Source of the DNA: Oligoflexales bacterium
GTDB lineage: Bacteria; Bdellovibrionota_B; Oligoflexia; Oligoflexales; JAPPIL01
Reading direction: 5' to 3'
Assembly: GCA_965226195.1 (NCBI GenBank)
Contig: OZ245333.1
Span: 2,152,275 to 2,216,274, forward strand
Length of the DNA stretch: 64,000 bases
Translations under genes and position numbers: made by a program
Shown here: positions 1 through 64,000 of the stretch, piece after piece
Numbering within the stretch: the stretch's first letter is position 1
How the letters are laid out: each line of letters starts with the position of its first letter
The notes under the pieces: model-generated
What the model saw: only the letters and a program-made list of their open reading frames with translations
What the model was told of the DNA's origin: nothing
The model's database searches: none

Positions 1-64
1 AAATTCTTACTGCTAAAGGGTTATAGGATATAAACATGCCTGCCCTGAGTTATGCAACAAAGCC
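1..64. repeat. 64-bp repeat copy; perfect inverted partner at 31207..31270
   Basis: The reverse complement of 31207..31270 reads identically to 1..64 by hand alignment. The copy may extend left of the window. Confidence 0.9.
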
Positions 65-95
65 GTCGTTCCCCCCTCTCGTGCTCTCCCCCCTC

Positions 96-425
96 TCGTG
101 CTTCGCACGGCTCTTTGCCGCTTTCTAGCTCCACCCCCCCCCTCTGTTCGCGAATTCTTGTTTGGGATTGGGAGGAAGCATCCTGCTGGCACCATGCACA
201 CATGTGTGCATGCTCTTTGTCGCTTCCTAGCTCCAGCTGTCGCATGCGCGTGAAATGGTTCGCAGTGATGATACCCATAGACCTTGTGTAAACTTCTGCG
301 GACAATACCAACTTGTGTGTAGCACAGGCAATATCTTTACAATATCAGTGTGCTCATGATGAGTTTGTCAATGCTTAGCACTATACCAATTCCCCAAAAC
401 AAACCCCGTATCAAGGCTCGCGTTT
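96..425 (+). repeat. Mosaic dispersed repeat (R2 module), direct copy of 60253..60520
   Basis: Shared blocks include ctcgtgcttcgcacgg, ggaagcatcctgct.caccatg, tcgcat.cgcgtgaaatggtt, gtgtaaacttctgc.gaca.taccaac and tgtgtagcaca.gca. It ends in the module-A junction ccccaaaacaaaccccgtatcaaggctcgcg. Reverse copies lie at 31290..31450 and 38866..39060. Confidence 0.75.
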
Positions 426-694
426 GTATACGAGGAGGCGTTCCCACACCATAGCAACTGATGTGCTAAAAGCGTTCATAACCACCAACACGGTTGTGAA
501 CGCTCTGTTGAAGATGAACTGTAGCTCCGCTTTTGGCGAGTCCAGCGAACGAACGATGATCTTCTGAAAGAGCTGCCTGTAGATGGACTTGAGCGAAACC
601 GCATCCTTGCTGTTGATGTAGTTGAGTGTGGCAGTCATATGCTCCAGTGCGCTGCTTTTACTTGGCTCTTGTGCCTCTGCAATCTTCTGTCAGC

Positions 695-770
695 CCTGAG
701 TTCAGTGCCTAAGAAAAAGTGGAAACATAACTATAGAAAGCAATTGCAAGATTTAGGCACTGAACTCAGG
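695..770. repeat. Perfect 18-bp inverted repeat (cctgagttcagtgcctaa / ttaggcactgaactcagg) with a 40-nt spacer
   Basis: The arms lie at 695..712 and 753..770 and are exact reverse complements. The left arm shares ccctgagtt with the 1..64 repeat. Confidence 0.9.
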
Positions 771-872
771 AATGTTGGTTTTTTTCTGTTGTTACTACAT
801 GCTTAACATGTTACTTTGGCAAGAATTTTTTGCGAAGCAGAGATTATTTCTTATCTAATTGGGAGATGTATC

Positions 873-1745
873 ATGACAAGCTTGAGGAACTGGTGGTTGG
901 TTGCGGCTATAGCCGTTGCATGTGGGTGGTTGCAGACTGGCTTCGCGGCTACGCGGGCTGAGAAGCAGGCGGTGCGCGATTATCTGCTAGCGCGGGGGGA
1001 GTTCCCAGATGGTTTAAGTGTTGATGGTGGTATCGAGGTTGCCTTCGGGAAAAAACGCGATACAGATGTTCATATAATGATTCAGGTTGGCCAATTTAAC
1101 GCTTTCACAGCACAGATCAAGGATGAGGACGGGCAAGTATTGCAAGGGCAGGATGTTGAGCTATTGGTTTTGCCCGGCGGACAGAGTGTCGTTCCCTTTA
1201 CCCTGATGCGCTGGCAAGGTGACGATCACGATGCTGGCAGTGTTTCCGGCCAGTGGCGCGGAACACAGATTGTCTTTGGCGATCTTTTTCTGACGCGCGA
1301 TCTGCCACAAGCGTCGCGGTTGGTGGTGTTGGTGCGCATGCAGCAGGGTGGTAATGCGTTCCGTTTGCAGACCTTCCCGTTTTATAGCGCCGAGTCAGAA
1401 TACCAGCTGGTTGAACCTGTATCCTATGAAGTTCTCGAAACGTCTCCGCCACGGGCAAAATGGACGCTCAAATTTACTGCAGATATACCCTCGCACTTTG
1501 GTATCAGCTGGTACGTCACCGAAAAATATGGCAGCGCGTCAGATGTAACGGATTTACGTATCGAAGCTGCTACATCGACGTTGAGCATCCTGAGCGCCCC
1601 CCACCGCACGTGGGAGGGTACTGGCTGTAAAACACTTGTGGTGAATATCGCCATGGCGTGCGAAGATAGTCCAAAATGCCGCACCTTGCGTCGCCACTCA
1701 TCGATGCTCATTGCTGCACCGTTTGGCGATTGTCAAGCTAACTGA
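873..1745 (+). CDS. Hypothetical secreted protein
   Basis: The long ORF has an ATG at 873 preceded by GGGAG (861..865). The N-terminus MTSLRNWWLVAAIAVACGWLQTGFAA looks like a signal peptide. I recognise no family. Confidence 0.55.
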   Translation: MTSLRNWWLVAAIAVACGWLQTGFAATRAEKQAVRDYLLARGEFPDGLSVDGGIEVAFGKKRDTDVHIMIQVGQFNAFTAQIKDEDGQVLQGQDVELLVLPGGQSVVPFTLMRWQGDDHDAGSVSGQWRGTQIVFGDLFLTRDLPQASRLVVLVRMQQGGNAFRLQTFPFYSAESEYQLVEPVSYEVLETSPPRAKWTLKFTADIPSHFGISWYVTEKYGSASDVTDLRIEAATSTLSILSAPHRTWEGTGCKTLVVNIAMACEDSPKCRTLRRHSSMLIAAPFGDCQAN

Positions 1746-1750
1746 AACAT

Positions 1751-1775
1751 GGAGAGGTGGGTAGCCCACCTCTCC
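1751..1775 (+). terminator. 11-bp perfect stem hairpin just after the 873..1745 stop
   Basis: The sequence is ggagaggtggg-tag-cccacctctcc. The T-tract after it is weak (aaatt), so terminator function is uncertain. Confidence 0.35.
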
Positions 1776-1925
1776 AAATTATAAGCCCTAGCCCTGCAAG
1801 GCTGTGTTATACTGGTCGGTATACTTGTAGTTCTTGCAGGAACGTTCTGTGCCTAATCCCTTACTTCCCAGTGACCCGCACGATGATGATGATTTTTGCG
1901 GGTGGCACGCGTGGTGGGTGCGGCG

Positions 1926-2566
1926 GTGAATGATGGTAAGCGTTGGGTCGTTGTTAGTAACAGGTTGCCGGTGCACTTTGATGCACGGTGTAAGAAGTTC
2001 GTTGTTTCTAGCGGTGGGTTGGTGTCATCGCTGCTGGGTGTCGATTATCAGCGTCGATCCTTTGGCTGGGGTTGACTACCGAGCAGTGTGATGCTGATGA
2101 GATTGCCGCGGCGTTGGGAATCGATAGCCACATCAAGGTCGTGCTGCTGACAGTCGCAGAAGAGCTTTACGATCCCTACTACAACAAGTTATGCAACGCG
2201 GTGTTGTGGCCATTACTGCACTATGAAAACCACAGTGTGAGTTGGGATTTTGACGCGTGGCAGAAATATCAGGAGGTCAATCGCATCGTCGCCTCAGCGT
2301 TGCTGAAACTGACGAGCGCGGGTGACGATCTAATTTAGCTGCATGACTTTCACCTTATGCTGTTTGCGGCACAGTTGTGGTTGAAGTTACGCCGGCAGGG
2401 TGTCGGTTTTTTTCTACACGTGCCGTTTCCTAGTTATGAGATTTTTCGGCAGTTGCCATTGTGCAGCACAATTCTGCGTGCGTTGTTAGCGCACGCTTTA
2501 ATTGGTTTTCACGATTACAGTTATCTTACGTACTTTGCGCAGACGGTGCACTACGTGCTCGACTAG
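1926..2566 (+). pseudogene. otsA: Trehalose-6-phosphate synthase (GT20, OtsA) pseudogene: frameshift, nonsense codon and 3' truncation
   Basis: OtsA-like blocks are present: KRWVVVSNRLPV, LYDPYYNKLCNAVLWPLLHY, LHDFHLML, FFLHVPFPSYEIFRQLP and LIGFHDYSY. The frame breaks near 2070. A TAG at 2336 sits where OtsA has the conserved Trp (DDLIW.HDYHL). Similarity stops near 2566, about one third of normal length. Confidence 0.75.
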
Positions 2567-2899
2567 TTGTAGCCTAACGATAATGCTACGCTGGTCTTCG
2601 TTGTTGGTAGCCTCAACGATGTGCAGCCACTCCTTAATGGGTAACTGGTTCACGCATAGCTCTGGAAGACTACCGCAGGCCAAGACCGATTTCTCAATAA
2701 CACTGGAAGGTGGCAATGCTAGTTCGCCACTCGTTGTGTTTCTGACCCACGCGTATATCCTTTCTAGTGCTTCCATCATCAGCTCCTCATCTGCAGCCCC
2801 AGCGATAGCAAATCGCACACGATATGCAAGTCTGTTCAACACTTCGCCTTGCTTTAGAGAGTGCGCGGGGAGATTGTAATACATTGCATGCCTAGCCAT
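2498..2899 (-). CDS. Hypothetical protein (133 aa) occupying the position of the missing otsA 3' part
   Basis: Only an ORF is visible and I recognise no family. Its 3' end overlaps the otsA remnant, so it may itself be a remnant. Confidence 0.25.
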   Translation of the reverse strand: MARHAMYYNLPAHSLKQGEVLNRLAYRVRFAIAGAADEELMMEALERIYAWVRNTTSGELALPPSSVIEKSVLACGSLPELCVNQLPIKEWLHIVEATNNEDQRSIIVRLQLVEHVVHRLRKVRKITVIVKTN

Positions 2900-2952
2900 A
2901 TTTAGGTGGTATTCATCCAGTCATCTGCGCCAAGCAGATAAAAAAACTAAGC

Positions 2953-3765
2953 TTACAACGCTTGCAGTTTTTCGGTCGCTTTCTTTGCCTCGTCAGAGTC
3001 AGCGAAGTTGGTAACCACATCTTGGTAAAATAAGCGTGCCGTTTTCTTGTCGCCTAAGTGACGAAAACAATCACCGAGTCTGAGTTTTGCCAGACGCAAG
3101 TATTTTTTGTCGTCCCCCGCTTCGGCAAGATCGTTAAAATGTAACGCCGCATCACGAATTTTACCTAGCTTAAAAGTGCTTTCTGCCAACAGATACATTG
3201 CCTCAAAGCGTGTCGGTTGACCTTGCAGGCGCTTGATAACTGCCTGTGCATCTTCAAACACATAACGATAATGCTTGCTGCCAAAAGCAGCCTTCAATCC
3301 AGCAAGGTCAGTTATTTTTTTGCGTTTTTTGCTGCGCTTGACTTTCTTTTTTTTATCATAAAGTGCCAGTAGTGCCTTGAATTCCTTCATTAACGTCGCT
3401 TGGGTGGCACTCAGTTCATCGGTGCGCGTCTGCAAGTCGCTAAGCGTGCCTGCCACCGACTCATGTTCAGCACTGAGACCCGGATAACGCCCCGTAATAA
3501 CCCCGACCTTCACTGCATCGAGCAGTCCCGTCATTTTCTGTAATTTTGTTTCAATGGCATCAAGACGACCTTGCACACCAGCAATCCTCTTGTTCCCTGA
3601 AGTGCTCTTGGTGTCTTGCTCTTTGCGGGTCGTATCGATACTGTGCTCAATGTCTAGCATGCGCTTTTTCAGCACAAACAAGTCACTCTCAAGTGCCGCA
3701 TGCTTCGCACGTGTGGCACATGCACTGGTAAGCACAACACACGCTAACAACAAGTATTGCCACAT
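2953..3765 (-). CDS. YbgF/CpoB-like periplasmic protein (N-terminal coiled coil plus C-terminal TPR)
   Basis: It has a signal peptide, a heptad-like central region, a Lys-rich linker (KKKKVKRSKKRKK) and a TPR-like C-terminus (AMYLLAESTFKLGKIRDAALHFNDL..LRLGDCFRHLGDKKTARLFYQDVV). Confidence 0.6.
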   Translation of the reverse strand: MWQYLLLACVVLTSACATRAKHAALESDLFVLKKRMLDIEHSIDTTRKEQDTKSTSGNKRIAGVQGRLDAIETKLQKMTGLLDAVKVGVITGRYPGLSAEHESVAGTLSDLQTRTDELSATQATLMKEFKALLALYDKKKKVKRSKKRKKITDLAGLKAAFGSKHYRYVFEDAQAVIKRLQGQPTRFEAMYLLAESTFKLGKIRDAALHFNDLAEAGDDKKYLRLAKLRLGDCFRHLGDKKTARLFYQDVVTNFADSDEAKKATEKLQAL

Positions 3766-3783
3766 CAGTTTACCTCCCTCTAA

Positions 3784-4347
3784 CTAAAGATTATTTTCTG
3801 GCAAAAAATCGTTCACCTGCTGCAAAAATTCTGCCGAAATCGCCCCGACATTGCGTCGGCGCACCACTCCCTTCGCATCGATAATGAAAGTCTCTGGTAC
3901 ACCCGTTACGCCGTAATCGATAGCCGTGCTGCCGTTGCGGTCTAGTCCGAGCGGATAAGTTTTGTTGTATTGGCGAGCAAAACGTCGTGCCGCAATCTCT
4001 TCGTCATGCACGGCAATACCAAGCACCAACACATGCTCACGTTCCCTGTCCCACAAGTCTTGTAGCAGGTGTGCCTCCTGTCGGCAACTCAAACACCAGC
4101 TGGCCCAAAAATTCAACACCACCACCTTGCCTTGTGCCACGGCGGAAAAACTCCCTCCCTGCAACTCACGCAACAGACTCTTACCCTGTAGCCAGTTTAG
4201 CACAAACGACGGTGCAGGTTTGCCTTCCAGCACGGTGCGCGGCTTACTCTGGTCAATGGTCAAGCCTCGTGCCAGCGTATAAACCAACACCGCTGCGACA
4301 GCCAGCAATGCGACGCTGATTAGCACATGAGCACGACGCACTTTCAT
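3784..4347 (-). CDS. ccmG: Thiol:disulfide oxidoreductase CcmG/DsbE (TlpA-like thioredoxin)
   Basis: It has an N-terminal TM anchor and a WASWCLSCRQE CXXC motif like E. coli DsbE WATWCPTCRAE. It lies directly downstream of ccmE. Confidence 0.85.
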   Translation of the reverse strand: MKVRRAHVLISVALLAVAAVLVYTLARGLTIDQSKPRTVLEGKPAPSFVLNWLQGKSLLRELQGGSFSAVAQGKVVVLNFWASWCLSCRQEAHLLQDLWDREREHVLVLGIAVHDEEIAARRFARQYNKTYPLGLDRNGSTAIDYGVTGVPETFIIDAKGVVRRRNVGAISAEFLQQVNDFLPENNL

Positions 4348-4349
4348 CG

Positions 4350-4793
4350 TCAGTTGCCCAAAATCGATTTGATCAGCAACTCCTTGTCTTGCATCTCAGT
4401 GTCGTGCGGCACACGATATTCCTCTGAATGCTTGACCATTAGAGTATGAGATTGCATCGTCTTTTTTTGCAAATCAAAGTAGCCCTCAGCCACAACACCC
4501 TGTCCTTCCTTGAACAAATCAGGTGGCGTGCCACGATGCTGCACGACAATGTCATGGCCTTTGAAATCCGTCAGCGTGAACCGCAACTGTAGACGTTCCA
4601 TCTCCTTCTGCACGCTGCCTACCTTAACCATGCCACCGATTTTGATGTTTTTGCCCTGCACATCGAGATCGGGAGCGAAAACTTCCTTCGGCGTATAGAA
4701 ATAGACGATGCTGTCGCCAAGTTTAAGCAGCGACAACGCCACGATAACTGCAACGATAACCAGCGAGCCAATGATCCATTTAGTTTTCTTCAT
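4350..4793 (-). CDS. ccmE: Cytochrome c heme chaperone CcmE
   Basis: It has a TM anchor, an OB-fold-like body and the HxxxY heme-binding motif (KHSEEY). I place the start at the ATG at 4793 (MKKTKWIIG) rather than the ORF-track start at 4826. Confidence 0.9.
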   Translation of the reverse strand: MKKTKWIIGSLVIVAVIVALSLLKLGDSIVYFYTPKEVFAPDLDVQGKNIKIGGMVKVGSVQKEMERLQLRFTLTDFKGHDIVVQHRGTPPDLFKEGQGVVAEGYFDLQKKTMQSHTLMVKHSEEYRVPHDTEMQDKELLIKSILGN

Positions 4794-4935
4794 CCTGTTT
4801 TTCCGTAAGAGTTTGCCGCAAGGCACGCAATTTGCGGCGCTCGCAGTGCAGATACACCAGTGCCAGCAACAACACTAGCACCACTACTACATAAGCACCA
4901 ACTAAAGCCAAACCCTGTGCATTAGTTAGCAACAT
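4780..4935 (-). CDS. ccmD: Heme exporter protein CcmD (51 aa, below the ORF-track size cut-off)
   Basis: Hand translation gives MLLTNAQGLALVGAYVVVVLVLLLALVYLHCERRKLRALRQTLTEKQDEEN. That is a single TM helix followed by a basic tail. It sits between ccmC and ccmE and overlaps the ccmE start by 14 nt. Confidence 0.6.
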   Translation of the reverse strand: MLLTNAQGLALVGAYVVVVLVLLLALVYLHCERRKLRALRQTLTEKQDEEN

Positions 4936-4948
4936 GTTGTCCTCCGTT

Positions 4949-5632
4949 TCAATTCAAATCGCTCACCAGTTCAGCAATGCGCTGCTGCATGTGTAAGTTT
5001 TTCACCCGTGCGAACAGCATCCATGTCATGAACAACAGTGAGGACAGGGTTGTTGCGAGCAGCAAAGTTATAATTTCCCCGCTCATTGTGCCCATGCCCA
5101 TACTCGGTGGTTGATGCAGCGTGCGCCACCACGTAACGCTTTTATAGACGATTGGCACGTCGATAAAAATTAAAATTCCTAACGCTGCGCTCGCTTTGAC
5201 TTTGTTCACCCCGCTGGGCAACGCCGTCTGCAACAAGAGATAAGCAGAAAACAGCACACCGAGAATAAAAGTAGTAAGCAGCCGTGCGTCCCACGTCCAC
5301 CATACACCCCATGTCACGCGCCCCCAAATCGAGCCTGTCACTAAGCCCGTCACCGTGAACAGCAGTCCCAGTTCAGCAATCGCTTGTCCCCAGAGCATGC
5401 AGGCTTCGTTTTTTTTGCGTAAGGCATAGATACTGCACAAAAAAAGATAAAAGGCACAGACAAAAGCCGTCAAGCAAGTAGGAACATGCACGTAGATGAT
5501 GCGATAGACATCACCTTGATGCACGTCAGTGCCAACACCATAAAGCCCCCAACTCCAGCAAACAAGCTGCAGGGCGAACAACACGATGCCAAAACGAAAC
5601 GCGGCGAACTCAACTTTCAATTTGTTCTCCAA
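4949..5632 (-). CDS. ccmC: Heme exporter protein CcmC
   Basis: It is polytopic and carries the tryptophan-rich WGxxWxWDxRL motif (WGVWWTWDARL). Confidence 0.9.
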   Translation of the reverse strand: MENKLKVEFAAFRFGIVLFALQLVCWSWGLYGVGTDVHQGDVYRIIYVHVPTCLTAFVCAFYLFLCSIYALRKKNEACMLWGQAIAELGLLFTVTGLVTGSIWGRVTWGVWWTWDARLLTTFILGVLFSAYLLLQTALPSGVNKVKASAALGILIFIDVPIVYKSVTWWRTLHQPPSMGMGTMSGEIITLLLATTLSSLLFMTWMLFARVKNLHMQQRIAELVSDLN

Positions 5633-6305
5633 ACAGCAACAAGCCCAGTGTCAGATATACAATATCCATGCCAACCAACAACGTAATCCACTTGAGTTGT
5701 GATTCATCCATCACACCTTTTTCAAGATAAGCGTAAGATGTCTCCGCCCCACCAATCAACAGCGGCACAGTCAAGGGAAAATAAATCAGTGGGTAGAGAA
5801 TGTTGCGTCCTTTGGCATGCAAGACGATAGTTGTCAGCAACACGCCGAGTGCCGCTTGCCCTACCAATACCAGCGAAGCGATGCCGAGCACGAACAAAAA
5901 CGCCCCGTAATCTCCGTGCGCATTGAAGACAAAGGCGAGCAACAACAGTGGCAACAAAAACATCAAGCTGCTGATGATAAAGACCAGCAACTTGCTCAAA
6001 TACCAAATTTCACCGTTGAGCGGATAGGTACGTAGCAAGTCGTAAACCCCATCACGCTGCTCAAATTCAAAAATTCGCAAGCAGGAAATCTGCATAGCAA
6101 GAAAAAAAGCGAGATAAATTTCGGCAACCAACACTCGTGTTGACACCGCCCCCGGTGTAACAAAACAGACCGCCGTAACCACTAGAATGACCGCGGCAAA
6201 CAGAAACGACGAGAAGATACGTTCCTTGTTGCTAAACTCCAACCGCAGACCGCAACTGACAAAGAGATACAGCTGTTGCCAAGCTGATGCATGTTCCCTA
6301 GTCAT
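5610..6305 (-). CDS. ccmB: Heme exporter permease CcmB
   Basis: This polytopic 231-aa protein lies between ccmA and ccmC and overlaps both. Confidence 0.8.
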   Translation of the reverse strand: MTREHASAWQQLYLFVSCGLRLEFSNKERIFSSFLFAAVILVVTAVCFVTPGAVSTRVLVAEIYLAFFLAMQISCLRIFEFEQRDGVYDLLRTYPLNGEIWYLSKLLVFIISSLMFLLPLLLLAFVFNAHGDYGAFLFVLGIASLVLVGQAALGVLLTTIVLHAKGRNILYPLIYFPLTVPLLIGGAETSYAYLEKGVMDESQLKWITLLVGMDIVYLTLGLLLFGEQIES

Positions 6306-6900
6306 GCTTCAACTCCAGACGTTGTGTGCGCAGCGAGGCAAAGGCCGTGTCGTCGTGACTGACAATTAAGGCTGCACCGCCATTGCGCACATGCTGCAAC
6401 AGCAAGGCACTGAACATCTGTGCCCCTTCTGCATCAAGTGCCGCGAGTGGCTCATCAAGCACCCACAGTGGCGAGGGCGATAGCAGCAGCCTTGACATGC
6501 TCAAGCGACGTTTCATGCCTGTCGAAAAAAGCCCGACCGCAAGGCTGCGAGGAAAACGAATGCCAAAACGTTGCAAGGCGGGCAGAATTTCATCTTCGTT
6601 GAGGCTGTTGTTTTTTAGTTTTGCCCACCAGCATAGATTATCCCACGCCGACAGCTGGGCAAAAAAACCATTGCCATCCGCGGCCAAGTATTCGCACAGC
6701 TTGCGTCCCGACCCGCCTTTAAAGATAATTTCGCCCATGGCATAGGGCAACAACCCGACGATAATTTTCAGCAAGGTGGTCTTGCCAGCCCCGTTACGGC
6801 CTTCGAGGTGCAACACGCCGCCTGCGGCGAGATTAAAGCTAACGTTCTTGAAGATGACACGCGGCGGAAAGCTTTTGGTGAGATCACTGACATGTAACAT
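6298..6900 (-). CDS. ccmA: Heme ABC exporter ATP-binding protein CcmA
   Basis: It has Walker A GRNGAGKTT, an ABC signature-like FSTGMKRRLSMSR and Walker B LWVLDEP. Confidence 0.85.
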   Translation of the reverse strand: MLHVSDLTKSFPPRVIFKNVSFNLAAGGVLHLEGRNGAGKTTLLKIIVGLLPYAMGEIIFKGGSGRKLCEYLAADGNGFFAQLSAWDNLCWWAKLKNNSLNEDEILPALQRFGIRFPRSLAVGLFSTGMKRRLSMSRLLLSPSPLWVLDEPLAALDAEGAQMFSALLLQHVRNGGAALIVSHDDTAFASLRTQRLELKHD

Positions 6901-6933
6901 GATTGCCCTACTGCTCGACTGTTGCAGCCACTA

Positions 6934-7917
6934 TCAACGCTGCCTGCTCTCCTGCTCTCGCCCCGCCACTCGCGCAGGTGTGTGTGGTCGCAGATGCAGG
7001 GCGAATATATCCATCGTTTTTTCTCTAGTAAAGAGAATTTGCTGCCCACCCTCTCTCCACACTGGCCAGCGTTCACGAGCGGAGCGGGTGCGGGTCAAGG
7101 CACGCTCTTGGCCGCGGTGATCACGCAGACGCAAATCGTAATCGACCAGCTTGCGACCAACGAAGACAGCCTTCGCATAAACAAAGTGCTTCCCCTGCGG
7201 ATGCCAACTTGGATCACGCCCGCTAGCGATGAAACTCACTTCCTCGCCCTCCCGCTGCAGGTAAATCTTGCCTCCCTGCGTGCCCCACAACACGGCATTA
7301 CCACGCGGTGCGATAGCGAAGGAGGCCAGCCCTGTGTTGTCATCGGCAAGCTTGGCATAAGAACGCCCATCACTCTCGACCAGCAGCATCCCACGCTGTG
7401 TTGCCAGCCACTTGCCGCCTTGCGTGCGTCGTCCGACTTGCCATTTTGCCAAACGATTGGAGGGATAGTAGATTTTGTTGACCTTGATACCTTTGTCATG
7501 CATTACCTGAAAGGTTAGATCCCGCGGGTCGAAGGTCAGCAGGCCACTGCTCGATGGCAGGCTATCGAGCAGGTGCGACTTGCCCTGTGCAACATCAAAA
7601 GCTTTGATATTACTGGTAATTTTTTTATTTTTGCCTTCATTTAGCTGTAGCTCGCGGTAAAACAAACGATGCCCACTCGGTGCCCAGAAAGTCGCGCCAC
7701 CGACATAACTTGTTGAAACCGTAAAAATAAATTTATTCTGTAAATTCAATATCTTAAGTTTATTTTTGCCTGTCACTTGATAGGCGAGATAGCGCCCATG
7801 CGGGTCGATTCGCAAATTTTCGATGGCTTCGTCCAGCCGCAACCAAAGTTGCGTCTGTGGCAGCACCGCGGCGAGTTGCGGCATAACGATGAGGCTGATA
7901 ACGAGCAAGCGTGCCAT
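6934..7917 (-). CDS. TolB-like periplasmic beta-propeller protein
   Basis: It has a signal peptide and repeated approximately 40-aa units with PD40-like patterns (RIDPHGRYLAY, FWAPSGHRLFY, FAIAPRGNAVLW, DPSWHPQGKHFVY, WPVWREGGQQILF). It is the first gene of the ccm operon. Confidence 0.5.
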   Translation of the reverse strand: MARLLVISLIVMPQLAAVLPQTQLWLRLDEAIENLRIDPHGRYLAYQVTGKNKLKILNLQNKFIFTVSTSYVGGATFWAPSGHRLFYRELQLNEGKNKKITSNIKAFDVAQGKSHLLDSLPSSSGLLTFDPRDLTFQVMHDKGIKVNKIYYPSNRLAKWQVGRRTQGGKWLATQRGMLLVESDGRSYAKLADDNTGLASFAIAPRGNAVLWGTQGGKIYLQREGEEVSFIASGRDPSWHPQGKHFVYAKAVFVGRKLVDYDLRLRDHRGQERALTRTRSARERWPVWREGGQQILFTREKTMDIFALHLRPHTPARVAGREQESRQR

Positions 7918-8050
7918 AGATACTGCTATACTTGTAGTTAGAGGTATCGTTTTAGCTGGCAGCGTCTTGCCTTCGGCAAAAATTTCCTTAAGAAAAACGC
8001 GCTGTCTGCCGATACTTATAGTATAACCCCCTAACTATCAGGAAGGAACT

Positions 8051-8353
8051 ATGGGCATCTTCATTAATCTAGCGATCATCGCCGCGTTCTTGTTCGCACT
8101 GCCGACTGAGCTTGAGGCAAAGAGCAAGAAACGCCGCCGTGCACCGGGCAAAGGCAACCTCGTCATGGAAGCGGAGATTAAAAAAGATAAGAAAAGCTAT
8201 GACTTCGATTCGATGAGCATCGATGGCCAACGCCGCGTGCCACTCGGCAACCTGATCAATCAGAAGCAGGCAAACAAGGAATACGAGTTCGTCAAGATTC
8301 GTCTGCGCTGGCGGCAGGAGATGATTCAGTCAGCTTCCAATCTGAACCTGTAG
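8051..8353 (+). CDS. Small secreted basic protein (100 aa), hypothetical
   Basis: It has a signal peptide (MGIFINLAIIAAFLFALPTELEA) and a charged body. It is divergent from the TolB-like gene. Confidence 0.45.
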   Translation: MGIFINLAIIAAFLFALPTELEAKSKKRRRAPGKGNLVMEAEIKKDKKSYDFDSMSIDGQRRVPLGNLINQKQANKEYEFVKIRLRWRQEMIQSASNLNL

Positions 8354-8485
8354 GCTCGCGTTTGTTTTGTTGCTTGAGGAAGAGGGTGGCCTAGGTTGCC
8401 CTCCTCACCTTCCCCACATACAAGCGACCACCTCAAACCAAAAGTAGGCACGGCAGCTATTGAACCGCCGTGCCTCATACCAATA

Positions 8486-10111
8486 TCAATGTTGTTGTGG
8501 CAATTGTGTAGGATTTTGCTTAGCTCTTTCCTCGGCAAAAATTTTCCGCAAGTACTTAGCTTCGTCTTCGGCAACCACCTCTAATGCACCTTCAAGATCG
8601 TCAGCACCAGCCCTTATCAAATCACGCACCAAGTCTTCTGCAACTTCAATACCGTTACCCACTACGTCGTATGCTGATAACACTGTTCCCAGTGCGGAAT
8701 TAAGCTCGCTAGGTATCTTTTTTGCAATCACCTGATAAATCAGTCTGCGGACGAACTCATAACTTGTCTCGGCCTCGTAACCAATTACTTCGCTCAACGC
8801 ACCAGCAAAATCATCTGCACCAAGATCAACAAGGTGGTCTACCATCTCTTGGTTTGCACCCCATATTGAGTCTATGAACAGCGCGTTGATATCAACATCG
8901 CCATCAATATAGTCCAAAAGAAAATCTACCATCTCTATCTCACCTCTAGCAGCTGCTTCAGACAGGGCTGTGTTGATGTCATCAGCTCCACTTTCCAGTT
9001 GTTTCACTACCTCCTGTAGGTCACCTCTACCAGCTGCTCCGGACAAGAAAGGGTTGCGATCCTTCTTTATCTTTGCCAGCATCGCTTTTACTATCTTGCC
9101 GCGTCTCAACTCCGTTGCAATTTCCAAATGTTGACGAAGATCATACTCATCAGAAACATACCCATTAGTGAGTAGCCCATTAACAATACCATTGTGATCC
9201 TTAATAATGGCCAAGTGGGATACCTCATTGGTATTTTTCCGGTCGAAAAAACGGCTCTCGTGACGAGCTCTTGCAACAAGTTCGCCTTCAGAAGTAAAAT
9301 TATACAGTTGCGACGACGCTATCTTGGAGTGTACCTTATCATCTTCAACCTCCAACCTCACATAACCGCTTTCCAGATAACGACGTAAGACATGTAGTCC
9401 TGTAAAGCTATCTACACCTCCTCCAGAGTTACTATCCAAACTGTCTTTATCCCTCACGAATGCGGCGTTCAAGCCTGCCATTAGTTCGGCGGGAGTGAGC
9501 GAGGCAAGCTGTTGTCTAAGTGCTTCAATCAGATAACCTTTGTATCCGTCTAGCCGGACTCCAGTTATCCCTCGCCCCCTCTCTCTTGCCTGTTGCATAG
9601 CTTCCACTACGATGCGCACGTCTACCCCACGTTCACCAAGCTGCTCTTCCCAGTGGCGAAGCATCCTGCTAACTGCTAACAACTCGCCACTGTCATTATC
9701 AGCAACAAATTTTGTCAAGGTTCGCGCCAGATTACGCACTAGGTCGGGAGAAACGATAAATGGGCTAAGCTCCTCAGAAGTTTTTTCTGTCAACCAATGC
9801 ACAGGCATGACCAGCCTTTCATCAGCATTTTGACTTATGACGACAGTCTCGTCGTGGGCAGACAGACGGATCGCATCATGTGCAACTACGTCAGTGGGAA
9901 GCATACCACCTGTATAGATCATAGCTACCAACAATGCCCCCACTGCTCCTGTGCGCAGGCGAGGGAGGAACTTGTCGGCAGCAGGCTTGATGACATCCTT
10001 CACCTTGCTGACCCGTGTTCGCAGCGCACTAGTTAAACCCTGTGCCTCTGCTACGTTGTTAGACAGGGAAAATAGCAAAACCATTGCCACACAAAAAACC
10101 GCACCTTTCAT
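8486..10111 (-). CDS. Secreted protein with C-terminal degenerate ankyrin-like repeats
   Basis: I place the start at the ATG at 10111 (RBS GGAGAGG, signal peptide MKGAVFCVAMVLLFSLSNNVAEA). The C-terminal approximately 170 aa has repeats of the form GADD(I/F/L)..AL....(8-12 aa)..V..L(I/V), for example LESGADDINTALSEAAARGEIEMVDFLLD, LVDLGADDFAGALSEV and LIRAGADDLEGALEVV. Confidence 0.55.
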   Translation of the reverse strand: MKGAVFCVAMVLLFSLSNNVAEAQGLTSALRTRVSKVKDVIKPAADKFLPRLRTGAVGALLVAMIYTGGMLPTDVVAHDAIRLSAHDETVVISQNADERLVMPVHWLTEKTSEELSPFIVSPDLVRNLARTLTKFVADNDSGELLAVSRMLRHWEEQLGERGVDVRIVVEAMQQARERGRGITGVRLDGYKGYLIEALRQQLASLTPAELMAGLNAAFVRDKDSLDSNSGGGVDSFTGLHVLRRYLESGYVRLEVEDDKVHSKIASSQLYNFTSEGELVARARHESRFFDRKNTNEVSHLAIIKDHNGIVNGLLTNGYVSDEYDLRQHLEIATELRRGKIVKAMLAKIKKDRNPFLSGAAGRGDLQEVVKQLESGADDINTALSEAAARGEIEMVDFLLDYIDGDVDINALFIDSIWGANQEMVDHLVDLGADDFAGALSEVIGYEAETSYEFVRRLIYQVIAKKIPSELNSALGTVLSAYDVVGNGIEVAEDLVRDLIRAGADDLEGALEVVAEDEAKYLRKIFAEERAKQNPTQLPQQH

Positions 10112-10586
10112 GACATACCTCTCCATGAAATTTAAAAAAACTAAAACAGAGCAGCAATTCATAGCAAAAAAAAGAATAGTCAACAAGAAAAATTCAAAAA
10201 AAGCACATGCCCTTGCTGCAGTAACTTTTTTCAATAACTGTAGTGCTTAATCTTCTCGCCTTTTTGCCAATCTTGTGCATTGCCTCAATGCCAATTTTGA
10301 GGTGGAGGCCGGTAAATTTTTGTGATATATGGCGGCTGGTATAGATCTTCACACCTTCGGGGGTAATGGGAACATCGGAGATCAGCAGCAGCACACCGCG
10401 GGCAATCCATAACTTTCAGGAGTATCTCTGCTCTTCACCCGCCGAACGTACCCCATCTCAGAGAGGCGGTGGAGAGCACTATGCCCCCAACACTATGCAG
10501 GGGAGGGGTGTGGGGAGCAGTTTGCCGCTTGCTAGCTCCCGCTCCCCACATACAAACGTGAGTCTTGATACGTGGGTTTGGGGTAG

Positions 10587-11426
10587 CTACCTATCGAAAG
10601 GCCACCACCACAGGGGTGGGTCAAGTGGCTCGGCGTTGATAAACCTACGCACATAGCGGCTGTGAATTGCACCGTTGAGAAGACGCACCTCTTCCTCGTT
10701 ACTGAGTATGACATCACCCCAGACGACACCGAGTAGTTTCCCAGTAACAAAATCAATCAGCCCAGCACCGCTTGAGCCACTGGCTATATCGCAGCTGTGA
10801 GACAGCCCGTGCAGAAAAATGTCTGCCTCCCTGCGCAAATACCAAGGAAAACGACCAAGCACGTAGCAATCGAGACCAGTAACTGATTTGTCAAAGACCG
10901 TGCGGTTGCGTAGCTGCGTCTCATGCACATTTGGGTGATGAATAATGAATGCTTCTCGCCGTTTAGGGATTTTCCCCTGCCAAATTTCTAGTGGCTGGTA
11001 ACGTTTGGGAAGCTTGCGCTTGGACTGCAACATGAAGGCAGCAAGATCGACACTACGGTTGATACGTAACGTGCCGGAACGACAGTTGACCGTCAGACGC
11101 TTACTTTCCATCGAGAATACCACTGAAGTCTGCTCACAAGTGGCGGCACGACCAATCTTGTCACGGAAACAGTGGGCATTGGTGATGATCTGTGCTTCCT
11201 TGCCCGGCGATGTTACCAAAGTACCTGAACAAGTGCCGCTGGGATTGGTAATGAACACCGCTGCGGCATTGGCCCGCTGCAGGATTGCCTTCGGGATGTA
11301 GCTGGCATTAGTAAGCGAGAAGCGTGCGATGTCTTCAGTGTGGGTAAAAATACGGCGCTGGCGAGGCGCTTCGCAGGTACAACTACTTGATAATAAAGCA
11401 ATTATAAGTATAAGAAAAAACCGCAT
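10587..11426 (-). CDS. Secreted trypsin-like serine peptidase (S1 family-like)
   Basis: It has a signal/lipoprotein-like N-terminus (MRFFLILIIALLSSSC), a His motif (ITNAHCF) and a Ser motif (DIASGSSGAGLID). Confidence 0.7.
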   Translation of the reverse strand: MRFFLILIIALLSSSCTCEAPRQRRIFTHTEDIARFSLTNASYIPKAILQRANAAAVFITNPSGTCSGTLVTSPGKEAQIITNAHCFRDKIGRAATCEQTSVVFSMESKRLTVNCRSGTLRINRSVDLAAFMLQSKRKLPKRYQPLEIWQGKIPKRREAFIIHHPNVHETQLRNRTVFDKSVTGLDCYVLGRFPWYLRREADIFLHGLSHSCDIASGSSGAGLIDFVTGKLLGVVWGDVILSNEEEVRLLNGAIHSRYVRRFINAEPLDPPLWWWPFDR

Positions 11427-11801
11427 AGCTCTACCACCACTCAATCCAACCTGAATACAGCTTCGGCATGGAGCGAAAAAAAATTAGAACATATTGTTTT
11501 GTCTTGGAAGTTATGGTTGAATTTTTTCAACAATAACAAACAATTATAAAAAATGAAAAAATTTTTGCCATATAGCTAAAGATAGTAATTAAAATAGCCG
11601 AAGATATGTTGGAAATGCAGATTTTGTGTGTATCATAGGTGATAAAGTCATGGATTATAACTGCAGCGGTGATAATTATCCAGTTCCTGTTAGTTGTGGC
11701 GACAAATAGCGATGTTGTGCATCAATTTATAATGCTAACTTTATCTAGTATTGCATACAACTTCAACAGCATGGTGACTGATAGTCAAGGAGGATATTTG
11801 C

Positions 11802-14083
11802 ATGAGATTACTGATACTGTTCGTGTTGTTGACAAGCTTGAGTTGCAGTAAGAAAACTTTTGATGCTAGTGTGACAGAACAGCAGCCAGCTGGCAGTGGC
11901 AGTATAGATTCAACTACTGAAATTGTGGCAGAGGATATGCCATCTATCAAAATCGAGCCATCTGAATTGTTTGTTTTGAACCCAGTCAGCGATACGAGAA
12001 ACACAGAGAGGATAAACCTTGTGCAAAACAACACAGTGCAAAAAATGATCGTTATGAAAACAGAGAAAAAATCTCGGCAGCAATCACTAACGGCTAAGAA
12101 TCGCAGTTGGCACAGTAAACAAGTCACACAAACAGGTAGTAACGGCGAGAAACGAACGGACACGCGCAGACTTAAAAGCGACAAGGGACTCCTCGACTTA
12201 CTGCTAGTCATCGATGACTCAAAATCGATGCAAAGAGTACATGAAAATCTAAAAGATAAGTTAAGTAGTCTGCTATACGACATCAAAAATAGCAACTGGA
12301 AGATCAACATTATCGATGTTGATGATCCGCAGACATGTGATAATACTGTTATTACCATGAACAATGAGGCCGACTATAGGGCTAAATTAGTTGACTTGAA
12401 AACTAGTGCTGGCAACAATCCCAACGCTAACGAGAGAACACTGCAAAAGGCTAAGGCTGCACTGAGTGGCAGTTGTAATTCATGGCTGCGCACCGATTCG
12501 ACTCTAGCAGCAGTTATCATCACCGATGAAGATCATCAGTGTACTAATTCTGGTGCCGGTGATAATTTCGGTAACAATACCAATTCCTTTATGTGTGGCA
12601 CAGAAGTAAATGATTTTATTACGGCTTTCAGAGGCTTACGTAAACATACAAGTTTGTATGGTATTTTAGTTACCGAGCTAACCTGCGGAAGTATGCGTTC
12701 ATTTGTGGAAGGTTGTTTTAAAGAAAATGATCCGCATTTCGATCCTCTCGATCCTCAATGTGTAGATACGAGCAAATTATGTTACAAGTGTAGGTTCACC
12801 AATCCCTGCTTTAATCGTAAGGATGGAGACAAGTATCTTGCCAATTATCTCGATCTCGCGGCAAAATTCGATGATACAATGAACATTTATAGTTCGGATT
12901 ACAGGTAAGCTTTTAAAAGTTATCGCCGCTGGTATCAAAGGCAAACTTCAAGATCAGCTCACCTTAACATTAGAGCCTGACAGCGGTGCTGCTGTAACAG
13001 TAACTGTTGATGGCAAAACCAAAACGCAAGGATCGGATTTTCAAATTAAAGGCAAGGTTCTTACATTTATGCAAGATCCGGGTGGTGACAATATAGTGAT
13101 AAAGTATGTCCCGAAGGGTGGTGTCACGCCATTTATCAGCACAATGACAGTCGAGAGTCAAGCAGATATGAGTAACTTGACAGTTTCGGTAGCAGGTAAC
13201 AGGCTGCAAAAAAACACACATTATACGGTGAGTGGCAATACCGTGATCGCTGAAAAATGCTAAAAAAGATTTTCCTGGTGGTGCAGTTGCAAACCTGACA
13301 TGGCAAAGGCAGCAAAGGTATGCGCCAAAACAGAAAGAATTTCATTTTGCGAGCAACCGTGAAGTAATCGCGGGAACAGTAAGTATCTCAGGCTATGCTG
13401 CCAGTCGTTATCGTGTTGTAAGTAATTCTAATAAGATTATTTTTAACAACGGACAAGAGCCTGCTTATGGTGCGAAACTTAACATTCGCTATGAGCATTA
13501 CCACATAGATAAATTGACGTATCCACATAACTACCGCGGCACTTATCCTATTACCGTGGCTAACTGCTCGGTCCCGTGTTCACTCAGGGGCAGCAATATT
13601 GTTTTTAATCACAGCAATTTTCAACGCGACAAGTTAGTTACTGTTACCCTGACAGTGCAGGGGCTAAAGAGTGACCGTCGCCCTCTTCCACAGCACTATG
13701 TGGCCAACAGTTTGGAGTTAGAGTTAGGAAGCAAAAAATGCACAGAAGAAGAACTTATTATCAGCAGCGGTGAATTGATGTTAGCTACAGATGATGCTAC
13801 AAACAATGGTTGCGATGTGCTCGCTATACTTGATAGCAATCTTGATCAAGACATAACACTTTCTTTTCTTCCTTTTACTCCTGACCAAGAGATAGAAGTC
13901 AGCATGGATAACCTCCTTGAATATGTTGGTTATAGCACAGAATACTGGGAAGTTTTTATCGATGGTAAGAAAAAAGAAGAGGGCAAAGATTATACAACAT
14001 CAGTGAGTGACAGAAAAATAACCTTCAACGGCAACTATCCTCCCAACACTAGGGGTGAAGTAATGATTTCCATCTACTATTAG
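11802..14083 (+). pseudogene. VWA-domain lipoprotein gene split over three frames by two +1 shifts
   Basis: Frame 0 covers 11802..12908 and carries MRLLILFVLLTSLSC plus the MIDAS-like LLLVIDDSKSM. The ORF continues in frame 1 (open 12883..13263), then in frame 2 (open 13247..14083). Removing one T from the TTT at 12886..12888 and one A from the A5 run at 13253..13257 restores a single ORF of about 760 aa. Confidence 0.65.
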
Positions 14084-14222
14084 CTAATCTCTTGATAATA
14101 TTAAAAAAATTAGCTCTCTTTACTTCATCTCACCAAAGGGCGCTACTTGCTATGTGTGGAAGTGTGGTAAACTGAGAGACAGCGGCTTTCCACACAAATT
14201 TAACAACAACAGGTAGGTAATC

Positions 14223-16283
14223 ATGGATGCGCTCAAGCTCATGGACATGATTTCAGCGGAAGACCATCTCGATCAGTTCAAAAGTTTCAACTGGACGGGG
14301 TCATTCGAGAGCTACCTCGATATGCTGGGCAATGACCCACGTATTGCAAGGACTGCATTCCAGCGCATCTACGACATGATAATGAGTTATGGCACGAGAA
14401 GCTATAAGGAATACAAGAAATCTATCACACATTACAATTTTTTCGATAACTCCATCGAAAACGGCAGGGATGCAGTATTTGGTTTAGATGTGCATCTGAT
14501 GAAACTCGTCAATGTCTTCAAAGCTGGGGCACAGCGTTATGGCACAGAGAAACGTGTCATCCTACTACACGGCCCCGTTGGCTCTTCCAAATCAACCATC
14601 ACTCGCTTACTCAAAAAGGGCTTAGAAGCCTACTCGCGTGGCGATGACGGAGCATTATATTCCTATACTTGGCACAATCTCGGTGACATTCTCAAGATGG
14701 AAGATGGCATGCCCTGTCCCATCAACGAAGAGCCACTGCATTTGATTCCCGTAGAAAAACGTAAAGAAGTTATTAACAAACTTAACACTTCGCTCGATCG
14801 ACTCACTGCAATCTATGTCGAAGGCGAGCACTGCCCTGCCTGTCGTTATATTTTTAACGAACTGATGAAATACTACAAAAACGATTGGCGCAAACTAATA
14901 ACAAACCATATCACAGTGCGTCGTGTCATACTTTCCGAGAGAGACCGCATCGGTATTGGCACGTTTCAACCCAAAGACGAAAAAAACCAAGACTCTACTG
15001 AGCTAACAGGCGACATCAACTACCGCAAAATTGCCCAGTATGGTTCTGATTCCGATCCTCGTGCCTTCAACTTCGATGGCGAATTCAACGTTGCTAACCG
15101 CGGCATGATTGAGTTTATCGAGGTGCTCAAACTCGACGTTGCTTTTCTCTATGATTTGCTTACCGCAAGCCAAGAACATAAGATCAAGCCGAAAAAGTTC
15201 GCTCAAACTGACATCGACGAAATCATCATCGGACACACTAACGAAGCGGAATATCGTAAGCTACAAAAAAATGAATTCATGGAGGCTTTGCGCGATCGCA
15301 CCGTCAAAATAGACATTCCCTACATTACCAAACTCAAAGAAGAAATTAAAATATATGAGAAAGACTTCAATCTCACCTCCGTGCCACATATCCACGTCGC
15401 TCCGCATACCATTGAAATGGCCGCGATGTGGGCAATTTTGACCCGGCTCGAAGACCCTCGCAAAGCTAACTTAACTCTTATGCAAAAACTAAAACTTTAC
15501 GACGGCAGGACCACACAAAAATTCACTGAAGATAATATCAAAGAACTGCGTAAAGAAGCAAGCCGCGAAGGTCTCGAAGGTATCAGCCCCCGTTATGTGC
15601 AGGATAAAATTTCTAACGCCCTCGTTATCGACAAAGGCAACGGCTGTATCAACCCCTTTATTGTTCTCAATGAACTCGAATCAGGACTTAAAGAACACTC
15701 GCTTATCAGCAATAACGAGGATCGCAAACGCTACACCGAGCTTCTAGCAGAAGTAAAACGCGAATACGAAGATATCGTCAAGCACGAAGTTCAATGTGCG
15801 GTATCTGCCGACGAGTCAGCTATTTCTAAAGTCTGTGCCAACTACATAGATAACCTCAAAGCCTACATCCAAAACGAAAAAGTCAAAAACCCCTATACAG
15901 GTGCTGACGAAGAACCAGATGAAAGACTGATGCGCTCGATCGAAGAAAAAATTGACATCCCCGACAGCCGTAAAGATGATTTTCGTCGCGAAATTATGAA
16001 CTATATTGGTGCGTTAGCACTCGAAGGGCGTTCATTTGATTACAAGACTAACGAGCGTTTACACAAGGCACTTGAGCTTAAACTGTTTGAAGATCAAAAA
16101 GATACTATCAAACTGACAACTCTTGTTTCAAATGTTGTTGACAAAGAAACACAAGAAAAAATTTCCGTCGTCAAAGGACGCTTGGTTAAAAATTACCACT
16201 ACTGCGAAATATGCGCTAGCGATGCGTTGAATTTTGTTGCCAGCATCTTTGCTCGCGGTGGAGTGACAAAGCAAAGTAATTAA
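14223..16283 (+). CDS. prkA: PrkA family serine protein kinase (AAA+ N-terminal domain)
   Basis: The 686-aa protein has the P-loop [12 protein letters not shown] and the typical PrkA N-terminus ([17 protein letters not shown]). yeaH and spoVR follow it. Confidence 0.95.
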
Positions 16284-16627
16284 TTTCATTTTGGTTTTTT
16301 CAGTGGCTAAAGCCGCGAGCTTAGATACTGGGAGGTTGGTTTTTGTGAGAAGGTATGGTTCTTGCCACAAGCTCTCTTGTATTGAGCACAGTGTTTGCCG
16401 CAAGTTTGTCACGGTGCTAATAGCTAAGTGGAGGTGTCTGGTGACCATGCTCTCTGCGTGCCTTCTGGCACACAGAGGAAGCGCTTAGCCAGTACCGCGC
16501 GGAGGAGGTATGTGTCACCTGACACCTCTGATTCAAAAACATCGATACAGGCAGGGGGAGGAGCACGAGGAGGGGGAACGCCTCTTCGTATTACCCCCCC
16601 TTTGAAGGGGGGGTGGGGGTAGTGAAA
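16284..16627. repeat. Mosaic repeat insertion in the prkA-yeaH spacer
   Basis: It contains module A (16309..16345, aaagccgcgagcttagatactgggaggttggtttttg). It also has the ctgcgtgccttctggcacacag hairpin module seen at 33064..33085 and a ggggaacgcc..cccc module. Confidence 0.7.
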
Positions 16628-17716
16628 ATGGATACCGATCTCAATCGGTTTCATAAAATTTTGCGGGGTAAAATAAAAAAAGAACTGCGCAAATTTATTT
16701 CTAACGGAGATTTACTAGGCAGGCAGGGGGGCAAAACAATCAGTATCCCTTTGCCACGTATCAATATTCCGCGTTTTCAATTCGGGCAGCAACAACGTGG
16801 CGTTGGGCAGGGTGAAGGTGAAGTTGGTGATCCATTACCGGGGCAGCCACAAGATGGACAACAGCAAGCTGGTAAAGGTGAAGGCGAGAAAGCTCTTGAA
16901 GTTGAGGTTTCACTGGAAGAACTTGCCGACATTCTCGGTGAAGAGTTTGAATTGCCACGTATTGAGAATAAGGGCACAAAAAACATTGATGCTGCGCAAC
17001 ACAAGTATACGGGCATTTTCAAGCAAGGCCCCGAATCGTTGCGGCATTTCAAACGCACCTTTAGAGAGGCATTGAAACGCTCAATTATCAGTGGCACTTA
17101 CAACGAGCATACGCCGATAATCACGCCTGTCAAAGATGATAAGCGTTATCGCTCGTTTAGAAAGGTGCACAAACCTGAAACAAACGCAGTGGTTATCTAC
17201 ATGATGGATGTCTCTGGCAGTATGGGTGAGGAACAAAAACAAATCGTGCGCTTGACCGCGTTCTGGTTAGATACGTGGTTGACACGGCAATATACTGGCT
17301 TGGAACGCCGCTATATTGTGCATGATGCCGTTGCTCGTGAAGTCGATCAAGATACTTTTTACCGCACGCGAGAATCAGGTGGCACACTGATAAGTTCTGC
17401 TTATCAACTGGCACTTAACCTTATGGAAAAAAACTATCCGACCGAAATGTGGAATATCTATCTTTTTCATTTTTCCGATGGAGATAATTGGTCTGGTAAC
17501 GACACCACGGAGTGCCTCAACCTCATGAGTGGTAATATCTTGCCTAATGCTAACCTATTCAGTTATGGTCAAGTGGAGTCTCGTTACGGGTCAGGGCAGT
17601 TTTTGCGTGATCTTGAAAAAGGTTTTCCTAGCAACGAGAAAGTTGCACTGGCTAAAATCAAAGATCGTGATGCAATTATCGGTGCATTGAAAATTTTTCT
17701 GGGACGAGGCCGCTAG
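16628..17716 (+). CDS. yeaH: YeaH/YhbH family protein (DUF444, VWA-like)
   Basis: It has an ATG at 16628, a Gly/Gln-rich segment and the VVIYMMDVSGSM motif. It lies between prkA and spoVR. Confidence 0.9.
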   Translation: MDTDLNRFHKILRGKIKKELRKFISNGDLLGRQGGKTISIPLPRINIPRFQFGQQQRGVGQGEGEVGDPLPGQPQDGQQQAGKGEGEKALEVEVSLEELADILGEEFELPRIENKGTKNIDAAQHKYTGIFKQGPESLRHFKRTFREALKRSIISGTYNEHTPIITPVKDDKRYRSFRKVHKPETNAVVIYMMDVSGSMGEEQKQIVRLTAFWLDTWLTRQYTGLERRYIVHDAVAREVDQDTFYRTRESGGTLISSAYQLALNLMEKNYPTEMWNIYLFHFSDGDNWSGNDTTECLNLMSGNILPNANLFSYGQVESRYGSGQFLRDLEKGFPSNEKVALAKIKDRDAIIGALKIFLGRGR

Positions 17717-19212
17717 TGCTTGGCTTTGATACAAAACTAACCGACGAAATTAATTTTTTCGTCCAAGAACTCGAACAAGTTGCTCGTACCGCTGGGCTTG
17801 AGCCATGCACAACTATCTTTGAACTGGTTGATTACAAACAACTCAACGAAATAGCGGCCTACATGGGTTTCCCTACCCGCTACCCGCATTGGCGTTTTGG
17901 TATGGAATACGAGCGGTTAGCCAAAAGCTATACCTACGGCTTGTCGATTATCTACGAGATGGTAATCAACAACAACCCGTGCTATGCTTACCTGTTACGC
18001 GCTAACGATCTCGTCTACCAAAAAACAGTTATTGCCCATGTCTATGGTCATTGTGATTTTTTTCAAAAAAACTACTGGTTCAGCAAAACAAATGGCAAAA
18101 TGCTTAACCAGATGGCTAATCATGGCACAATCGTGCGCTCTTTGATTAACGACATCGGCCATGATAAAGTTGAAAGTCTTCTCGATTGCTGTCTATCGCT
18201 TGAGAATTTGATCGATATCTATGCACCTTTTCAAACCAAAAAGAAAGATGACAACACCACAGAAGAAGTAAACATCACCGATGATAAACTGAAACTCGAT
18301 GCCAAGTCTTATATGGACACGTATGTTAACCCTAAAGAGTATATTGCTAGCAAACGTAAATTACTAGAAGAAAAACGCAGCAAAGACTCCTTACTTGATT
18401 CTAAAACTAATGAACGTGATGTGTTCAACTATCTGCTTTGCCATGCACCGCTGAAAGATTGGGAGTGGCAATTGCTAGATATAATTCGTGCGGAAGCTTA
18501 TTATTTTGCACCACAAGCACAGACGAAAATTCTCAACGAAGGCTGGGCTACGTATTGGCACAGCGAGATGATGACTAAGCTCTATCCGTTGTCAGCGGCG
18601 GAGATTATCGATTACTGTGATCATTACGCAGGTGTGGTTGCCAGTGTGCCGGGACAACTTAACCCCTACAAGCTTGGTGTTGAACTGCTGCGTCATTGTG
18701 AACGACGTTGGAACGAAGGGCGTTTTGGGCTTGACTATCTTAGCTGCACCGACCCTAAAGTGCGCAAATTTTGGAATAAAAATGCCCAGCAAGGCAAAGA
18801 AAAACTTTTTGAAATAAGAAAAATACATAATGACGTGACATTTATTGATGCTTATCTTGATGAAGATTTTTGTCACGAACAAAAAATGCTAGTTTATGAT
18901 TACGATCGCAATCGGGGCAAGTATGTTATCTCTTCACGTGAATTTGATGATGTTAAACGCAAGTTGCTAGATCAACTAACTAATGTTGGTAACCCGATTA
19001 TTGCAGTCAAAGATGGCAATTTTCGTAATCGTCGTGAGTTGCTGCTCGTGCATGAGCACAGTGGACAAGATCTTAAACAGGACTTTGCTTTGGAGACGTT
19101 GAAAAATTTATTTCGTTTATGGAAGCGGCCAGTACATCTGGAAACGCGTATCGAAGGGGTCTCGAAAAGAATTTCCTGCTCTGGTTCTGATCATCAGATA
19201 GAGAGAATTTAA
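17716..19212 (+). CDS. spoVR: SpoVR family protein
   Basis: The 498-aa protein has SpoVR-like blocks (FPTRYPHWRFGMEYE, AHVYGHCDFFQKN, LNEGWATYWH). Its start overlaps the yeaH stop (TAGTG). Confidence 0.9.
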   Translation: MLGFDTKLTDEINFFVQELEQVARTAGLEPCTTIFELVDYKQLNEIAAYMGFPTRYPHWRFGMEYERLAKSYTYGLSIIYEMVINNNPCYAYLLRANDLVYQKTVIAHVYGHCDFFQKNYWFSKTNGKMLNQMANHGTIVRSLINDIGHDKVESLLDCCLSLENLIDIYAPFQTKKKDDNTTEEVNITDDKLKLDAKSYMDTYVNPKEYIASKRKLLEEKRSKDSLLDSKTNERDVFNYLLCHAPLKDWEWQLLDIIRAEAYYFAPQAQTKILNEGWATYWHSEMMTKLYPLSAAEIIDYCDHYAGVVASVPGQLNPYKLGVELLRHCERRWNEGRFGLDYLSCTDPKVRKFWNKNAQQGKEKLFEIRKIHNDVTFIDAYLDEDFCHEQKMLVYDYDRNRGKYVISSREFDDVKRKLLDQLTNVGNPIIAVKDGNFRNRRELLLVHEHSGQDLKQDFALETLKNLFRLWKRPVHLETRIEGVSKRISCSGSDHQIERI

Positions 19213-19236
19213 CTAAGTTTAATGGAGGTAAAGGTC

Positions 19237-19917
19237 ATGAGATTTAGCTATGTATGTTGTTTGGGAGTTTTTGCAGCTTTTTTGTTAACACTGTTGACTG
19301 AAAGTTGTATACAATCAAAACGCAAACGCGCGCAACCAGAATGTTTGCACGGTAAGAATGCCGACGGAGAATGTCATCCTCCCTCGTGGGAGGTGACCGA
19401 TATTTGTCAGGGTAATTTTGGCATCAAGGAAAGCGGCGAAAACTGTGTATTTTACACGGCTGCACACCCTAATGGTTGTATTGTATCTGGTTTAAAGCCC
19501 CACCCCGCCACTAGTTCTGCTGGCTGTCTTATTTTTGATAGTATTGGCAACTACTGTATGCTTGACGGGCTAGACAGGGCAAATTTGCTATGCAGTACAT
19601 CCATCAAACGTGATCCCGCGGCGGTGTCGATTTATCTTGAGGTGCAGGAGGAGGGGTTTAAACCGCATATTGTCTTTGATACCAGCGAAAAAGTTCAAAC
19701 AGGGGCAGCACTTGTACTCGGTGAGCAGAGTTACAGAGGCAATGATATTATTGTCGCAAAAAACGATGATGGCAAGACAACTTTGAGCATGGCGCTGAAA
19801 ATTCCGTGGGAGCTAACTTACACCAAAGAAGATGGCACAGGAATTTGTGCTGATGGTGTGCTCAGTGGCAACAATAGCTCTAAAGAGACGGCGGTGCGCG
19901 GTAACATTTGCCTGTGA
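19237..19917 (+). CDS. Hypothetical Cys-rich secreted protein
   Basis: It has an ATG at 19237 with RBS GGAGG, a signal peptide and multiple Cys in the N-terminal half. I recognise no family. Confidence 0.45.
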   Translation: MRFSYVCCLGVFAAFLLTLLTESCIQSKRKRAQPECLHGKNADGECHPPSWEVTDICQGNFGIKESGENCVFYTAAHPNGCIVSGLKPHPATSSAGCLIFDSIGNYCMLDGLDRANLLCSTSIKRDPAAVSIYLEVQEEGFKPHIVFDTSEKVQTGAALVLGEQSYRGNDIIVAKNDDGKTTLSMALKIPWELTYTKEDGTGICADGVLSGNNSSKETAVRGNICL

Positions 19918-19920
19918 AGC

Positions 19921-21693
19921 TCAGTGCGCCGCGGGTTTTAAGCTGCGGCGTTCGCTTATTTCTGCCGTCAGCAATTGCACAGCTTCGTCCTGTGGCACGG
20001 TCTGCTGTTCATGCACGCCGTGCCGACGGATGGTGACCTTGCGTTCGTTAACTTCTGCCGCCCCGATGATAAGTTGTACAGGAATTTTACGCAACGCCGC
20101 CATTTTTATTTTTTTTGAAAAGCTGTTGCTGCTGCTGTCAAGCTCGACACGCAACATTTCAGCTCGTAAACGTTGTCGCAATGTCTGCGCATATTCTTGA
20201 AAACTCGCGGCGATAGGAATTATCATCACCTGCACAGGCGCACACCATAAGGGCAATGCCCCGCCGAAATGTTCTAGCAAGTGACTGATAAGGCGTTCGT
20301 GGCTTGACAGTGGGGCACGATGAATTATCAGCGGGGTTTCTTCTGCGTCTTGTTCGTTGCTGAAGACAAGATTGAAGTTGATGGGGCTTAAAAAATCGAG
20401 CTGAATAGTTGAAAAAGTTTCTTCCCGCCCTAGCAAATTTTTAAACTGAAAATCAACTTTCGGCCCGTAGAACGCGGCTTCGCCTGGCCCTTCAAAATAG
20501 TCTAGCTGGCAATCACTGCATGCCTCCCGCAAAAGCTGCTGTGCTTGTATCCACATCTCCTGTTTGCCGAGATACTTGTCTTTTTTGCTGACATCAGCGG
20601 TGGAGAGACGCACACGGAATTTTTCCAGATGCAGCGTCTGATAAAATTCACGGTGCATAGCAATGATATTAGTGAACTCATCTTTCAACTGTGACAGACG
20701 CAGATAGATATGCGCATCGTGAATGGTAAGACACCTGACACGCAATAAGCCTGACAGTTCGCCTGATTGTTCGTAACGATAGCATGTGCCGAATTCGGCT
20801 AGGCGTAAGGGTAATTCCCGATAACTGCGTTTGCGAAACGCAAAAATTAAATGATGGTGTGGGCAATTCATTGGCTTGAGAAAAAAAGTTTCGTCGCCAT
20901 CTTCGGTGCGCAAGGGTGGAAACATCGATTCTCGATACGCAGGCAAGTGCTTGGAACGCAGATACAGCTCGTCTTTGGCAATGTGTGGTGTGGCGACGCG
21001 CTGGTAGCCATGTCGAAACTCGACTTCTTTGGCATAATCTTCCAATGCGTCTCTGATGGCTGTGCCGTGCGGCAACCACAGTGGCAAGCCGCGCCCAACC
21101 AGCGGGTCGAAAGTAAAAATTTCTAATTCCCGTCCAAGTTTCTTATGATCGAACTGCTCGGCACGGGTGCGTTGCGCAAGAAATTCTTCCAGTTCTGCCG
21201 CGGTGGTAAAGGCAAGTCCATAGATTCTTGTTAGCATGCGCCGCTTCTCATCGCCGAGCCAGTAAGCACCGGCAATGCGATCGAGTTTGAAGGCATCGCT
21301 GGGCAGCTCGCTGGTTTTTGCGACGTGTGGCCCTTCGCAGAGATCGATGAAGTGTTCGTTTTCGTAAAAAGAAAAGGTCGTTATGCCTTTTGCTTGCAGG
21401 GCGGTGACGTGTTCTTGCTTGTAGGGTTCGTGTTCAAGGCGTGCTAATGCTTGTTTATAATCGCCCTCAAAGCGGGTAAAGCTTTGATTTTGTGCGATAA
21501 TTTTCTTCATCTGGCGTTCGATTTTTTTTAGCTGCGCGGCTGGCAACGAGGCCTCGCCGAGATCGAAATCGTAGTAGAAACCGTCTTCGACAGGCGGGCC
21601 GAAACCAAGCTGAGCGTGCGGGTAGAGCTTTTTCACCGCTTGTGCCAACACGTGTGCTAATGAATGTCTGATACGGTAGAGATTGTCGTCCAT
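19921..21693 (-). CDS. thrS: Threonine--tRNA ligase (form without the N-terminal TGS domain)
   Basis: The 590-aa protein starts at the editing/second-additional-domain block IRHSLAHVLAQAVKKLYP. It has class II motifs (FRKRSYRELPLRLAEFGTCYRYE, GLLRVRCLTIHDAH) and a C-terminal anticodon-binding domain. Confidence 0.95.
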   Translation of the reverse strand: MDDNLYRIRHSLAHVLAQAVKKLYPHAQLGFGPPVEDGFYYDFDLGEASLPAAQLKKIERQMKKIIAQNQSFTRFEGDYKQALARLEHEPYKQEHVTALQAKGITTFSFYENEHFIDLCEGPHVAKTSELPSDAFKLDRIAGAYWLGDEKRRMLTRIYGLAFTTAAELEEFLAQRTRAEQFDHKKLGRELEIFTFDPLVGRGLPLWLPHGTAIRDALEDYAKEVEFRHGYQRVATPHIAKDELYLRSKHLPAYRESMFPPLRTEDGDETFFLKPMNCPHHHLIFAFRKRSYRELPLRLAEFGTCYRYEQSGELSGLLRVRCLTIHDAHIYLRLSQLKDEFTNIIAMHREFYQTLHLEKFRVRLSTADVSKKDKYLGKQEMWIQAQQLLREACSDCQLDYFEGPGEAAFYGPKVDFQFKNLLGREETFSTIQLDFLSPINFNLVFSNEQDAEETPLIIHRAPLSSHERLISHLLEHFGGALPLWCAPVQVMIIPIAASFQEYAQTLRQRLRAEMLRVELDSSSNSFSKKIKMAALRKIPVQLIIGAAEVNERKVTIRRHGVHEQQTVPQDEAVQLLTAEISERRSLKPAAH

Positions 21694-21711
21694 GTGATCG
21701 ACCTGTTTCTA

Positions 21712-21870
21712 ACTAAAATTTTTTGATCCAACTTTTTATAAAAAGCTGGCGGGGTTTGGGAGAAAACGAGACCGAAGTCTCGTTTTTAGCCCCTGACTAC
21801 CTCTTCCCCAACAGAGGTTCAAAGGGGCAAAGCTACTTTATCGGGAGCGAAGCCCCTGACATTCATTTTA
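21712..21870. repeat. Mosaic repeat (R4 module) between thrS and the pseudouridine synthase gene
   Basis: It contains the near-palindrome ccaactttttataaaaagctgg. It also has a perfect 10-bp stem hairpin, aaaacgagac-cgaa-gtctcgtttt, at 21763..21786, plus ggttcaaagggg and gcgaagcccc blocks. Related copies lie at 31005..31206, 47190..47300 and 50455..50648. Confidence 0.7.
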
Positions 21871-21946
21871 TCTCCAGACATATAACCTATTGACCCCTCT
21901 GGTTATGCTGTGCTCTTGTAGCAGAGAATGGTGTGACTGACAAGAT

Positions 21947-22897
21947 ATGACTTCAGCCTCCGACTACAGCTGCACACTGCATGGCACATACCTGCCGACC
22001 CGCATTGATCGGGCTTTGGTGGTGGCCTTCCCATCGCTCTCACGTCGTCGTATTCGACGGGCACTTGACTATGGTGGCATCTATCTCAATTGTCGGCGAG
22101 TGCGAGTTGCCTCACGGATGGTGTTTGGTGGTGATGCGGTGGAAATTTTTTTGCCGACGAGTGCGCCGCGGCAACCTGCACCGCAGCTGTCTTCGGCTGA
22201 CATTCTCTATGGTGATACAGATCTGTTGGTGGTCAATAAGCCACCCTGTTTGCTCAGCCAAGCCACTCGCCGTCAAGCTGTTGAGCATCTTATCCCCGCA
22301 GTGCGCCAACTCTTGCCTGAGTGTGGCACACTACACATCGTGCATCGTCTCGACCAAGAAACCTCTGGGGCAATAATGCTGGCTCGCAATCGCCACACCG
22401 CGGTTTTTTTAGGCCAGCAATTGCGTGAACGGCGTGTCGCCAAAGCATACCTTGCTCTCTGTGCAGGCGTTCCTGCATGGCAACAGCACACCGAACGCAG
22501 TCATCTGTCGCCAATTGCTAAAAACATTGGCACAGTGGCTGTTGCTGAACGGGCGCAGCTACACACCCGTGAGGCCTTGACACGTTTTACTGTGCTGGCT
22601 AGTGCAGCAAGTTATCCCGTCTCACTGCTGCAGTGTGAACCGCTTAGCGGGCGCAGCCATCAGCTTCGGGCGCAGCTGCATCATCTTGACTTGCCGCTAC
22701 TGGGCGATAAAAAATACGGTGATATCCGACCGCAATTGCCTGCGCAGGCCGCGGCGCTTACTAGCACACATCATCTGCTGCATGCTCAGCGCCTTACCCT
22801 GCAACCTGCAGCAGGATGTAAGCACATTACCATACAGGCACCGCCGCCTGCCAATTTTCGTAATATGTTGGCGCTGTTGGGGATGCCATGTGCCTGA
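21947..22897 (+). CDS. RluA-family rRNA pseudouridine synthase with N-terminal S4 domain
   Basis: It has an S4-like region (RIDRAL..LSRRRIRRALDYGGIYLNCRRV) and the catalytic motif HRLDQETSGAIMLAR. Confidence 0.85.
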   Translation: MTSASDYSCTLHGTYLPTRIDRALVVAFPSLSRRRIRRALDYGGIYLNCRRVRVASRMVFGGDAVEIFLPTSAPRQPAPQLSSADILYGDTDLLVVNKPPCLLSQATRRQAVEHLIPAVRQLLPECGTLHIVHRLDQETSGAIMLARNRHTAVFLGQQLRERRVAKAYLALCAGVPAWQQHTERSHLSPIAKNIGTVAVAERAQLHTREALTRFTVLASAASYPVSLLQCEPLSGRSHQLRAQLHHLDLPLLGDKKYGDIRPQLPAQAAALTSTHHLLHAQRLTLQPAAGCKHITIQAPPPANFRNMLALLGMPCA

Positions 22898-23032
22898 AGA
22901 TACGTGGTATACACTAACAGAGTGAAGGCATGCGTCATACTCTTTGTTGAGTGATGTAGGGTAAAAAATATTGCAAATATAATATAATTCATGGTATTGG
23001 TATATTTTGTTTGTAATATCTAGGCATTTGTA

Positions 23033-25168
23033 ATGCAATTATTTAAAATAGTACTGCTGTTGCTGGTGTTTGTTTTGTGTGTGGCACGTCCTGCACTGGG
23101 GCGCAGGAGTTTGTCTGTGTTTGCTGCTAACCAGTTGTTGCATGGGGCGGGATTGCCACGTTATGCCGAGCTAAGGCCTGAGTATATTACCGAAGCTGTG
23201 CGGCAGCTGGTTAGATTGAAGAAGGAGAAGATCAAGGCGATTGAGCGTGATGAGAAAACAGATTTTGATGCGTTATTCGCTGCGTTGGATGAACTAGCTG
23301 CCTATGACCAGAGAGTTTCATTACTTATCTGGCACTTGCAGGATGTTGGCCGTGGAGAAAAGCTAATTGCCGCCTATTACAGAGCTTTGTGGAGGAATGC
23401 TTTGCCTAGGTTGCGCTTGACACTAAACCCTGTCATCTACCGTAAGTTGCTGGTGTTGGAGAAGGACGAGAATCTCACTGTTGAACAACGGCGCATGGTG
23501 CAGCTACAGCTTGGCGGGGAGCGAGATAAGGGTGTTGCCCTTGGTCTTGGTGTGTGGGGGCGGGTATATTTCAGGCTTATCGGTAAGCAGTTGAATCAGC
23601 TGCTTGGTAAATTTAGCCGCAATGTCTCTCGTGCGACTAAAAATTTTCAGTTAATTTTGCGTGACAAAGATGAAGCGGCTGGCTTGCCGGCAAGTTTTTT
23701 AGCGCGGGCCGCACAAAACTACGAACGGGTGGTAGGCGAAACGGCAAGTGCTGAGGCGGGGCCGTGGCTGGTAACACTTGATTTTGGCAGCTATAAACCG
23801 TTTATGGACTATAGCGAGCGTCGTGACCTGCGTGAGAAGGTTTATCGTGCCTTCATTAGTATTGCGTCACGTGAACCGTATGACAACACACCTTTGATCA
23901 AACGCGTTTTGCAGCTGCGTAAGGAGAAGGCACAATTGCTTGGTTTCTCTAACCACACGGCACGGGTGTTATCGACCAAGATGCTAAGCGATGCAGATAA
24001 GGTTATGCACTTGCTAGACGATTTGCATGCTGCGTTTTACGAGTTTGATATGAAGGAACACCAGCAACTCAGTGCTTATGCTGAGTCTCATGGCTGGGAA
24101 GGAAAACTTGAGCCGTGGGATATGTTTTTGTGGCAACGTAAGTTGCTAGAGGAACGATTTGTCATCGATACAGAGGAACTGCTTCACTACTTTCCCTTAC
24201 CGCATGTGCTTGACGGGTTGTTCACCTTGCTCGGTAAGCTTTTCAGTCTAAGTATCACAGAAAACACTGCAGCGGTGCAAACTTGGCATCCAGATGTTAA
24301 ATTTTATCAGGTGCATGATGCTGATGGTACGCATATTGGTTCGTTTTATTTTGACCCCTACCATCGTCCAAATAAATCCCGCGGTGCGTGGGTTAGCTTC
24401 TGCAGAAATCGTCGTGTCAGTGATGGTGTGCTAGAAGTTCCTGTTTGCAGCGTCATTACTAATTTCTCACCCCCAGCTGGAGGTAAGCCAACGCTGCTTG
24501 ATATGTATGAGCTAGGAGCACTTTTTCATGAATTCGGGCACGCAATGCATGTGCTGCTGACAACGGTTGATTATGGTGCGCTTGTTGGTATGCAAGCTGT
24601 TGAGAGAGATGCATCTGAGATGCCAAGCATGTTGATGGAAAAGTTTGTCTATCTTGACAACGTAATTTCCACTATTTCTGCACACGTCGAAACGGGCGAG
24701 GCTTTGCCTGTAGAGATACAGACACGCGTGCATGCTGCCCATAAACTTTATTCTGCTTACCGTTTTCAGAAAGTTCTTCTCCTTAGCTACCTTGATTTGC
24801 AGTTGCACAGTGACTTCAATCCTGATACGCAGGATTTACTTGTGCTAGTACGGGATGTTGCTACGCGCATGCAGGCTGTACCACTGTTCGGTGCAAATTT
24901 AGTGATCAATAGTTTAGAACATGTCTTTGGCGGGGGGTACGATGCCAGCCTCTATAGCTACTTGTGGGGTGAGGTTGTTGCCGCTGAAGTCTTTGCGTTG
25001 TTCCGAGAAAATGGTTTTGATGATGAAGGTTTGCGACGCAGCGGACGTAAGTATCGTGACACTGTGCTAGCTGTAGGTGGTAGCAAACACCCACGCGATA
25101 TTTTTATCGAATTGCTTGGCCGCGAGCCTTCAGTAAAAGCTTTGCTGAAGGAGTATGGCTTGCGTTAG
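23033..25168 (+). CDS. M3-family oligopeptidase (OpdA/PrlC/Dcp-like) with signal peptide
   Basis: The 711-aa protein has the HEFGHAMH zinc motif and the N-terminus MQLFKIVLLLLVFVLCVARPALG. Confidence 0.9.
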   Translation: MQLFKIVLLLLVFVLCVARPALGRRSLSVFAANQLLHGAGLPRYAELRPEYITEAVRQLVRLKKEKIKAIERDEKTDFDALFAALDELAAYDQRVSLLIWHLQDVGRGEKLIAAYYRALWRNALPRLRLTLNPVIYRKLLVLEKDENLTVEQRRMVQLQLGGERDKGVALGLGVWGRVYFRLIGKQLNQLLGKFSRNVSRATKNFQLILRDKDEAAGLPASFLARAAQNYERVVGETASAEAGPWLVTLDFGSYKPFMDYSERRDLREKVYRAFISIASREPYDNTPLIKRVLQLRKEKAQLLGFSNHTARVLSTKMLSDADKVMHLLDDLHAAFYEFDMKEHQQLSAYAESHGWEGKLEPWDMFLWQRKLLEERFVIDTEELLHYFPLPHVLDGLFTLLGKLFSLSITENTAAVQTWHPDVKFYQVHDADGTHIGSFYFDPYHRPNKSRGAWVSFCRNRRVSDGVLEVPVCSVITNFSPPAGGKPTLLDMYELGALFHEFGHAMHVLLTTVDYGALVGMQAVERDASEMPSMLMEKFVYLDNVISTISAHVETGEALPVEIQTRVHAAHKLYSAYRFQKVLLLSYLDLQLHSDFNPDTQDLLVLVRDVATRMQAVPLFGANLVINSLEHVFGGGYDASLYSYLWGEVVAAEVFALFRENGFDDEGLRRSGRKYRDTVLAVGGSKHPRDIFIELLGREPSVKALLKEYGLR

Positions 25169-25214
25169 GTTATTGCTTCCAAGTATGCTAACCAACAACA
25201 GTAGGGGGTTACAG

Positions 25215-27368
25215 ATGCAATCATGCAAAATTTTGTCGTTGTTGCTGGTGTTTTATTTGCTTTCTGTGTGTCCTGCATTGGCGCGAGGAGCTGGGGGGTT
25301 GCGAGAGATTGCGCGCAATCCGTTGTTGCGGGGGGTGGCGTTGCCGCGCTACGCTGAGATCAGTCACGAGCATATCAAAGAGGCGATGCAGCACTTGACC
25401 AGCTTGGTGGACGAGAAGATTGCCGCGATCGAGCGTGATGATACAGCAGATTTTGCCTCTCTGTTCAATGCGTTAGGCGAAATCAACATCTACTTCAGCA
25501 GAATTTGGTTGCCGCTCGATCATCTGCATAGGGTGCGTGACGGTGACGATGATAAGTTTCGTCCCTTGCATGAGAAAGCCAAACAGCAGATTGTAGAACT
25601 TGGATTGCGGTTAGCACAGAATCCTGTCATTTACGACAAACTGCTGGCACTGGAGAATGGCACAAGCCTCAATGCCGTGCAGCAGCGCATGGTGCAGCTA
25701 CGCCTTGATAGCGCAAAGCAACTAGGGGTTGGGCTTGAAGGTGGGGCACGGGAGCGTTTCAATGCCATTAGCGAGGAGTTGGCGGCCTTAGGTGTGCGCT
25801 TCACCAACAATAGCCTCGATGCAACGAAAGATTTTCAGCTAATTTTACGTGACAAGAGCGAAACCGCTGGTTTGCCTACAAGTTTTTTAGCGCGTGCCGC
25901 ACAAAACTACACACGGGTGACGGGCGAAGCCGCGACCACAGAGGTGGGGCCATGGCTGGTAACGCTCGATTACCCCAGCTATAAGCCGTTCATGGATTAC
26001 AGCGAGCGTCGTGACCTGCGCGAGAAGGTTTACCGTGCCTTTATCAGTATTGCTGCCCACGAGCCGTTCGATAACACGCCACTCATCAAGCGTATCTTAC
26101 AACTACGCGGGGAACAAACACGGCTGCTCGGTTTTCCCCATCACGCGGCGCGGGTGCTGTCCAACAAGATGGCAGGCAATGTGGCTAACGTCAAGCAATT
26201 GCTCGACGAACTGCATGCAGTTGGCTATCCGAGTTTTATCAAGGAACAAGAGCAGCTCAGTGCCTATGTCGCGGACAACGGCGGCCCCACAGAACTCGCA
26301 CAGTGGGATATGTATTATTGGGAACGCAAGATGAAGGAAGATCAACTCGATCTCGATTCAGAAGCACTGCGTCGTTACTTCCCCTTGCCACGTGTGCTCG
26401 ATGGTCTGTTTGGATTGCTCAACAAGACCTTTGGCATCAGTATCAAAGAAAACACCGCTGAAGTGCAGGTCTGGCATCCCGATGTCAAATTCTATCAAGT
26501 GTATGATGCTGACGGCACGCATATTGCTTCATTCTATTTCGATCCCTACGGTCGGCCGCAAAATAAATCTAGCGGTGCGTGGATGAGCACTTGCAACAGT
26601 CGTCATGTCAGCGGCGGCGGAGTACTAGAAATTCCTGTCTGTAATGTCGTCGCTAATTTTACCTCTCCCACTGCGGACAAGCCTGCTTTGCTCGATATGC
26701 GTGAGGTGGAAACCCTGTTTCACGAATTCGGCCATGCTATGCATGAACTGCTTACCACCGTTGACTACGGTGAAGTTGCTGGTACCGAAGGGGTAGAGTG
26801 GGATGCAGTGGAAATGCCGAGCAATTTTTTAGAAAATTTTATCTATCTCGACCGTGTCATTGCCAGCATCTCTGGTCATATCGAAAGCGGTGAACCTTTG
26901 CCGGCAGAGATGTTGGCGCGTCTGCAGCAACTGAAAAATTTTCGTATCGCTAGCCAGCTACAACGACAACTGTTTTACAGCTATTTCGACTTGCAACTGC
27001 ACAGCGACTTCGATCCCGATACCCAGGATCCGCTTGAGTTGATGCGGCAGCTTCATACGCAGACACTGGGTGTGCCGCCGCTCGATGCTGATCGTTTCCT
27101 CAACAAATTCCGCCATATTTTTGCGGGCGGCTACCATGCTAACTACTACAGCTACAAGTGGGGTGAGTTGCTGGCTGCCGATGCCTTTGAGCTGTTTAAA
27201 GAAAATGGTTTTGATGATGAGGGATTGCAACGCAGCGGGCGCAAGTATCGTGACACCGTGCTGGCCGCGGGTGGTAGCAAACATGCACGAGATATTTTTA
27301 TCGAATTGCGTGGCCGTCTTCCCTCAGCACAAGCGTTGCTCAAAAGTTACGGGCTAGTGGAAGAATGA
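25215..27368 (+). CDS. M3-family oligopeptidase, tandem paralog with signal peptide
   Basis: It has an ATG at 25215 (RBS-like tagggggt), the N-terminus MQSCKILSLLLVFYLLSVCPALA and HEFGHAMH. It is collinear with the upstream paralog along its whole length. Confidence 0.9.
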   Translation: MQSCKILSLLLVFYLLSVCPALARGAGGLREIARNPLLRGVALPRYAEISHEHIKEAMQHLTSLVDEKIAAIERDDTADFASLFNALGEINIYFSRIWLPLDHLHRVRDGDDDKFRPLHEKAKQQIVELGLRLAQNPVIYDKLLALENGTSLNAVQQRMVQLRLDSAKQLGVGLEGGARERFNAISEELAALGVRFTNNSLDATKDFQLILRDKSETAGLPTSFLARAAQNYTRVTGEAATTEVGPWLVTLDYPSYKPFMDYSERRDLREKVYRAFISIAAHEPFDNTPLIKRILQLRGEQTRLLGFPHHAARVLSNKMAGNVANVKQLLDELHAVGYPSFIKEQEQLSAYVADNGGPTELAQWDMYYWERKMKEDQLDLDSEALRRYFPLPRVLDGLFGLLNKTFGISIKENTAEVQVWHPDVKFYQVYDADGTHIASFYFDPYGRPQNKSSGAWMSTCNSRHVSGGGVLEIPVCNVVANFTSPTADKPALLDMREVETLFHEFGHAMHELLTTVDYGEVAGTEGVEWDAVEMPSNFLENFIYLDRVIASISGHIESGEPLPAEMLARLQQLKNFRIASQLQRQLFYSYFDLQLHSDFDPDTQDPLELMRQLHTQTLGVPPLDADRFLNKFRHIFAGGYHANYYSYKWGELLAADAFELFKENGFDDEGLQRSGRKYRDTVLAAGGSKHARDIFIELRGRLPSAQALLKSYGLVEE

Positions 27369-28810
27369 TGAAGCATGATGTGAGAAAAGAACTGTCACGG
27401 CGACGGTTCTTGCATTCGGGAGCCGCGGCGGGTGTGTCAGCGGTAGGACTTGCCTTTTCGGGCTGCCAGCATCTGTTAGCAAAAAAGTCTTCTTCGTGGT
27501 TACCCAACTGCAAGTTTGTCGGCACACCAAATCGCTGGCTCGACCTTCCCGCGGGCTTCAGTTGTCATCCTATCTCGCAGGTTGGTGAGGAGATGGACGA
27601 TGGCTTGTTGGTGCCGGGCCGGCATGATGGCATGGCCGCCTTTGCAGGTACGCACGGGCGGGTAATCCTGCTGCGTAACCACGAACTGTATGCACATGAG
27701 CTGAAGCATGGTGCTTTCGGAACATTCAATATACGTCTGCTCAGCGTTGCTCGTGAAAAACTTTACGATGCGGGACGAGGCCTACTGCCTTGTCTTGGTG
27801 CGGTAACGACAGTGGTTTACAATCCTCGCACGGGCAAGGTAGACAAGCACTTCTTGAGTTTGGCCGGCACGTTGCGCAATTGTTCTGGCGGGCCGACCCC
27901 GTGGGGGACGTGGGTGACTTGTGAAGAAAACGTGCAGCGTGCTGGCATGTTTTTTGAACAGGATCATGGCTACAACTTTGAAGTGCCGGTTGCGTCTGTG
28001 CCACAATTGACAAAGGCTGTGCCGTTGCGAGCGATGGGGCGTTTTAATCACGAAGCGATTGCCGTTGATCCTCACAGCGGTGTTGTTTATCAGACTGAAG
28101 ATCGCAGCGATGGTCTCTTTTATCGCTTTATTCCGACCCACAAAGGCCAGCTTGCCGCGGGCGGTCGTCTGCAGGCGTTGCGAGTGCTCGATCATAAGGG
28201 TGCAGACACACGTAACTGGCCAGCTAAACGTAGGGCGAGAGTTCCACTTGGTAAAGTCATGCCTGTTGCGTGGGTCGATCTTGATGATATCGACGCGCCC
28301 GCTGACGATTTGCGTATGCGTGGTTTTGAGGAAAAGGGTGCGGCACGGTTTGCGCGGGGCGAGGGTATCTGGTGCGATGGCAGGGCTGTTTATTTTGCTT
28401 GCACTAGTGGCGGTTCGCAACAAAAAGGCCAAATTTGGCGTTACGTCCCTAGTCCTGATGAAGGCACGGTGCGTGAACGACGCAAACCCGCGACACTCGA
28501 ACTATTTGTTGAACCTGAAGACAGTAACCTGCTGGAAAACTGCGACAACCTTACCGTTGCTCCGTGGGGCGATCTTATCGTCTGTGAAGATGGTGTTATC
28601 TGTGAAGATGGCACAAAAGAAGAATATCTCATCGGTATCACGCCTAAAGGACAGCTTTATCGCTTTGCCCGCAATGCCCATAACCCTTCAGAGCTCGCAG
28701 GAGCAACTTTCTCACCTGATGGCAGCATATTGTTTGTCAATATCCAAGATCCCGGCATTACCCTTGCCATCACAGGGCCGTGGGACGAAATCAGAAAACG
28801 CACGCTGTAA
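27365..28810 (+). CDS. DUF839 / PhoX-like beta-propeller protein with twin-arginine signal
   Basis: It has a Tat motif (SRRRFLHSGAAAG) and the DUF839 hallmark RNCSGGPTPWGTWVTCEEN. Its start overlaps the upstream stop (ATGATGA). Confidence 0.75.
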   Translation: MMKHDVRKELSRRRFLHSGAAAGVSAVGLAFSGCQHLLAKKSSSWLPNCKFVGTPNRWLDLPAGFSCHPISQVGEEMDDGLLVPGRHDGMAAFAGTHGRVILLRNHELYAHELKHGAFGTFNIRLLSVAREKLYDAGRGLLPCLGAVTTVVYNPRTGKVDKHFLSLAGTLRNCSGGPTPWGTWVTCEENVQRAGMFFEQDHGYNFEVPVASVPQLTKAVPLRAMGRFNHEAIAVDPHSGVVYQTEDRSDGLFYRFIPTHKGQLAAGGRLQALRVLDHKGADTRNWPAKRRARVPLGKVMPVAWVDLDDIDAPADDLRMRGFEEKGAARFARGEGIWCDGRAVYFACTSGGSQQKGQIWRYVPSPDEGTVRERRKPATLELFVEPEDSNLLENCDNLTVAPWGDLIVCEDGVICEDGTKEEYLIGITPKGQLYRFARNAHNPSELAGATFSPDGSILFVNIQDPGITLAITGPWDEIRKRTL

Positions 28811-28937
28811 AATTAGTTTTTTTATTAAATTTTTAATAATATCAACAGTTTATAAATTTTTTAGTTTTTTAGTTGACTTGTCAGTCAAAAAATTAATACC
28901 ATCCAATAGTCTGTTAACCTTTTTAGTGGGGTTTATC

Positions 28938-29789
28938 ATGAGGTTCTTTTTTCTAGCATTGATGGTGGCTGCTTGTGGTGGGCAACCGCCGCTTAGCTCG
29001 ACGCAGTGTATTCGTTCGAGCTCACTGTCAGATGAGGGTAGACTTGGCTGTCTTTACAATCCTTCACCGGTGAAACCTATGCTTGCGTTGTTGCTGCCGA
29101 AGGCAACGGCAATGTTTTCGCAGCAGCAGGACAACGGCCAGCACTGCCTTTACGAGAGCAGAACATCACTGTCGTGGTTGGGACGTGATGATGTGAGTAT
29201 CCGCACTATACATGGACGCAGTAAGGCAATGACTAAGTTTTCACTTGCGGCCGAAGATGTCCACACAGCCTTGCAGGTAGTGCGCATGACGGAAAAGATG
29301 AGGCATGTTCGTAAAACTCCCTACAAGCTGACGACAGGGGTTGGTGTTGCTTCTGGACTGGTAGCGGCTGCGGTGGGGCGTAGAGTAGCGCTGGCAAATT
29401 CATCAAGCTGTCGCAAGGCGGAATTCCTGTATCGTGCGGCAGGCGATATTTTTCGCCGCGGTGACTTTGCTCAGCAGATTGATAGGCTGCGTGATCTTTG
29501 TGGCGATAGGGACGCGGCCAAGATTGTCGAACTTGCTGCACAAAACACCGACGAAAAGTTGACCGACATGTTGCAAATGGCAGAACGAGTTTTCAGCAGC
29601 AACCGCGCAGTGATCTACTACGATGCGGCGTTGGTTAACGCTCTTCATCCTGGTTATGCTGTGGCACTTGTTAGATCTTTTAGGAAGAAAGCCTATGGTA
29701 ATTTCAAAAAAATTCGCCAGATCAAAAAATCTCTACCTTGGGTGCGCTCAGAGGGTGCGAGCATCTGTCAACAACAGATCAGCATCTAA
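28938..29789 (+). CDS. Hypothetical lipoprotein
   Basis: It has an ATG at 28938 and a lipobox in MRFFFLALMVAAC. The longer ORF-track version starting at 28059 overlaps the PhoX-like gene and is rejected. Confidence 0.5.
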   Translation: MRFFFLALMVAACGGQPPLSSTQCIRSSSLSDEGRLGCLYNPSPVKPMLALLLPKATAMFSQQQDNGQHCLYESRTSLSWLGRDDVSIRTIHGRSKAMTKFSLAAEDVHTALQVVRMTEKMRHVRKTPYKLTTGVGVASGLVAAAVGRRVALANSSSCRKAEFLYRAAGDIFRRGDFAQQIDRLRDLCGDRDAAKIVELAAQNTDEKLTDMLQMAERVFSSNRAVIYYDAALVNALHPGYAVALVRSFRKKAYGNFKKIRQIKKSLPWVRSEGASICQQQISI

Positions 29790-29930
29790 TCCCAGCAGGG
29801 AAGGGGCATAGGCCTCTTCCTCCCGCCAAGTTTTTGCGCTAAAAACTACCGGGCTGTGTTGCATTCCTTTGTTGTGCAGCTCAAAATTTGTAGAGGTGTC
29901 TCACTTGAACAAATTCCAGTTAAAGCTGTA

Positions 29931-30980
29931 ATGTCTACTGATCAGACGTTGCATATCGGTATCTGTCGGCTGAGTAGTCTTGGGGATGTGGCACTGAGCA
30001 CAGCCTGTCTTGATTTGCTGTCACGGGTTGATCGTCCGCTGCAGGTTTATTGGGTTGGTATGCCGCCGCACAGCACGATATTGACCTACAGCCCGATCGA
30101 ACTGAAGCATATTGCCATCGACCCGCGGGCAAAGTGGCGTAGTATTATACAGGCTGCGCGTGAACTGCAGCACTTGCATTTGTTCGTTGATTTGCAAAAG
30201 AATTTGCGCACGCAAGTGTTGGCAACACTGTTGTCTTGGCGTTGGAACATCCCCTGTTGCACGTATGATAAAGAGCGGTTGCGCCGTCTGCTATTGATGC
30301 TTGCTGCACGTTGGCGTGGACGGCGAAAATTGGCTGCACCAAGTATTTTTGCCACACACAGCCTGCAGTTTGAGCGTATGCAGGCGGCGTTAGCAAATGC
30401 TTTGCAAGTTAAAGATGTGTCGGCACAGCCACGTCTTGTCGTCAACGTATCCGCAGCCCGGCAGGGTTGCCTTGCTGTTGCGGTCGGGGCGAGCTATGCC
30501 ACTAAGCGTGCGCCATTGCCGCTTCTGGCTGAGGTTTTGCGACAGGTTGTAGTGCGCTACGACGGCACTGTGCCATTATCTATTTGTGTGCTTGGCAATG
30601 CACAGGAGCGTGAGTTGGGCGAGCAGCTGTGTGCGGAGTTAGCCTTGCCTCCCGCACAGGTTGAGAACATGTGTGGGCATTTGTCACTAACGGAAGTGCC
30701 GCCGCGTTTGGCGAGTATGGCCGTGTTGCTGTGTAATGACTCAGGCTTGCTGCATATCGCGGAAGCGGTCGGCACACCGGTGGTGGCTTTGTTCGGGCCG
30801 ACGGTTGAGGCTTTTGGCTTCAAGCCTTGGCGGGAGGATAGTCGAGTGTTTTCCAGTCGTCTTGGTTGTCGGCCGTGTTCACGGCACGGACGCACTCCGT
30901 GTCGCTATGGCGACCAGAAATGTTTTACTGGGTTGGACAGTGCTGCTATTGCTGCGGCGCTGTTGCAGCGCTTATGCTGA
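29931..30980 (+). CDS. Glycosyltransferase family 9 (LPS heptosyltransferase-like)
   Basis: Its N-terminus is ICRLSSLGDVALSTACLDLL and its C-terminal block is CNDSGLLHIAEAVGTPVVALFGPT, both typical of GT9. Confidence 0.75.
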   Translation: MSTDQTLHIGICRLSSLGDVALSTACLDLLSRVDRPLQVYWVGMPPHSTILTYSPIELKHIAIDPRAKWRSIIQAARELQHLHLFVDLQKNLRTQVLATLLSWRWNIPCCTYDKERLRRLLLMLAARWRGRRKLAAPSIFATHSLQFERMQAALANALQVKDVSAQPRLVVNVSAARQGCLAVAVGASYATKRAPLPLLAEVLRQVVVRYDGTVPLSICVLGNAQERELGEQLCAELALPPAQVENMCGHLSLTEVPPRLASMAVLLCNDSGLLHIAEAVGTPVVALFGPTVEAFGFKPWREDSRVFSSRLGCRPCSRHGRTPCRYGDQKCFTGLDSAAIAAALLQRLC

Positions 30981-31004
30981 TTCTCCCCACTTCTCTCCCA
31001 ACCA

Positions 31005-31206
31005 ATTAAAAATTTTTGATCCAACTTTTTATAAAAAGTTGGTGGGGGTGGGGGCAAAGCCACCATCTTCTTCCCCCTAAGGGGTTCAAAGGGGCGAAGC
31101 CCCTTAATCCTTTTAGGAGTATCTCCTCGTTTCTTTCCCTCTTAACTTACTAAAAATTTTTGGTCGAGCTTTTTATAAAAAGCTCGTGGGGGTATGGGGG
31201 CGAAGC
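31005..31206. repeat. Two adjacent R4-module repeats with perfect 22-bp palindromes
   Basis: The palindromes are ccaactttttataaaaagttgg (31021..31042) and cgagctttttataaaaagctcg (31165..31186). GC hairpins ggggcgaagcccc also occur. The element matches 21712..21870 and, in reverse, 50455..50540. Confidence 0.75.
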
Positions 31207-31270
31207 GGCTTTGTTGCATAACTCAGGGCAGGCATGTTTATATCCTATAACCCTTTAGCAGTAAGAATTT
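31207..31270. repeat. Perfect inverted copy of 1..64
   Basis: It is the exact reverse complement of 1..64. Confidence 0.9.
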
Positions 31271-31289
31271 TATAGGTGTTGCAAAGGTA

Positions 31290-31522
31290 ATGCCTGCACC
31301 ACGCACAAGCCCATAGTGTCCACAGAAGTTGACAATGGTCAGGTGCAAGCAGACCTGCAAACCATTTCACGCGAATGCTTCAGCATGAGACATGGTGCAG
31401 CAGGATGATTGCACCTGACCCAAACGAGAAGTCTGCGAACACGCAGGGGAGGGGAACGATCCCCACATAAAAATGATATGATAACAGCATGTTATAATCA
31501 ACGGAACTTATGCAACAAAGCC
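31290..31522 (-). repeat. R2 module (reverse orientation) plus a 77-bp module shared with 39087..39163
   Basis: 31290..31450 aligns to the reverse complement of about 175..330. 31446..31522 (ggggaggggaacgatccccacataaaaatgatatgataacagcatgttataatcaacggaacttatgcaacaaagcc) differs at only 2 positions from 39087..39163. Confidence 0.75.
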
Positions 31523-31609
31523 GGGCGAAGCCCCTATCTTCTTCCTCTCATAGGGAAATGCTCCTTAATTCTTTTGACAGGAGGCTCTGATTTATGCAAC
31601 AACGCCGAC

Positions 31610-32866
31610 ATGTTTAGGTTGTTATTAGTCAACTGTTGGTCGTTGTTGGTGTTGTTGTGTTTGCCATTTTTGTATCTTACCGCGTGCTTTCACCCAAAAA
31701 CAAAAAAGCAATTGCGTGGGCGTTGGGGTAATTTTTTACATTTCGGTTGGCGATGTTTTCGTTACAAGAAAAGTAAAGGCAGTTGGTTATTTTTTTGCAG
31801 TTCGGCGGGTGAATATGAACAAGCTGTGCCGCTGTTATCTCGGCTTAGTGGGAAACGAGAAGAAAAGATTGTCATATTTTTTTCCCACTCTGGCTATCGT
31901 TTTGCGGCGTTGCGGCAAGAGCGGGCGTGTTGCTTGCTTGCCCCGCCAGATTTATTGTGGTTGTGGTGGTTTTTCTTCGCTGTCTGTCGGCCGCGGGCGG
32001 TTATTGTCGTGCGGCACGAGTTATGGCCGGCGTTTTTGGCTGCGGCATGTTGCTGGAGCAAATTGTATTTGGTTGATGTGTCTTTTCCGCATATTCGTTA
32101 CCGTTGGTTGAAAGGTTGGCTGTTGGGTTTTTTTAGCAAAATTTTTGTGGTTGATGAACTTGATAGAGTTACTGCACAGCATAGTTTTTATGTGCCGCGG
32201 CAACGGGTGGTTGTTGCGGGTGATAGCAAATATGACCGTGCTGCACAGCGTGTTGCTGCGCGAGAACTGCACGACACGGCATTTTTGTTATTGCAAGAAC
32301 GTGTGCCGCGGCAGCGGCTGTTGATTGGCAGTGCGTGGGAGGAGGAGGTTAGTGCGGTGCTTGCTACTTATCGGAAACGGCGTGACAGGTGGCAGGTGTT
32401 GATTGCTCCGCACGAACCACATACCCGGATGGTCAGCTGGATTGAAAACATGTGCCGCCAGCAAAAATTTAGTGTGCGGCGTTATACGCAGCTGTCGTTG
32501 CCGTTTGCCGATGCAGATGTGATTATTATTGACACGATAGGTTGTTTGACGGAGCTTTATGGACTTGCTGATCTTGCTCTTGTCGGGGGTGGCATGAAGG
32601 CTAAGGTGCATAATGTGTTAGAGCCAGTTTTTCATGGTTTGCCGACGGCGATGGGCAAAAATTTTACCAACAGCAGCGAGGCAAAGTTACTCTTTGACGC
32701 GGGATGGATAACGGTGGTCGATGCAGACAGCATTGCCTCGTGGTGGCACGCTCAGGCGAGCAAATCCGAAGACCGAGCACGTTGTGCGCAGCAGCTTGCT
32801 TTTGTGCATGAGCTGTGTGGAGCGACAGAAGTCATCTGTGCTGATTTGGAGACGTGGTGCGGTTGA
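31610..32866 (+). CDS. waaA: 3-deoxy-D-manno-octulosonic acid (Kdo) transferase-like (GT30)
   Basis: I place the start at the ATG at 31610 (MFRLLLVNCW, TM anchor), because the ORF-track extension from 31409 runs through repeat DNA. KdtA-like blocks include SSAGEYEQAVPLLSRL and LVGGGMKAKVHNVLEPVFHGLP. Confidence 0.65.
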   Translation: MFRLLLVNCWSLLVLLCLPFLYLTACFHPKTKKQLRGRWGNFLHFGWRCFRYKKSKGSWLFFCSSAGEYEQAVPLLSRLSGKREEKIVIFFSHSGYRFAALRQERACCLLAPPDLLWLWWFFFAVCRPRAVIVVRHELWPAFLAAACCWSKLYLVDVSFPHIRYRWLKGWLLGFFSKIFVVDELDRVTAQHSFYVPRQRVVVAGDSKYDRAAQRVAARELHDTAFLLLQERVPRQRLLIGSAWEEEVSAVLATYRKRRDRWQVLIAPHEPHTRMVSWIENMCRQQKFSVRRYTQLSLPFADADVIIIDTIGCLTELYGLADLALVGGGMKAKVHNVLEPVFHGLPTAMGKNFTNSSEAKLLFDAGWITVVDADSIASWWHAQASKSEDRARCAQQLAFVHELCGATEVICADLETWCG

Positions 32867-32987
32867 ATGTTTTTTTTCAGCTGCTTCAAGCAGCTGAATG
32901 GGATGAATGCTCTCTGCTTTTTTGTTAGCTTGCTGCAAGTATTTGGAGGCTACAGTGCAAACAGTGCATGTTTGTTTATTTTTTAAC

Positions 32988-33197
32988 CTCCCATGCGTGC
33001 TACGCAAGACTTTTTGCCGCTTACTCGCTCCCCTGCTTGCGCCTCTTGGCAATAAGGATTAGTAGCGTGCCTTCTGGCACGCTACTTGGTCGCAACGCCC
33101 CTCACCCGCAAGGCTCTATAATGTGTTAGTAGCCTCCAAATGTTTTCAGCAGCATCTGAAGCCGAGAGCGTTGATATGGGGTTTGTTTTTGGGTATG
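32988..33197 (+). repeat. R3 repeat module, left flank of the pilin/protease cassette
   Basis: It is a direct copy of 36852..37071. Shared blocks include catgcgtgctacgcaagactttt, cttgcgcctcttggcaata.gg.attag and cttggtcgcaac. It has a perfect 10-bp hairpin gtagcgtgcc-ttct-ggcacgctac and ends in module A (33158..33193). A partial third copy lies at 37330..37400. Confidence 0.75.
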
Positions 33198-33602
33198 CAC
33201 TCCACTTATTTAATAAATATAAAATTTTATTTTTATAATAGCAAAATTTAGATTTTTATTCAAAAATATCAGATACTTATCTAAAAAAGCCAAAAATCAC
33301 TGGCAATTTTTCCACAGGCAATGTGAATAACCTTGTTCGTCGTCGGGATGGTTGCGGTAATGGCAATGCCTTTAGCGGATAGTGCAAAAGGTAGGCAATA
33401 CTTTTATGTCTTCTGCTGGGATATTTTTGTGCGATGGGGTGTGTCGTGTGAGGGATGTTGTTTTCACTCCATGCGCCAAGCAAATATCTAGTCTAATCAG
33501 CTGAAGTTTTTGCAAAAATCTGAAAATGCTAAAGCAAAATAAGAAAACGGTCGATCGCGTTAATGGGCGTAAGTTTGTAATATTTGCAGTGTAGGAACTA
33601 CT

Positions 33603-35528
33603 GTGGGCAAAAAATCCGCATTTAGCTTGGTCGAGCTGATGGTCGCGGTCGGCATCGTTGGCATTTTGGTAACGATAGCCTTTCCGCGTTATCAGCAGTT
33701 CATGGTGAACTCACGCCGCGGTGAGGCGAAGAGCAATCTGTCGCATCTGAGTTCTTTGCAAAGTGCCTACAGGATCGACTACTACGCATACTATAACGGC
33801 GACACGATGACCTCAAACAATGGTATCGGCTATCAGGATGGGCATGGTAATCCTGGTCGCTGCGATGTCCCCAGCGATGACAGTGACTATGGTTTGGGCA
33901 ACTATCTTGGCTTCCAACCTGAGGCATGTGATAAGCTACGCTACTTCTACCAGCTGCGCGACTCTGGAGAGACTGTGGTCGCTTCCGCGGCATCCAATGC
34001 CAAAGGGTTCTGGATCTACCCCGACTGTCATGGTGGTGGCCCAGTTGAGTACGGCTACCCCAGCGGCGATGCAGTGAGCATGTCTGTGCGCGACAACAAG
34101 CTGGTGGTGCGGCGCAATATCACCAAGTACTGCCCTGAGGCATCGACGGGGATTATCAATCAGCCACCGTGTGTGTGCACCAACTGGCGGCCAAACGGCG
34201 GCTGGCAACCGCCGCAAAGCAGTCGTACTGTGTGCCAGCCACTTCCACAAACCAGGTCTCTGACAAGAACCTGCAGCGGCTACTGTCCCACCTCTCTCAC
34301 CACCTCCGATACAGAAACACGCAATGTCAACGGCAGCAATCCCGTTACCGCAAGCACATCTTTATCGGATGCGCCATGCAACTGCGACCCTGCCTTTTCT
34401 CCTGATACGAGAACTGCTTGTATTGGTGTCACGCCGTGCACCTGCGCATCTGATACTCTAACTGCCTGGACTCCCGCGGTAACTACAGCACAACAAGCAG
34501 CAATGTATACATGTGAGTGCACTGAGCAAACACAGGACAAAACTAGCTGGACTTGCCCTGTTCCCCCCACATGCCTCTCCAGCACGATAAGCCCATTTGA
34601 AACAAGGAAAGTCTGGGGAGGTAAAGACCCTGGCGATGAGAGTGACACTAGCATCTGCGGTGCGTGGAGCGGGTGGGGTGCAGAGGACGGAGGTGTGTGG
34701 ACAGCCGGTGATTGGGGTTCGTGCGTGGCGACTAGCCCTGGGGTATGTGAACAGCAGCAAACCCAAACCCGCACCTGCACCAGCCCCTGTACGGATACCA
34801 ACCCAAATGCCTGTACTTATTTCCCCATTACCTATCAGACACTCCAGTCTCGCTCGCGACCATGCGGCTGTACTGATCCAACACTAAGATGCAGTCCTGC
34901 ATCGTCTTTCAGTGCGGATGTGAAGATTGGTGTTGCAGAGCGTAGCTGCGACATGCAAGGCGGTATCTTCGGCACAACTCTTAGCGACCCACCCGACTGT
35001 AGTTGTACGGATAGGTGTGAGGTCAGTTCGCCTTATTGTCCCGAATGCACAGTTGACTACGCAGAAATGCGTTGTGATGGAGAGGGCACGTTTAGTAAGA
35101 CGAGAGATAACCCACTTACCAAGCCCTATGCGTTCAACTGTACCTGCACGCCAGCTGTGCAGACGGGAACGTTTATTTTGTATAAATCGTGTGTAGCAGA
35201 CTCTTATCAAGCTGCTCTCGCCAGCAGAAACGGTTTGTTGGCTAATGCAGATACCAAGAGTTGTACCAATGGTGGTACAACTATTGATAACTGCAGCTGC
35301 ATGGAAATCACAGCAATTGAGGAGAGTTTGAGAGAAAAAGCTGCTAGCGGGGCTACTGACGCTGCTGACGCTGCTGATTTCCTAACTGACATCAAAAGTG
35401 AGATGCTAAATCGCAATATGGTAGCAGGGTGTCACAAAGATGTTACCACTGGTGATCAGGGTGGTACCCCTTGCGGTTTTGCGCCCGCGAACTGCTGTGA
35501 TGTTACAAACTTTCTGGGAGGGAACTAA
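33603..35528 (+). CDS. Giant type IV pilin-like protein (641 aa) with Cys-rich, thrombospondin-type-1-like C-terminal region
   Basis: It has a GTG start and the prepilin N-terminus MGKKSA/FSLVELMVAVGIVGILVTIAFPRYQQF (Phe+1, Glu+5). I count 44 Cys by hand. It carries W..W...C...QTRTC..C motif blocks. Confidence 0.7.
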   Translation: MGKKSAFSLVELMVAVGIVGILVTIAFPRYQQFMVNSRRGEAKSNLSHLSSLQSAYRIDYYAYYNGDTMTSNNGIGYQDGHGNPGRCDVPSDDSDYGLGNYLGFQPEACDKLRYFYQLRDSGETVVASAASNAKGFWIYPDCHGGGPVEYGYPSGDAVSMSVRDNKLVVRRNITKYCPEASTGIINQPPCVCTNWRPNGGWQPPQSSRTVCQPLPQTRSLTRTCSGYCPTSLTTSDTETRNVNGSNPVTASTSLSDAPCNCDPAFSPDTRTACIGVTPCTCASDTLTAWTPAVTTAQQAAMYTCECTEQTQDKTSWTCPVPPTCLSSTISPFETRKVWGGKDPGDESDTSICGAWSGWGAEDGGVWTAGDWGSCVATSPGVCEQQQTQTRTCTSPCTDTNPNACTYFPITYQTLQSRSRPCGCTDPTLRCSPASSFSADVKIGVAERSCDMQGGIFGTTLSDPPDCSCTDRCEVSSPYCPECTVDYAEMRCDGEGTFSKTRDNPLTKPYAFNCTCTPAVQTGTFILYKSCVADSYQAALASRNGLLANADTKSCTNGGTTIDNCSCMEITAIEESLREKAASGATDAADAADFLTDIKSEMLNRNMVAGCHKDVTTGDQGGTPCGFAPANCCDVTNFLGGN

Positions 35529-35529
35529 G

Positions 35530-36645
35530 ATGAAACTGCTGCTTATTGCACCCCTGGTGTTGCTGGCATCCTGTATCCTGCGCCCGCAAGCCGCGCAAAA
35601 AAAATTCATAACCTTTCACCATGAGTTCAGGAAGGGTTTCACCATCCTGATCGATAAAGTGCATGCCCCGCACTGGGACATCAGTTATGGCTATGGCGAT
35701 GACTGCCCGCCAGAGGAACGGAACAACGACGCGGCATTGACCGCCGCGATCAGCAAAGCTTTGCGGACGTGGTTACAACCGCTGCGCAACTACACCGCCA
35801 AGCCGATCGTTGCCGATTTCCGCTACCAGCTGGCTGCTGATCCTTTCCGCGCCGCCGCCGACCTGTGGGTCATCTTTCACTGCGAGCATAATAATTCCAC
35901 TGCGCATACGGGAGGAAATACTCCCGGCATCAATCTGCGCGATGGCACGAAAGTGGTGTGGCACTTTATAGATGCCCTCGTCCATGAAAGTGGCCATGTT
36001 TTCGGTCTGGCTGACACCTACATCCGGTGGGCGGATCGGCATAAGCCGGGGCTCAGCCAGGGTGGCTTAGCACTGACCAAGGGCACACAACCTGCTGCGG
36101 TGATGAGCGCGCTGATGCCCGTCTTTCCAGCTGCGGCTGCGCACGACCCTGTCGCACTCGATGGTCTTGAAGACCTCGGTGTAGACGACATTAACGGCAT
36201 TATCTGGCTCTACAAGCATGTCCACGAACAGCTGCCGCTGGAAGACTGTTTTTTTCCCAACTATGAGTTGGAGGACACACCGCACGGCTGCCGTCCCAAA
36301 TATCCGCTGATCTTTGAAATCAAGCAGGGGGATGAGTATTGGTCAATCAAGGTGATTAAGGATGACCGCAACTTAGACATCAATGCTCAAGATAAGGATG
36401 ACCTGACTGCCCTGCACCACGCGGTGTTGAACGGTTTTGAGGAGTTGGTCGCCAAACTCATCGAGCATAAGGGCATCAAGCCGTTTCTCAAGAACAAAGA
36501 CGGACACACACCGCTAGATCTTGCCAACGAACTCAAACGGGAACGTATCGCGGCACTCATCGCTGCCCATCCTAAAGCTATGTCTGTCAACGCCAAAGGC
36601 AAAAAGCCAGTCACCTGGGGTGAGTTGAAAAGAGGGGATCACTAA
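35530..36645 (+). CDS. Lipoprotein zinc metalloprotease (HExxHxxGxxD metzincin-like) with C-terminal ankyrin repeats
   Basis: It has an ATG at 35530, 2 nt after the pilin stop, and a lipobox in MKLLLIAPLVLLASC. The zinc motif is LVHESGHVFGLADTY. Ankyrin repeats are DINAQDKDDLTALHHAVLNGFEELVAKLIEHKGI and NKDGHTPLDLANELKRERIAALI. Confidence 0.7.
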   Translation: MKLLLIAPLVLLASCILRPQAAQKKFITFHHEFRKGFTILIDKVHAPHWDISYGYGDDCPPEERNNDAALTAAISKALRTWLQPLRNYTAKPIVADFRYQLAADPFRAAADLWVIFHCEHNNSTAHTGGNTPGINLRDGTKVVWHFIDALVHESGHVFGLADTYIRWADRHKPGLSQGGLALTKGTQPAAVMSALMPVFPAAAAHDPVALDGLEDLGVDDINGIIWLYKHVHEQLPLEDCFFPNYELEDTPHGCRPKYPLIFEIKQGDEYWSIKVIKDDRNLDINAQDKDDLTALHHAVLNGFEELVAKLIEHKGIKPFLKNKDGHTPLDLANELKRERIAALIAAHPKAMSVNAKGKKPVTWGELKRGDH

Positions 36646-36726
36646 GTTTTTGTCATCTGCTTGCGCATTTTGTTTTTGTCATCTGCTTGTCGCATTTTGT
36701 TTTTGTCATCTGCTTGCGCAGATGAC
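36646..36726 (+). repeat. Tandem 26/27-bp repeat x3 whose last unit closes into a 9-bp hairpin
   Basis: The unit gtttttgtcatctgcttgcgcatttt occurs at 36646..36671, 36672..36698 and 36699... The hairpin is gtcatctgc-ttgc-gcagatgac (36704..36726). The array lies immediately 3' of the metalloprotease stop. Confidence 0.85.
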
Positions 36727-36851
36727 TGTGTCTATTGCTCACTACGCTCGCATGGCTTTTTGCCTCTTTCTCGCTCCCTGCTTTTTGTAAGTTTTCGATG
36801 TCGAGTGTAATCGGCTTATGGTGGCAGACATAGCATTATATTTAATGCGTA

Positions 36852-37290
36852 TCCCTCATGCGTGCTACGCAAGACTTTTGTCGCTTGCTAGCTCCCTTGC
36901 TTGCGCCTCTTGGCAATAGGGGATTAGCAGCGGGGCCTTCTGGCACACTGCTTGGTCGCAACAACCCTAGCCCGCAAAGATAGGCATAGGTGTTTGCAGC
37001 CCAGAATTATTTTTGGCAGCATCCAAAGCCGCGAGCTTTGTACGGGGTTTGGTTTGGGGGCTCACACATCGTCGCTAGAGCTAGAAAGCGAACAAAGAGT
37101 CGAGCGAAGCTGGCTAAGCGCTCCTCATCATGCCCGCCTCGCCCTTATCTGACTCACATTAGTTATTTATTCGGCAAATGGCAGACATTCCCTAGTCAGC
37201 ACTATACTTGAGCACATGAAGCGAGCGAGAAAGCGAGCGTTATAAAAAGTGGCGTAGCGAGGTTTAGTTTTGGGTATGGGGACAGTGTTA
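36852..37290 (+). repeat. R3 module (direct copy of 32988..33197) followed by the R6 module
   Basis: 36852..37071 aligns with 32988..33197. About 37020..37290 aligns with the reverse complement of about 60490..60770. Shared blocks there include ggcagacattccctag.cagcactat, aagcgag and gcgttataaaaag.ggcgtagcgag. Confidence 0.7.
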
Positions 37291-37531
37291 GGTGCTGGTA
37301 AAAGTGCCGGATAGTGCATGATTATTTATTCATTTCTCTCGTGCGTGCTACACAAACCTTTTGTCGCTTGCTTGCGCCTCTTGGCAATAAGGATTAGTAG
37401 CGTGCCTCTGATGATTAGAGGCATGGGCGGCGCGTTGCTTTTTAATAACCAGCCAGCAATGCTACATTTGTTAGCCAAGCATGCCTGCCTCGTGTTAGAA
37501 TAACTACACAAGCAGCACGCACGAGGCTAGC

Positions 37532-38612
37532 ATGACGAAGCGGCAACAACGTATCGTGCGTAAACAACGCCGCAAGCCCAACAAAGCTCGCCAATCTTAC
37601 CCCCCACGACAGCCTTTTCAAGAAAGTTTTCAAACGCCCTGAATACTGTCGTTCTTTGTTACAAGTTCTGCTCAGACCCAGCTTCTATGTCATCTTCGAC
37701 TGGTCGTTGCTGAAAATTAGTGAGAGCATAACGACAGGAGCGAAGGGGGAGGAGCGCAGAGCTGACATCGTGCTGGAAGTGCCCTTGTTGAACTCGAAAT
37801 TCCGTGTCATCATCACGATAATCTTGGAGCACAAGAGCTACCGCGACAACAATGCCATCCTTCAGATGCTGGGTTACTACAACGAGATCGCACAGGAAAC
37901 GGGTGGCATAATTCTTCCAATAATTGTAACCTGTTGCAAGGATAAACAGGCATCTATCTCTTCCGACTACCTCAGCTGGGCACTGCAACAACAAGGTGCG
38001 CCCGAAGAGTTGAAGAAGCAGTTCAGGAATTTGCCCAATTTTCACTGTCTAGTAGTGAACTTACACGACCTGTCCTATCGTCGCATGCGGCGAGGAGGCG
38101 AGGCGGTAAGTTTGGCACTATTCGGGATGCGTAACTACTGGGACATGGACGAAGAGGTAGTGGTTAAGATTCTTGAAAAGGCACACCTTCTGCCGCAGCA
38201 GGAGAGGGAATTTGTGTTGAGTGTGCTAATGGATTACTATGAATGTGCCGATAAAGGGTATGGCAGGAAGTGGTTTGCAAGAGTTGAGCGCAAACGGTTT
38301 CCACATCTTAAGGAGGAGGAGAGACTAGTGCCGACGATGGAATTTGGCTTTGACAGGGCGAAGCAACAAGGCATGCGGCAAGGCATGCGCAAGGGCAAGC
38401 AACTCGGCATCGAGCGGGGCAAGCAACTCGGCATCGAGCGGGGCAAGCAACTCGGCATCGAGCGGGGCAAGCAACTCGGCATCGAGCAGGGCAAGCTGGA
38501 AATGGTTAAGCGTTTCTTGCAGGCTGGGTTCGATGAGCAGGACATCTGTAAGGCCGCGCAGCTCTCAAAACAGCAGTTGACACAGATTAAGCGCAATCTC
38601 AATCAGGATTAG
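37532..38612 (+). pseudogene. Rpn (YhgA-like) PD-(D/E)XK recombination-promoting nuclease, N-terminus out of frame at a C6 tract
   Basis: The ORF track starts at TTG 37656. The same frame upstream encodes the canonical Rpn N-terminal motif HDSLFKKVFKRPEY with no start codon. An ATG at 37532 (MTKRQQRIVRKQRRKPNKARQSY) is in another frame and joins if the C6 run at 37600..37605 loses one C. The core motif is RADIVLEV...IITIILEHKS. Confidence 0.7.
38394..38489 (+). repeat. Perfect in-frame tandem repeat, 24 bp x4, inside the Rpn gene
   Basis: The unit ggcaagcaactcggcatcgagcgg occurs four times, with gcag in the last unit. It encodes GKQLGIER x3 plus GKQLGIEQ and is preceded by a degenerate KQQGMRQGMRK. 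Confidence 0.95.
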
Positions 38613-38865
38613 GCACGGTTGGCTAGATCTAGAGCGCATAGCCATCACTTCATATCAATCTTGAACTTCCGTCGCTATACACACCTGTTCGACAAAGTGT
38701 TGAGATGCGCATAATAGCATCGGTGTTGCTTGCTTTTCTGACAAATACAAGCACAAGAATTTCAGTGTACTGCAGCAGACGTTTGACAGACGAAATACCC
38801 ATCATCTGAACCAGCTTCTAAATCCGCGAGCCTTGCCTTGATACAGGGGTTGGTTTGGATACGGG

Positions 38866-39258
38866 CACAGTGCTCGTGCTACACACAAGCTTGTATTGTC
38901 TGCAGAAGTTTACAAGGGGGCGATGGGTAGAGCTAGAAAGCGGACAAAGAGCCGCGCAGCTGCAAACCATTTCACGCACATGTTTCAGCAGAGTCATGGT
39001 GCAGCATGATGATCATCCCTGTCCCAAACTAAAGTCAGCGAACAGCAGGGAGTGGGGCTAGAAAGCGGCAAAGAGCCGCGCAAAGCGGGGAGGGGAACGC
39101 TCCCCACATAAAAATGCTATGATAACAGCATGTTATAATCAACGGAACTTATGCAACAAAGCCAGGGACGCTCCCCATATATAAACAAAGCATGGTGCAG
39201 CAGGATGATCATCCCTGTCCCAAACTAAAGTCAGCGAACAGCAGGGAGTGGAGCTAGA
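38866..39258 (-). repeat. R2 module copies (one long, one partial) with the 77-bp module between them
   Basis: 38866..39060 and 39186..39258 share catggtgcagca.gatgatcatccctgtcccaaactaaagtcagcgaacagcagggagtgg.gctagaaag. 39087..39163 is the near-identical partner of 31446..31522. Confidence 0.75.
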
Positions 39259-39415
39259 AAGTAAGCAATACTTTTGTGTTTCTTGTAAGATATTTTTGTG
39301 TGATAGTGCGTGTCGTGTGAGGGTGTTCGGGGGTTGAGCAGTGCGTGTCCTAGTCTCGGTGGTTGAAGGGAGCTAGCAAGCGGCAAGCAGCAGTCAGTTT
39401 TATGGAGGGAGATAG

Positions 39416-40279
39416 GTGCAGGCAGATAGTGTTCTAGTCTCGGTGGTTGAGGGCAACCGCCAGTATCTTGATGGCGGGGCGATGTTTGGCAATGTACCGC
39501 GGGTGGTGTGGTCGAAGTGGTGTCCGCCCGACGAGTTGGGTCGGATTGAGTTGGCGACCCGCGGCTTGCTGATTGAATGTGGCGACACGAAGATGTTGTG
39601 CGAGGTTGGCATCGGTAATTTTTTCGAGCCGCGGCTGGCACAACGTTACGGTGTCTGTGATCCCGATGAGAACAAGCTGCTCACTAACCTTGACGCGCTC
39701 GGCGTGGCCGCGGCCGACATCGACTATGTTATCCTCTCGCATCTGCACTTCGATCATGTCGGCGGTCTGTTGGCAGAGGACGGCTCGCTCAATTTTCCCC
39801 GTGCCCGCTACGTTGTCGGTAGCAAAGCACTGGCACGTGCCGCCGCCCCGCATCCAAGGGATCGAGCTTCCTTCATCGATGGTATGATTGACAAACTCGA
39901 AGCCAGTGGCAGACTAATGAAGGTGAACAGCGAACGGCTTGAGGGCGTACTGGAGGAGCGGTTAGGGTTTATCTTCAGCGATGGGCACACGCCCGGTCAG
40001 ATGCATACTGTCTTTCGTGGCCAGCAGCGCAAAATTTTCTTCGCCGGCGACCTCATCCCCGGCGTGGCATGGGTGCATTTGCCGATTACCGCAGGCTACG
40101 ATCGTTTTGCCGAGTTGGTCATCGACGAAAAACGCCAGCTCTACGATAAAGTAGTCGCCGAAGGCTGGCTCATCTTTTATATGCACGACCCGCGCGTCAT
40201 CGCCTCACAGGTGCAGTATGAACAGAACCGCTACGTGGCAAGCGAACCACTGACGGAGTTGCAGCGGTATGAGTTGTAA
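39416..40279 (+). CDS. MBL-fold metallo-hydrolase
   Basis: It has a GTG start with RBS GGAGGGA and the HxHxDH motif SHLHFDHVGG. Confidence 0.8.
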   Translation: MQADSVLVSVVEGNRQYLDGGAMFGNVPRVVWSKWCPPDELGRIELATRGLLIECGDTKMLCEVGIGNFFEPRLAQRYGVCDPDENKLLTNLDALGVAAADIDYVILSHLHFDHVGGLLAEDGSLNFPRARYVVGSKALARAAAPHPRDRASFIDGMIDKLEASGRLMKVNSERLEGVLEERLGFIFSDGHTPGQMHTVFRGQQRKIFFAGDLIPGVAWVHLPITAGYDRFAELVIDEKRQLYDKVVAEGWLIFYMHDPRVIASQVQYEQNRYVASEPLTELQRYEL

Positions 40280-40300
40280 TTATTTATCGTAAGGTAAAAT

Positions 40301-40870
40301 TTGGCAAAAAATATAATTTTAGTTGGAGAATCTGGTGCAGGTAAATCTAGTGTTGCGCCTTTATTGGCACATTTGCTGGGTTATGGGGTGGTCGATACCG
40401 ATGCCTGCATCGTGCGTGAGCAGCAGCAAAAAATTGCCGCGCTGTTCTTGCTCCATGGCGAGGAACACTTCCGTGAACTGGAGGTAAAGCTGCTCGATGA
40501 ACTGAGCGGAGTCAAGCACTGCGTCATCGCCACTGGCGGTGGTTTGCCCTGTCACAGTGATAACTGGCTCAAGTTGGCATACATGGGCGTGACCGTGCAT
40601 CTGACTGCCACGCCGCGGGGCATCTGCCAGCGTCTGCTGTCCGATCGGGAGCTGTTGAAGGACAGTCCCCTGTTGAGTCCCGCGCTTGAGGGCAGCAGCG
40701 ACGAAGAAATTCTGTTAAAATTAATGGATAGGGTGGAAAAAACTCGTGCCGTGCGTTCAGAATTTTTTGCAAAAGCCGACATAACTATCGACAGTGGTGG
40801 CTCGACGATCGAGTTTTGTGCACTGATGGTCAAAAGTGCAATTGCACAGAGGCGTGATGCAGGCAGATAA
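40301..40870 (+). CDS. aroK: Shikimate kinase
   Basis: It has a TTG start, the P-loop LVGESGAGKSSV, DTDACIVREQQQKIAALF and VIATGGG. Confidence 0.85.
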   Translation: MAKNIILVGESGAGKSSVAPLLAHLLGYGVVDTDACIVREQQQKIAALFLLHGEEHFRELEVKLLDELSGVKHCVIATGGGLPCHSDNWLKLAYMGVTVHLTATPRGICQRLLSDRELLKDSPLLSPALEGSSDEEILLKLMDRVEKTRAVRSEFFAKADITIDSGGSTIEFCALMVKSAIAQRRDAGR

Positions 40871-41813
40871 AAGTTTTGAAAAACTCAAAAACCTGCCTTG
40901 GAAGGCACTTGCATGGGTAGTTGGCAGTAGTTTCGTGTGTGCGACCGCACTGTCGATGAGTGCCGCGTGGTTGTTTTTTCCTGAAGCAAAAAGCCGCAGC
41001 AACAATGCCGCGGGCAACTTCGCCCTACAGGAGAACACCCAGAGCCTGAACAACGATGACGTGAACAAAATTATGCAGCGTAACCTCTTTCAGGCTGAGG
41101 GGCTTGATACTTTCGGTGAAGGCAAGGACGGTAACAATGCACCAGTGGCAGAGGTAATCAAGTCAAATTTGCCGCTGAAGTTGACAGGCACAATCTACTC
41201 TGGCGACCCGCTGAACGGCATCGCTATTGTTGAATTCACAGGTAAGAAGAGCAAGACGGGCAGTTTCATGAACGGCGATCTGGTTGTCGGGCGAGCGATG
41301 CTGAAGGAAGTCCACAAGGAGAAGATAATTCTCGATAACGGCGGGCAGCTGGAATACATCGAGATCGACCAGAAGGAACTGGTCAGGACACGGCGCAAAG
41401 TCTCGAAGCAGCGTGCCAAACACAAGTACACAGCGATAACCACCGCACCCGCGGCGAAGGAGTTCCGTGAGGAGGGCTTTGAGCGCACGGGTGGCGATAT
41501 CAACATGTCCAAAGACTACAAGACACGGCTGCTGGGGCCTGACTTCACTAAAGTCTTACAGGATGCCAAAGCTTCTCCCAACATCGTCGGGGGCAAGTTG
41601 CGTGGTTTCCAGCTCAGCCGTATTCGTGAAAATTCTATCTACCAGAAATCAGGCTTGCAAAACGGCGATGTCGTGGAGGAGATCAACGGTATTTTGCTGA
41701 CCGATACTGCGCAGGCGATCAAGCTGTTGAATTCGCTGCGCAACGAGTCGGAGATTGAGATACGAATAGTGCGTGGCGGTAAACCGATAAACTTCGTCAT
41801 TAATGTGCAGTGA
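40857..41813 (+). CDS. gspC: Type II secretion system protein GspC (TM anchor, HR domain, PDZ)
   Basis: It has a TM helix (ALAWVVGSSFVCATALSMSAAWLFF), an HR-like block (LKLTGTIYSGDPLNGIAIVEF...VVGRAMLKEVHKEKIILDNGGQLEYIEI) and a PDZ domain (GLQNGDVVEEINGILL). Its start overlaps the aroK end. Confidence 0.75.
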   Translation: MQADKSFEKLKNLPWKALAWVVGSSFVCATALSMSAAWLFFPEAKSRSNNAAGNFALQENTQSLNNDDVNKIMQRNLFQAEGLDTFGEGKDGNNAPVAEVIKSNLPLKLTGTIYSGDPLNGIAIVEFTGKKSKTGSFMNGDLVVGRAMLKEVHKEKIILDNGGQLEYIEIDQKELVRTRRKVSKQRAKHKYTAITTAPAAKEFREEGFERTGGDINMSKDYKTRLLGPDFTKVLQDAKASPNIVGGKLRGFQLSRIRENSIYQKSGLQNGDVVEEINGILLTDTAQAIKLLNSLRNESEIEIRIVRGGKPINFVINVQ

Positions 41814-42769
41814 ACATCGACTTGAAAAAAATTCGCAATTGGTTTTCGGGCGAACGCCTTAAGGTGCTGGTGCGGTTATTTTTTACCGTGTTGGCTGCGT
41901 GGCTCGTGGCGACAATCTTTGCCTCGTTAAGCGCACATTTTCTAATGGGTAAAGGTTTCTTTAGCGGCCGGGCATCGGGACACAGCAAGAACAGCGCACA
42001 GGTAGATATGGCGAAGAAACTCAACTACCGCGATGTGCGCAAGGCAGTGCTCAAACGCAATATCTTCAACTCGACGGGCGAAGTTCCCGACCAAAAGGAA
42101 CTTGCCGACGACGCAGCACAGGAGCGAACACTAGCAGGGCAGTGCAATAAGCCCACGCTTAAGGTCAAGGTAGTGGGCACGATCTATCTCGGCGGCGATA
42201 ATTCGGTCGTTTCGGTGCGGGAGGCAAGTTATTCACAGTCCGATACCTATCGTGTCGGTGACAAAATTATCGGCTACGAAGACGTGAGGATTGTCGCAAT
42301 CGAGCGTGAGCAGATGATCGTCGATAACGGTGGTAGCCGCGAGTGTTACAAAATCGAAAAATCAGCTAAGGTTGCCAGTCGCACTACAGGTTTTAAGCCC
42401 AACCAGAAGAAAGCCAAGTCTAAAGAGAGCAGCGGGGGCGGCAGCGGCGGAGCGATAGCACTTGACAGTGCTTGGGTTGAGGCACAGCTGGGGCCTGGTT
42501 TTAGTCAGGTACTCAAGTCGGCAAGACTTGTCCCCAACCTCGACGGCGAAAGTATTAATGGGTTCAAGATATTTGCCATCAAAAAGGGCACGCTGTTCAA
42601 TAAAATCGGCTTGCAGAACGGCGATATTATCCAGAAGGTCAACGATACTAGTTTGGAGCAAGCTGAGCATGGTTTTGCCCTGTATCAGACATTTCAGGAA
42701 GATCAGGAGATTGTTTTCAACATTATGCGTAAAAATAAACCGCAAACGATCAGTGTCGTGATAAAATGA
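41810..42769 (+). CDS. Second GspC-like protein (TM anchor, HR domain, PDZ), tandem paralog
   Basis: It has the same architecture: LKVKVVGTIYLGGDNSVVSV...IVAIEREQMIVDNGGSRECYKIE and a PDZ domain (GLQNGDIIQKVNDTSL). Its GTG start overlaps the upstream stop. Confidence 0.7.
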   Translation: MNIDLKKIRNWFSGERLKVLVRLFFTVLAAWLVATIFASLSAHFLMGKGFFSGRASGHSKNSAQVDMAKKLNYRDVRKAVLKRNIFNSTGEVPDQKELADDAAQERTLAGQCNKPTLKVKVVGTIYLGGDNSVVSVREASYSQSDTYRVGDKIIGYEDVRIVAIEREQMIVDNGGSRECYKIEKSAKVASRTTGFKPNQKKAKSKESSGGGSGGAIALDSAWVEAQLGPGFSQVLKSARLVPNLDGESINGFKIFAIKKGTLFNKIGLQNGDIIQKVNDTSLEQAEHGFALYQTFQEDQEIVFNIMRKNKPQTISVVIK

Positions 42770-42775
42770 CGGGGG

Positions 42776-45193
42776 GTGAGTGGCTTTATGATAATTACTA
42801 GATTTTTTTTAGCAGCACTGTTGTTGTTCGTTCCTTGTGCGCAGCTCTATGCCGAAGAGCCGCCGATGGCAACGGTCGAAATCGAAGACGATGGCGAGCC
42901 ACGCGGGGCTGAGGCGCTGCCGCAGGGTGAAGATCTGGTCAACATCGATTTTCCAGAACCAACCGAAATCAAGGACATCATCAAGGCGGTAGCACTCTGG
43001 ACTGGCAAAAACGTCATCCTCGATCGGCAGGTGACGGGCAAAGTGCAGATCATCTCGCCGCGCAAGGTTACGAAAGAAGAAGCTTACCAAGCTTTCCTGT
43101 CAGCGTTGAACATTCTTGGCTTGACCACCGTCGAGACGGGACGGGTAATCAAGATTATGCCCATTCGCACCGCGGTGAAGGGCAATCTAAAGACCTATCT
43201 CGGTGCAAAATGGACACCACGCACCGATGAAATAATTACCCAGATGGTGCCGCTGCGCTACATCAACGCCAAGAGTATCCAGACCACGCTGTCGCGCATC
43301 GTCTCGTCCAACTCAATGGTTGCCTACGAGCCAACCAACACCTTGATTATCAGCGACACTGGCTACAAAGTGCGGCGGGTGCTAGACATCGTCAACCTGC
43401 TCGACGTGCAGACACAACAGCCGCGGCTAGAGATTATTCCGATACGTTTTTCCGATGCCAAATCGGTAGCAGAAAAAGTGCGCCAGTTGGTGACAGGCTC
43501 GTCACGCAGCAAACGACTGCGCAGATCTAGCTCGCAAGAATACAAAATTCTCGTCGATGAACGTTCCAACTCGGTAATTATTTTCGGCCCGCCCCGCACG
43601 ATCAAAGACGTGAAGGAAATGGTCAAGAAATTCGACATCGAACTAGACGATCCTTCGCGGCAAGCAACAATTCACGTGCGCCCGCTCGATTATGCTGATG
43701 CCAAAATACTGGCGGGCACATTGTCGGCGCTGACAGGACGAAGCAGGCGGTCAACACGCCGCGTACCGAGCAAGACTCGCACTTCGCTGGCAGTAGTGGC
43801 ACAACTCGACGATAACGTCAAAATTACTGCTTACGAGCCGTCTAATTCCCTGCTGATTACTGGTAGCCGGAGCGCATATCAGGCACTGAACTCCATTATC
43901 CGCAAACTCGACATGCGCCGCAGCCAAGTCTATGTCGAAGCCGACATTCTCGACATCAACATTGAGGACTCGCTCGTCGCGGGCATGAGCATCTTCGGTG
44001 GAGTCGGCAAGAGCGAAGGTACAAAAATCATCGGCACGTGGGAAGGAGCGGGAGCAACCAGCCTTGCCATTGGCGGAGCATTGGCAAATAGCAGTGGTGA
44101 AGAAGGCACTGCCGCGCTGGGCGAACTGGCCAAGCTGAAAGACACCTTCTCTAAAAACCTGACCATCGGCATCCTGTCAGGCACAAAGGTCAACGTGCCG
44201 GGCTTGGGTGAGATTTCACCAGCAGCACTGATAAGCTTGATCAAAAGCGATGCCAATACCAAAATTCTCGCGACACCGCAGATTCTTACCTCTAACAACG
44301 AAGTTGCTAAGATCAGCAGTGGTGAGACACGCTTGTTCACCACGACCAGTACTAATCCTGTGACAGGGGCTGATGTACAAAAACTTGAAAAAGAAAATGC
44401 CAACCTCAGTCTCAAGATCAAACCAAATATCAGCCACTCCAACTACGTGACCCTAAAGATCGATCTCGAAGCTAACACCTTCGGCACACGCATTTCCCAG
44501 CAAGGTTTGCCTAACATCAACAAACGCCAAACCTCGCAGCTGGTGACAGTTAAAAACGGCCAAACCGTCGTTATCTCTGGGCTTATGAAAACCCGCGAGA
44601 TCGAAACTTTCCAAAAAGTGCCGCTGTTTGGCGACATTCCAGTTATTGGTTGGTTATTTCGCAACAGCACTTTGAACAACGTCAAGACCAGATTGGTAAT
44701 TTTTCTCAAGCCACACATCGTGCATAATGCAGGAGATCTGGCGGAAATTTATCGCCGCAAAATCAAGGAGCGTGATATTTTTCTTGACTCTGTCGGCGAA
44801 GATACCGATCCTGATGGTGATTTCTACTCACTGCTGCCAAGACTTGAGGAAGGCGAGTATCATTCCGATACAGTAGACGAGATGGAACGGCGTAAGCTGG
44901 AGGAGATGCGGCGTGAGCTGTATGAGATAATTCGGGACGAAAGCAACAGCGGTTATCCCTTGCGCTTAGCACCAGAAGAACCGCAAGTTGTTGAGCCACC
45001 AGTTGTTGAGCCACCAGAAGAACCACCAGTTGTTGAACCGCAAGTTGTTGAGCCACCAGCTGAGCCAGCAGCAGAGGAAGATGACACAGCAACTGAGGCT
45101 GAAGATAAAAACGAGGCAGAGAAAGCACCAGCAGGTGCGGCTGCTGCGACAGGCACAGATGATACTAAGCCGCAGACGCGGCCCGTGCCATAA
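42776..45193 (+). CDS. gspD: Type II secretion system secretin GspD with a Pro/Glu-rich C-terminal tail
   Basis: It has N0-N3-like repeats and the secretin hallmark KVPLFGDIPVIGWLFR. The tail reads EEPQVVEPPVVEPPEEPPVVEPQVVEPPAEPAAEEDD. Confidence 0.95.
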   Translation: MSGFMIITRFFLAALLLFVPCAQLYAEEPPMATVEIEDDGEPRGAEALPQGEDLVNIDFPEPTEIKDIIKAVALWTGKNVILDRQVTGKVQIISPRKVTKEEAYQAFLSALNILGLTTVETGRVIKIMPIRTAVKGNLKTYLGAKWTPRTDEIITQMVPLRYINAKSIQTTLSRIVSSNSMVAYEPTNTLIISDTGYKVRRVLDIVNLLDVQTQQPRLEIIPIRFSDAKSVAEKVRQLVTGSSRSKRLRRSSSQEYKILVDERSNSVIIFGPPRTIKDVKEMVKKFDIELDDPSRQATIHVRPLDYADAKILAGTLSALTGRSRRSTRRVPSKTRTSLAVVAQLDDNVKITAYEPSNSLLITGSRSAYQALNSIIRKLDMRRSQVYVEADILDINIEDSLVAGMSIFGGVGKSEGTKIIGTWEGAGATSLAIGGALANSSGEEGTAALGELAKLKDTFSKNLTIGILSGTKVNVPGLGEISPAALISLIKSDANTKILATPQILTSNNEVAKISSGETRLFTTTSTNPVTGADVQKLEKENANLSLKIKPNISHSNYVTLKIDLEANTFGTRISQQGLPNINKRQTSQLVTVKNGQTVVISGLMKTREIETFQKVPLFGDIPVIGWLFRNSTLNNVKTRLVIFLKPHIVHNAGDLAEIYRRKIKERDIFLDSVGEDTDPDGDFYSLLPRLEEGEYHSDTVDEMERRKLEEMRRELYEIIRDESNSGYPLRLAPEEPQVVEPPVVEPPEEPPVVEPQVVEPPAEPAAEEDDTATEAEDKNEAEKAPAGAAAATGTDDTKPQTRPVP

Positions 45194-45210
45194 AGTTAGG
45201 GAGGAGAGCT

Positions 45211-47070
45211 ATGCCCACATCGGTGAGCGAAAAAACATCGGCCGCGGTGCCAAACGAAGCGGAAGCAGGTGGTGCGCCAGATACGGGCGGCAAGCAAGAC
45301 GCAGCCAGCCCCCCTAAATGGCACAGTTTGCCCACTGCACCGTTTCGCAAAATTCAACGCAAGAGTCTTGGTGAGATTCTGCTCGAATCGACTGCTATCA
45401 CCGAAGAGCAGCTCAGCGAAGCGTTGAAAAGCCAAGAAATGGATTTAAAAAGCCAAAAAATAGGTCAAATTCTTATCAAAAAAGAATATTTGTCCGAAGA
45501 AGAGATGCTGCGCTCTCTTGCCTTCCAGCTTAGTTTGCCCTACTACGATCGTCTGCCTGTCAACGACATTGACCCTTCACTAGTAGAAAATATTCCGATT
45601 CAATTTTGCCGTGACAACCAACTCCTGCCCATCGCTCGTGATGAATTCAATGTCGGTGTTGCCGTCAGCGACCCGCTCAACATTTTTCCCATCGATGACT
45701 TGCGTTTGATTTTGTCCACCAACATCAACCTGATTGTCTGCTCGCCGACCGTCATTCAAAACAGTATAAACCGCGTCTACGAGCGTTCCAACGATGCATC
45801 GCAAAAAGTTATCGACGAACTCAACTTACCTGAAGGTGGTGAGGACGACTCACTCGAACAAACCCGCGACCTACTCGAATCATCCGATGACGAAAAACCC
45901 ATCATCCGTCTCGTCAACGGTTTGCTTGCCCGTGCCGTTAAAGAACGCGCTTCCGATATTCACATCGAGCCATACGAAAACGACATCATCGTGCGCTTTC
46001 GTGTCGATGGCTCGTTGCAAGACAAGATGCAAGTGCCCAAACGCCACGCAGGTTCGCTTGCTTCACGCATCAAAATCATCGGCAAACTCAACATCGCAGA
46101 AAAACGCGTGCCCCAAGACGGACGCATCAGTATTCGTGTCGCTGGCAAAGACGTTGACGTGCGCCTCTCCGTGCTGCCCACCGCCTACGGCGAGCGTATT
46201 GTCATGCGTCTGCTCGACAAGTCATCAGGAGCAAAGAGCCTCAAACAGATGAACATCTCCGATGACGTGCATTCTATCTGGACTTCGTTGATCGAGAAAA
46301 AACACGGCATTGTCCTCGTCACGGGACCGACGGGCTCAGGTAAAACCACCCTGCTCTATGCCTCAATGATGCATATCAACACCTCCGATATCAACATTCT
46401 AACTATCGAAGACCCAATCGAATACCAACTCGCGGGTGTTGGTCAGATGGAAGTCAAAGAAAAAATTGGCTTGACCTTCAGCGAAGGCCTGCGTTCGATT
46501 CTACGCCAAGATCCAGACGTTATTATGATCGGTGAGATACGCGATGCAGATACCGCTAGCATCGCCGTGCAATCATCATTGACAGGCCACCTCGTGTTCT
46601 CAACCCTGCACACTAACGATGCAGCTTCGACGGTAACACGGCTGATGGATTTTAATATCCAGCCGTTCCAAATTACCTCAGCCCTACTTGGCGTAATGGC
46701 AACTCGACTAGTGCGTAAACTATGCCACTCCTGTCGCGAAGCCTACACGCCAACCAAACAAGACCTGAAAACACTCGGCCGTCTCGCCGACAAAGTTGAT
46801 GGACGTAAACTTTACCGTGCCGGCCCCGGTTGCGAACAATGTCTGAACCAATGCTACCGCGACCGACTCGGTATTCACGAACTGCTCATCATTGATGACA
46901 AAATGCGCCAAACAATTACCGAACATCAAGATGCTAAAATTATTAAAAAAGCTGCGCTAGAAAACGGTATGTTGACCTTGCGCGATTCAGCCCTCGCCAA
47001 AGCTATCGATGGTCTGACCTCGCTCGACGAAGCTATTCAACGCACCCAAACGGATCGTATTGATGATTAA
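45211..47070 (+). CDS. gspE: Type II secretion ATPase GspE
   Basis: It has Walker A GPTGSGKTT, an Asp box, Walker B (DVIMIGEIRD) and a tetracysteine motif (CHSC...CEQC). It also has an MshEN-like N-terminal domain. Confidence 0.95.
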   Translation: MPTSVSEKTSAAVPNEAEAGGAPDTGGKQDAASPPKWHSLPTAPFRKIQRKSLGEILLESTAITEEQLSEALKSQEMDLKSQKIGQILIKKEYLSEEEMLRSLAFQLSLPYYDRLPVNDIDPSLVENIPIQFCRDNQLLPIARDEFNVGVAVSDPLNIFPIDDLRLILSTNINLIVCSPTVIQNSINRVYERSNDASQKVIDELNLPEGGEDDSLEQTRDLLESSDDEKPIIRLVNGLLARAVKERASDIHIEPYENDIIVRFRVDGSLQDKMQVPKRHAGSLASRIKIIGKLNIAEKRVPQDGRISIRVAGKDVDVRLSVLPTAYGERIVMRLLDKSSGAKSLKQMNISDDVHSIWTSLIEKKHGIVLVTGPTGSGKTTLLYASMMHINTSDINILTIEDPIEYQLAGVGQMEVKEKIGLTFSEGLRSILRQDPDVIMIGEIRDADTASIAVQSSLTGHLVFSTLHTNDAASTVTRLMDFNIQPFQITSALLGVMATRLVRKLCHSCREAYTPTKQDLKTLGRLADKVDGRKLYRAGPGCEQCLNQCYRDRLGIHELLIIDDKMRQTITEHQDAKIIKKAALENGMLTLRDSALAKAIDGLTSLDEAIQRTQTDRIDD

Positions 47071-47089
47071 TTAATTTTTTTCAGCTGTT

Positions 47090-47332
47090 TTTCAACAGAC
47101 TCTAAAGCCGCGAACTTAGATACGGTGGTTTGGGGTAGAGAGATAGAACGTCAGGAAGCTACATCCCCGAACCACCATTTGGGGAAGGGATAAAGAGGGT
47201 ACAGTTGGGGGCTTCACCCCCACCCCCCCCACCAACTTTTAGTAAGTTAGGGGCTGAAAACGAGACTTTGGTCTAGGTTTCTCCCTTAAAATCTCCCCAT
47301 TTGGGGAAAGATGGGAACGGTCAGGAACAAAC
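47090..47332. repeat. Mosaic repeat filling the gspE-gspF spacer
   Basis: It contains module A at 47104..47137, gttgggggcttcaccccc (also at 50467..50484) and aggggctgaaaacgagactttggtct.ggtttctccc, which is the reverse complement of the 21750..21800 hairpin block. Confidence 0.7.
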
Positions 47333-48550
47333 ATGGTTCTTTATACCTACAAAGGCTATGATGGAAAGACAGGTGCATCTAAAAAAGGCACAATCGATGC
47401 TGACACACCTCGTGCGGCACGCGTTCGCCTGCGTCAACGTGACAAAATAATCATTTCCGAACTAAAAGAAACAGTCCCCGACCAAAAAAAATCCCGCTCG
47501 GCACTGTTTGTCAAACGCGTCTCACTACTCGACCTGTCGATCATGACACGACAATTTGCTACCCTGCAAAACGCCCAAGTGCCACTAGACGAATGCCTGT
47601 CCGCTCTCACATCGCAAGTCGATAACCTCGAACTGCGCAATACCTTGTCGTCATTGAAAGACAGCATTTCCGAAGGTAAATCACTAGCCGAAGCACTGTC
47701 AGCCTACCCACGCATCTTCAACCGCCTCTACATCAACATGGTGCAAGCAGGCGAGACCTCAGGCAAACTAGGACTAGTGCTCGAACGACTAGCAGACCAC
47801 CAAGAATACCAAGTTGCCATCAAAGGCAAAGTCTTCAGCGCCCTATCATACCCAGCCATCATGATCGTCGCTTCGCTGGCAATTATCGCCTACCTGTTCA
47901 TCAGCGTCGTACCAGGCCTGCAAAAAGTCTTCAACAGCCTCAAAGTCACACTGCCCTGGTACACCGAAAAACTCATTGCTTTCTCAGAATTCCTGCAAGA
48001 ACGCTGGTTGCTACTCATAATCGTCGTCGTCGTACTCTTCTTTGTGCTAAGAAAATGGGCTAAATCAGAGAAAGGCGGACATAGAGTCGATCTCTGGGCA
48101 CTGACATTACCCATTTTTGGCTCGTTGATTGTCAGAATCAACGTGTCTAAGTTTACCAAAACACTATCGACTCTGCTTAATTCAGGCGTGCCCATCATTG
48201 CGGCAATAGAAATTACCAAAAATACCATCTCCAACAGCGTAATCGCAGGTGTGCTCGAAGAGGCCAAAACCTCCGTGCAAGAAGGCGATAGTCTTGGCAA
48301 CTGTATCGAACGCAGTAAACACTTCCCGCCACTAGTCACCCACATGATCCGCACAGGTGAAAAGACAGGCGACCTCGAAGGAATGTTGACACACGTGGCC
48401 AAAGCATACGATACAGAGGTGGAACGCAAAATCGAGTCGATGATCTCGTTGATCGAACCAATGATGATAATTGTAATGGCAGGCGTGGCCAGCGTGGTGA
48501 TTGTCGCCTTGCTTGTGCCCATGCTGTCTGTAATGAGTTCTGTGCGCTAA
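47333..48550 (+). CDS. gspF: Type II secretion inner-membrane platform protein GspF
   Basis: The 405-aa protein has two GspF-type cytoplasmic domains and 3 TM segments. Confidence 0.95.
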   Translation: MVLYTYKGYDGKTGASKKGTIDADTPRAARVRLRQRDKIIISELKETVPDQKKSRSALFVKRVSLLDLSIMTRQFATLQNAQVPLDECLSALTSQVDNLELRNTLSSLKDSISEGKSLAEALSAYPRIFNRLYINMVQAGETSGKLGLVLERLADHQEYQVAIKGKVFSALSYPAIMIVASLAIIAYLFISVVPGLQKVFNSLKVTLPWYTEKLIAFSEFLQERWLLLIIVVVVLFFVLRKWAKSEKGGHRVDLWALTLPIFGSLIVRINVSKFTKTLSTLLNSGVPIIAAIEITKNTISNSVIAGVLEEAKTSVQEGDSLGNCIERSKHFPPLVTHMIRTGEKTGDLEGMLTHVAKAYDTEVERKIESMISLIEPMMIIVMAGVASVVIVALLVPMLSVMSSVR

Positions 48551-48568
48551 CAAAGGAGATTCGCAGTT

Positions 48569-49048
48569 ATGACCAGTAAACAGTTGCATAATCAAAATGA
48601 GCAAGTGGCGACAGCCAATTTGCACAAAAAAGAAGCAGGAATGACGCTGCTAGAAATTATCATCGTCGTCGCTCTGCTCGGCACACTAGGGGTATACCTT
48701 ATCACCAACTTAACACAACAGGCAGACACCGCCAAAATCGACCAAACTAAGTTGGCCATCGGTAACATCCGCCAAGCACTACAGCTGTATCGGGTTCATC
48801 TGAAAAGATACCCGACGACCGACGCAGGCTTGCAGGCGCTACTAGAAAATCCTGGCGATAAACGCTGGCGCGGCCCCTACATCGACAACCACAACAAACT
48901 ACTCGACCCGTGGGACGCGGAGTTTGAATACGAATCAGACGGCCGCATCGTCAAAATAATGTCAGCTGGCCCCGATTTTCAAATGGGCACAGACGATGAT
49001 ATTATCTGGCCTGAAGAAGTGGTTGACGATGAAGGTGAAGATGCCTGA
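48569..49048 (+). CDS. gspG: Major pseudopilin GspG
   Basis: The prepilin N-terminus is KKEAG/MTLLEIIIVVALLG, and a GspG-like block (RWRGPYI...DPWDAEFEYESDG) follows. Confidence 0.9.
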   Translation: MTSKQLHNQNEQVATANLHKKEAGMTLLEIIIVVALLGTLGVYLITNLTQQADTAKIDQTKLAIGNIRQALQLYRVHLKRYPTTDAGLQALLENPGDKRWRGPYIDNHNKLLDPWDAEFEYESDGRIVKIMSAGPDFQMGTDDDIIWPEEVVDDEGEDA

Positions 49049-49784
49049 ACGCGGTTTCACACTGCTAGAAATCATCATCGTCGTCGCCCTGATCGCGGGA
49101 GTGTATACCTTCGCCTTGCCGCAGTTCAGAATTTTCAGCGGTCTGGAAGTTTCCAGCACACTGAATCGACTAGCAGTTGACATCAGAAGCGCATGGGACG
49201 TAGCCGTGCTGACAGGGAAAGTGCATCGTATGGTGTTCGAGGTCGGCGGCGGCGACTACTGGCTCGAAGTTGCCGATCGTAACGATGTCTTCATGAGTGT
49301 CGAAGGCCTCGATCGCGACTTAAACAAAGAAGAGGAAGAAGAAGCCCGCCTTGCCTTTGAAGAAAATTTTAAAAAATATGAAGACATGATGGGTAATCCC
49401 CTGTTCGACCCCGACGAAGAAAAAGAAATAATCCCTATCACCCCACTGACCGCAGGCAAGGAACGTCTGCAACGTACACAGTGGACAATGGTCAAAAACC
49501 TCGAATGGCAAAAACGCACACTGCTGCCCATGCTTTCAGTGCAAGCCATGCAAGCAGAACACCACGTGCGCAAACAAAGCAGCGAAGATGGTGAAGGCAC
49601 AGTGCAAGCATTCCTGTATTTCTTCCCCGACGGCTATGTCGAAGCCGCAGTTATTCAATTAGCAGTAATGCAAGACGAAACCACCGTCGATCGCAGCGTG
49701 CCACCCTACACAGTGCGCACCAATTCCTACGAAGGCACAGCCGAAGTTATTTCAGGACGAGAAGAATTTGACACAGAAAGCTAA
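49041..49784 (+). CDS. gspH: Minor pseudopilin GspH-like
   Basis: The N-terminus is MPERG/FTLLEIIIVVALIAG. The ATG overlaps the gspG stop (ATGCCTGA). The assignment rests on position and size, and the protein has an acidic insert. Confidence 0.6.
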   Translation: MPERGFTLLEIIIVVALIAGVYTFALPQFRIFSGLEVSSTLNRLAVDIRSAWDVAVLTGKVHRMVFEVGGGDYWLEVADRNDVFMSVEGLDRDLNKEEEEEARLAFEENFKKYEDMMGNPLFDPDEEKEIIPITPLTAGKERLQRTQWTMVKNLEWQKRTLLPMLSVQAMQAEHHVRKQSSEDGEGTVQAFLYFFPDGYVEAAVIQLAVMQDETTVDRSVPPYTVRTNSYEGTAEVISGREEFDTES

Positions 49785-50397
49785 CAATAAAGCAGCACTG
49801 CTTAGCTTTACGCTGATCGAAACAATGGTTGCACTTGGTCTGCTAACTGTTTTAATCTTGCAAGTAGCAACCGTGCAGGGACAAGCACTATACTTTTCCG
49901 ACTATGGACAAAATTTAACCAAAAGCATGTGGCTTGCACGACGTATGATGGCACAAGTCGAATACTACTGGTATAACAAAGAACTAAAAGAACTCGAAGG
50001 TGTCGCGGTCAAAGAAAAACCCTTCGAGGACGAGGAAGGGTTTAGCTACAACCTCGAAATTCGTGAATGGAAACTACCACTGATGAACATGCTCACAGGT
50101 GGCGGTGACGATAACCAGCCCGACCCGACTACAGACCTCATCAAACAGCAAGTTGAACAGATTTTTGGCGAACACCTACTCAAAATTGCCCACGTCGAAG
50201 TCTTCTGGGGCGAAGGTGCGGTGAAAGAAAGCACCACACTAACCATGCTACTGACCAACCAAAAACAAATCGACTCGACCGTAGCCACCATGCAAGCAGC
50301 GACACAAGCAACACAACAAAAAAGTAATAAGAAAGCATCCCCCCGCAAAGGCAAGAAAGGCAAAGGCACACCACCACCCAACAAAGGAGATAGCTAG
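49768..50397 (+). CDS. gspI: Minor pseudopilin GspI-like
   Basis: It has a TTG start and the N-terminus KAALLS/FTLIETMVALGLL (Ser at -1). It has a Lys-rich C-terminal tail. The assignment is by position. Confidence 0.6.
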   Translation: MTQKANNKAALLSFTLIETMVALGLLTVLILQVATVQGQALYFSDYGQNLTKSMWLARRMMAQVEYYWYNKELKELEGVAVKEKPFEDEEGFSYNLEIREWKLPLMNMLTGGGDDNQPDPTTDLIKQQVEQIFGEHLLKIAHVEVFWGEGAVKESTTLTMLLTNQKQIDSTVATMQAATQATQQKSNKKASPRKGKKGKGTPPPNKGDS

Positions 50398-50398
50398 C

Positions 50399-51379
50399 AT
50401 GTCTCCACTAAGGTCTGATTACCAACATTTTCGTGCTATGCCTCATGAACAAGCAGGGGAAGAGAGTTGGGGGCTTCACCCCCAAACCCCCACGAGCTTT
50501 TTGAAAAAAGCTCGACCAAAAACTTCCAGTAAGTTAAGGGGGTTTGCCCCCTTAACAACCCCCGGTGAAGTGGAAGAAGAAAATGTTAGGGCTTGCTCTC
50601 CCATTAAGGGGTGTGGGGTGTGGGGTGTGGGGAACGACCTCCCCACAAACAAAAAACAAACTACCCATATACAAGCCTTCACATTACTAGAAGTCATCCT
50701 CTCGCTAGCAATCCTCGCCTCCCTGATGAGTGGCGTAGCCATGCTGCTGAAAAACTCCAGCGAAGTAAAAGCTGGAGTATCAGAAGTAGGCAACGTCAAC
50801 CACCGCCTGCAAGTCGTAATGGAAAAAATTTCCCGTGACCTAGCGCATGCTTTTATGGTTAGCAAAACAGATTTTGATAGACGCACAAAAGCAATTTTTA
50901 GAATTGAAAGGCATGACAACAGCGATCGATTATTCTTAACTACAGTCACACATCGTCCGAAGAAGATAAATAGCAAGGAGTCGGATATGACTTATGTTAT
51001 TTATGAGGTGCGCAAGGACGAAGATGGGAAACTGCCGACACATCTGTTTCGGGGTGAAACGGCACGTGTGCCAGAGAGTTTTCGTGACGAGGTGGAGACA
51101 GTGATGCTAGCACGAGCTGTCAAAGCACTGAAGATTATCCCTTGGAATGGGACGAAGTGGTCGGAAGATCGCTGGCACAGCAACCGCGGCGAGTATCGCA
51201 ACAAGATTCCACACATGGTGCGCGTTGAGCTGGAAGCTTACGAGTCGGTCGAGTTGGATGGTGAAAATGCGCGCTGGGAAGAAGCGGCAGTAGTAACCTT
51301 AAAGACTGTTGTGTTTAATCACTTTGCCACTAATTTTGCGCAAGTGAAGAGCATAGGAGCACCGGTACAATGGTATTGA
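50399..51379 (+). CDS. gspJ: Minor pseudopilin GspJ-like; start uncertain (ATG 50399 or GTG 50618/50627)
   Basis: The prepilin core is HIQA/FTLLEVILSLAILASLMSG. The ORF is open from 50399, but 50455..50648 is repeat DNA. Confidence 0.6.
   Translation: MSPLRSDYQHFRAMPHEQAGEESWGLHPQTPTSFLKKARPKTSSKLRGFAPLTTPGEVEEENVRACSPIKGCGVWGVGNDLPTNKKQTTHIQAFTLLEVILSLAILASLMSGVAMLLKNSSEVKAGVSEVGNVNHRLQVVMEKISRDLAHAFMVSKTDFDRRTKAIFRIERHDNSDRLFLTTVTHRPKKINSKESDMTYVIYEVRKDEDGKLPTHLFRGETARVPESFRDEVETVMLARAVKALKIIPWNGTKWSEDRWHSNRGEYRNKIPHMVRVELEAYESVELDGENARWEEAAVVTLKTVVFNHFATNFAQVKSIGAPVQWY
50455..50648 (-). repeat. R4-type mosaic repeat lying within the open 5' part of gspJ
   Basis: gttgggggcttcacccccaaacccccacgagctttttgaaaaaagctcgaccaaaaacttccagtaagttaaggggg matches the reverse complement of 31135..31206. 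It ends in the ggggaacgacctcccc hairpin module. Confidence 0.75.
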
Positions 51380-52605
51380 AGCGCAAACCGCAGACACATT
51401 GGGGTTTCCCCGTTGCTGACGCAGACGCGTTGCCCACACCACGTCAACGGCGACGCGGTGTGGCAATCATCGTTGCCGTGATGATAATTTCGTTGATGAT
51501 GGTGTTCACCGCCGACATGATTGTCAGTTCGCAAGTCAATTTAGAGTTAGTGACCGCTGCACGGGATAATATCGTTGCTGAGTATCTGAGTAAATCAGGC
51601 TACAACCTTGCCCTGTTTTTGCTTTCTATCGACTATGGCATCGATTTGTTCAAACAATCACAGATGAAAACCCCGCCCCAAGACGGATTGAGCGATATTT
51701 GGTCAATGGTCAATGATATTCCCATCGGCGCGGAGACCGTAGAGATGCTGACCTCAATGCAGGAAATGTTCAATCTCAGCGCTATTTCCGATAGCGATGT
51801 CATGGCACAGTTGCAGTTGTTTCAGGGTGAATTTACCATCACTGTCAGCGACGAAGCAGCAAAAATCAACGTCAACTACTGCGCTGCAGGTGGTGTGACG
51901 ACACAGTGTAAACAAATGCGTGCCATGCTCACCGAGCTGTTTAATTGCCCCATCGAGAAATCATATCTGGATGCAAAGAATGTCAACCCCGACACCCTGA
52001 TTGCCAAAATTAAGGATTGGGTGGACAGTGATTCCCGTGCCGACCCCAAGTCAGGCTTGAGCGATGAATCCGACCCTTATCAGCGCCTCAATCCATCCTA
52101 CAAAACTAAAAACTCACAGTTTGACACACTGGCAGAACTTAAGCTAATCGACGAATGGGACGATGACCTGCATGCCGTTTTTTCACCTTACCTGACGGTT
52201 TACCCCTTCAAAAAACTGGGCAGCGATACCAGTGACCGTGCCCGTATCAATATCAACACAGTATCACGCGAGCTACTTGCTTGCCTCGTGCCAGAGTCAC
52301 GCACACAATGTAGTGAGACATTTGATTTAGCAGTGGCAAAAGCACGTGCTAACAAAGCACCAATAGGCGAAAACATTGAGCAAGTGCTGCGTAACGTGCT
52401 GTGCTTGCCCAAAACAATCAGTGGCAAGGGAGCAGTGAACAAAGCTGACTGGTTTGCGGAAAGTTCGCCTGTTTACAAAATTGAAGTTAAGGGACGTGCA
52501 GGTTTTCAAGAAAAAAGTTTGCAAGCTGTAATCAAGCGAGGCGTGGTGAAAGAGAAGGGACGCGAACCTTCTTCTTATCAATTGTTATTTTGGAAAATGT
52601 CGTGA
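51370..52605 (+). CDS. gspK: Minor pseudopilin GspK-like
   Basis: The N-terminus RRRGVAIIVAVMIISLMMVF is typical of GspK, which lacks Glu+5. The 411-aa protein follows gspJ. Confidence 0.7.
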   Translation: MVLKRKPQTHWGFPVADADALPTPRQRRRGVAIIVAVMIISLMMVFTADMIVSSQVNLELVTAARDNIVAEYLSKSGYNLALFLLSIDYGIDLFKQSQMKTPPQDGLSDIWSMVNDIPIGAETVEMLTSMQEMFNLSAISDSDVMAQLQLFQGEFTITVSDEAAKINVNYCAAGGVTTQCKQMRAMLTELFNCPIEKSYLDAKNVNPDTLIAKIKDWVDSDSRADPKSGLSDESDPYQRLNPSYKTKNSQFDTLAELKLIDEWDDDLHAVFSPYLTVYPFKKLGSDTSDRARININTVSRELLACLVPESRTQCSETFDLAVAKARANKAPIGENIEQVLRNVLCLPKTISGKGAVNKADWFAESSPVYKIEVKGRAGFQEKSLQAVIKRGVVKEKGREPSSYQLLFWKMS

Positions 52606-52612
52606 GGCAAGT

Positions 52613-54262
52613 ATGCAACGCGTAATAGGTCTTGACATTGGTAGCTATTCGGTGAAGGCGGTTGAAATTGTCAACACCTTCAAGTCGTATGAGATTGCTA
52701 ATTTTTATGAAAACGTAATCCCACAAATCGATGAAGTGCCACCTGATGCAGTAATTCCTACCAGCATGGAGCAGTTGTTCAAGGAAAACAATCTCGAAGC
52801 TGACCGTATCATTACCGCCATGCCGGGGCAGTATATTTCCAGCCGTATTCTGTCGTTCAATTTTTCCGATATCAAAAAAATCGAGACGGCAATCTACTCC
52901 GAAATCGAAGATATTGTGCCGTTCAATCTTGACGAGATGATTATCGACCATCAAATTTTGGGCGAGGTCGGCGGCAAAACCATTGCATTGGTAGCGATGA
53001 CCCGCAAAAGTTTTCTCAAAAGTTTTCTCGAACATTTGCAACGTTTAGAAATCGATCCCAAACTTATCGATATTGACAGCTTATCTTTCTACAACCTTGC
53101 TCCCTATATCTGTGGCAATACTGAGAAAGTCACCGCGGTAGTTGATATTGGCCACGAGAAAACTTCTGTATGTATCGTCAACAACGGTATTCTGCGCATG
53201 TTTCGCTCCATCAATCTCGGTGGCAAATACATTACCGAGTTTCTGGCGCGAGATATGGAGGTTGATTTCAACCAAGCACAACTGTTCAAACATCGTGTTA
53301 GCCAAGTGTTTTGCGAAGATGATCAAGGTAAGAACCTGAGCGAAGAAGACTACGCTATTGCCGAGCGTATCACACTAGCAGCCAATACCCTTGTGAAGGA
53401 ACTGGGACGCACACTCTATGCTTTCAAAACTTCGGACGAGGAAGCTGTCAGCACTATCTATCTGTCGGGCGGCACGAGTCGCACCCGTAACCTCAATCGC
53501 TACCTTGAAGATCAACTTGAACTCGAAGTCAAGATGAACCGTCTCGACGAAACTGAACTAAAAATCAGCCCACATTTGCACGACCACATGGTTATCATGC
53601 CGCAAAGCGTGTCGATCGGTATGCGAGCCGTGACCGCGGTGAAACGGCATACACAAATTAATCTGCGCCGCGGTGAATTTGCTTTTGTGCAGGATTACGA
53701 GTCGGTGCTAAGATATACCAGCAATATTTTCAAAGTGATGGCAGTGGCTTTAATCATTTTGTGTGCCAGTTATGGTGTGAAGTATTTCTTCTACAACCAA
53801 CAAATCAACCGGATCAAGGATCTCTATCAAAAAGAACTCGTTACTGCCTTTCCTGATTTGAAGAAAAAATATCGCAACAAAAGCACCTCTTTCGAGATCC
53901 TACAACGTGACGCAAAGAAAAAATTCAGCGGTTCGTTGCAAAGTATGACAGCATCAGCCGATAATTTTGTGAAATTAAACGCCACCAGTGGATCGCTGCT
54001 AGTCTTGAAAGCAATCAGCGAAAAACTGCCGAAGGATTTAGAATTAAACGTCACGCTGTATCAGTTCAATGCTAATGATCGCGGCGGTGGGAGGCTGTTG
54101 CTAAAAGGCGAAACCAACGGCTACGATGCCGTGTCAAAGACACTGGAAAACTTAAAGCAAGTACAGTCCTTGTCCGATGTCAAAGAAAAAAGCTCACAGG
54201 CGAAACCGGGCACGGATGGCAAGATAATTGAATTCACCTTTCAAGCTAACTACGAGGGATAG
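52613..54262 (+). CDS. gspL: GspL-like assembly protein with PilM/actin-like ATPase-fold N-terminal domain
   Basis: It has MQRVIGLDIGSYSVKAVEI and VVDIGHEKTSVCIV (the PilM-like fold), a single TM helix (IFKVMAVALIILCASYGVKYFFY) and a periplasmic C-terminal domain. Confidence 0.7.
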   Translation: MQRVIGLDIGSYSVKAVEIVNTFKSYEIANFYENVIPQIDEVPPDAVIPTSMEQLFKENNLEADRIITAMPGQYISSRILSFNFSDIKKIETAIYSEIEDIVPFNLDEMIIDHQILGEVGGKTIALVAMTRKSFLKSFLEHLQRLEIDPKLIDIDSLSFYNLAPYICGNTEKVTAVVDIGHEKTSVCIVNNGILRMFRSINLGGKYITEFLARDMEVDFNQAQLFKHRVSQVFCEDDQGKNLSEEDYAIAERITLAANTLVKELGRTLYAFKTSDEEAVSTIYLSGGTSRTRNLNRYLEDQLELEVKMNRLDETELKISPHLHDHMVIMPQSVSIGMRAVTAVKRHTQINLRRGEFAFVQDYESVLRYTSNIFKVMAVALIILCASYGVKYFFYNQQINRIKDLYQKELVTAFPDLKKKYRNKSTSFEILQRDAKKKFSGSLQSMTASADNFVKLNATSGSLLVLKAISEKLPKDLELNVTLYQFNANDRGGGRLLLKGETNGYDAVSKTLENLKQVQSLSDVKEKSSQAKPGTDGKIIEFTFQANYEG

Positions 54263-54265
54263 ACG

Positions 54266-54907
54266 ATGGCAGTGCTAAATGCAGTTGTGGATAAAATCGA
54301 CGCACGCTTGACCTTTGTAAAGCACCGTGTTCTGGGAGAGAACAACGAGCGCCTTGATTTTGTCATGGACAGCTTCTACAAAATGGAGCCGCGTCAAAAG
54401 AATTTTGTGCTAGCGGGAATTGTTGCTGCCATTGTCTGCTTTATTGCCTTTGCCGTTTTCTTTTATGTTGCTCAAATCAGTGCACTAGAAACCCAACTCA
54501 ACGAAAGCTTTGCTGCACTAAACAGCTTGCAGGAACAGAAGGCCGACTTCGGCCGTGCCAACGGTAAATTCAACGTCATCGTCAAAGACGTGACACGACG
54601 CACACAGGGACTGCAGATGAAACCGCTGCTGGAAAAATTTGCCCGTGGCTTGAACATCAAGATCGAAGGGTTGTCCGAAACTAGTGATGCGTTTACCTCC
54701 GATAACCCGATGAGTAAATTCTTGGAGCAACGCAAAATCGAAGTGCGCTTGCCCCGTGTTTCAATTCCGAAATTGCTAAAATTTCTGGTCGAAGTAGAGA
54801 AAGCACGCAAGTTTTTGCGTATTTCTGATTTAACTATTCGAGGCATTTACGGCACGAAGCTGCATTTCGATGCTTCTGCTGTCATTAACTGGTACAGGGG
54901 GGCATAA
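54266..54907 (+). CDS. gspM: GspM-like bitopic protein
   Basis: The 213-aa protein has one TM helix (FVLAGIVAAIVCFIAFAVFFYV) and sits after gspL. The assignment rests on position and topology only. Confidence 0.45.
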   Translation: MAVLNAVVDKIDARLTFVKHRVLGENNERLDFVMDSFYKMEPRQKNFVLAGIVAAIVCFIAFAVFFYVAQISALETQLNESFAALNSLQEQKADFGRANGKFNVIVKDVTRRTQGLQMKPLLEKFARGLNIKIEGLSETSDAFTSDNPMSKFLEQRKIEVRLPRVSIPKLLKFLVEVEKARKFLRISDLTIRGIYGTKLHFDASAVINWYRGA

Positions 54908-54911
54908 GCTG

Positions 54912-55856
54912 ATGAGTAAGCCATTACAGTATGTTTGCTATGTTGTTTTGTTCGTGGTCAGTTTTTTGTTTTTTGTTTACCTGACTTTCCCCTTCAACAT
55001 TCTCAAGGAAAGTCTCGTGATGAAACTCAACAAAGCCACTGGTCTTAATATTTCCGTCTATGACATGTCACCCTCGTTGTTGCTTGGCTTAGAAGCACAA
55101 GGTGTAAGCTTGAAGACACCTACGGGTCAAGAGGTTAAGTTTTTCGCCATCGAAGTGTCGCTCAGCACTTTGCACCTATTCATCGGACGCTTGCGTTGTG
55201 TGCTTGAAGTGCAAGATGCCCAAAAAAATCCTCTTGAGGTGGTCGCAGGGTTTGGTTTGTTTTCACTCATTGCCAATGCCACCAGCGGCCAGCCACCGTT
55301 GCCTGACAAGATTACTATCAAAGCGAAAAACTACGGACTCAATGACTTGACTGCCTACGCGTTAAGTTCCTATGCGGGCAATTCATCAACCAACCCCCTG
55401 ATTGTGCCGCTGCTTGAACAGATGGAAGTACGCGGCAGCCTCAATGCCGACATTGCTCTTGACCTTGATATGGAAGACCCCACCGCATCGGATGGTAATC
55501 TCGACCTCAGTATCGATAATTTTGTATTAGCAATGAACGCCCCCGACTTTACTATCGACGACCAGATATTTGAAAAAGCATTGGTCAAAGCTAACCTGAG
55601 TGGTGGTAGTTTAAAAATTCAAGAAGGCTCGGAATTTTCTTCACAAGACATCAACGTGCGGGTTAGTGGTGATTTGAATTTAAAAACCCCCTTGCCCAGC
55701 TCGGTGATGAACCTCTCTATCCCGCTGCAAATCAAGGGTGCTCTGAAAGATCAATTTGGCTTTCTAATCGACGCAATGCTGAAAGGCACAAGTGATGGCA
55801 ACATTCCTCTCCAAGTCAGAGGCACGCTGATGCGTCCGTCAATCTCGTATAACTAA
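54912..55856 (+). CDS. gspN: GspN-like protein (Lepto/Myxo-type T2SS component)
   Basis: It has an ATG at 54912 and an N-terminal TM helix (YVCYVVLFVVSFLFFVYLTF). It is the last gene of the operon. The assignment rests on position and topology. Confidence 0.45.
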   Translation: MSKPLQYVCYVVLFVVSFLFFVYLTFPFNILKESLVMKLNKATGLNISVYDMSPSLLLGLEAQGVSLKTPTGQEVKFFAIEVSLSTLHLFIGRLRCVLEVQDAQKNPLEVVAGFGLFSLIANATSGQPPLPDKITIKAKNYGLNDLTAYALSSYAGNSSTNPLIVPLLEQMEVRGSLNADIALDLDMEDPTASDGNLDLSIDNFVLAMNAPDFTIDDQIFEKALVKANLSGGSLKIQEGSEFSSQDINVRVSGDLNLKTPLPSSVMNLSIPLQIKGALKDQFGFLIDAMLKGTSDGNIPLQVRGTLMRPSISYN

Positions 55857-55960
55857 CGGACGGCTTGGTAAAGGTGCTTATTCCAAACTCTCAGGGAGAT
55901 GGGTTGGTTTCCCTGAATTTCGTGTCTATGAATTTTTGTATGTCTAGTTTTTAACTACCC

Positions 55961-58900
55961 CTAATGCTCAATCTCCTTTGACTTTGACCAACCCATCTTC
56001 TTTCTGATGAAATCCTCAGCCCAGAGCACATGGTCTTTGCTGAGAAGTAGCCAGACAAGTGCGTAAATAGCTAAACCCTTACCAACCCAGGGGGCAATTC
56101 CCCTAAGGGTTTTTAATTCGTAGGTTTTGCGGTGAAATTTGGAAGCCATTAAAGTAGTTACTATGCCCAACCCAAACAGTGTCACAGGTTTAAGGAAGCT
56201 ATTCATCTCAGTTGGAAACGGTGGATTGAGCATGGCAAAATGCAGGAGATGCTCTGCCTCTTCTTTGCTAACAGCATAGTCCTCGCCAGTTTTGACAAGC
56301 TCCACTAAACGACGGTAGATTGCTCTTTTTACTGCAATATCGTTGGTATTTGCTATCTGCGCCACGAGTCCCATATAGGGAGTGAGGTCAGCGGCTGACA
56401 GGAGATCTTCTTCTGCGACGCGCATTCCAGCTTCGATTTCCACTACTGCTTTGACTAGAGATGGGGGTGTTTCTTTGACAACATCACTATAGACACCGAC
56501 TAGTGCATTGTAGCCTTCCTCTAGCTCAGCAGCATCTTCTTGATCGATGGCTTTTTTCAGCTGCACCTTGGCTTGCATGAACAAAACGTTTTTGCTACCC
56601 ATCTTCGCTTCGCGTAGATGCTGAACTGAGTAAAAGGCTGGCCACAGCCAAGCATACGCCCACATTGCCCAAGTGAAATGAAAAATCCACTGATATATAG
56701 CTGCCTTGGTATTGACCTTTACCAGAAATCTTCGTGCCAGCAAGGAGTAGGCGAAACTAGCCTGCATCGTCACCACCATCACCCGCAACATATCCATATA
56801 TTTTCGCCCGTAGTCGACATTTCTGAGATCGATGGCGTTCTTACCCATATCAGCAATGCTGCCAAAGAGGGACGCATGGTTATCCTTGCCCGCTACCAAC
56901 AGTTCTTCGAGCGGTCGATAATTGCTTTCCTCAATCCTTTTTAACATCTGAAAGACAAGGGAATTTCGTCCCTGACCAGCGATACTGTAAGCGTAGATCT
57001 GGCTTGTCAGCGCCTCCATGTGCTCGCGGTGCCAATAGGGGGGGCGTTTTCCAGACATAAACAACTGCCTGATGTCTGCAGCATTGCCATGAGCTTTAGT
57101 TCTAGCCCCGTAACCCCCCTCAAGTAACACAACGGTAAGAAAGTCAGTCCAGAATTGATTCCACACCATCGAAGAGACAAAATCATCGGGATCGACCACC
57201 TGCAAGAACATGGTCTCGTCTGTAGCAACAGTAGCAATTCCCTTTCCCAGCCAGCCTACCGAGCGCTTCGCTTTTAACTGCAGACGACGTGCAATGCCGT
57301 CGTAATACGAAAGTGTAAATACTTGCGGTTTCGTCTTTTGCAGGAAATTGTAAACCTGTGCATGGCTCACTGTGTGCAAATCGGGAAAGACACCACCGCG
57401 ATACAATTGGTAGACCTCTTCCTGCAAACCTACTGCCAGCTTCTTCCATTTATCCTTGAACTGCGAGCTGTCTATTTCAGCAGTTAGCTCCTGCATATCA
57501 GGCTGTTCCTTACCGAGCAGATACTCACTACCGATGATATAAGCCGCTATTTCCCAGCCTAGCCCCTGTGCTCTAACACGCTGTTGTTGCATAGCAGAGA
57601 TCGCCCTGCGTCTGACTACTTCGCTGTCCGTATCCCTGTTTAGGGGATTACGCAAACCGACAGCGATAGTCTCATCCGATTGCAAACCGATGCCCTTACC
57701 AATAGGCGAGTTGCCCTTCACTTCATCGAGCGGTGACACCTGTGCCGCTAATGCTGGTATCAAAGTCGTCTGTCCTGTCCAGTTGGCGAGGTGATGCCAT
57801 AGGGGGAGGGCAATGAATGCGTAAGTTCTAATCCCCATAAGGGTAAGTTGCTTTTTGAAATCCCAGTCTTGACCCGTTGAGCGTGCGGCTAGGTGCGAGA
57901 TTACTCCTACTGCAGGTATAAGTGCTAGACCAGCTACCGTGGCAATAACGGCACGCTTGCGAGCACCTTTCCTGATTTTGTTGTAAAGCTTCTCCACCGT
58001 GCCCGTTAGATCATTTCGCACCGGTAGGTTTTTTTCACGCAGGAGAACTGGAACACCCTTTTGCTTCAATAGCTCTCGCAGCGAAAGCTCTCGCAGCGAA
58101 AGACCAGCCTTTAACATCCAGGCTGCGCTACCAACAGCAGCAAGGGACGTTAGACCCAGAATATTTGCGGCCAGCCTCTGCAAGTCTCCGCTGTGCAGAT
58201 GCTGATACCTAAACCTTTCAATCTTCAGTCGAAAGGGAGAGACAATGTGTCCCCCCATATCGACATCTGCTACCAGTTGCGGTTCGTTCCATAGTCGTTC
58301 ATAGTCGTTTTCTCGCAAAATTTTCTCTAACACCGTAATCTTTGCTTTCGCCGCAGAGGTGTTCATCACCCTCAAGACGGCGATTCTGTCAATGATCAGC
58401 TTCTTCATATCCTCTGTGTAGAGTTCGCTAAGCATGATCCACGAATTGCTCAAGTCATCCTTGCGCAATCCTTCCTTCAGCTTGTTCAATTTATTCTGTG
58501 CGGTAACATCCTTGAGGATAACTTTGTATTTGGCGTTGACGCTCTTCTCCAGAGCTTTGATGGTGCTCTCTGCTTGTGTTTTAAGTAGTAGGTAATCACG
58601 TTGCCAGCTGGTGTAGGTAAACTCATCGCGATAACTGTTCATACGGACATCGTTTAGGATTATGCGCTGCATACGCTCAGCATCCATGCTTTGCAACACT
58701 TGCTTAGCCTCTGCCGACACCCCATCACGGTAGACTGCAAATTTTTCTGCATCCAGCTGCTGCCCCTGCTCTTTCTCAATTGCAACTGCACCACCAAGCT
58801 GTTGAGGTTTGTCGCTGCGCAGGGAATAGGCGAGACTGCCAAGCAGGTAATTTCCATTGTTGATTTCGGTGACAATAAAGTCGCGAGTCAAAATATCTAT

Positions 58901-59671
58901 CAGCACACGTTTATCGCCCTTTTCTTGCCATAGGACGATATCACCGGCGGTAAAACGGTGCGGTGCATCTATAGGGTGCAATCCACCCTCCTCGTCTGAA
59001 AGATGGGTAAAAGGACGGAAACCACGTGTGACGAAATTCATCTGCAAACTAGCAAGATTATCTGGTGTGATGGTAGCCATCACTTGATGCACTGGCACTG
59101 GTGCTTTGAACAACTCACGGCGCGCAAACGATAAATCGATAGTATAGATGTTACCATCAACGTCTATCACCACTAGTAGTTCCGCATCGTAGGCGATGAC
59201 TGCTGGCTTAACACTCTCTATTACATGCACACCACGTTTGTAACGAAAGGCGAGTGAACCATCTAAGTTCACTATCTTCAGCGCGTCTGGTTGCGGAATA
59301 ATTTTAGGTAGACCACCGCTGGTACCGGCTAAATGGTAACGATCGCTGTTGTTGCCACCCTCGCGCATAACAAGCAAATACTGTTGCGTGAGATGAAAAG
59401 GATCGGGAATATCTCGTGGGTAGGTATTTTCGTCCGCCTGCTCCAGCTCAGCTGCCACTGCTTCCAGCCCAGCTAACGACTCCGACAGTTGCGGGTCTCT
59501 GCCAGCTACAGCAGTCATTTCCTGCAGTGCTGCGATCAACGCTTGCTCACTGGGCGCATCTGCTTCACCTCGCGCCACGGTTGCACCAACGAGATGAACA
59601 GGAAGAGCCAGCTGTGACGCGACCAGCACGACCAAGACATTGCGAGATAAAATTCTTAAGAAAGACATCAC
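55961..59671 (-). CDS. Large (1236 aa) hypothetical polytopic membrane protein with signal peptide
   Basis: This single long ORF has an N-terminal signal, about 480 aa of soluble region, then several hydrophobic helices interleaved with soluble domains. It contains an in-frame perfect 15-bp x2 duplication (58071..58100, SLRELSLREL). I recognise no family. Confidence 0.7.
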   Translation of the reverse strand: MMSFLRILSRNVLVVLVASQLALPVHLVGATVARGEADAPSEQALIAALQEMTAVAGRDPQLSESLAGLEAVAAELEQADENTYPRDIPDPFHLTQQYLLVMREGGNNSDRYHLAGTSGGLPKIIPQPDALKIVNLDGSLAFRYKRGVHVIESVKPAVIAYDAELLVVIDVDGNIYTIDLSFARRELFKAPVPVHQVMATITPDNLASLQMNFVTRGFRPFTHLSDEEGGLHPIDAPHRFTAGDIVLWQEKGDKRVLIDILTRDFIVTEINNGNYLLGSLAYSLRSDKPQQLGGAVAIEKEQGQQLDAEKFAVYRDGVSAEAKQVLQSMDAERMQRIILNDVRMNSYRDEFTYTSWQRDYLLLKTQAESTIKALEKSVNAKYKVILKDVTAQNKLNKLKEGLRKDDLSNSWIMLSELYTEDMKKLIIDRIAVLRVMNTSAAKAKITVLEKILRENDYERLWNEPQLVADVDMGGHIVSPFRLKIERFRYQHLHSGDLQRLAANILGLTSLAAVGSAAWMLKAGLSLRELSLRELLKQKGVPVLLREKNLPVRNDLTGTVEKLYNKIRKGARKRAVIATVAGLALIPAVGVISHLAARSTGQDWDFKKQLTLMGIRTYAFIALPLWHHLANWTGQTTLIPALAAQVSPLDEVKGNSPIGKGIGLQSDETIAVGLRNPLNRDTDSEVVRRRAISAMQQQRVRAQGLGWEIAAYIIGSEYLLGKEQPDMQELTAEIDSSQFKDKWKKLAVGLQEEVYQLYRGGVFPDLHTVSHAQVYNFLQKTKPQVFTLSYYDGIARRLQLKAKRSVGWLGKGIATVATDETMFLQVVDPDDFVSSMVWNQFWTDFLTVVLLEGGYGARTKAHGNAADIRQLFMSGKRPPYWHREHMEALTSQIYAYSIAGQGRNSLVFQMLKRIEESNYRPLEELLVAGKDNHASLFGSIADMGKNAIDLRNVDYGRKYMDMLRVMVVTMQASFAYSLLARRFLVKVNTKAAIYQWIFHFTWAMWAYAWLWPAFYSVQHLREAKMGSKNVLFMQAKVQLKKAIDQEDAAELEEGYNALVGVYSDVVKETPPSLVKAVVEIEAGMRVAEEDLLSAADLTPYMGLVAQIANTNDIAVKRAIYRRLVELVKTGEDYAVSKEEAEHLLHFAMLNPPFPTEMNSFLKPVTLFGLGIVTTLMASKFHRKTYELKTLRGIAPWVGKGLAIYALVWLLLSKDHVLWAEDFIRKKMGWSKSKEIEH

Positions 59672-60252
59672 ACCCCTCCATAATTAATGGACAATATAAT
59701 AAAACATAGAAAAACCAACAAAAGTCAAGAAATTAATTAAAATTTTTCCTGAACAATGACTAACTCATTAAAAATACTGGATTAATCATATGAAAAAAAA
59801 TATCCCCCTGTTAGAGGGGAGCGGAAAGACACCATGATATTACCCCCACCAGCATTGCCTCTGCTCAAACCACACTACAAGCAATGTAAGTGCATCTCGA
59901 CGCAATGCTGAAAGCCCGACTTCCGCAGGTTTTTCGCTGGATGCACTGTTATCATTGGGTTTTGCTGTTAAGGTAAGGCACTACAATTGTGCAGATTTTG
60001 GTCAGTATTTCTTTAGAGTTTGAAAAGGGGGTAATTGCACCTCAATACTACAAGGCACTGGATACCGTAGTCGTAGGCAATTTTGGCAATTTTTTTCTTG
60101 TGCTCAAACATATTACCAGTCTCACAGAGAAAAAGCCTGTTCGTCAACAAAAAAGTAAGAGAAGGCACTACAGATCGCCCCACCCCCTATGCTAAACTAC
60201 CAAACCCCAGAAAAATGGCAGTTTTAGAAAAAATTAGACGGGGGAAAATCCA

Positions 60253-60520
60253 CTCTCCGTGCTTCGCACGTCTCTTTGCCGCTTCGCATGGCTCTTTGTC
60301 CGCTTTCTCGCTCCCTCCACCCCCTCTTCTGTTCGCTAATTTTTGTTCGGGGTCGGTAGGAAGCATCCTGCTTCACCATGACTCTGCTGTCGCATTCGCG
60401 TGAAATGGTTAGCTGGTATGCTTCCTACCGACTCCGTGTAAACTTCTGCAGACATTACCAACGTATGTGTAGCACAAGCACTACCTCCAAAAACAAACCC
60501 CGAATCCATACTCGCTACGC
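60253..60520 (+). repeat. R2 module, direct copy of 96..425
   Basis: Its alignment blocks are listed under 96..425. Confidence 0.75.
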
Positions 60521-60770
60521 CGCTTTTTTATAATGCTCGCTTCACTCGGCTCTTTGTCCGCTTGCTAGCTCCAACTCGCTTTATGCGCTCAGGCATAGTG
60601 CTGGCTAGGGAATGTCTGCCGTTTGCCAAACAATACAACTGATGTGCGAGTTAGATAGGGACGGGGAGGTCATGCGGAGGAGCACTTAACCGGTACCGCG
60701 CGACGATGTATGGAGCTAGGAAGCGGCAAAAGGCTCGCGGAGCGACCAGTCCCTTCAGACTAATACATCT
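60490..60770 (-). repeat. R6 module, reverse copy of about 37020..37290
   Basis: The reverse complement shares catcgtcgc, gctcctc, ggcagacattccctagccagcactat, aagcgag and ataaaaaagcggcgtagcgag with 37071..37290. Confidence 0.65.
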
Positions 60771-60890
60771 TACTATTGTTGTTTTAAAAATAACGGCAGG
60801 CTTGCCATAGCTATCAAAAGCTAACAAAAAGACAGCGAGCATTCATCCATTCAGCTGACAAAAAGACAACTAACTAAAACTCTGTACAAA

Positions 60891-61133
60891 CTACTTGCAC
60901 CAAGCATCACGAGCACGCTGATAATCATGCTGTTGCACATAGTGCAGCTGCGAGACAATTGTGCCATGTTCAGGATAGTGTTCATTCAGGTAACCAACTG
61001 TTTTGGCTGCGCCGCGTTTGAACAAACCTTGTGGTGCATAGTTGTGAAACGGCTCGCAGACAGTAGTGGCAAACAAGTGCCGATGCCCTTGCGCAAAGAC
61101 AGCATCGAGTGTTGCAATCAGTAGCGATGACAC
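60891..61133 (-). pseudogene. 3' remnant of a GNAT paralog (duplicate of the C-terminal third of 61475..62101)
   Basis: The 80 aa read SSLLIATLDAVFAQGHRHLFATTVCEPFHNYAPQGLFKRGAAKTVGYLNEHYPEHGTIVSQLHYVQQHDYQRARDAWC. They are collinear with residues of the intact gene, at roughly 85% nucleotide identity by eye. Confidence 0.7.
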
Positions 61134-61157
61134 ACAACGACGGAGGGACTGTTCCTA

Positions 61158-61355
61158 TTATGTAGGGATAGATAGCTGTTCGACATAGCCTTGCAGGACT
61201 TTAGTTGTTCCCACTATGCTGTCCAGTTGTGGTTTAAGTTCAGCCTTGAGCTCCCTAACCACTTCGGTCTTGAGCTCCCTAACCACTTCGGTCTTGAACT
61301 CAGCAAATTTTTTTTCAAGTAAAGCAACAAGCTCATTGAACTGATCCTGACTCAC
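61158..61355 (-). CDS. Small hypothetical coiled-coil-like protein (65 aa) with an internal perfect 24-bp duplication
   Basis: An ORF is visible, and the 24-bp x2 tandem at 61245..61292 encodes KTEVVREL x2. There is no family assignment. Confidence 0.3.
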   Translation of the reverse strand: MSQDQFNELVALLEKKFAEFKTEVVRELKTEVVRELKAELKPQLDSIVGTTKVLQGYVEQLSIPT

Positions 61356-61474
61356 AATTCCCTCCCCTCGTTAGAGTAGCCTACAGCCATCCTACTACAA
61401 TGTCCGTCCACAAAACAATAGTTAAACCCATCTTCCGTGCCTAGAGCTTGATTTTTTGTTGACAGAGCTATTCT

Positions 61475-62101
61475 TCACTGGAAAGTTGCTTCTTTGCTGG
61501 GGGATGTGCACCAAGCATCGCGAGCACGCTGATAATCATGCTGTTGCACATAGTGCAATTGCGAAACAATTGTACCGTGTTCAGGGTAGTGTTCACGCAA
61601 GTAGCCGACTGTTTGCGCAGCACCGCGTTTGAACAAACCTTGCGCGGCGTAGTTGTTAAACGGTTCGCAGACAGTAGTGGCAAACAAATGCAGATGCCCT
61701 TGTGCAAAGACAGTATCGAGTATGGCAATCAGTAACGATGATACATAACGACGATAACGTGGTAACACCGCCAGCTGCTCAAAGTAAGCAATTTTTTCAT
61801 TTACAATACTAGCAATGGGAATGCTAAAAGCGATGCGGTCTTTCTTTTGCCACAACTCTGATTGGCGCAGTATAGCGTCAGGTAAACATATTGCATACCC
61901 TCCGACACACTGCTCAACTTGCAACACCTTGACCACCGCAGTCTCTAGCCATGCACAGTAAAGCTCACGTGCTGAACCAAGAATAAAGCCACTGCCGCGT
62001 CCTCCATCTACAGGAGGTAAGGCCTGCTTGATCGCAATGATGCTATCTACATCAGAGAGAGTTGCCGCGCGCACTGTGCATTTAGGCAGACTGCTTTGCA
62101 C
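61475..62101 (-). CDS. GNAT-fold acyl/acetyltransferase-like protein
   Basis: It has beta4-alpha3-like FEQLAVLPRYRRYVSSLLIAILDTVF, an atypical motif A without Gly. Its start overlaps the desaturase stop by 20 nt. Confidence 0.5.
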   Translation of the reverse strand: MQSSLPKCTVRAATLSDVDSIIAIKQALPPVDGGRGSGFILGSARELYCAWLETAVVKVLQVEQCVGGYAICLPDAILRQSELWQKKDRIAFSIPIASIVNEKIAYFEQLAVLPRYRRYVSSLLIAILDTVFAQGHLHLFATTVCEPFNNYAAQGLFKRGAAQTVGYLREHYPEHGTIVSQLHYVQQHDYQRARDAWCTSPSKEATFQ

Positions 62102-63026
62102 CTTGCTGCCCCTCTTCGATCAATGTCGGGCCACGTAATTGCTGCAAGACAGCTTGCAACAAACTAAGCGTCGGTTCTTTTGCCGCACGGGGCAAATGCC
62201 TGTTGGCAGGTAACGAGTACCAAGGAATCGAAGGGTCGTGATGATGCACACGATGCTCATTGAAATTCAACAACCACCATGCCGAAATAAATTGCCGCCG
62301 CACGGAACGTGCGTTGTCTCCTACCCGTGCACCAATTGACGTGCGATAATGATAGATATACATCAAGACCGAATAAATCCACGCAAAGCAAAGCAGCGGA
62401 AACCCACAGAAATACAACCATGCCTCACTACCCCAAACTAATCCCACCGCAACATGCAGGGCGATACCTGTGCAAAAAATCGCAAAGGCCTGCAGTTGCT
62501 TACGCCATGTCCAGCCACGAAACGCAGGCGAGATACGCCGTGCCAGACTTGGCGGAATTATAAGTAGAATGAGAATTGAAACCAACGAATGTAAGAAGAA
62601 TCCACCGCCAAACACCGCTACATACCACAACAAATAAGACCAGCAACGTTGCACACGTGGAAATTTACTGCTGATCACATAAACATCAAGTGCCGAAGTG
62701 CGCACATTACGACGATTATGCCCATGATGAAAAAAATGTATCTGACGAAAGACCGACACCGGCACAAGTATTGGCAACAAAAACAATTGCCCTAAAAAAT
62801 CATTCAAGCGCAACGAACGTGGCCACAACTTGCGATGCGAAGCCTCGTGCCCAACCATATAGAGACGCTGCACCCAAAACCCCAACAACACCACTGGTAA
62901 CCAAACAAGCGCTTGCCCACGCAGCCACGCAATCGATGCGAGCAAAAGCCCCGTAACCAATAGCGATTCAAACAACAGCCACAGTGTGTAAGACATATGT
63001 CTGCGGTTGTCAACGCAAGCGGGCAT
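62082..63026 (-). CDS. Membrane fatty acid desaturase family protein
   Basis: It has three His boxes (HEASH, HFFHH, HRVHHH) and TM helices. An alternative start is the ATG at 62996. Confidence 0.85.
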   Translation of the reverse strand: MPACVDNRRHMSYTLWLLFESLLVTGLLLASIAWLRGQALVWLPVVLLGFWVQRLYMVGHEASHRKLWPRSLRLNDFLGQLFLLPILVPVSVFRQIHFFHHGHNRRNVRTSALDVYVISSKFPRVQRCWSYLLWYVAVFGGGFFLHSLVSILILLIIPPSLARRISPAFRGWTWRKQLQAFAIFCTGIALHVAVGLVWGSEAWLYFCGFPLLCFAWIYSVLMYIYHYRTSIGARVGDNARSVRRQFISAWWLLNFNEHRVHHHDPSIPWYSLPANRHLPRAAKEPTLSLLQAVLQQLRGPTLIEEGQQGAKQSA

Positions 63027-64000
63027 TGAGTTTTTCCTGCATCCAGTTGAGCAGTGCAGCTATCTCTTGGTCAACTTCTGCATCGGTCAAGGTCTTGTCG
63101 AGCGAAGCAAAGGACAAGCTAAATGCCATGCTCTTCTTCTCCGCACCAAGTGCAGCATCGGTAAAAATATCAAACAAGCGAAAATCAGCGAGGTGTTTTT
63201 TATCAGGAAAATTTTGCAACGCTGCGGCAACTTCACGATAAGGTATGTCTTGTGCTAACACAAAGGCAAGATCGCGCTGCACAGGCGGATACTTGTTGCT
63301 GTAATCGCCAATCTTGCGCCGCTGCTGTGCCAGACGATAGATGTTGTCGCTTAATAATTCAAAAAACAACACTTTGCCGTCAAGTTTGAAAGCACTCAAA
63401 ACTTGCGGGTGCAACTCACCTAAACAGCCGAGATAAAGGTCTTCGCTATGCACATACAGTGCTGCGAAAGGATTGAAGAAAGGCACATCACGGCTTTGCA
63501 CGGATGTAATCGTTAGGCGTGTTTCGCTTATACCAAAACCACGCAACAACTGTAGAAGAAGTTTTTTGCCAAGATAAATATCAGGCTGCACTTCTTGATT
63601 GCGCCAGCTAGCAAACTGATACGGTGTGTCGATAATTGCTGCGACGATATTGAGTTCACGCGGTCGCACCGCCGTGTTGTCGTTGCTGACATGTAAACCC
63701 TGCTGCTGTAAATAACGATAATGCTCATGTTGCGCATCAACCTGCAAGTCAGCACGAAAATAACCTCGCCCCATCTCAAACAAACGTGTGCCCTTGTTGC
63801 GATGCTTGCGGTTGTTGCTGATAGTGTGCAGTAAATTCGGCAGCAAAGTCGTCTGCAGCGCTTGTAACTGGTCGTTGATAGGGTTGTGCAAGTGCAACGA
63901 AGGATAGAGCGGATGTGTGTCAGCAATCATCAACTTGCCGTAATCACGCGGCGCAGTCATAGCAAAATTAACCGTCTCCTGCAAACCCAACGCAGCACAG
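63010..64000 (-). CDS. pheT: Phenylalanine--tRNA ligase beta subunit, C-terminal part (gene continues beyond the window)
   Basis: The frame is open to the window edge. A B5/core-like block (LHNPINDQLQALQTTLLPNLL...RLFEMGRGYF) and a C-terminal FDX-ACB domain (KSMAFSLSFASLDKTLTDAEVDQEI) are present. Confidence 0.9.
   Translation of the reverse strand, partial: CAALGLQETVNFAMTAPRDYGKLMIADTHPLYPSLHLHNPINDQLQALQTTLLPNLLHTISNNRKHRNKGTRLFEMGRGYFRADLQVDAQHEHYRYLQQQGLHVSNDNTAVRPRELNIVAAIIDTPYQFASWRNQEVQPDIYLGKKLLLQLLRGFGISETRLTITSVQSRDVPFFNPFAALYVHSEDLYLGCLGELHPQVLSAFKLDGKVLFFELLSDNIYRLAQQRRKIGDYSNKYPPVQRDLAFVLAQDIPYREVAAALQNFPDKKHLADFRLFDIFTDAALGAEKKSMAFSLSFASLDKTLTDAEVDQEIAALLNWMQEKLNARLR

Follow-up and report, generated by a model that had tools for sequence, protein, structure and literature searches.

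A candidate modular type IVa pilin with a cysteine-rich, thrombospondin-repeat-like extension, encoded in a multicopy two-gene cassette of Oligoflexales

Introduction

Prepilins carry a characteristic N-terminal signal, in which a short basic leader ending in Gly(-1) is followed by a hydrophobic residue at +1 (Phe, Met or Leu), Glu at +5 and a hydrophobic helix of about 20 residues. How simple type IV filaments gain new functions is currently explained by modular pilins. Their principle, a pilin module joined by a linker to a further module that is not peculiar to pilus biology and can be adhesive, is established (Raynaud et al. 2021, PMC8179133), with Streptococcus sanguinis PilB (a vWA module) and PilC (a lectin module) and ETEC CofB as examples, and modular pilins of 50 kDa are incorporated into pili (PMC8179133). 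A literature search for pilins with thrombospondin repeats, or for Oligoflexales pilins, found nothing relevant.

Here we analyze a pilin gene in a 64-kb stretch of DNA from an Oligoflexales bacterium, hereafter the window. Like the modular pilins of PMC8179133, its product combines a class III signal and a pilin module with a linker and a grafted extracellular module that would be expected to bind a ligand; it is likewise far larger than a standard pilin, with a grafted module resembling a eukaryotic adhesion domain. It differs from them in its carrier, a full PilA-like (major-pilin-like) type IVa module of ~175 aa, and in its extension, which is cysteine-rich (40 Cys) and contains repeated modules resembling thrombospondin repeats (TSRs), unlike the architectures listed in that work. 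Moreover, the gene belongs to a multicopy family with a homogenized 5′ block, is always accompanied by a gene for a metzincin–ankyrin lipoprotein, and has no assembly genes next to it.

Results

The pilin gene and its product

The pilin gene occupies positions 33603..35528 on the forward strand of the window, starts with GTG behind an upstream in-frame stop at 33570, and encodes a protein of 641 aa. The preliminary description of this locus had counted 44 Cys by hand, which is exactly the number found; Trp occurs 10 times, and T, S, G, A, C and P are abundant. The N-terminus reads MGKKSA followed by FSLVELMVAVGIVGILVTIAFPRY, with a prepilin-peptidase site predicted between the two. The prepilin signal proposed earlier is borne out, as both Pfam N_methyl (PF07963; 24.5 bits, gathering score 21.2) and NCBIfam IV_pilin_GFxxxE (TIGR02532; 20.7 bits, cut-off 16.3) match the N-terminus above their cut-offs. 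The leader MGKKSA (33603..33620, forward strand) has six residues, a type IVa length, and its cleavage after Ala-1 would leave Phe+1 and Glu+5. Residue -1 is Ala and not the canonical Gly, a feature that the preliminary description passed over; across the pilin family, this residue is Gly in 18 proteins and Ala in 17.

The 38 relatives of the pilin are all large (581-1049 aa), except one fragment of 499 aa. None is named at source, and their Pfam domains are N-terminal only (N_methyl, ComP_DUS); a Pfam and NCBIfam scan of the whole window protein and 36 relatives gave matches at the N-terminus only, and an Rfam scan of the window gave no matches. Full-length orthologs share 41-52% identity with the window pilin, and among orthologs that are 44-51% identical, 25 of 40 Cys positions are invariant, versus 60 of 419 positions occupied by other residues. 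These data support the notion that the gene encodes a real, conserved and very large pilin with a disulfide-type extracellular extension.

The cysteine-rich extension

The extension comprises 460 aa with 40 Cys. Its junction with the pilin module keeps only CRNITKYCP, followed by a variable linker. A Cys/Trp/Arg module recurs in the family, with ~45 copies in 31 relatives. In the window protein, an HMM of this module, trained on paralogs alone with the ortholog group of the window protein left out, scores 16.8 bits on block 1 (aa 188-233, PPCVCTNWRPNGGWQPPQSSRTVCQPLPQTRSLTRTCSGYCPTSLT; 34164..34301, forward strand) and 23.9 bits on the TSR-like block 3 (aa 351-404, ICGAWSGWGAEDGGVWTAGDWGSCVATSPGVCEQQQTQTRTCTSPCTDTNPNAC; 34653..34814, forward strand; HMM match at aa 351-401), against a maximum of 7.8 bits in 1000 composition-matched shuffles. 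Block 2 (aa 277-329; 34431..34589, forward strand), with the layout CxC...W...CxC...C...C, scores a non-significant -3.0 bits and reads as a degenerate or different module; its counterpart in the ortholog P0005 carries QTRTRTRIC (iE 2.4e-5). Of the three motif blocks originally described, the first and third thus stand as module copies at the positions then given (located here at nt 34182-34286 for block 1 and nt 34656-34790 for block 3), whereas the second does not. The C-terminal domain (aa 420-641; 34860..35525, forward strand), predicted to be alpha/beta, contains ~17 Cys, ends in CCDVTNF and is common only to the ortholog group and a few paralogs; a PDB sequence search with it returned nothing at E <= 10. 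In a full-length AF2 model computed with six orthologs, the C-terminal domain alone reaches a pLDDT of 50-73; the model as a whole has a pLDDT of 35.7, which renders a Foldseek search with it meaningless.

The TSR fold is elongated and three-stranded, has three conserved disulfides, and sets a WxxW(xxW) strand in register with an RxRxR strand (the Trp-Arg ladder). Group-2 TSRs have a Cys two residues before the first Trp, and so has the family module. Further features shared with TSRs (PF00090; 1LSL, properdin, F-spondin, TRAP) are a WxxW(xxW) strand, a Cys, a (Q/R)TRxRxC strand and xNPC; unlike TSRs, the family module lacks the CSxTCG turn, has a shorter third strand and differs in Cys number and spacing, and it stays below every Pfam cut-off; its TSR fold is putative. 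When compared by hhalign with eight PDB-verified TSRs, thrombospondin and properdin repeats among them, the family module aligned over 30 columns with a probability of 95.9% and a score of 40.9, against scores of at most 18 in 120 column-shuffled controls. The ortholog alignment of block 3 reached 88.9% (score 31.9, control maximum 14.3), supporting a resemblance of at least this block to TSRs beyond chance, while block 1 alone (13.8%) and block 2 (0.3%) were not significant. The shuffled controls gave probabilities of at most 14%, a reversed TSR profile still gave 55%, and five of the eight real TSRs lay above the 99th percentile of shuffles. The alignment spans the Trp strand and the Arg strand (~30 columns) and leaves the third strand unaligned.

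With a likelihood somewhat short of even, the blocks could instead form a lineage-specific, cysteine-knot-like or irregular disulfide stalk with no TSR folds, the WxxW and RxRxC spacing having come about by convergence or composition. The Pfam searches are in line with such a stalk: TSP_1 (PF00090), the family named in the preliminary description, matches neither the window protein (searched to E <= 10) nor any of 36 relatives (to E <= 1), isolated window modules match no Pfam TSP1 family, and isolated paralog modules reach 18.6 and 16.6 bits with TSP1_CFP_C (E 0.0026 and 0.011) where the cut-off is 27. Yet the sub-threshold Pfam matches of the modules are to TSP1_CFP_C and TSP1_spondin only, and the weak matches in three independent libraries are all TSR-type. 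The sole PDB sequence match of the module profile is THSD7A, at E 9.5. The AF2 model of block 3 (aa 336-416, 25 module sequences; pLDDT 59.1) likewise favors the irregular stalk in that the correspondence of its strands to the three-strand TSR layout is unclear, and Foldseek returned no significant match to it (best E 0.7, TM 0.25-0.37). On the TSR side, the 22 top but non-significant Foldseek matches are enriched in TSR folds and include pleiotrophin, BAI1 TSR3, Sema5A TSR3-4, F-spondin TSR1, properdin and UNC5D. The missing CSxTCG turn, the un-TSR-like Cys spacing, the short tail past NPC and the 55% obtained with the reversed profile add to the side of the irregular stalk, against which stand the wide margin of the family score over its column-shuffled controls and the textbook-TSR look of paralog modules such as CGDWGSWSDWSECKLRSSGNYEEQRTRTKSCPNPCP and WSSWSSW...QTRTRTRSC.

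We therefore describe the extension modules as TSR-like, with TSR membership unproven because the structure models are too poor to decide. The TSP1 resemblance noted before survives in the hhalign results for block 3 and for the family and fails at every Pfam TSP1 threshold. The suggestion of a eukaryote-type adhesion module, understood as a recent borrowing, finds no support: an exhaustive HMMER search of 1.84 billion proteins with the extension profile found only 10 at E <= 0.001, the named ones all being pilin-family members, and no eukaryotic TSR protein is recognizable among them.

The partner gene

The pilin gene, previously taken to stand alone, in fact opens a conserved cassette of two genes. 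One nucleotide separates its stop codon from the start of a partner gene (35530..36645, forward strand; as called on the identical contig L001), whose product is a lipoprotein of 371 aa that has a metzincin-like domain and, at its C-terminus, ankyrin repeats. In each of the 16 loci, the partner immediately follows the pilin. A consensus scan found no terminator-like hairpin between the two genes and predicted one 3′ of the partner gene (36705..36726, forward strand). The two genes are probably co-transcribed, with translational coupling.

The partner has a lipobox, LASC (35563..35574, forward strand), whose Cys15, the likely site of lipidation, is invariant in alignments of 14 and 9 partners. 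Its zinc-binding motif HESGHVFGLAD (HExxHxxGxxD; 35983..36015, forward strand), invariant in all 14 partners, is followed by GTQPxxxMS (Met192) and then DDINGIIWLY; in the consensus form, HExGHxFGLxDTY, the M192 Met-turn and DDxxGIxWLY do not vary in either partner alignment (14 of 14 and 9 of 9 sequences). HExxHxxGxx(H/D) together with a Met-turn defines metzincins, and both are present in the partner sequence, catalysis being only predicted. In a PDB search with the partner profile, the top matches are nearly all metzincins, the best being snapalysin (E 0.0075) and matrilysin (0.04), all of them weak, with stromelysin-3, ADAMTS-5, serralysin and archaemetzincin as further matches. With the snapalysin (M7) and matrixin (M10) metzincins, the partner shares HExxHxxGxxD, its Asp at the third ligand position being snapalysin-like, a downstream conserved Met, and DDxxGIxxLY, as found at the end of the MMP catalytic domain. 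It departs from both families in that no Pfam peptidase model matches it and PDB E-values are only 0.0075-0.04, and in its fusion to a lipoprotein signal, ankyrin repeats and a conserved tail, KGKxxTWGELK. The ankyrin repeats (aa 273-347; 36346..36570, forward strand) match Pfam Ank_2 (E 5.6e-9), Ank_4 and Ank_5, and PDB ankyrin proteins at E 1e-20.

The partner family has hundreds of members, with tandem arrays in 5-6-Mb genomes, and one member is carried by a Poribacteria MAG from a sponge metagenome. It also occurs in other phyla with no pilin at all, which argues that the function of the partner is independent of pilins in general.

The cassette and its copies

On sequence grounds, the pilin/partner pair belongs to a mobile cassette that Oligoflexales genomes carry in multiple copies. 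A second cassette comes from the same sample/assembly as the window's genome, and at least 11 copies reside in the 2.18-Mb genome OZ244057.1. Among the latter, DNA identity is 91-100% between about -150 and +520, beyond which it drops to ~45%; the ~150 nt upstream of 11 paralogs are 91-97% identical. At the protein level, the pilin modules of these paralogs are 90-100% identical. Median identities are 95% for pilin modules, 34% for extensions and 48% for partners. Divergence of extensions and of partners is uncorrelated across the 11 paralogs (Spearman 0.20, p 0.14), so co-divergence of the two is unsupported.

In the window, the 5′ untranslated/promoter region of the cassette (33500..33602, forward strand) aligns with the upstream regions of relatives. 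An alignment of 14 loci contains a block at ~33507-33557, ...TTTTTGCAA...GCTAAAGCAAAA...ACGGTCGATCG, that is alignable in relatives from two other genomes. A sigma-54 promoter was considered but is not claimed, since TGG-N9-TTGT is by eye no more than a near-match and the spacing of the conserved block differs between genomes. The window cassette is bracketed by a ~230-nt repeat in direct orientation (32970..33200 and 36835..37065, forward strand), with a partial third copy at ~37300-37410. The 64 kb contain the 20-mer GCGTGCTACGCAAGACTTTT from this repeat at 32995 and 36860, plus a version with 3 mismatches at 37343, and nowhere else, the chance expectation being 0; the flanking repeat was not found at other cassette loci.

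The arrangement recalls Neisseria pilE/pilS in its many pilin copies per genome, each with a conserved N-terminal and a variable C-terminal part, and in the sharply bounded, near-identical DNA block, which is compatible with gene conversion. Unlike pilE/pilS, the cassette copies are all complete genes, each equipped with a promoter, a leader and a partner, so that silent partial cassettes are lacking, and the variable part is the whole multi-domain extension and not the loops of the pilin head; any recombination among the cassettes is putative.

The pilin module and filament machinery

The mature pilin module (aa 7-182; 33621..34148, forward strand) consists of the hydrophobic alpha-1 helix and a globular head. 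A profile of 15 such modules (aa 1-182) found Myxococcus xanthus PilA (8tj2; E 8.8e-13) as the closest PDB structure, in an alignment that reaches residue 88, followed by geopilin and the type IVa pilins of P. aeruginosa and Neisseria; GspG came at E 1.7e-4. Past residue 90, the head has no PDB sequence match and its AF2 model is of low confidence. The head of the window protein contains four Cys (C87, C109, C142, C177), and a C150/C170 pair is present in 33 proteins and absent as a pair in three. As in M. xanthus PilA and delta-proteobacterial type IVa major pilins, a leader of 6-7 residues precedes Phe or Leu at +1 and Glu at +5, and as in PilA (8tj2) the globular head is large and disulfide-bearing. 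Unlike PilA, which stops after the head (208 aa), the window protein runs on for 460 aa, and residue -1 is Ala in half of its family. Identity of the pilin module across the family is 55-70%. Relatives consisting of a pilin module only (177-228 aa) exist, indicating that the extension is a separable addition. The protein thus has the two parts of a modular pilin, namely a pilin module (aa 7-182) and a 460-aa extension with independent, repeated modules.

The preliminary description saw no pil assembly genes beside the pilin gene, and this holds across the 64-kb window, which contains neither pilB/C/M-Q nor a prepilin peptidase gene; assembly of the pilin could therefore not be assigned to a particular machine. 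The loci of two short pilin relatives (P0184 and P0168) have no annotated pil genes either. The only fibre machinery in the window, as also noted before, is a complete T2SS (40836-55856; gspC, C, D, E, F, G, H, I, J, K, L, N), whose operon begins 5.3 kb downstream of the pilin gene and which is probably irrelevant to it, given that its pilin module belongs with type IVa PilA.

The protein might form no pilus at all: its prepilin N-terminus could serve solely as an inner-membrane anchor and export handle, from which the partner metalloprotease would free the extension as a secreted or surface effector. We regard this as unlikely, although it would account for the strict coupling to a partner with a protease motif, which persists even beside a 214-aa pilin-module-only relative, and for an extension (460-1000 aa in the family) whose bulk is large for a subunit of a filament; in addition, there is a complete T2SS at a distance of 5 kb. 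No conserved cleavage motif was found at the module/extension junction, however, and the established entry of 50-kDa modular pilins into pili (PMC8179133) speaks against this reading. A full-sized pilin module with 4-6 conserved Cys that is near-identical among paralogs fits packing into one filament better than service as an anchor.

It is far less likely still that the protein is a pseudopilin or accessory subunit of the adjoining T2SS. This system is the sole fibre machinery at hand, and NCBIfam GspG matches the pilin N-terminus (E 1.4e-5); however, that match is N-terminal only and at 25.2 bits far from its cut-off of 88.85. GspG, H, I, J and K are already encoded within the cluster itself, unrelated genes (Rpn-like, metallo-beta-lactamase-fold and aroK) intervene, type IVa pilins outdo GspG by nine orders of magnitude with the pilin-module profile, and cassettes elsewhere are dispersed at no fewer than 11 sites away from T2SS genes. 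Finally, although some OZ244057.1 paralogs are broken (three ORFs from one split gene at L011, 9836-12528; a C-terminal fragment at L004, 5027-5920) and the relative P0173 is truncated, a decaying or non-functional window gene is hardly credible, since its ORF is intact and identical in sequence on an independent assembly (L001) and has full-length orthologs in which Cys is preferentially conserved.

Discussion

As a whole, the locus is best explained as encoding a modular type IVa pilin within a multicopy cassette that provides a repertoire of pilus-presented adhesins, a reading to which we give somewhat better than even chances. Since relatives carry up to eleven or more pilin/partner pairs per genome, the protein is probably an adhesin that diversifies and is displayed on pili, and not an ordinary pilin. 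Gene structure, conservation, repeated modules, the pairing of the genes and the homogenized 5′ block are shown above; leader processing, pilus polymerization, adhesion and a role of the partner are inferred, as follows. A prepilin peptidase encoded elsewhere in the genome would remove the 6-residue leader, and the PilA-like module (aa 7-182) would insert its hydrophobic helix into a type IV pilus. Incorporation would display the 460-residue, disulfide-locked extension, in which a short linker would lead to a stalk with at least two TSR-like Trp/Arg/Cys modules and on to a lineage-specific C-terminal head. The partner, presumably an outer-membrane-type lipoprotein with a snapalysin/matrixin-like zinc-protease motif and ankyrin repeats, may act on the bound substrate or process the pilin. 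Promoter and pilin module are kept near-identical, as gene conversion or the need to fit one assembly machine would lead one to expect, while the displayed extension and the partner diversify between cassette copies. The pilus-presented adhesins would most likely make up a repertoire directed at host (eukaryotic, marine invertebrate) or prey surfaces. Host association is suggested by partner relatives in sponge metagenomes, and not by the window's genome itself.

A bolder possibility, which we hold to be improbable at present, is that animal-associated Oligoflexales possess a type IV pilus variant-adhesin system with a dozen or more complete expression cassettes per genome and true bacterial TSR stalks. 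If so, gene conversion would hold one promoter and one filament-compatible pilin module identical, whereas each cassette would supply a different disulfide-rich head together with its own metzincin–ankyrin enzyme. A bacterial surface fibre would in that case have the TSR fold as a native component, and the TSR adhesins of apicomplexans, which are parasites, would have a bacterial counterpart in this system.

To the idea of modular pilins, the present family would add an extension that is large, cysteine-rich and built with repeats and that bears a thrombospondin-like signature, a protease/ankyrin gene as obligate partner, and a multicopy organization that joins a homogenized carrier to a diversified cargo. 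The partner family is itself an uncharacterized candidate symbiosis factor. Should the modules prove to be true TSRs, they would represent a rare bacterial use of a fold thought to be eukaryotic extracellular-matrix hardware, and would offer a clue to how these little-known relatives within the Bdellovibrionota attach to animal hosts or prey.

A PilA-like carrier with variable cysteine-rich extensions

The pilin ORF (33603..35528, (+) strand) begins with a GTG, with no earlier start codon between it and an in-frame stop at 33570 and with AGGA 8–11 nt upstream; L001, an independent short-read assembly, encodes an identical protein. In agreement with the preliminary description, the 641-aa product contains exactly 44 cysteines, along with 10 tryptophans, and opens with a prepilin N-terminus, MGKKSA/FSLVELMVAVGIVGILVTIAFPRY, that scores above the curated thresholds of both Pfam N_methyl (24.5 bits; cut-off 21.2) and NCBIfam TIGR02532 (20.7 bits; cut-off 16.3). 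At the predicted cleavage site, residue −1 is Ala, where Gly is usual; among 35 relatives, 18 have Gly and 17 Ala at −1, 26 have Phe and 9 Leu at +1, and 28 have a leader of the type IVa length, 6–7 residues. Ala at −1 is tolerated by PilD of P. aeruginosa.

Residues 7–182 form a pilin module with a profile match to type IVa pilins. With a profile built from 15 such modules, the best match among all PDB sequences is the major pilin PilA of M. xanthus (8tj2, E 8.8e-13, aligned to residue 88), followed by geopilin and then by type IVa pilins of P. aeruginosa and Neisseria, whereas GspG reaches only E 1.7e-4, arguing that the carrier is a PilA-like type IVa module and not a pseudopilin of a type II secretion system (T2SS). 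Some relatives consist of the pilin module alone (177–228 aa; P0164–P0168), indicating that the extension (aa 183–641) is an addition to a self-sufficient pilin. Within the module, C150 and C170 occur together in 33 proteins and are jointly missing from three, the window protein among them, a co-occurrence typical of a disulfide pair.

A search of 5.8 billion proteins returned 38 relatives, none of which, like the window pilin itself, has a source-given name. Five are full-length orthologs (41–52% identity over 94–100% of the protein); the remainder have only the first ~180 residues in common (55–69% identity), behind which stand other cysteine-rich extensions, giving proteins of 581–1049 aa with 36–95 Cys. 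In the ortholog alignment, 25 of 40 extension cysteines are invariant versus 60 of 419 other residues, the pattern expected for structural disulfides. When one genome of each species was scanned, relatives mapped to two complete chromosomes from MAGs carrying the label Oligoflexales: two loci in OY282434.1 (2.84 Mb) and 11 dispersed loci in OZ244057.1 (2.18 Mb).

Stalk modules and C-terminal domain of the extension

The extension begins with a stalk (aa 183 to ~420) containing modules of ~50 residues, of which an iterated HMM finds 45 copies in 31 proteins. Three Trp/Arg/Cys motif blocks had been claimed here. When scored with a non-circular HMM (28 modules from 22 paralogs, the window protein's ortholog group left out), block 1 (aa 188–233) and block 3 (aa 351–401) obtain 16.8 and 23.9 bits, the best of 1000 shuffles reaching 7.8 bits, which confirms both as copies of a single module. 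Block 2 (aa 277–329; −3.0 bits) does not hold up as a third copy and is a degenerate or different module. The stalk is followed by an alpha/beta C-terminal domain (aa 420–641, ~17 Cys), which has no match in PDB or Pfam and which, alone in the full-length AF2 model, reaches pLDDT 50–73. In an exhaustive HMMER search of 1.84 billion representative proteins, the profile of the entire extension retrieves only 10 relatives; no sequence trail leads to eukaryotic thrombospondin type-1 repeat (TSR) proteins, so that recent acquisition from a host is unsupported.

Likeness of the modules to thrombospondin type-1 repeats

The proposed TSP1-like layout stands as a profile–profile likeness of the module family and of block 3, and falls short of every Pfam TSP1 cut-off. 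The Pfam TSP1 models match neither the window protein (E <= 10), nor its modules scanned in isolation, nor 36 relatives (E <= 1); isolated modules of two paralogs reach TSP1_CFP_C with E 0.0026 and 0.011 (18.6 and 16.6 bits; cut-off 27), one of them also TSP1_spondin with E 1.5, and the module profile has a single PDB match, THSD7A, at E 9.5. For direct comparison, eight TSRs were aligned, namely THBS1 TSR2-3, whose sequence was checked as 100% identical to 1LSL, and THBS1 TSR1 and properdin TSR1-5, taken from PDB alignments. Aligned by hhalign with this reference, the 19-module family alignment gives a probability of 95.9% and a score of 40.9 over 30 columns, which span the W..W..C strand and the TRxRxC..P strand, while 60 column shuffles of either alignment score at most 17.8 (13.9%) and a reversed TSR profile up to 23.1. 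Within the window's ortholog group, block 3 alone reaches 88.9% (score 31.9; control maximum 14.3), block 1 alone 13.8%, which is the control level, and block 2 yields nothing. Scored the other way round, real TSRs obtain −3.8 to 17.9 bits with the module HMMs, and the iterated HMM places five of the eight above the 99th percentile of 2000 shuffled TSRs. Some paralog modules can be read as canonical-TSR-like, such as CGDWGSWSDWSECKLRSSGNYEEQRTRTKSCPNPCP and CCNPWSSWSSWTPPRSNTCSTNLVHQTRTRTRSC.

An AF2 model of block 3, predicted with 25 module sequences, has a pLDDT of 59.1, and this low-confidence model has no significant Foldseek match among 350,542 chains (best E 0.7). The top 22 of these non-significant matches include pleiotrophin, BAI1 TSR3, Sema5A TSR3-4, F-spondin TSR1, properdin and UNC5D; pleiotrophin consists of two TSR-like domains. 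By these profile comparisons, the module shares, to an extent far above chance, the Trp-strand/Arg-strand signature of TSRs. It lies below the curated thresholds for family membership, however, and its fold, third strand and disulfide map are at most putatively those of a TSR. That the modules merely look like TSRs is thus a serious alternative, if one with somewhat less than an even chance, and it bears on this sub-question only.

A metzincin-ankyrin lipoprotein encoded with the pilin

Although described as stand-alone, the pilin gene opens a cassette of two genes. Its stop codon (35526–35528) is followed at 35530 by the start of a partner gene (35530–36645; 371 aa); no terminator-like hairpin was found between the two genes, and one lies 3′ of the partner gene (36705–36726). 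The partner has a lipoprotein signal, LLASC, with an invariant Cys15, a ~255-aa domain in which HExGHxFGLxDTY, GTQPxSxMS and DDxxGIxWLY are invariant, ankyrin repeats (Pfam Ank_2, E 5.6e-9) and a conserved tail, KGKxxTWGELK. The ~255-aa domain has no match in Pfam, and its profile retrieves almost only metzincins from PDB: snapalysin (E 0.0075), matrilysin (E 0.04), archaemetzincin, stromelysin-3, ADAMTS-5 and serralysin. The zinc-binding motif, HExxHxxGxxD, has the snapalysin form, in which Asp takes the third ligand position, and MMP catalytic domains end with the motif DDxxGIxxLY.

The partner lies directly 3′ of the pilin on the same strand in 13 of 13 loci of the two Oligoflexales chromosomes, and is directly 3′ also in the window, in L015 and beside a 214-aa pilin-only relative (L020). 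L015, which shares its sample of origin with the window's genome, encodes at 1–1524 a second giant pilin, seen as its C-terminal 507 aa (starting ...NITKYCP), with a partner (P0158) 45% identical to that of the window; the window's genome thus has at least two cassettes. With at least 311 proteins (the 120 matches listed all have E < 1e-87), the partner family is much larger than the pilin family. It occurs without a pilin (L018 6001–10626; L019 1–13209; L016 8001–9164) as a single gene, with no pilin nearby, in a sponge-metagenome MAG labelled 'Candidatus Poribacteria', and as tandem arrays of at least four genes in 5–6-Mb genomes, which makes it an independent unit that Oligoflexales coupled to pilins. 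This expanded, uncharacterised family may be related to symbiosis. Two partner paralogs of OZ244057.1 (L006 8760–10451; L008 8786–10423) have, in addition, a pair of dockerin-like DxDGxG repeats and a C-terminal domain resembling a T9SS/FlgD-type sorting domain, which hints that partners are surface-exposed or secreted.

Near-identical carriers and turnover of cassettes

Over a 670-bp block that runs from ~150 nt 5′ of the mature N-terminus to about +520, where the pilin module ends, the 11 copies on OZ244057.1 share 91–100% DNA identity, which falls within the next ~60 nt to about 45%. Correspondingly, median protein identity is 95% for the pilin module (range 90–100%), 34% for the extension (25–88%) and 48% for the partner catalytic domain (34–93%). 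The divergent partners indicate that the duplications are old, and near-identity of a 5′ block that includes non-coding DNA is then most likely the product of gene conversion or repeated recombination, to which selection on fit to a single filament may contribute. Pilin copies are broken in L011, L004 and P0173, and fragmented or truncated pilin and partner copies lie beside intact OZ244057.1 cassettes (L011 9836–12528; L004 5027–5920; L007 2347–2715), pointing to cassette turnover in a birth-and-death family.

The window cassette is bracketed by a ~230-nt direct repeat, about 80% identical (32970–33200 and 36835–37065), with a partial third copy at 37300–37410; neither the repeat nor its 20-mer core occurs again in the 64 kb. 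The repeat could mark a site of recombination or be left over from tandem cassettes. Further 3′ lies an Rpn-family recombination-nuclease-like gene (37656–38612, (+) strand; TIGR01784 E 2.7e-7 and Transposase_31 E 9e-4, both below cut-off) with an internal 24-nt tandem repeat at 38370–38496. Related ORFs adjoin pilin cassettes of other genomes (L002, L007 and L011–L013), and an Rpn C-terminal fragment lies 3′ of a short pilin in L022.

Genomic surroundings

Adjacent pil assembly genes had been reported missing, and the entire 64-kb window indeed contains neither pil genes nor a prepilin peptidase. By gene content, it encodes a complete T2SS with its own pseudopilins (40836–55856). This cluster opens with two tandem gspC paralogs (40836–42769; 325 and 319 aa; both match GspC_delta just below cut-off); its GspE (45211–47070) has an MshE-type cyclic-di-GMP-binding N-terminal domain (NF053729, 48.5 bits; cut-off 38), and a 549-aa protein whose N-terminus has a PilM/FtsA-like actin fold takes the GspL position (52613–54262). 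Directly after the T2SS cluster, on the opposite strand, stands a 1236-aa ORF (55961–59671, (−) strand) with no cysteine and no Pfam or NCBIfam match. The rest of the window holds housekeeping genes: ccm genes, PrkA/DUF444/SpoVR, tRNA synthetases, a heptosyltransferase-family gene, a Kdo transferase gene, and, at 23033–28810, tandem genes for M3 oligopeptidases of 711 and 737 aa with one for a PhoX-type alkaline phosphatase behind them. A 582-aa ankyrin-repeat protein (8486–10234, (−) strand) with an N-terminal hydrophobic segment, lacking HExxH, is unrelated to the partner family.

A putative pilus-displayed adhesin

In the scheme that we favour, a prepilin peptidase would cut off the leader, and the PilA-like module would polymerise into, or cap, a type IVa pilus on which the disulfide-rich extension would be displayed as an adhesin. 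The TSR-like modules would then serve as a rigid stalk or as a glycan/matrix-binding element, the variable head would confer specificity, and the co-expressed lipoprotein would work on the bound substrate or on the pilin. The scheme, which taken as a whole we regard as reasonably probable, follows a documented modular-pilin logic (PMC8179133); according to the same paper, such pilins are likely tip-exposed. It is unlikely that the pilin N-terminus acts only as an export anchor, with the partner releasing the extension. A role in the T2SS is more improbable still, since the carrier is of the PilA-like type IVa kind and the T2SS cluster has pseudopilins of its own. That the ORF is a pseudogene deserves hardly any credence, the preferential cysteine invariance among orthologs ruling out a decaying frame.

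The literature searched contains no pilins with thrombospondin-like repeats and no Oligoflexales pilin cassettes. While the modular type IV pilin is already known as a kind, the cysteine-rich TSR-like extension and the obligate metzincin-ankyrin partner are new, as are the multicopy architecture, in which a conserved carrier is combined with variable cargo, and the lineage.
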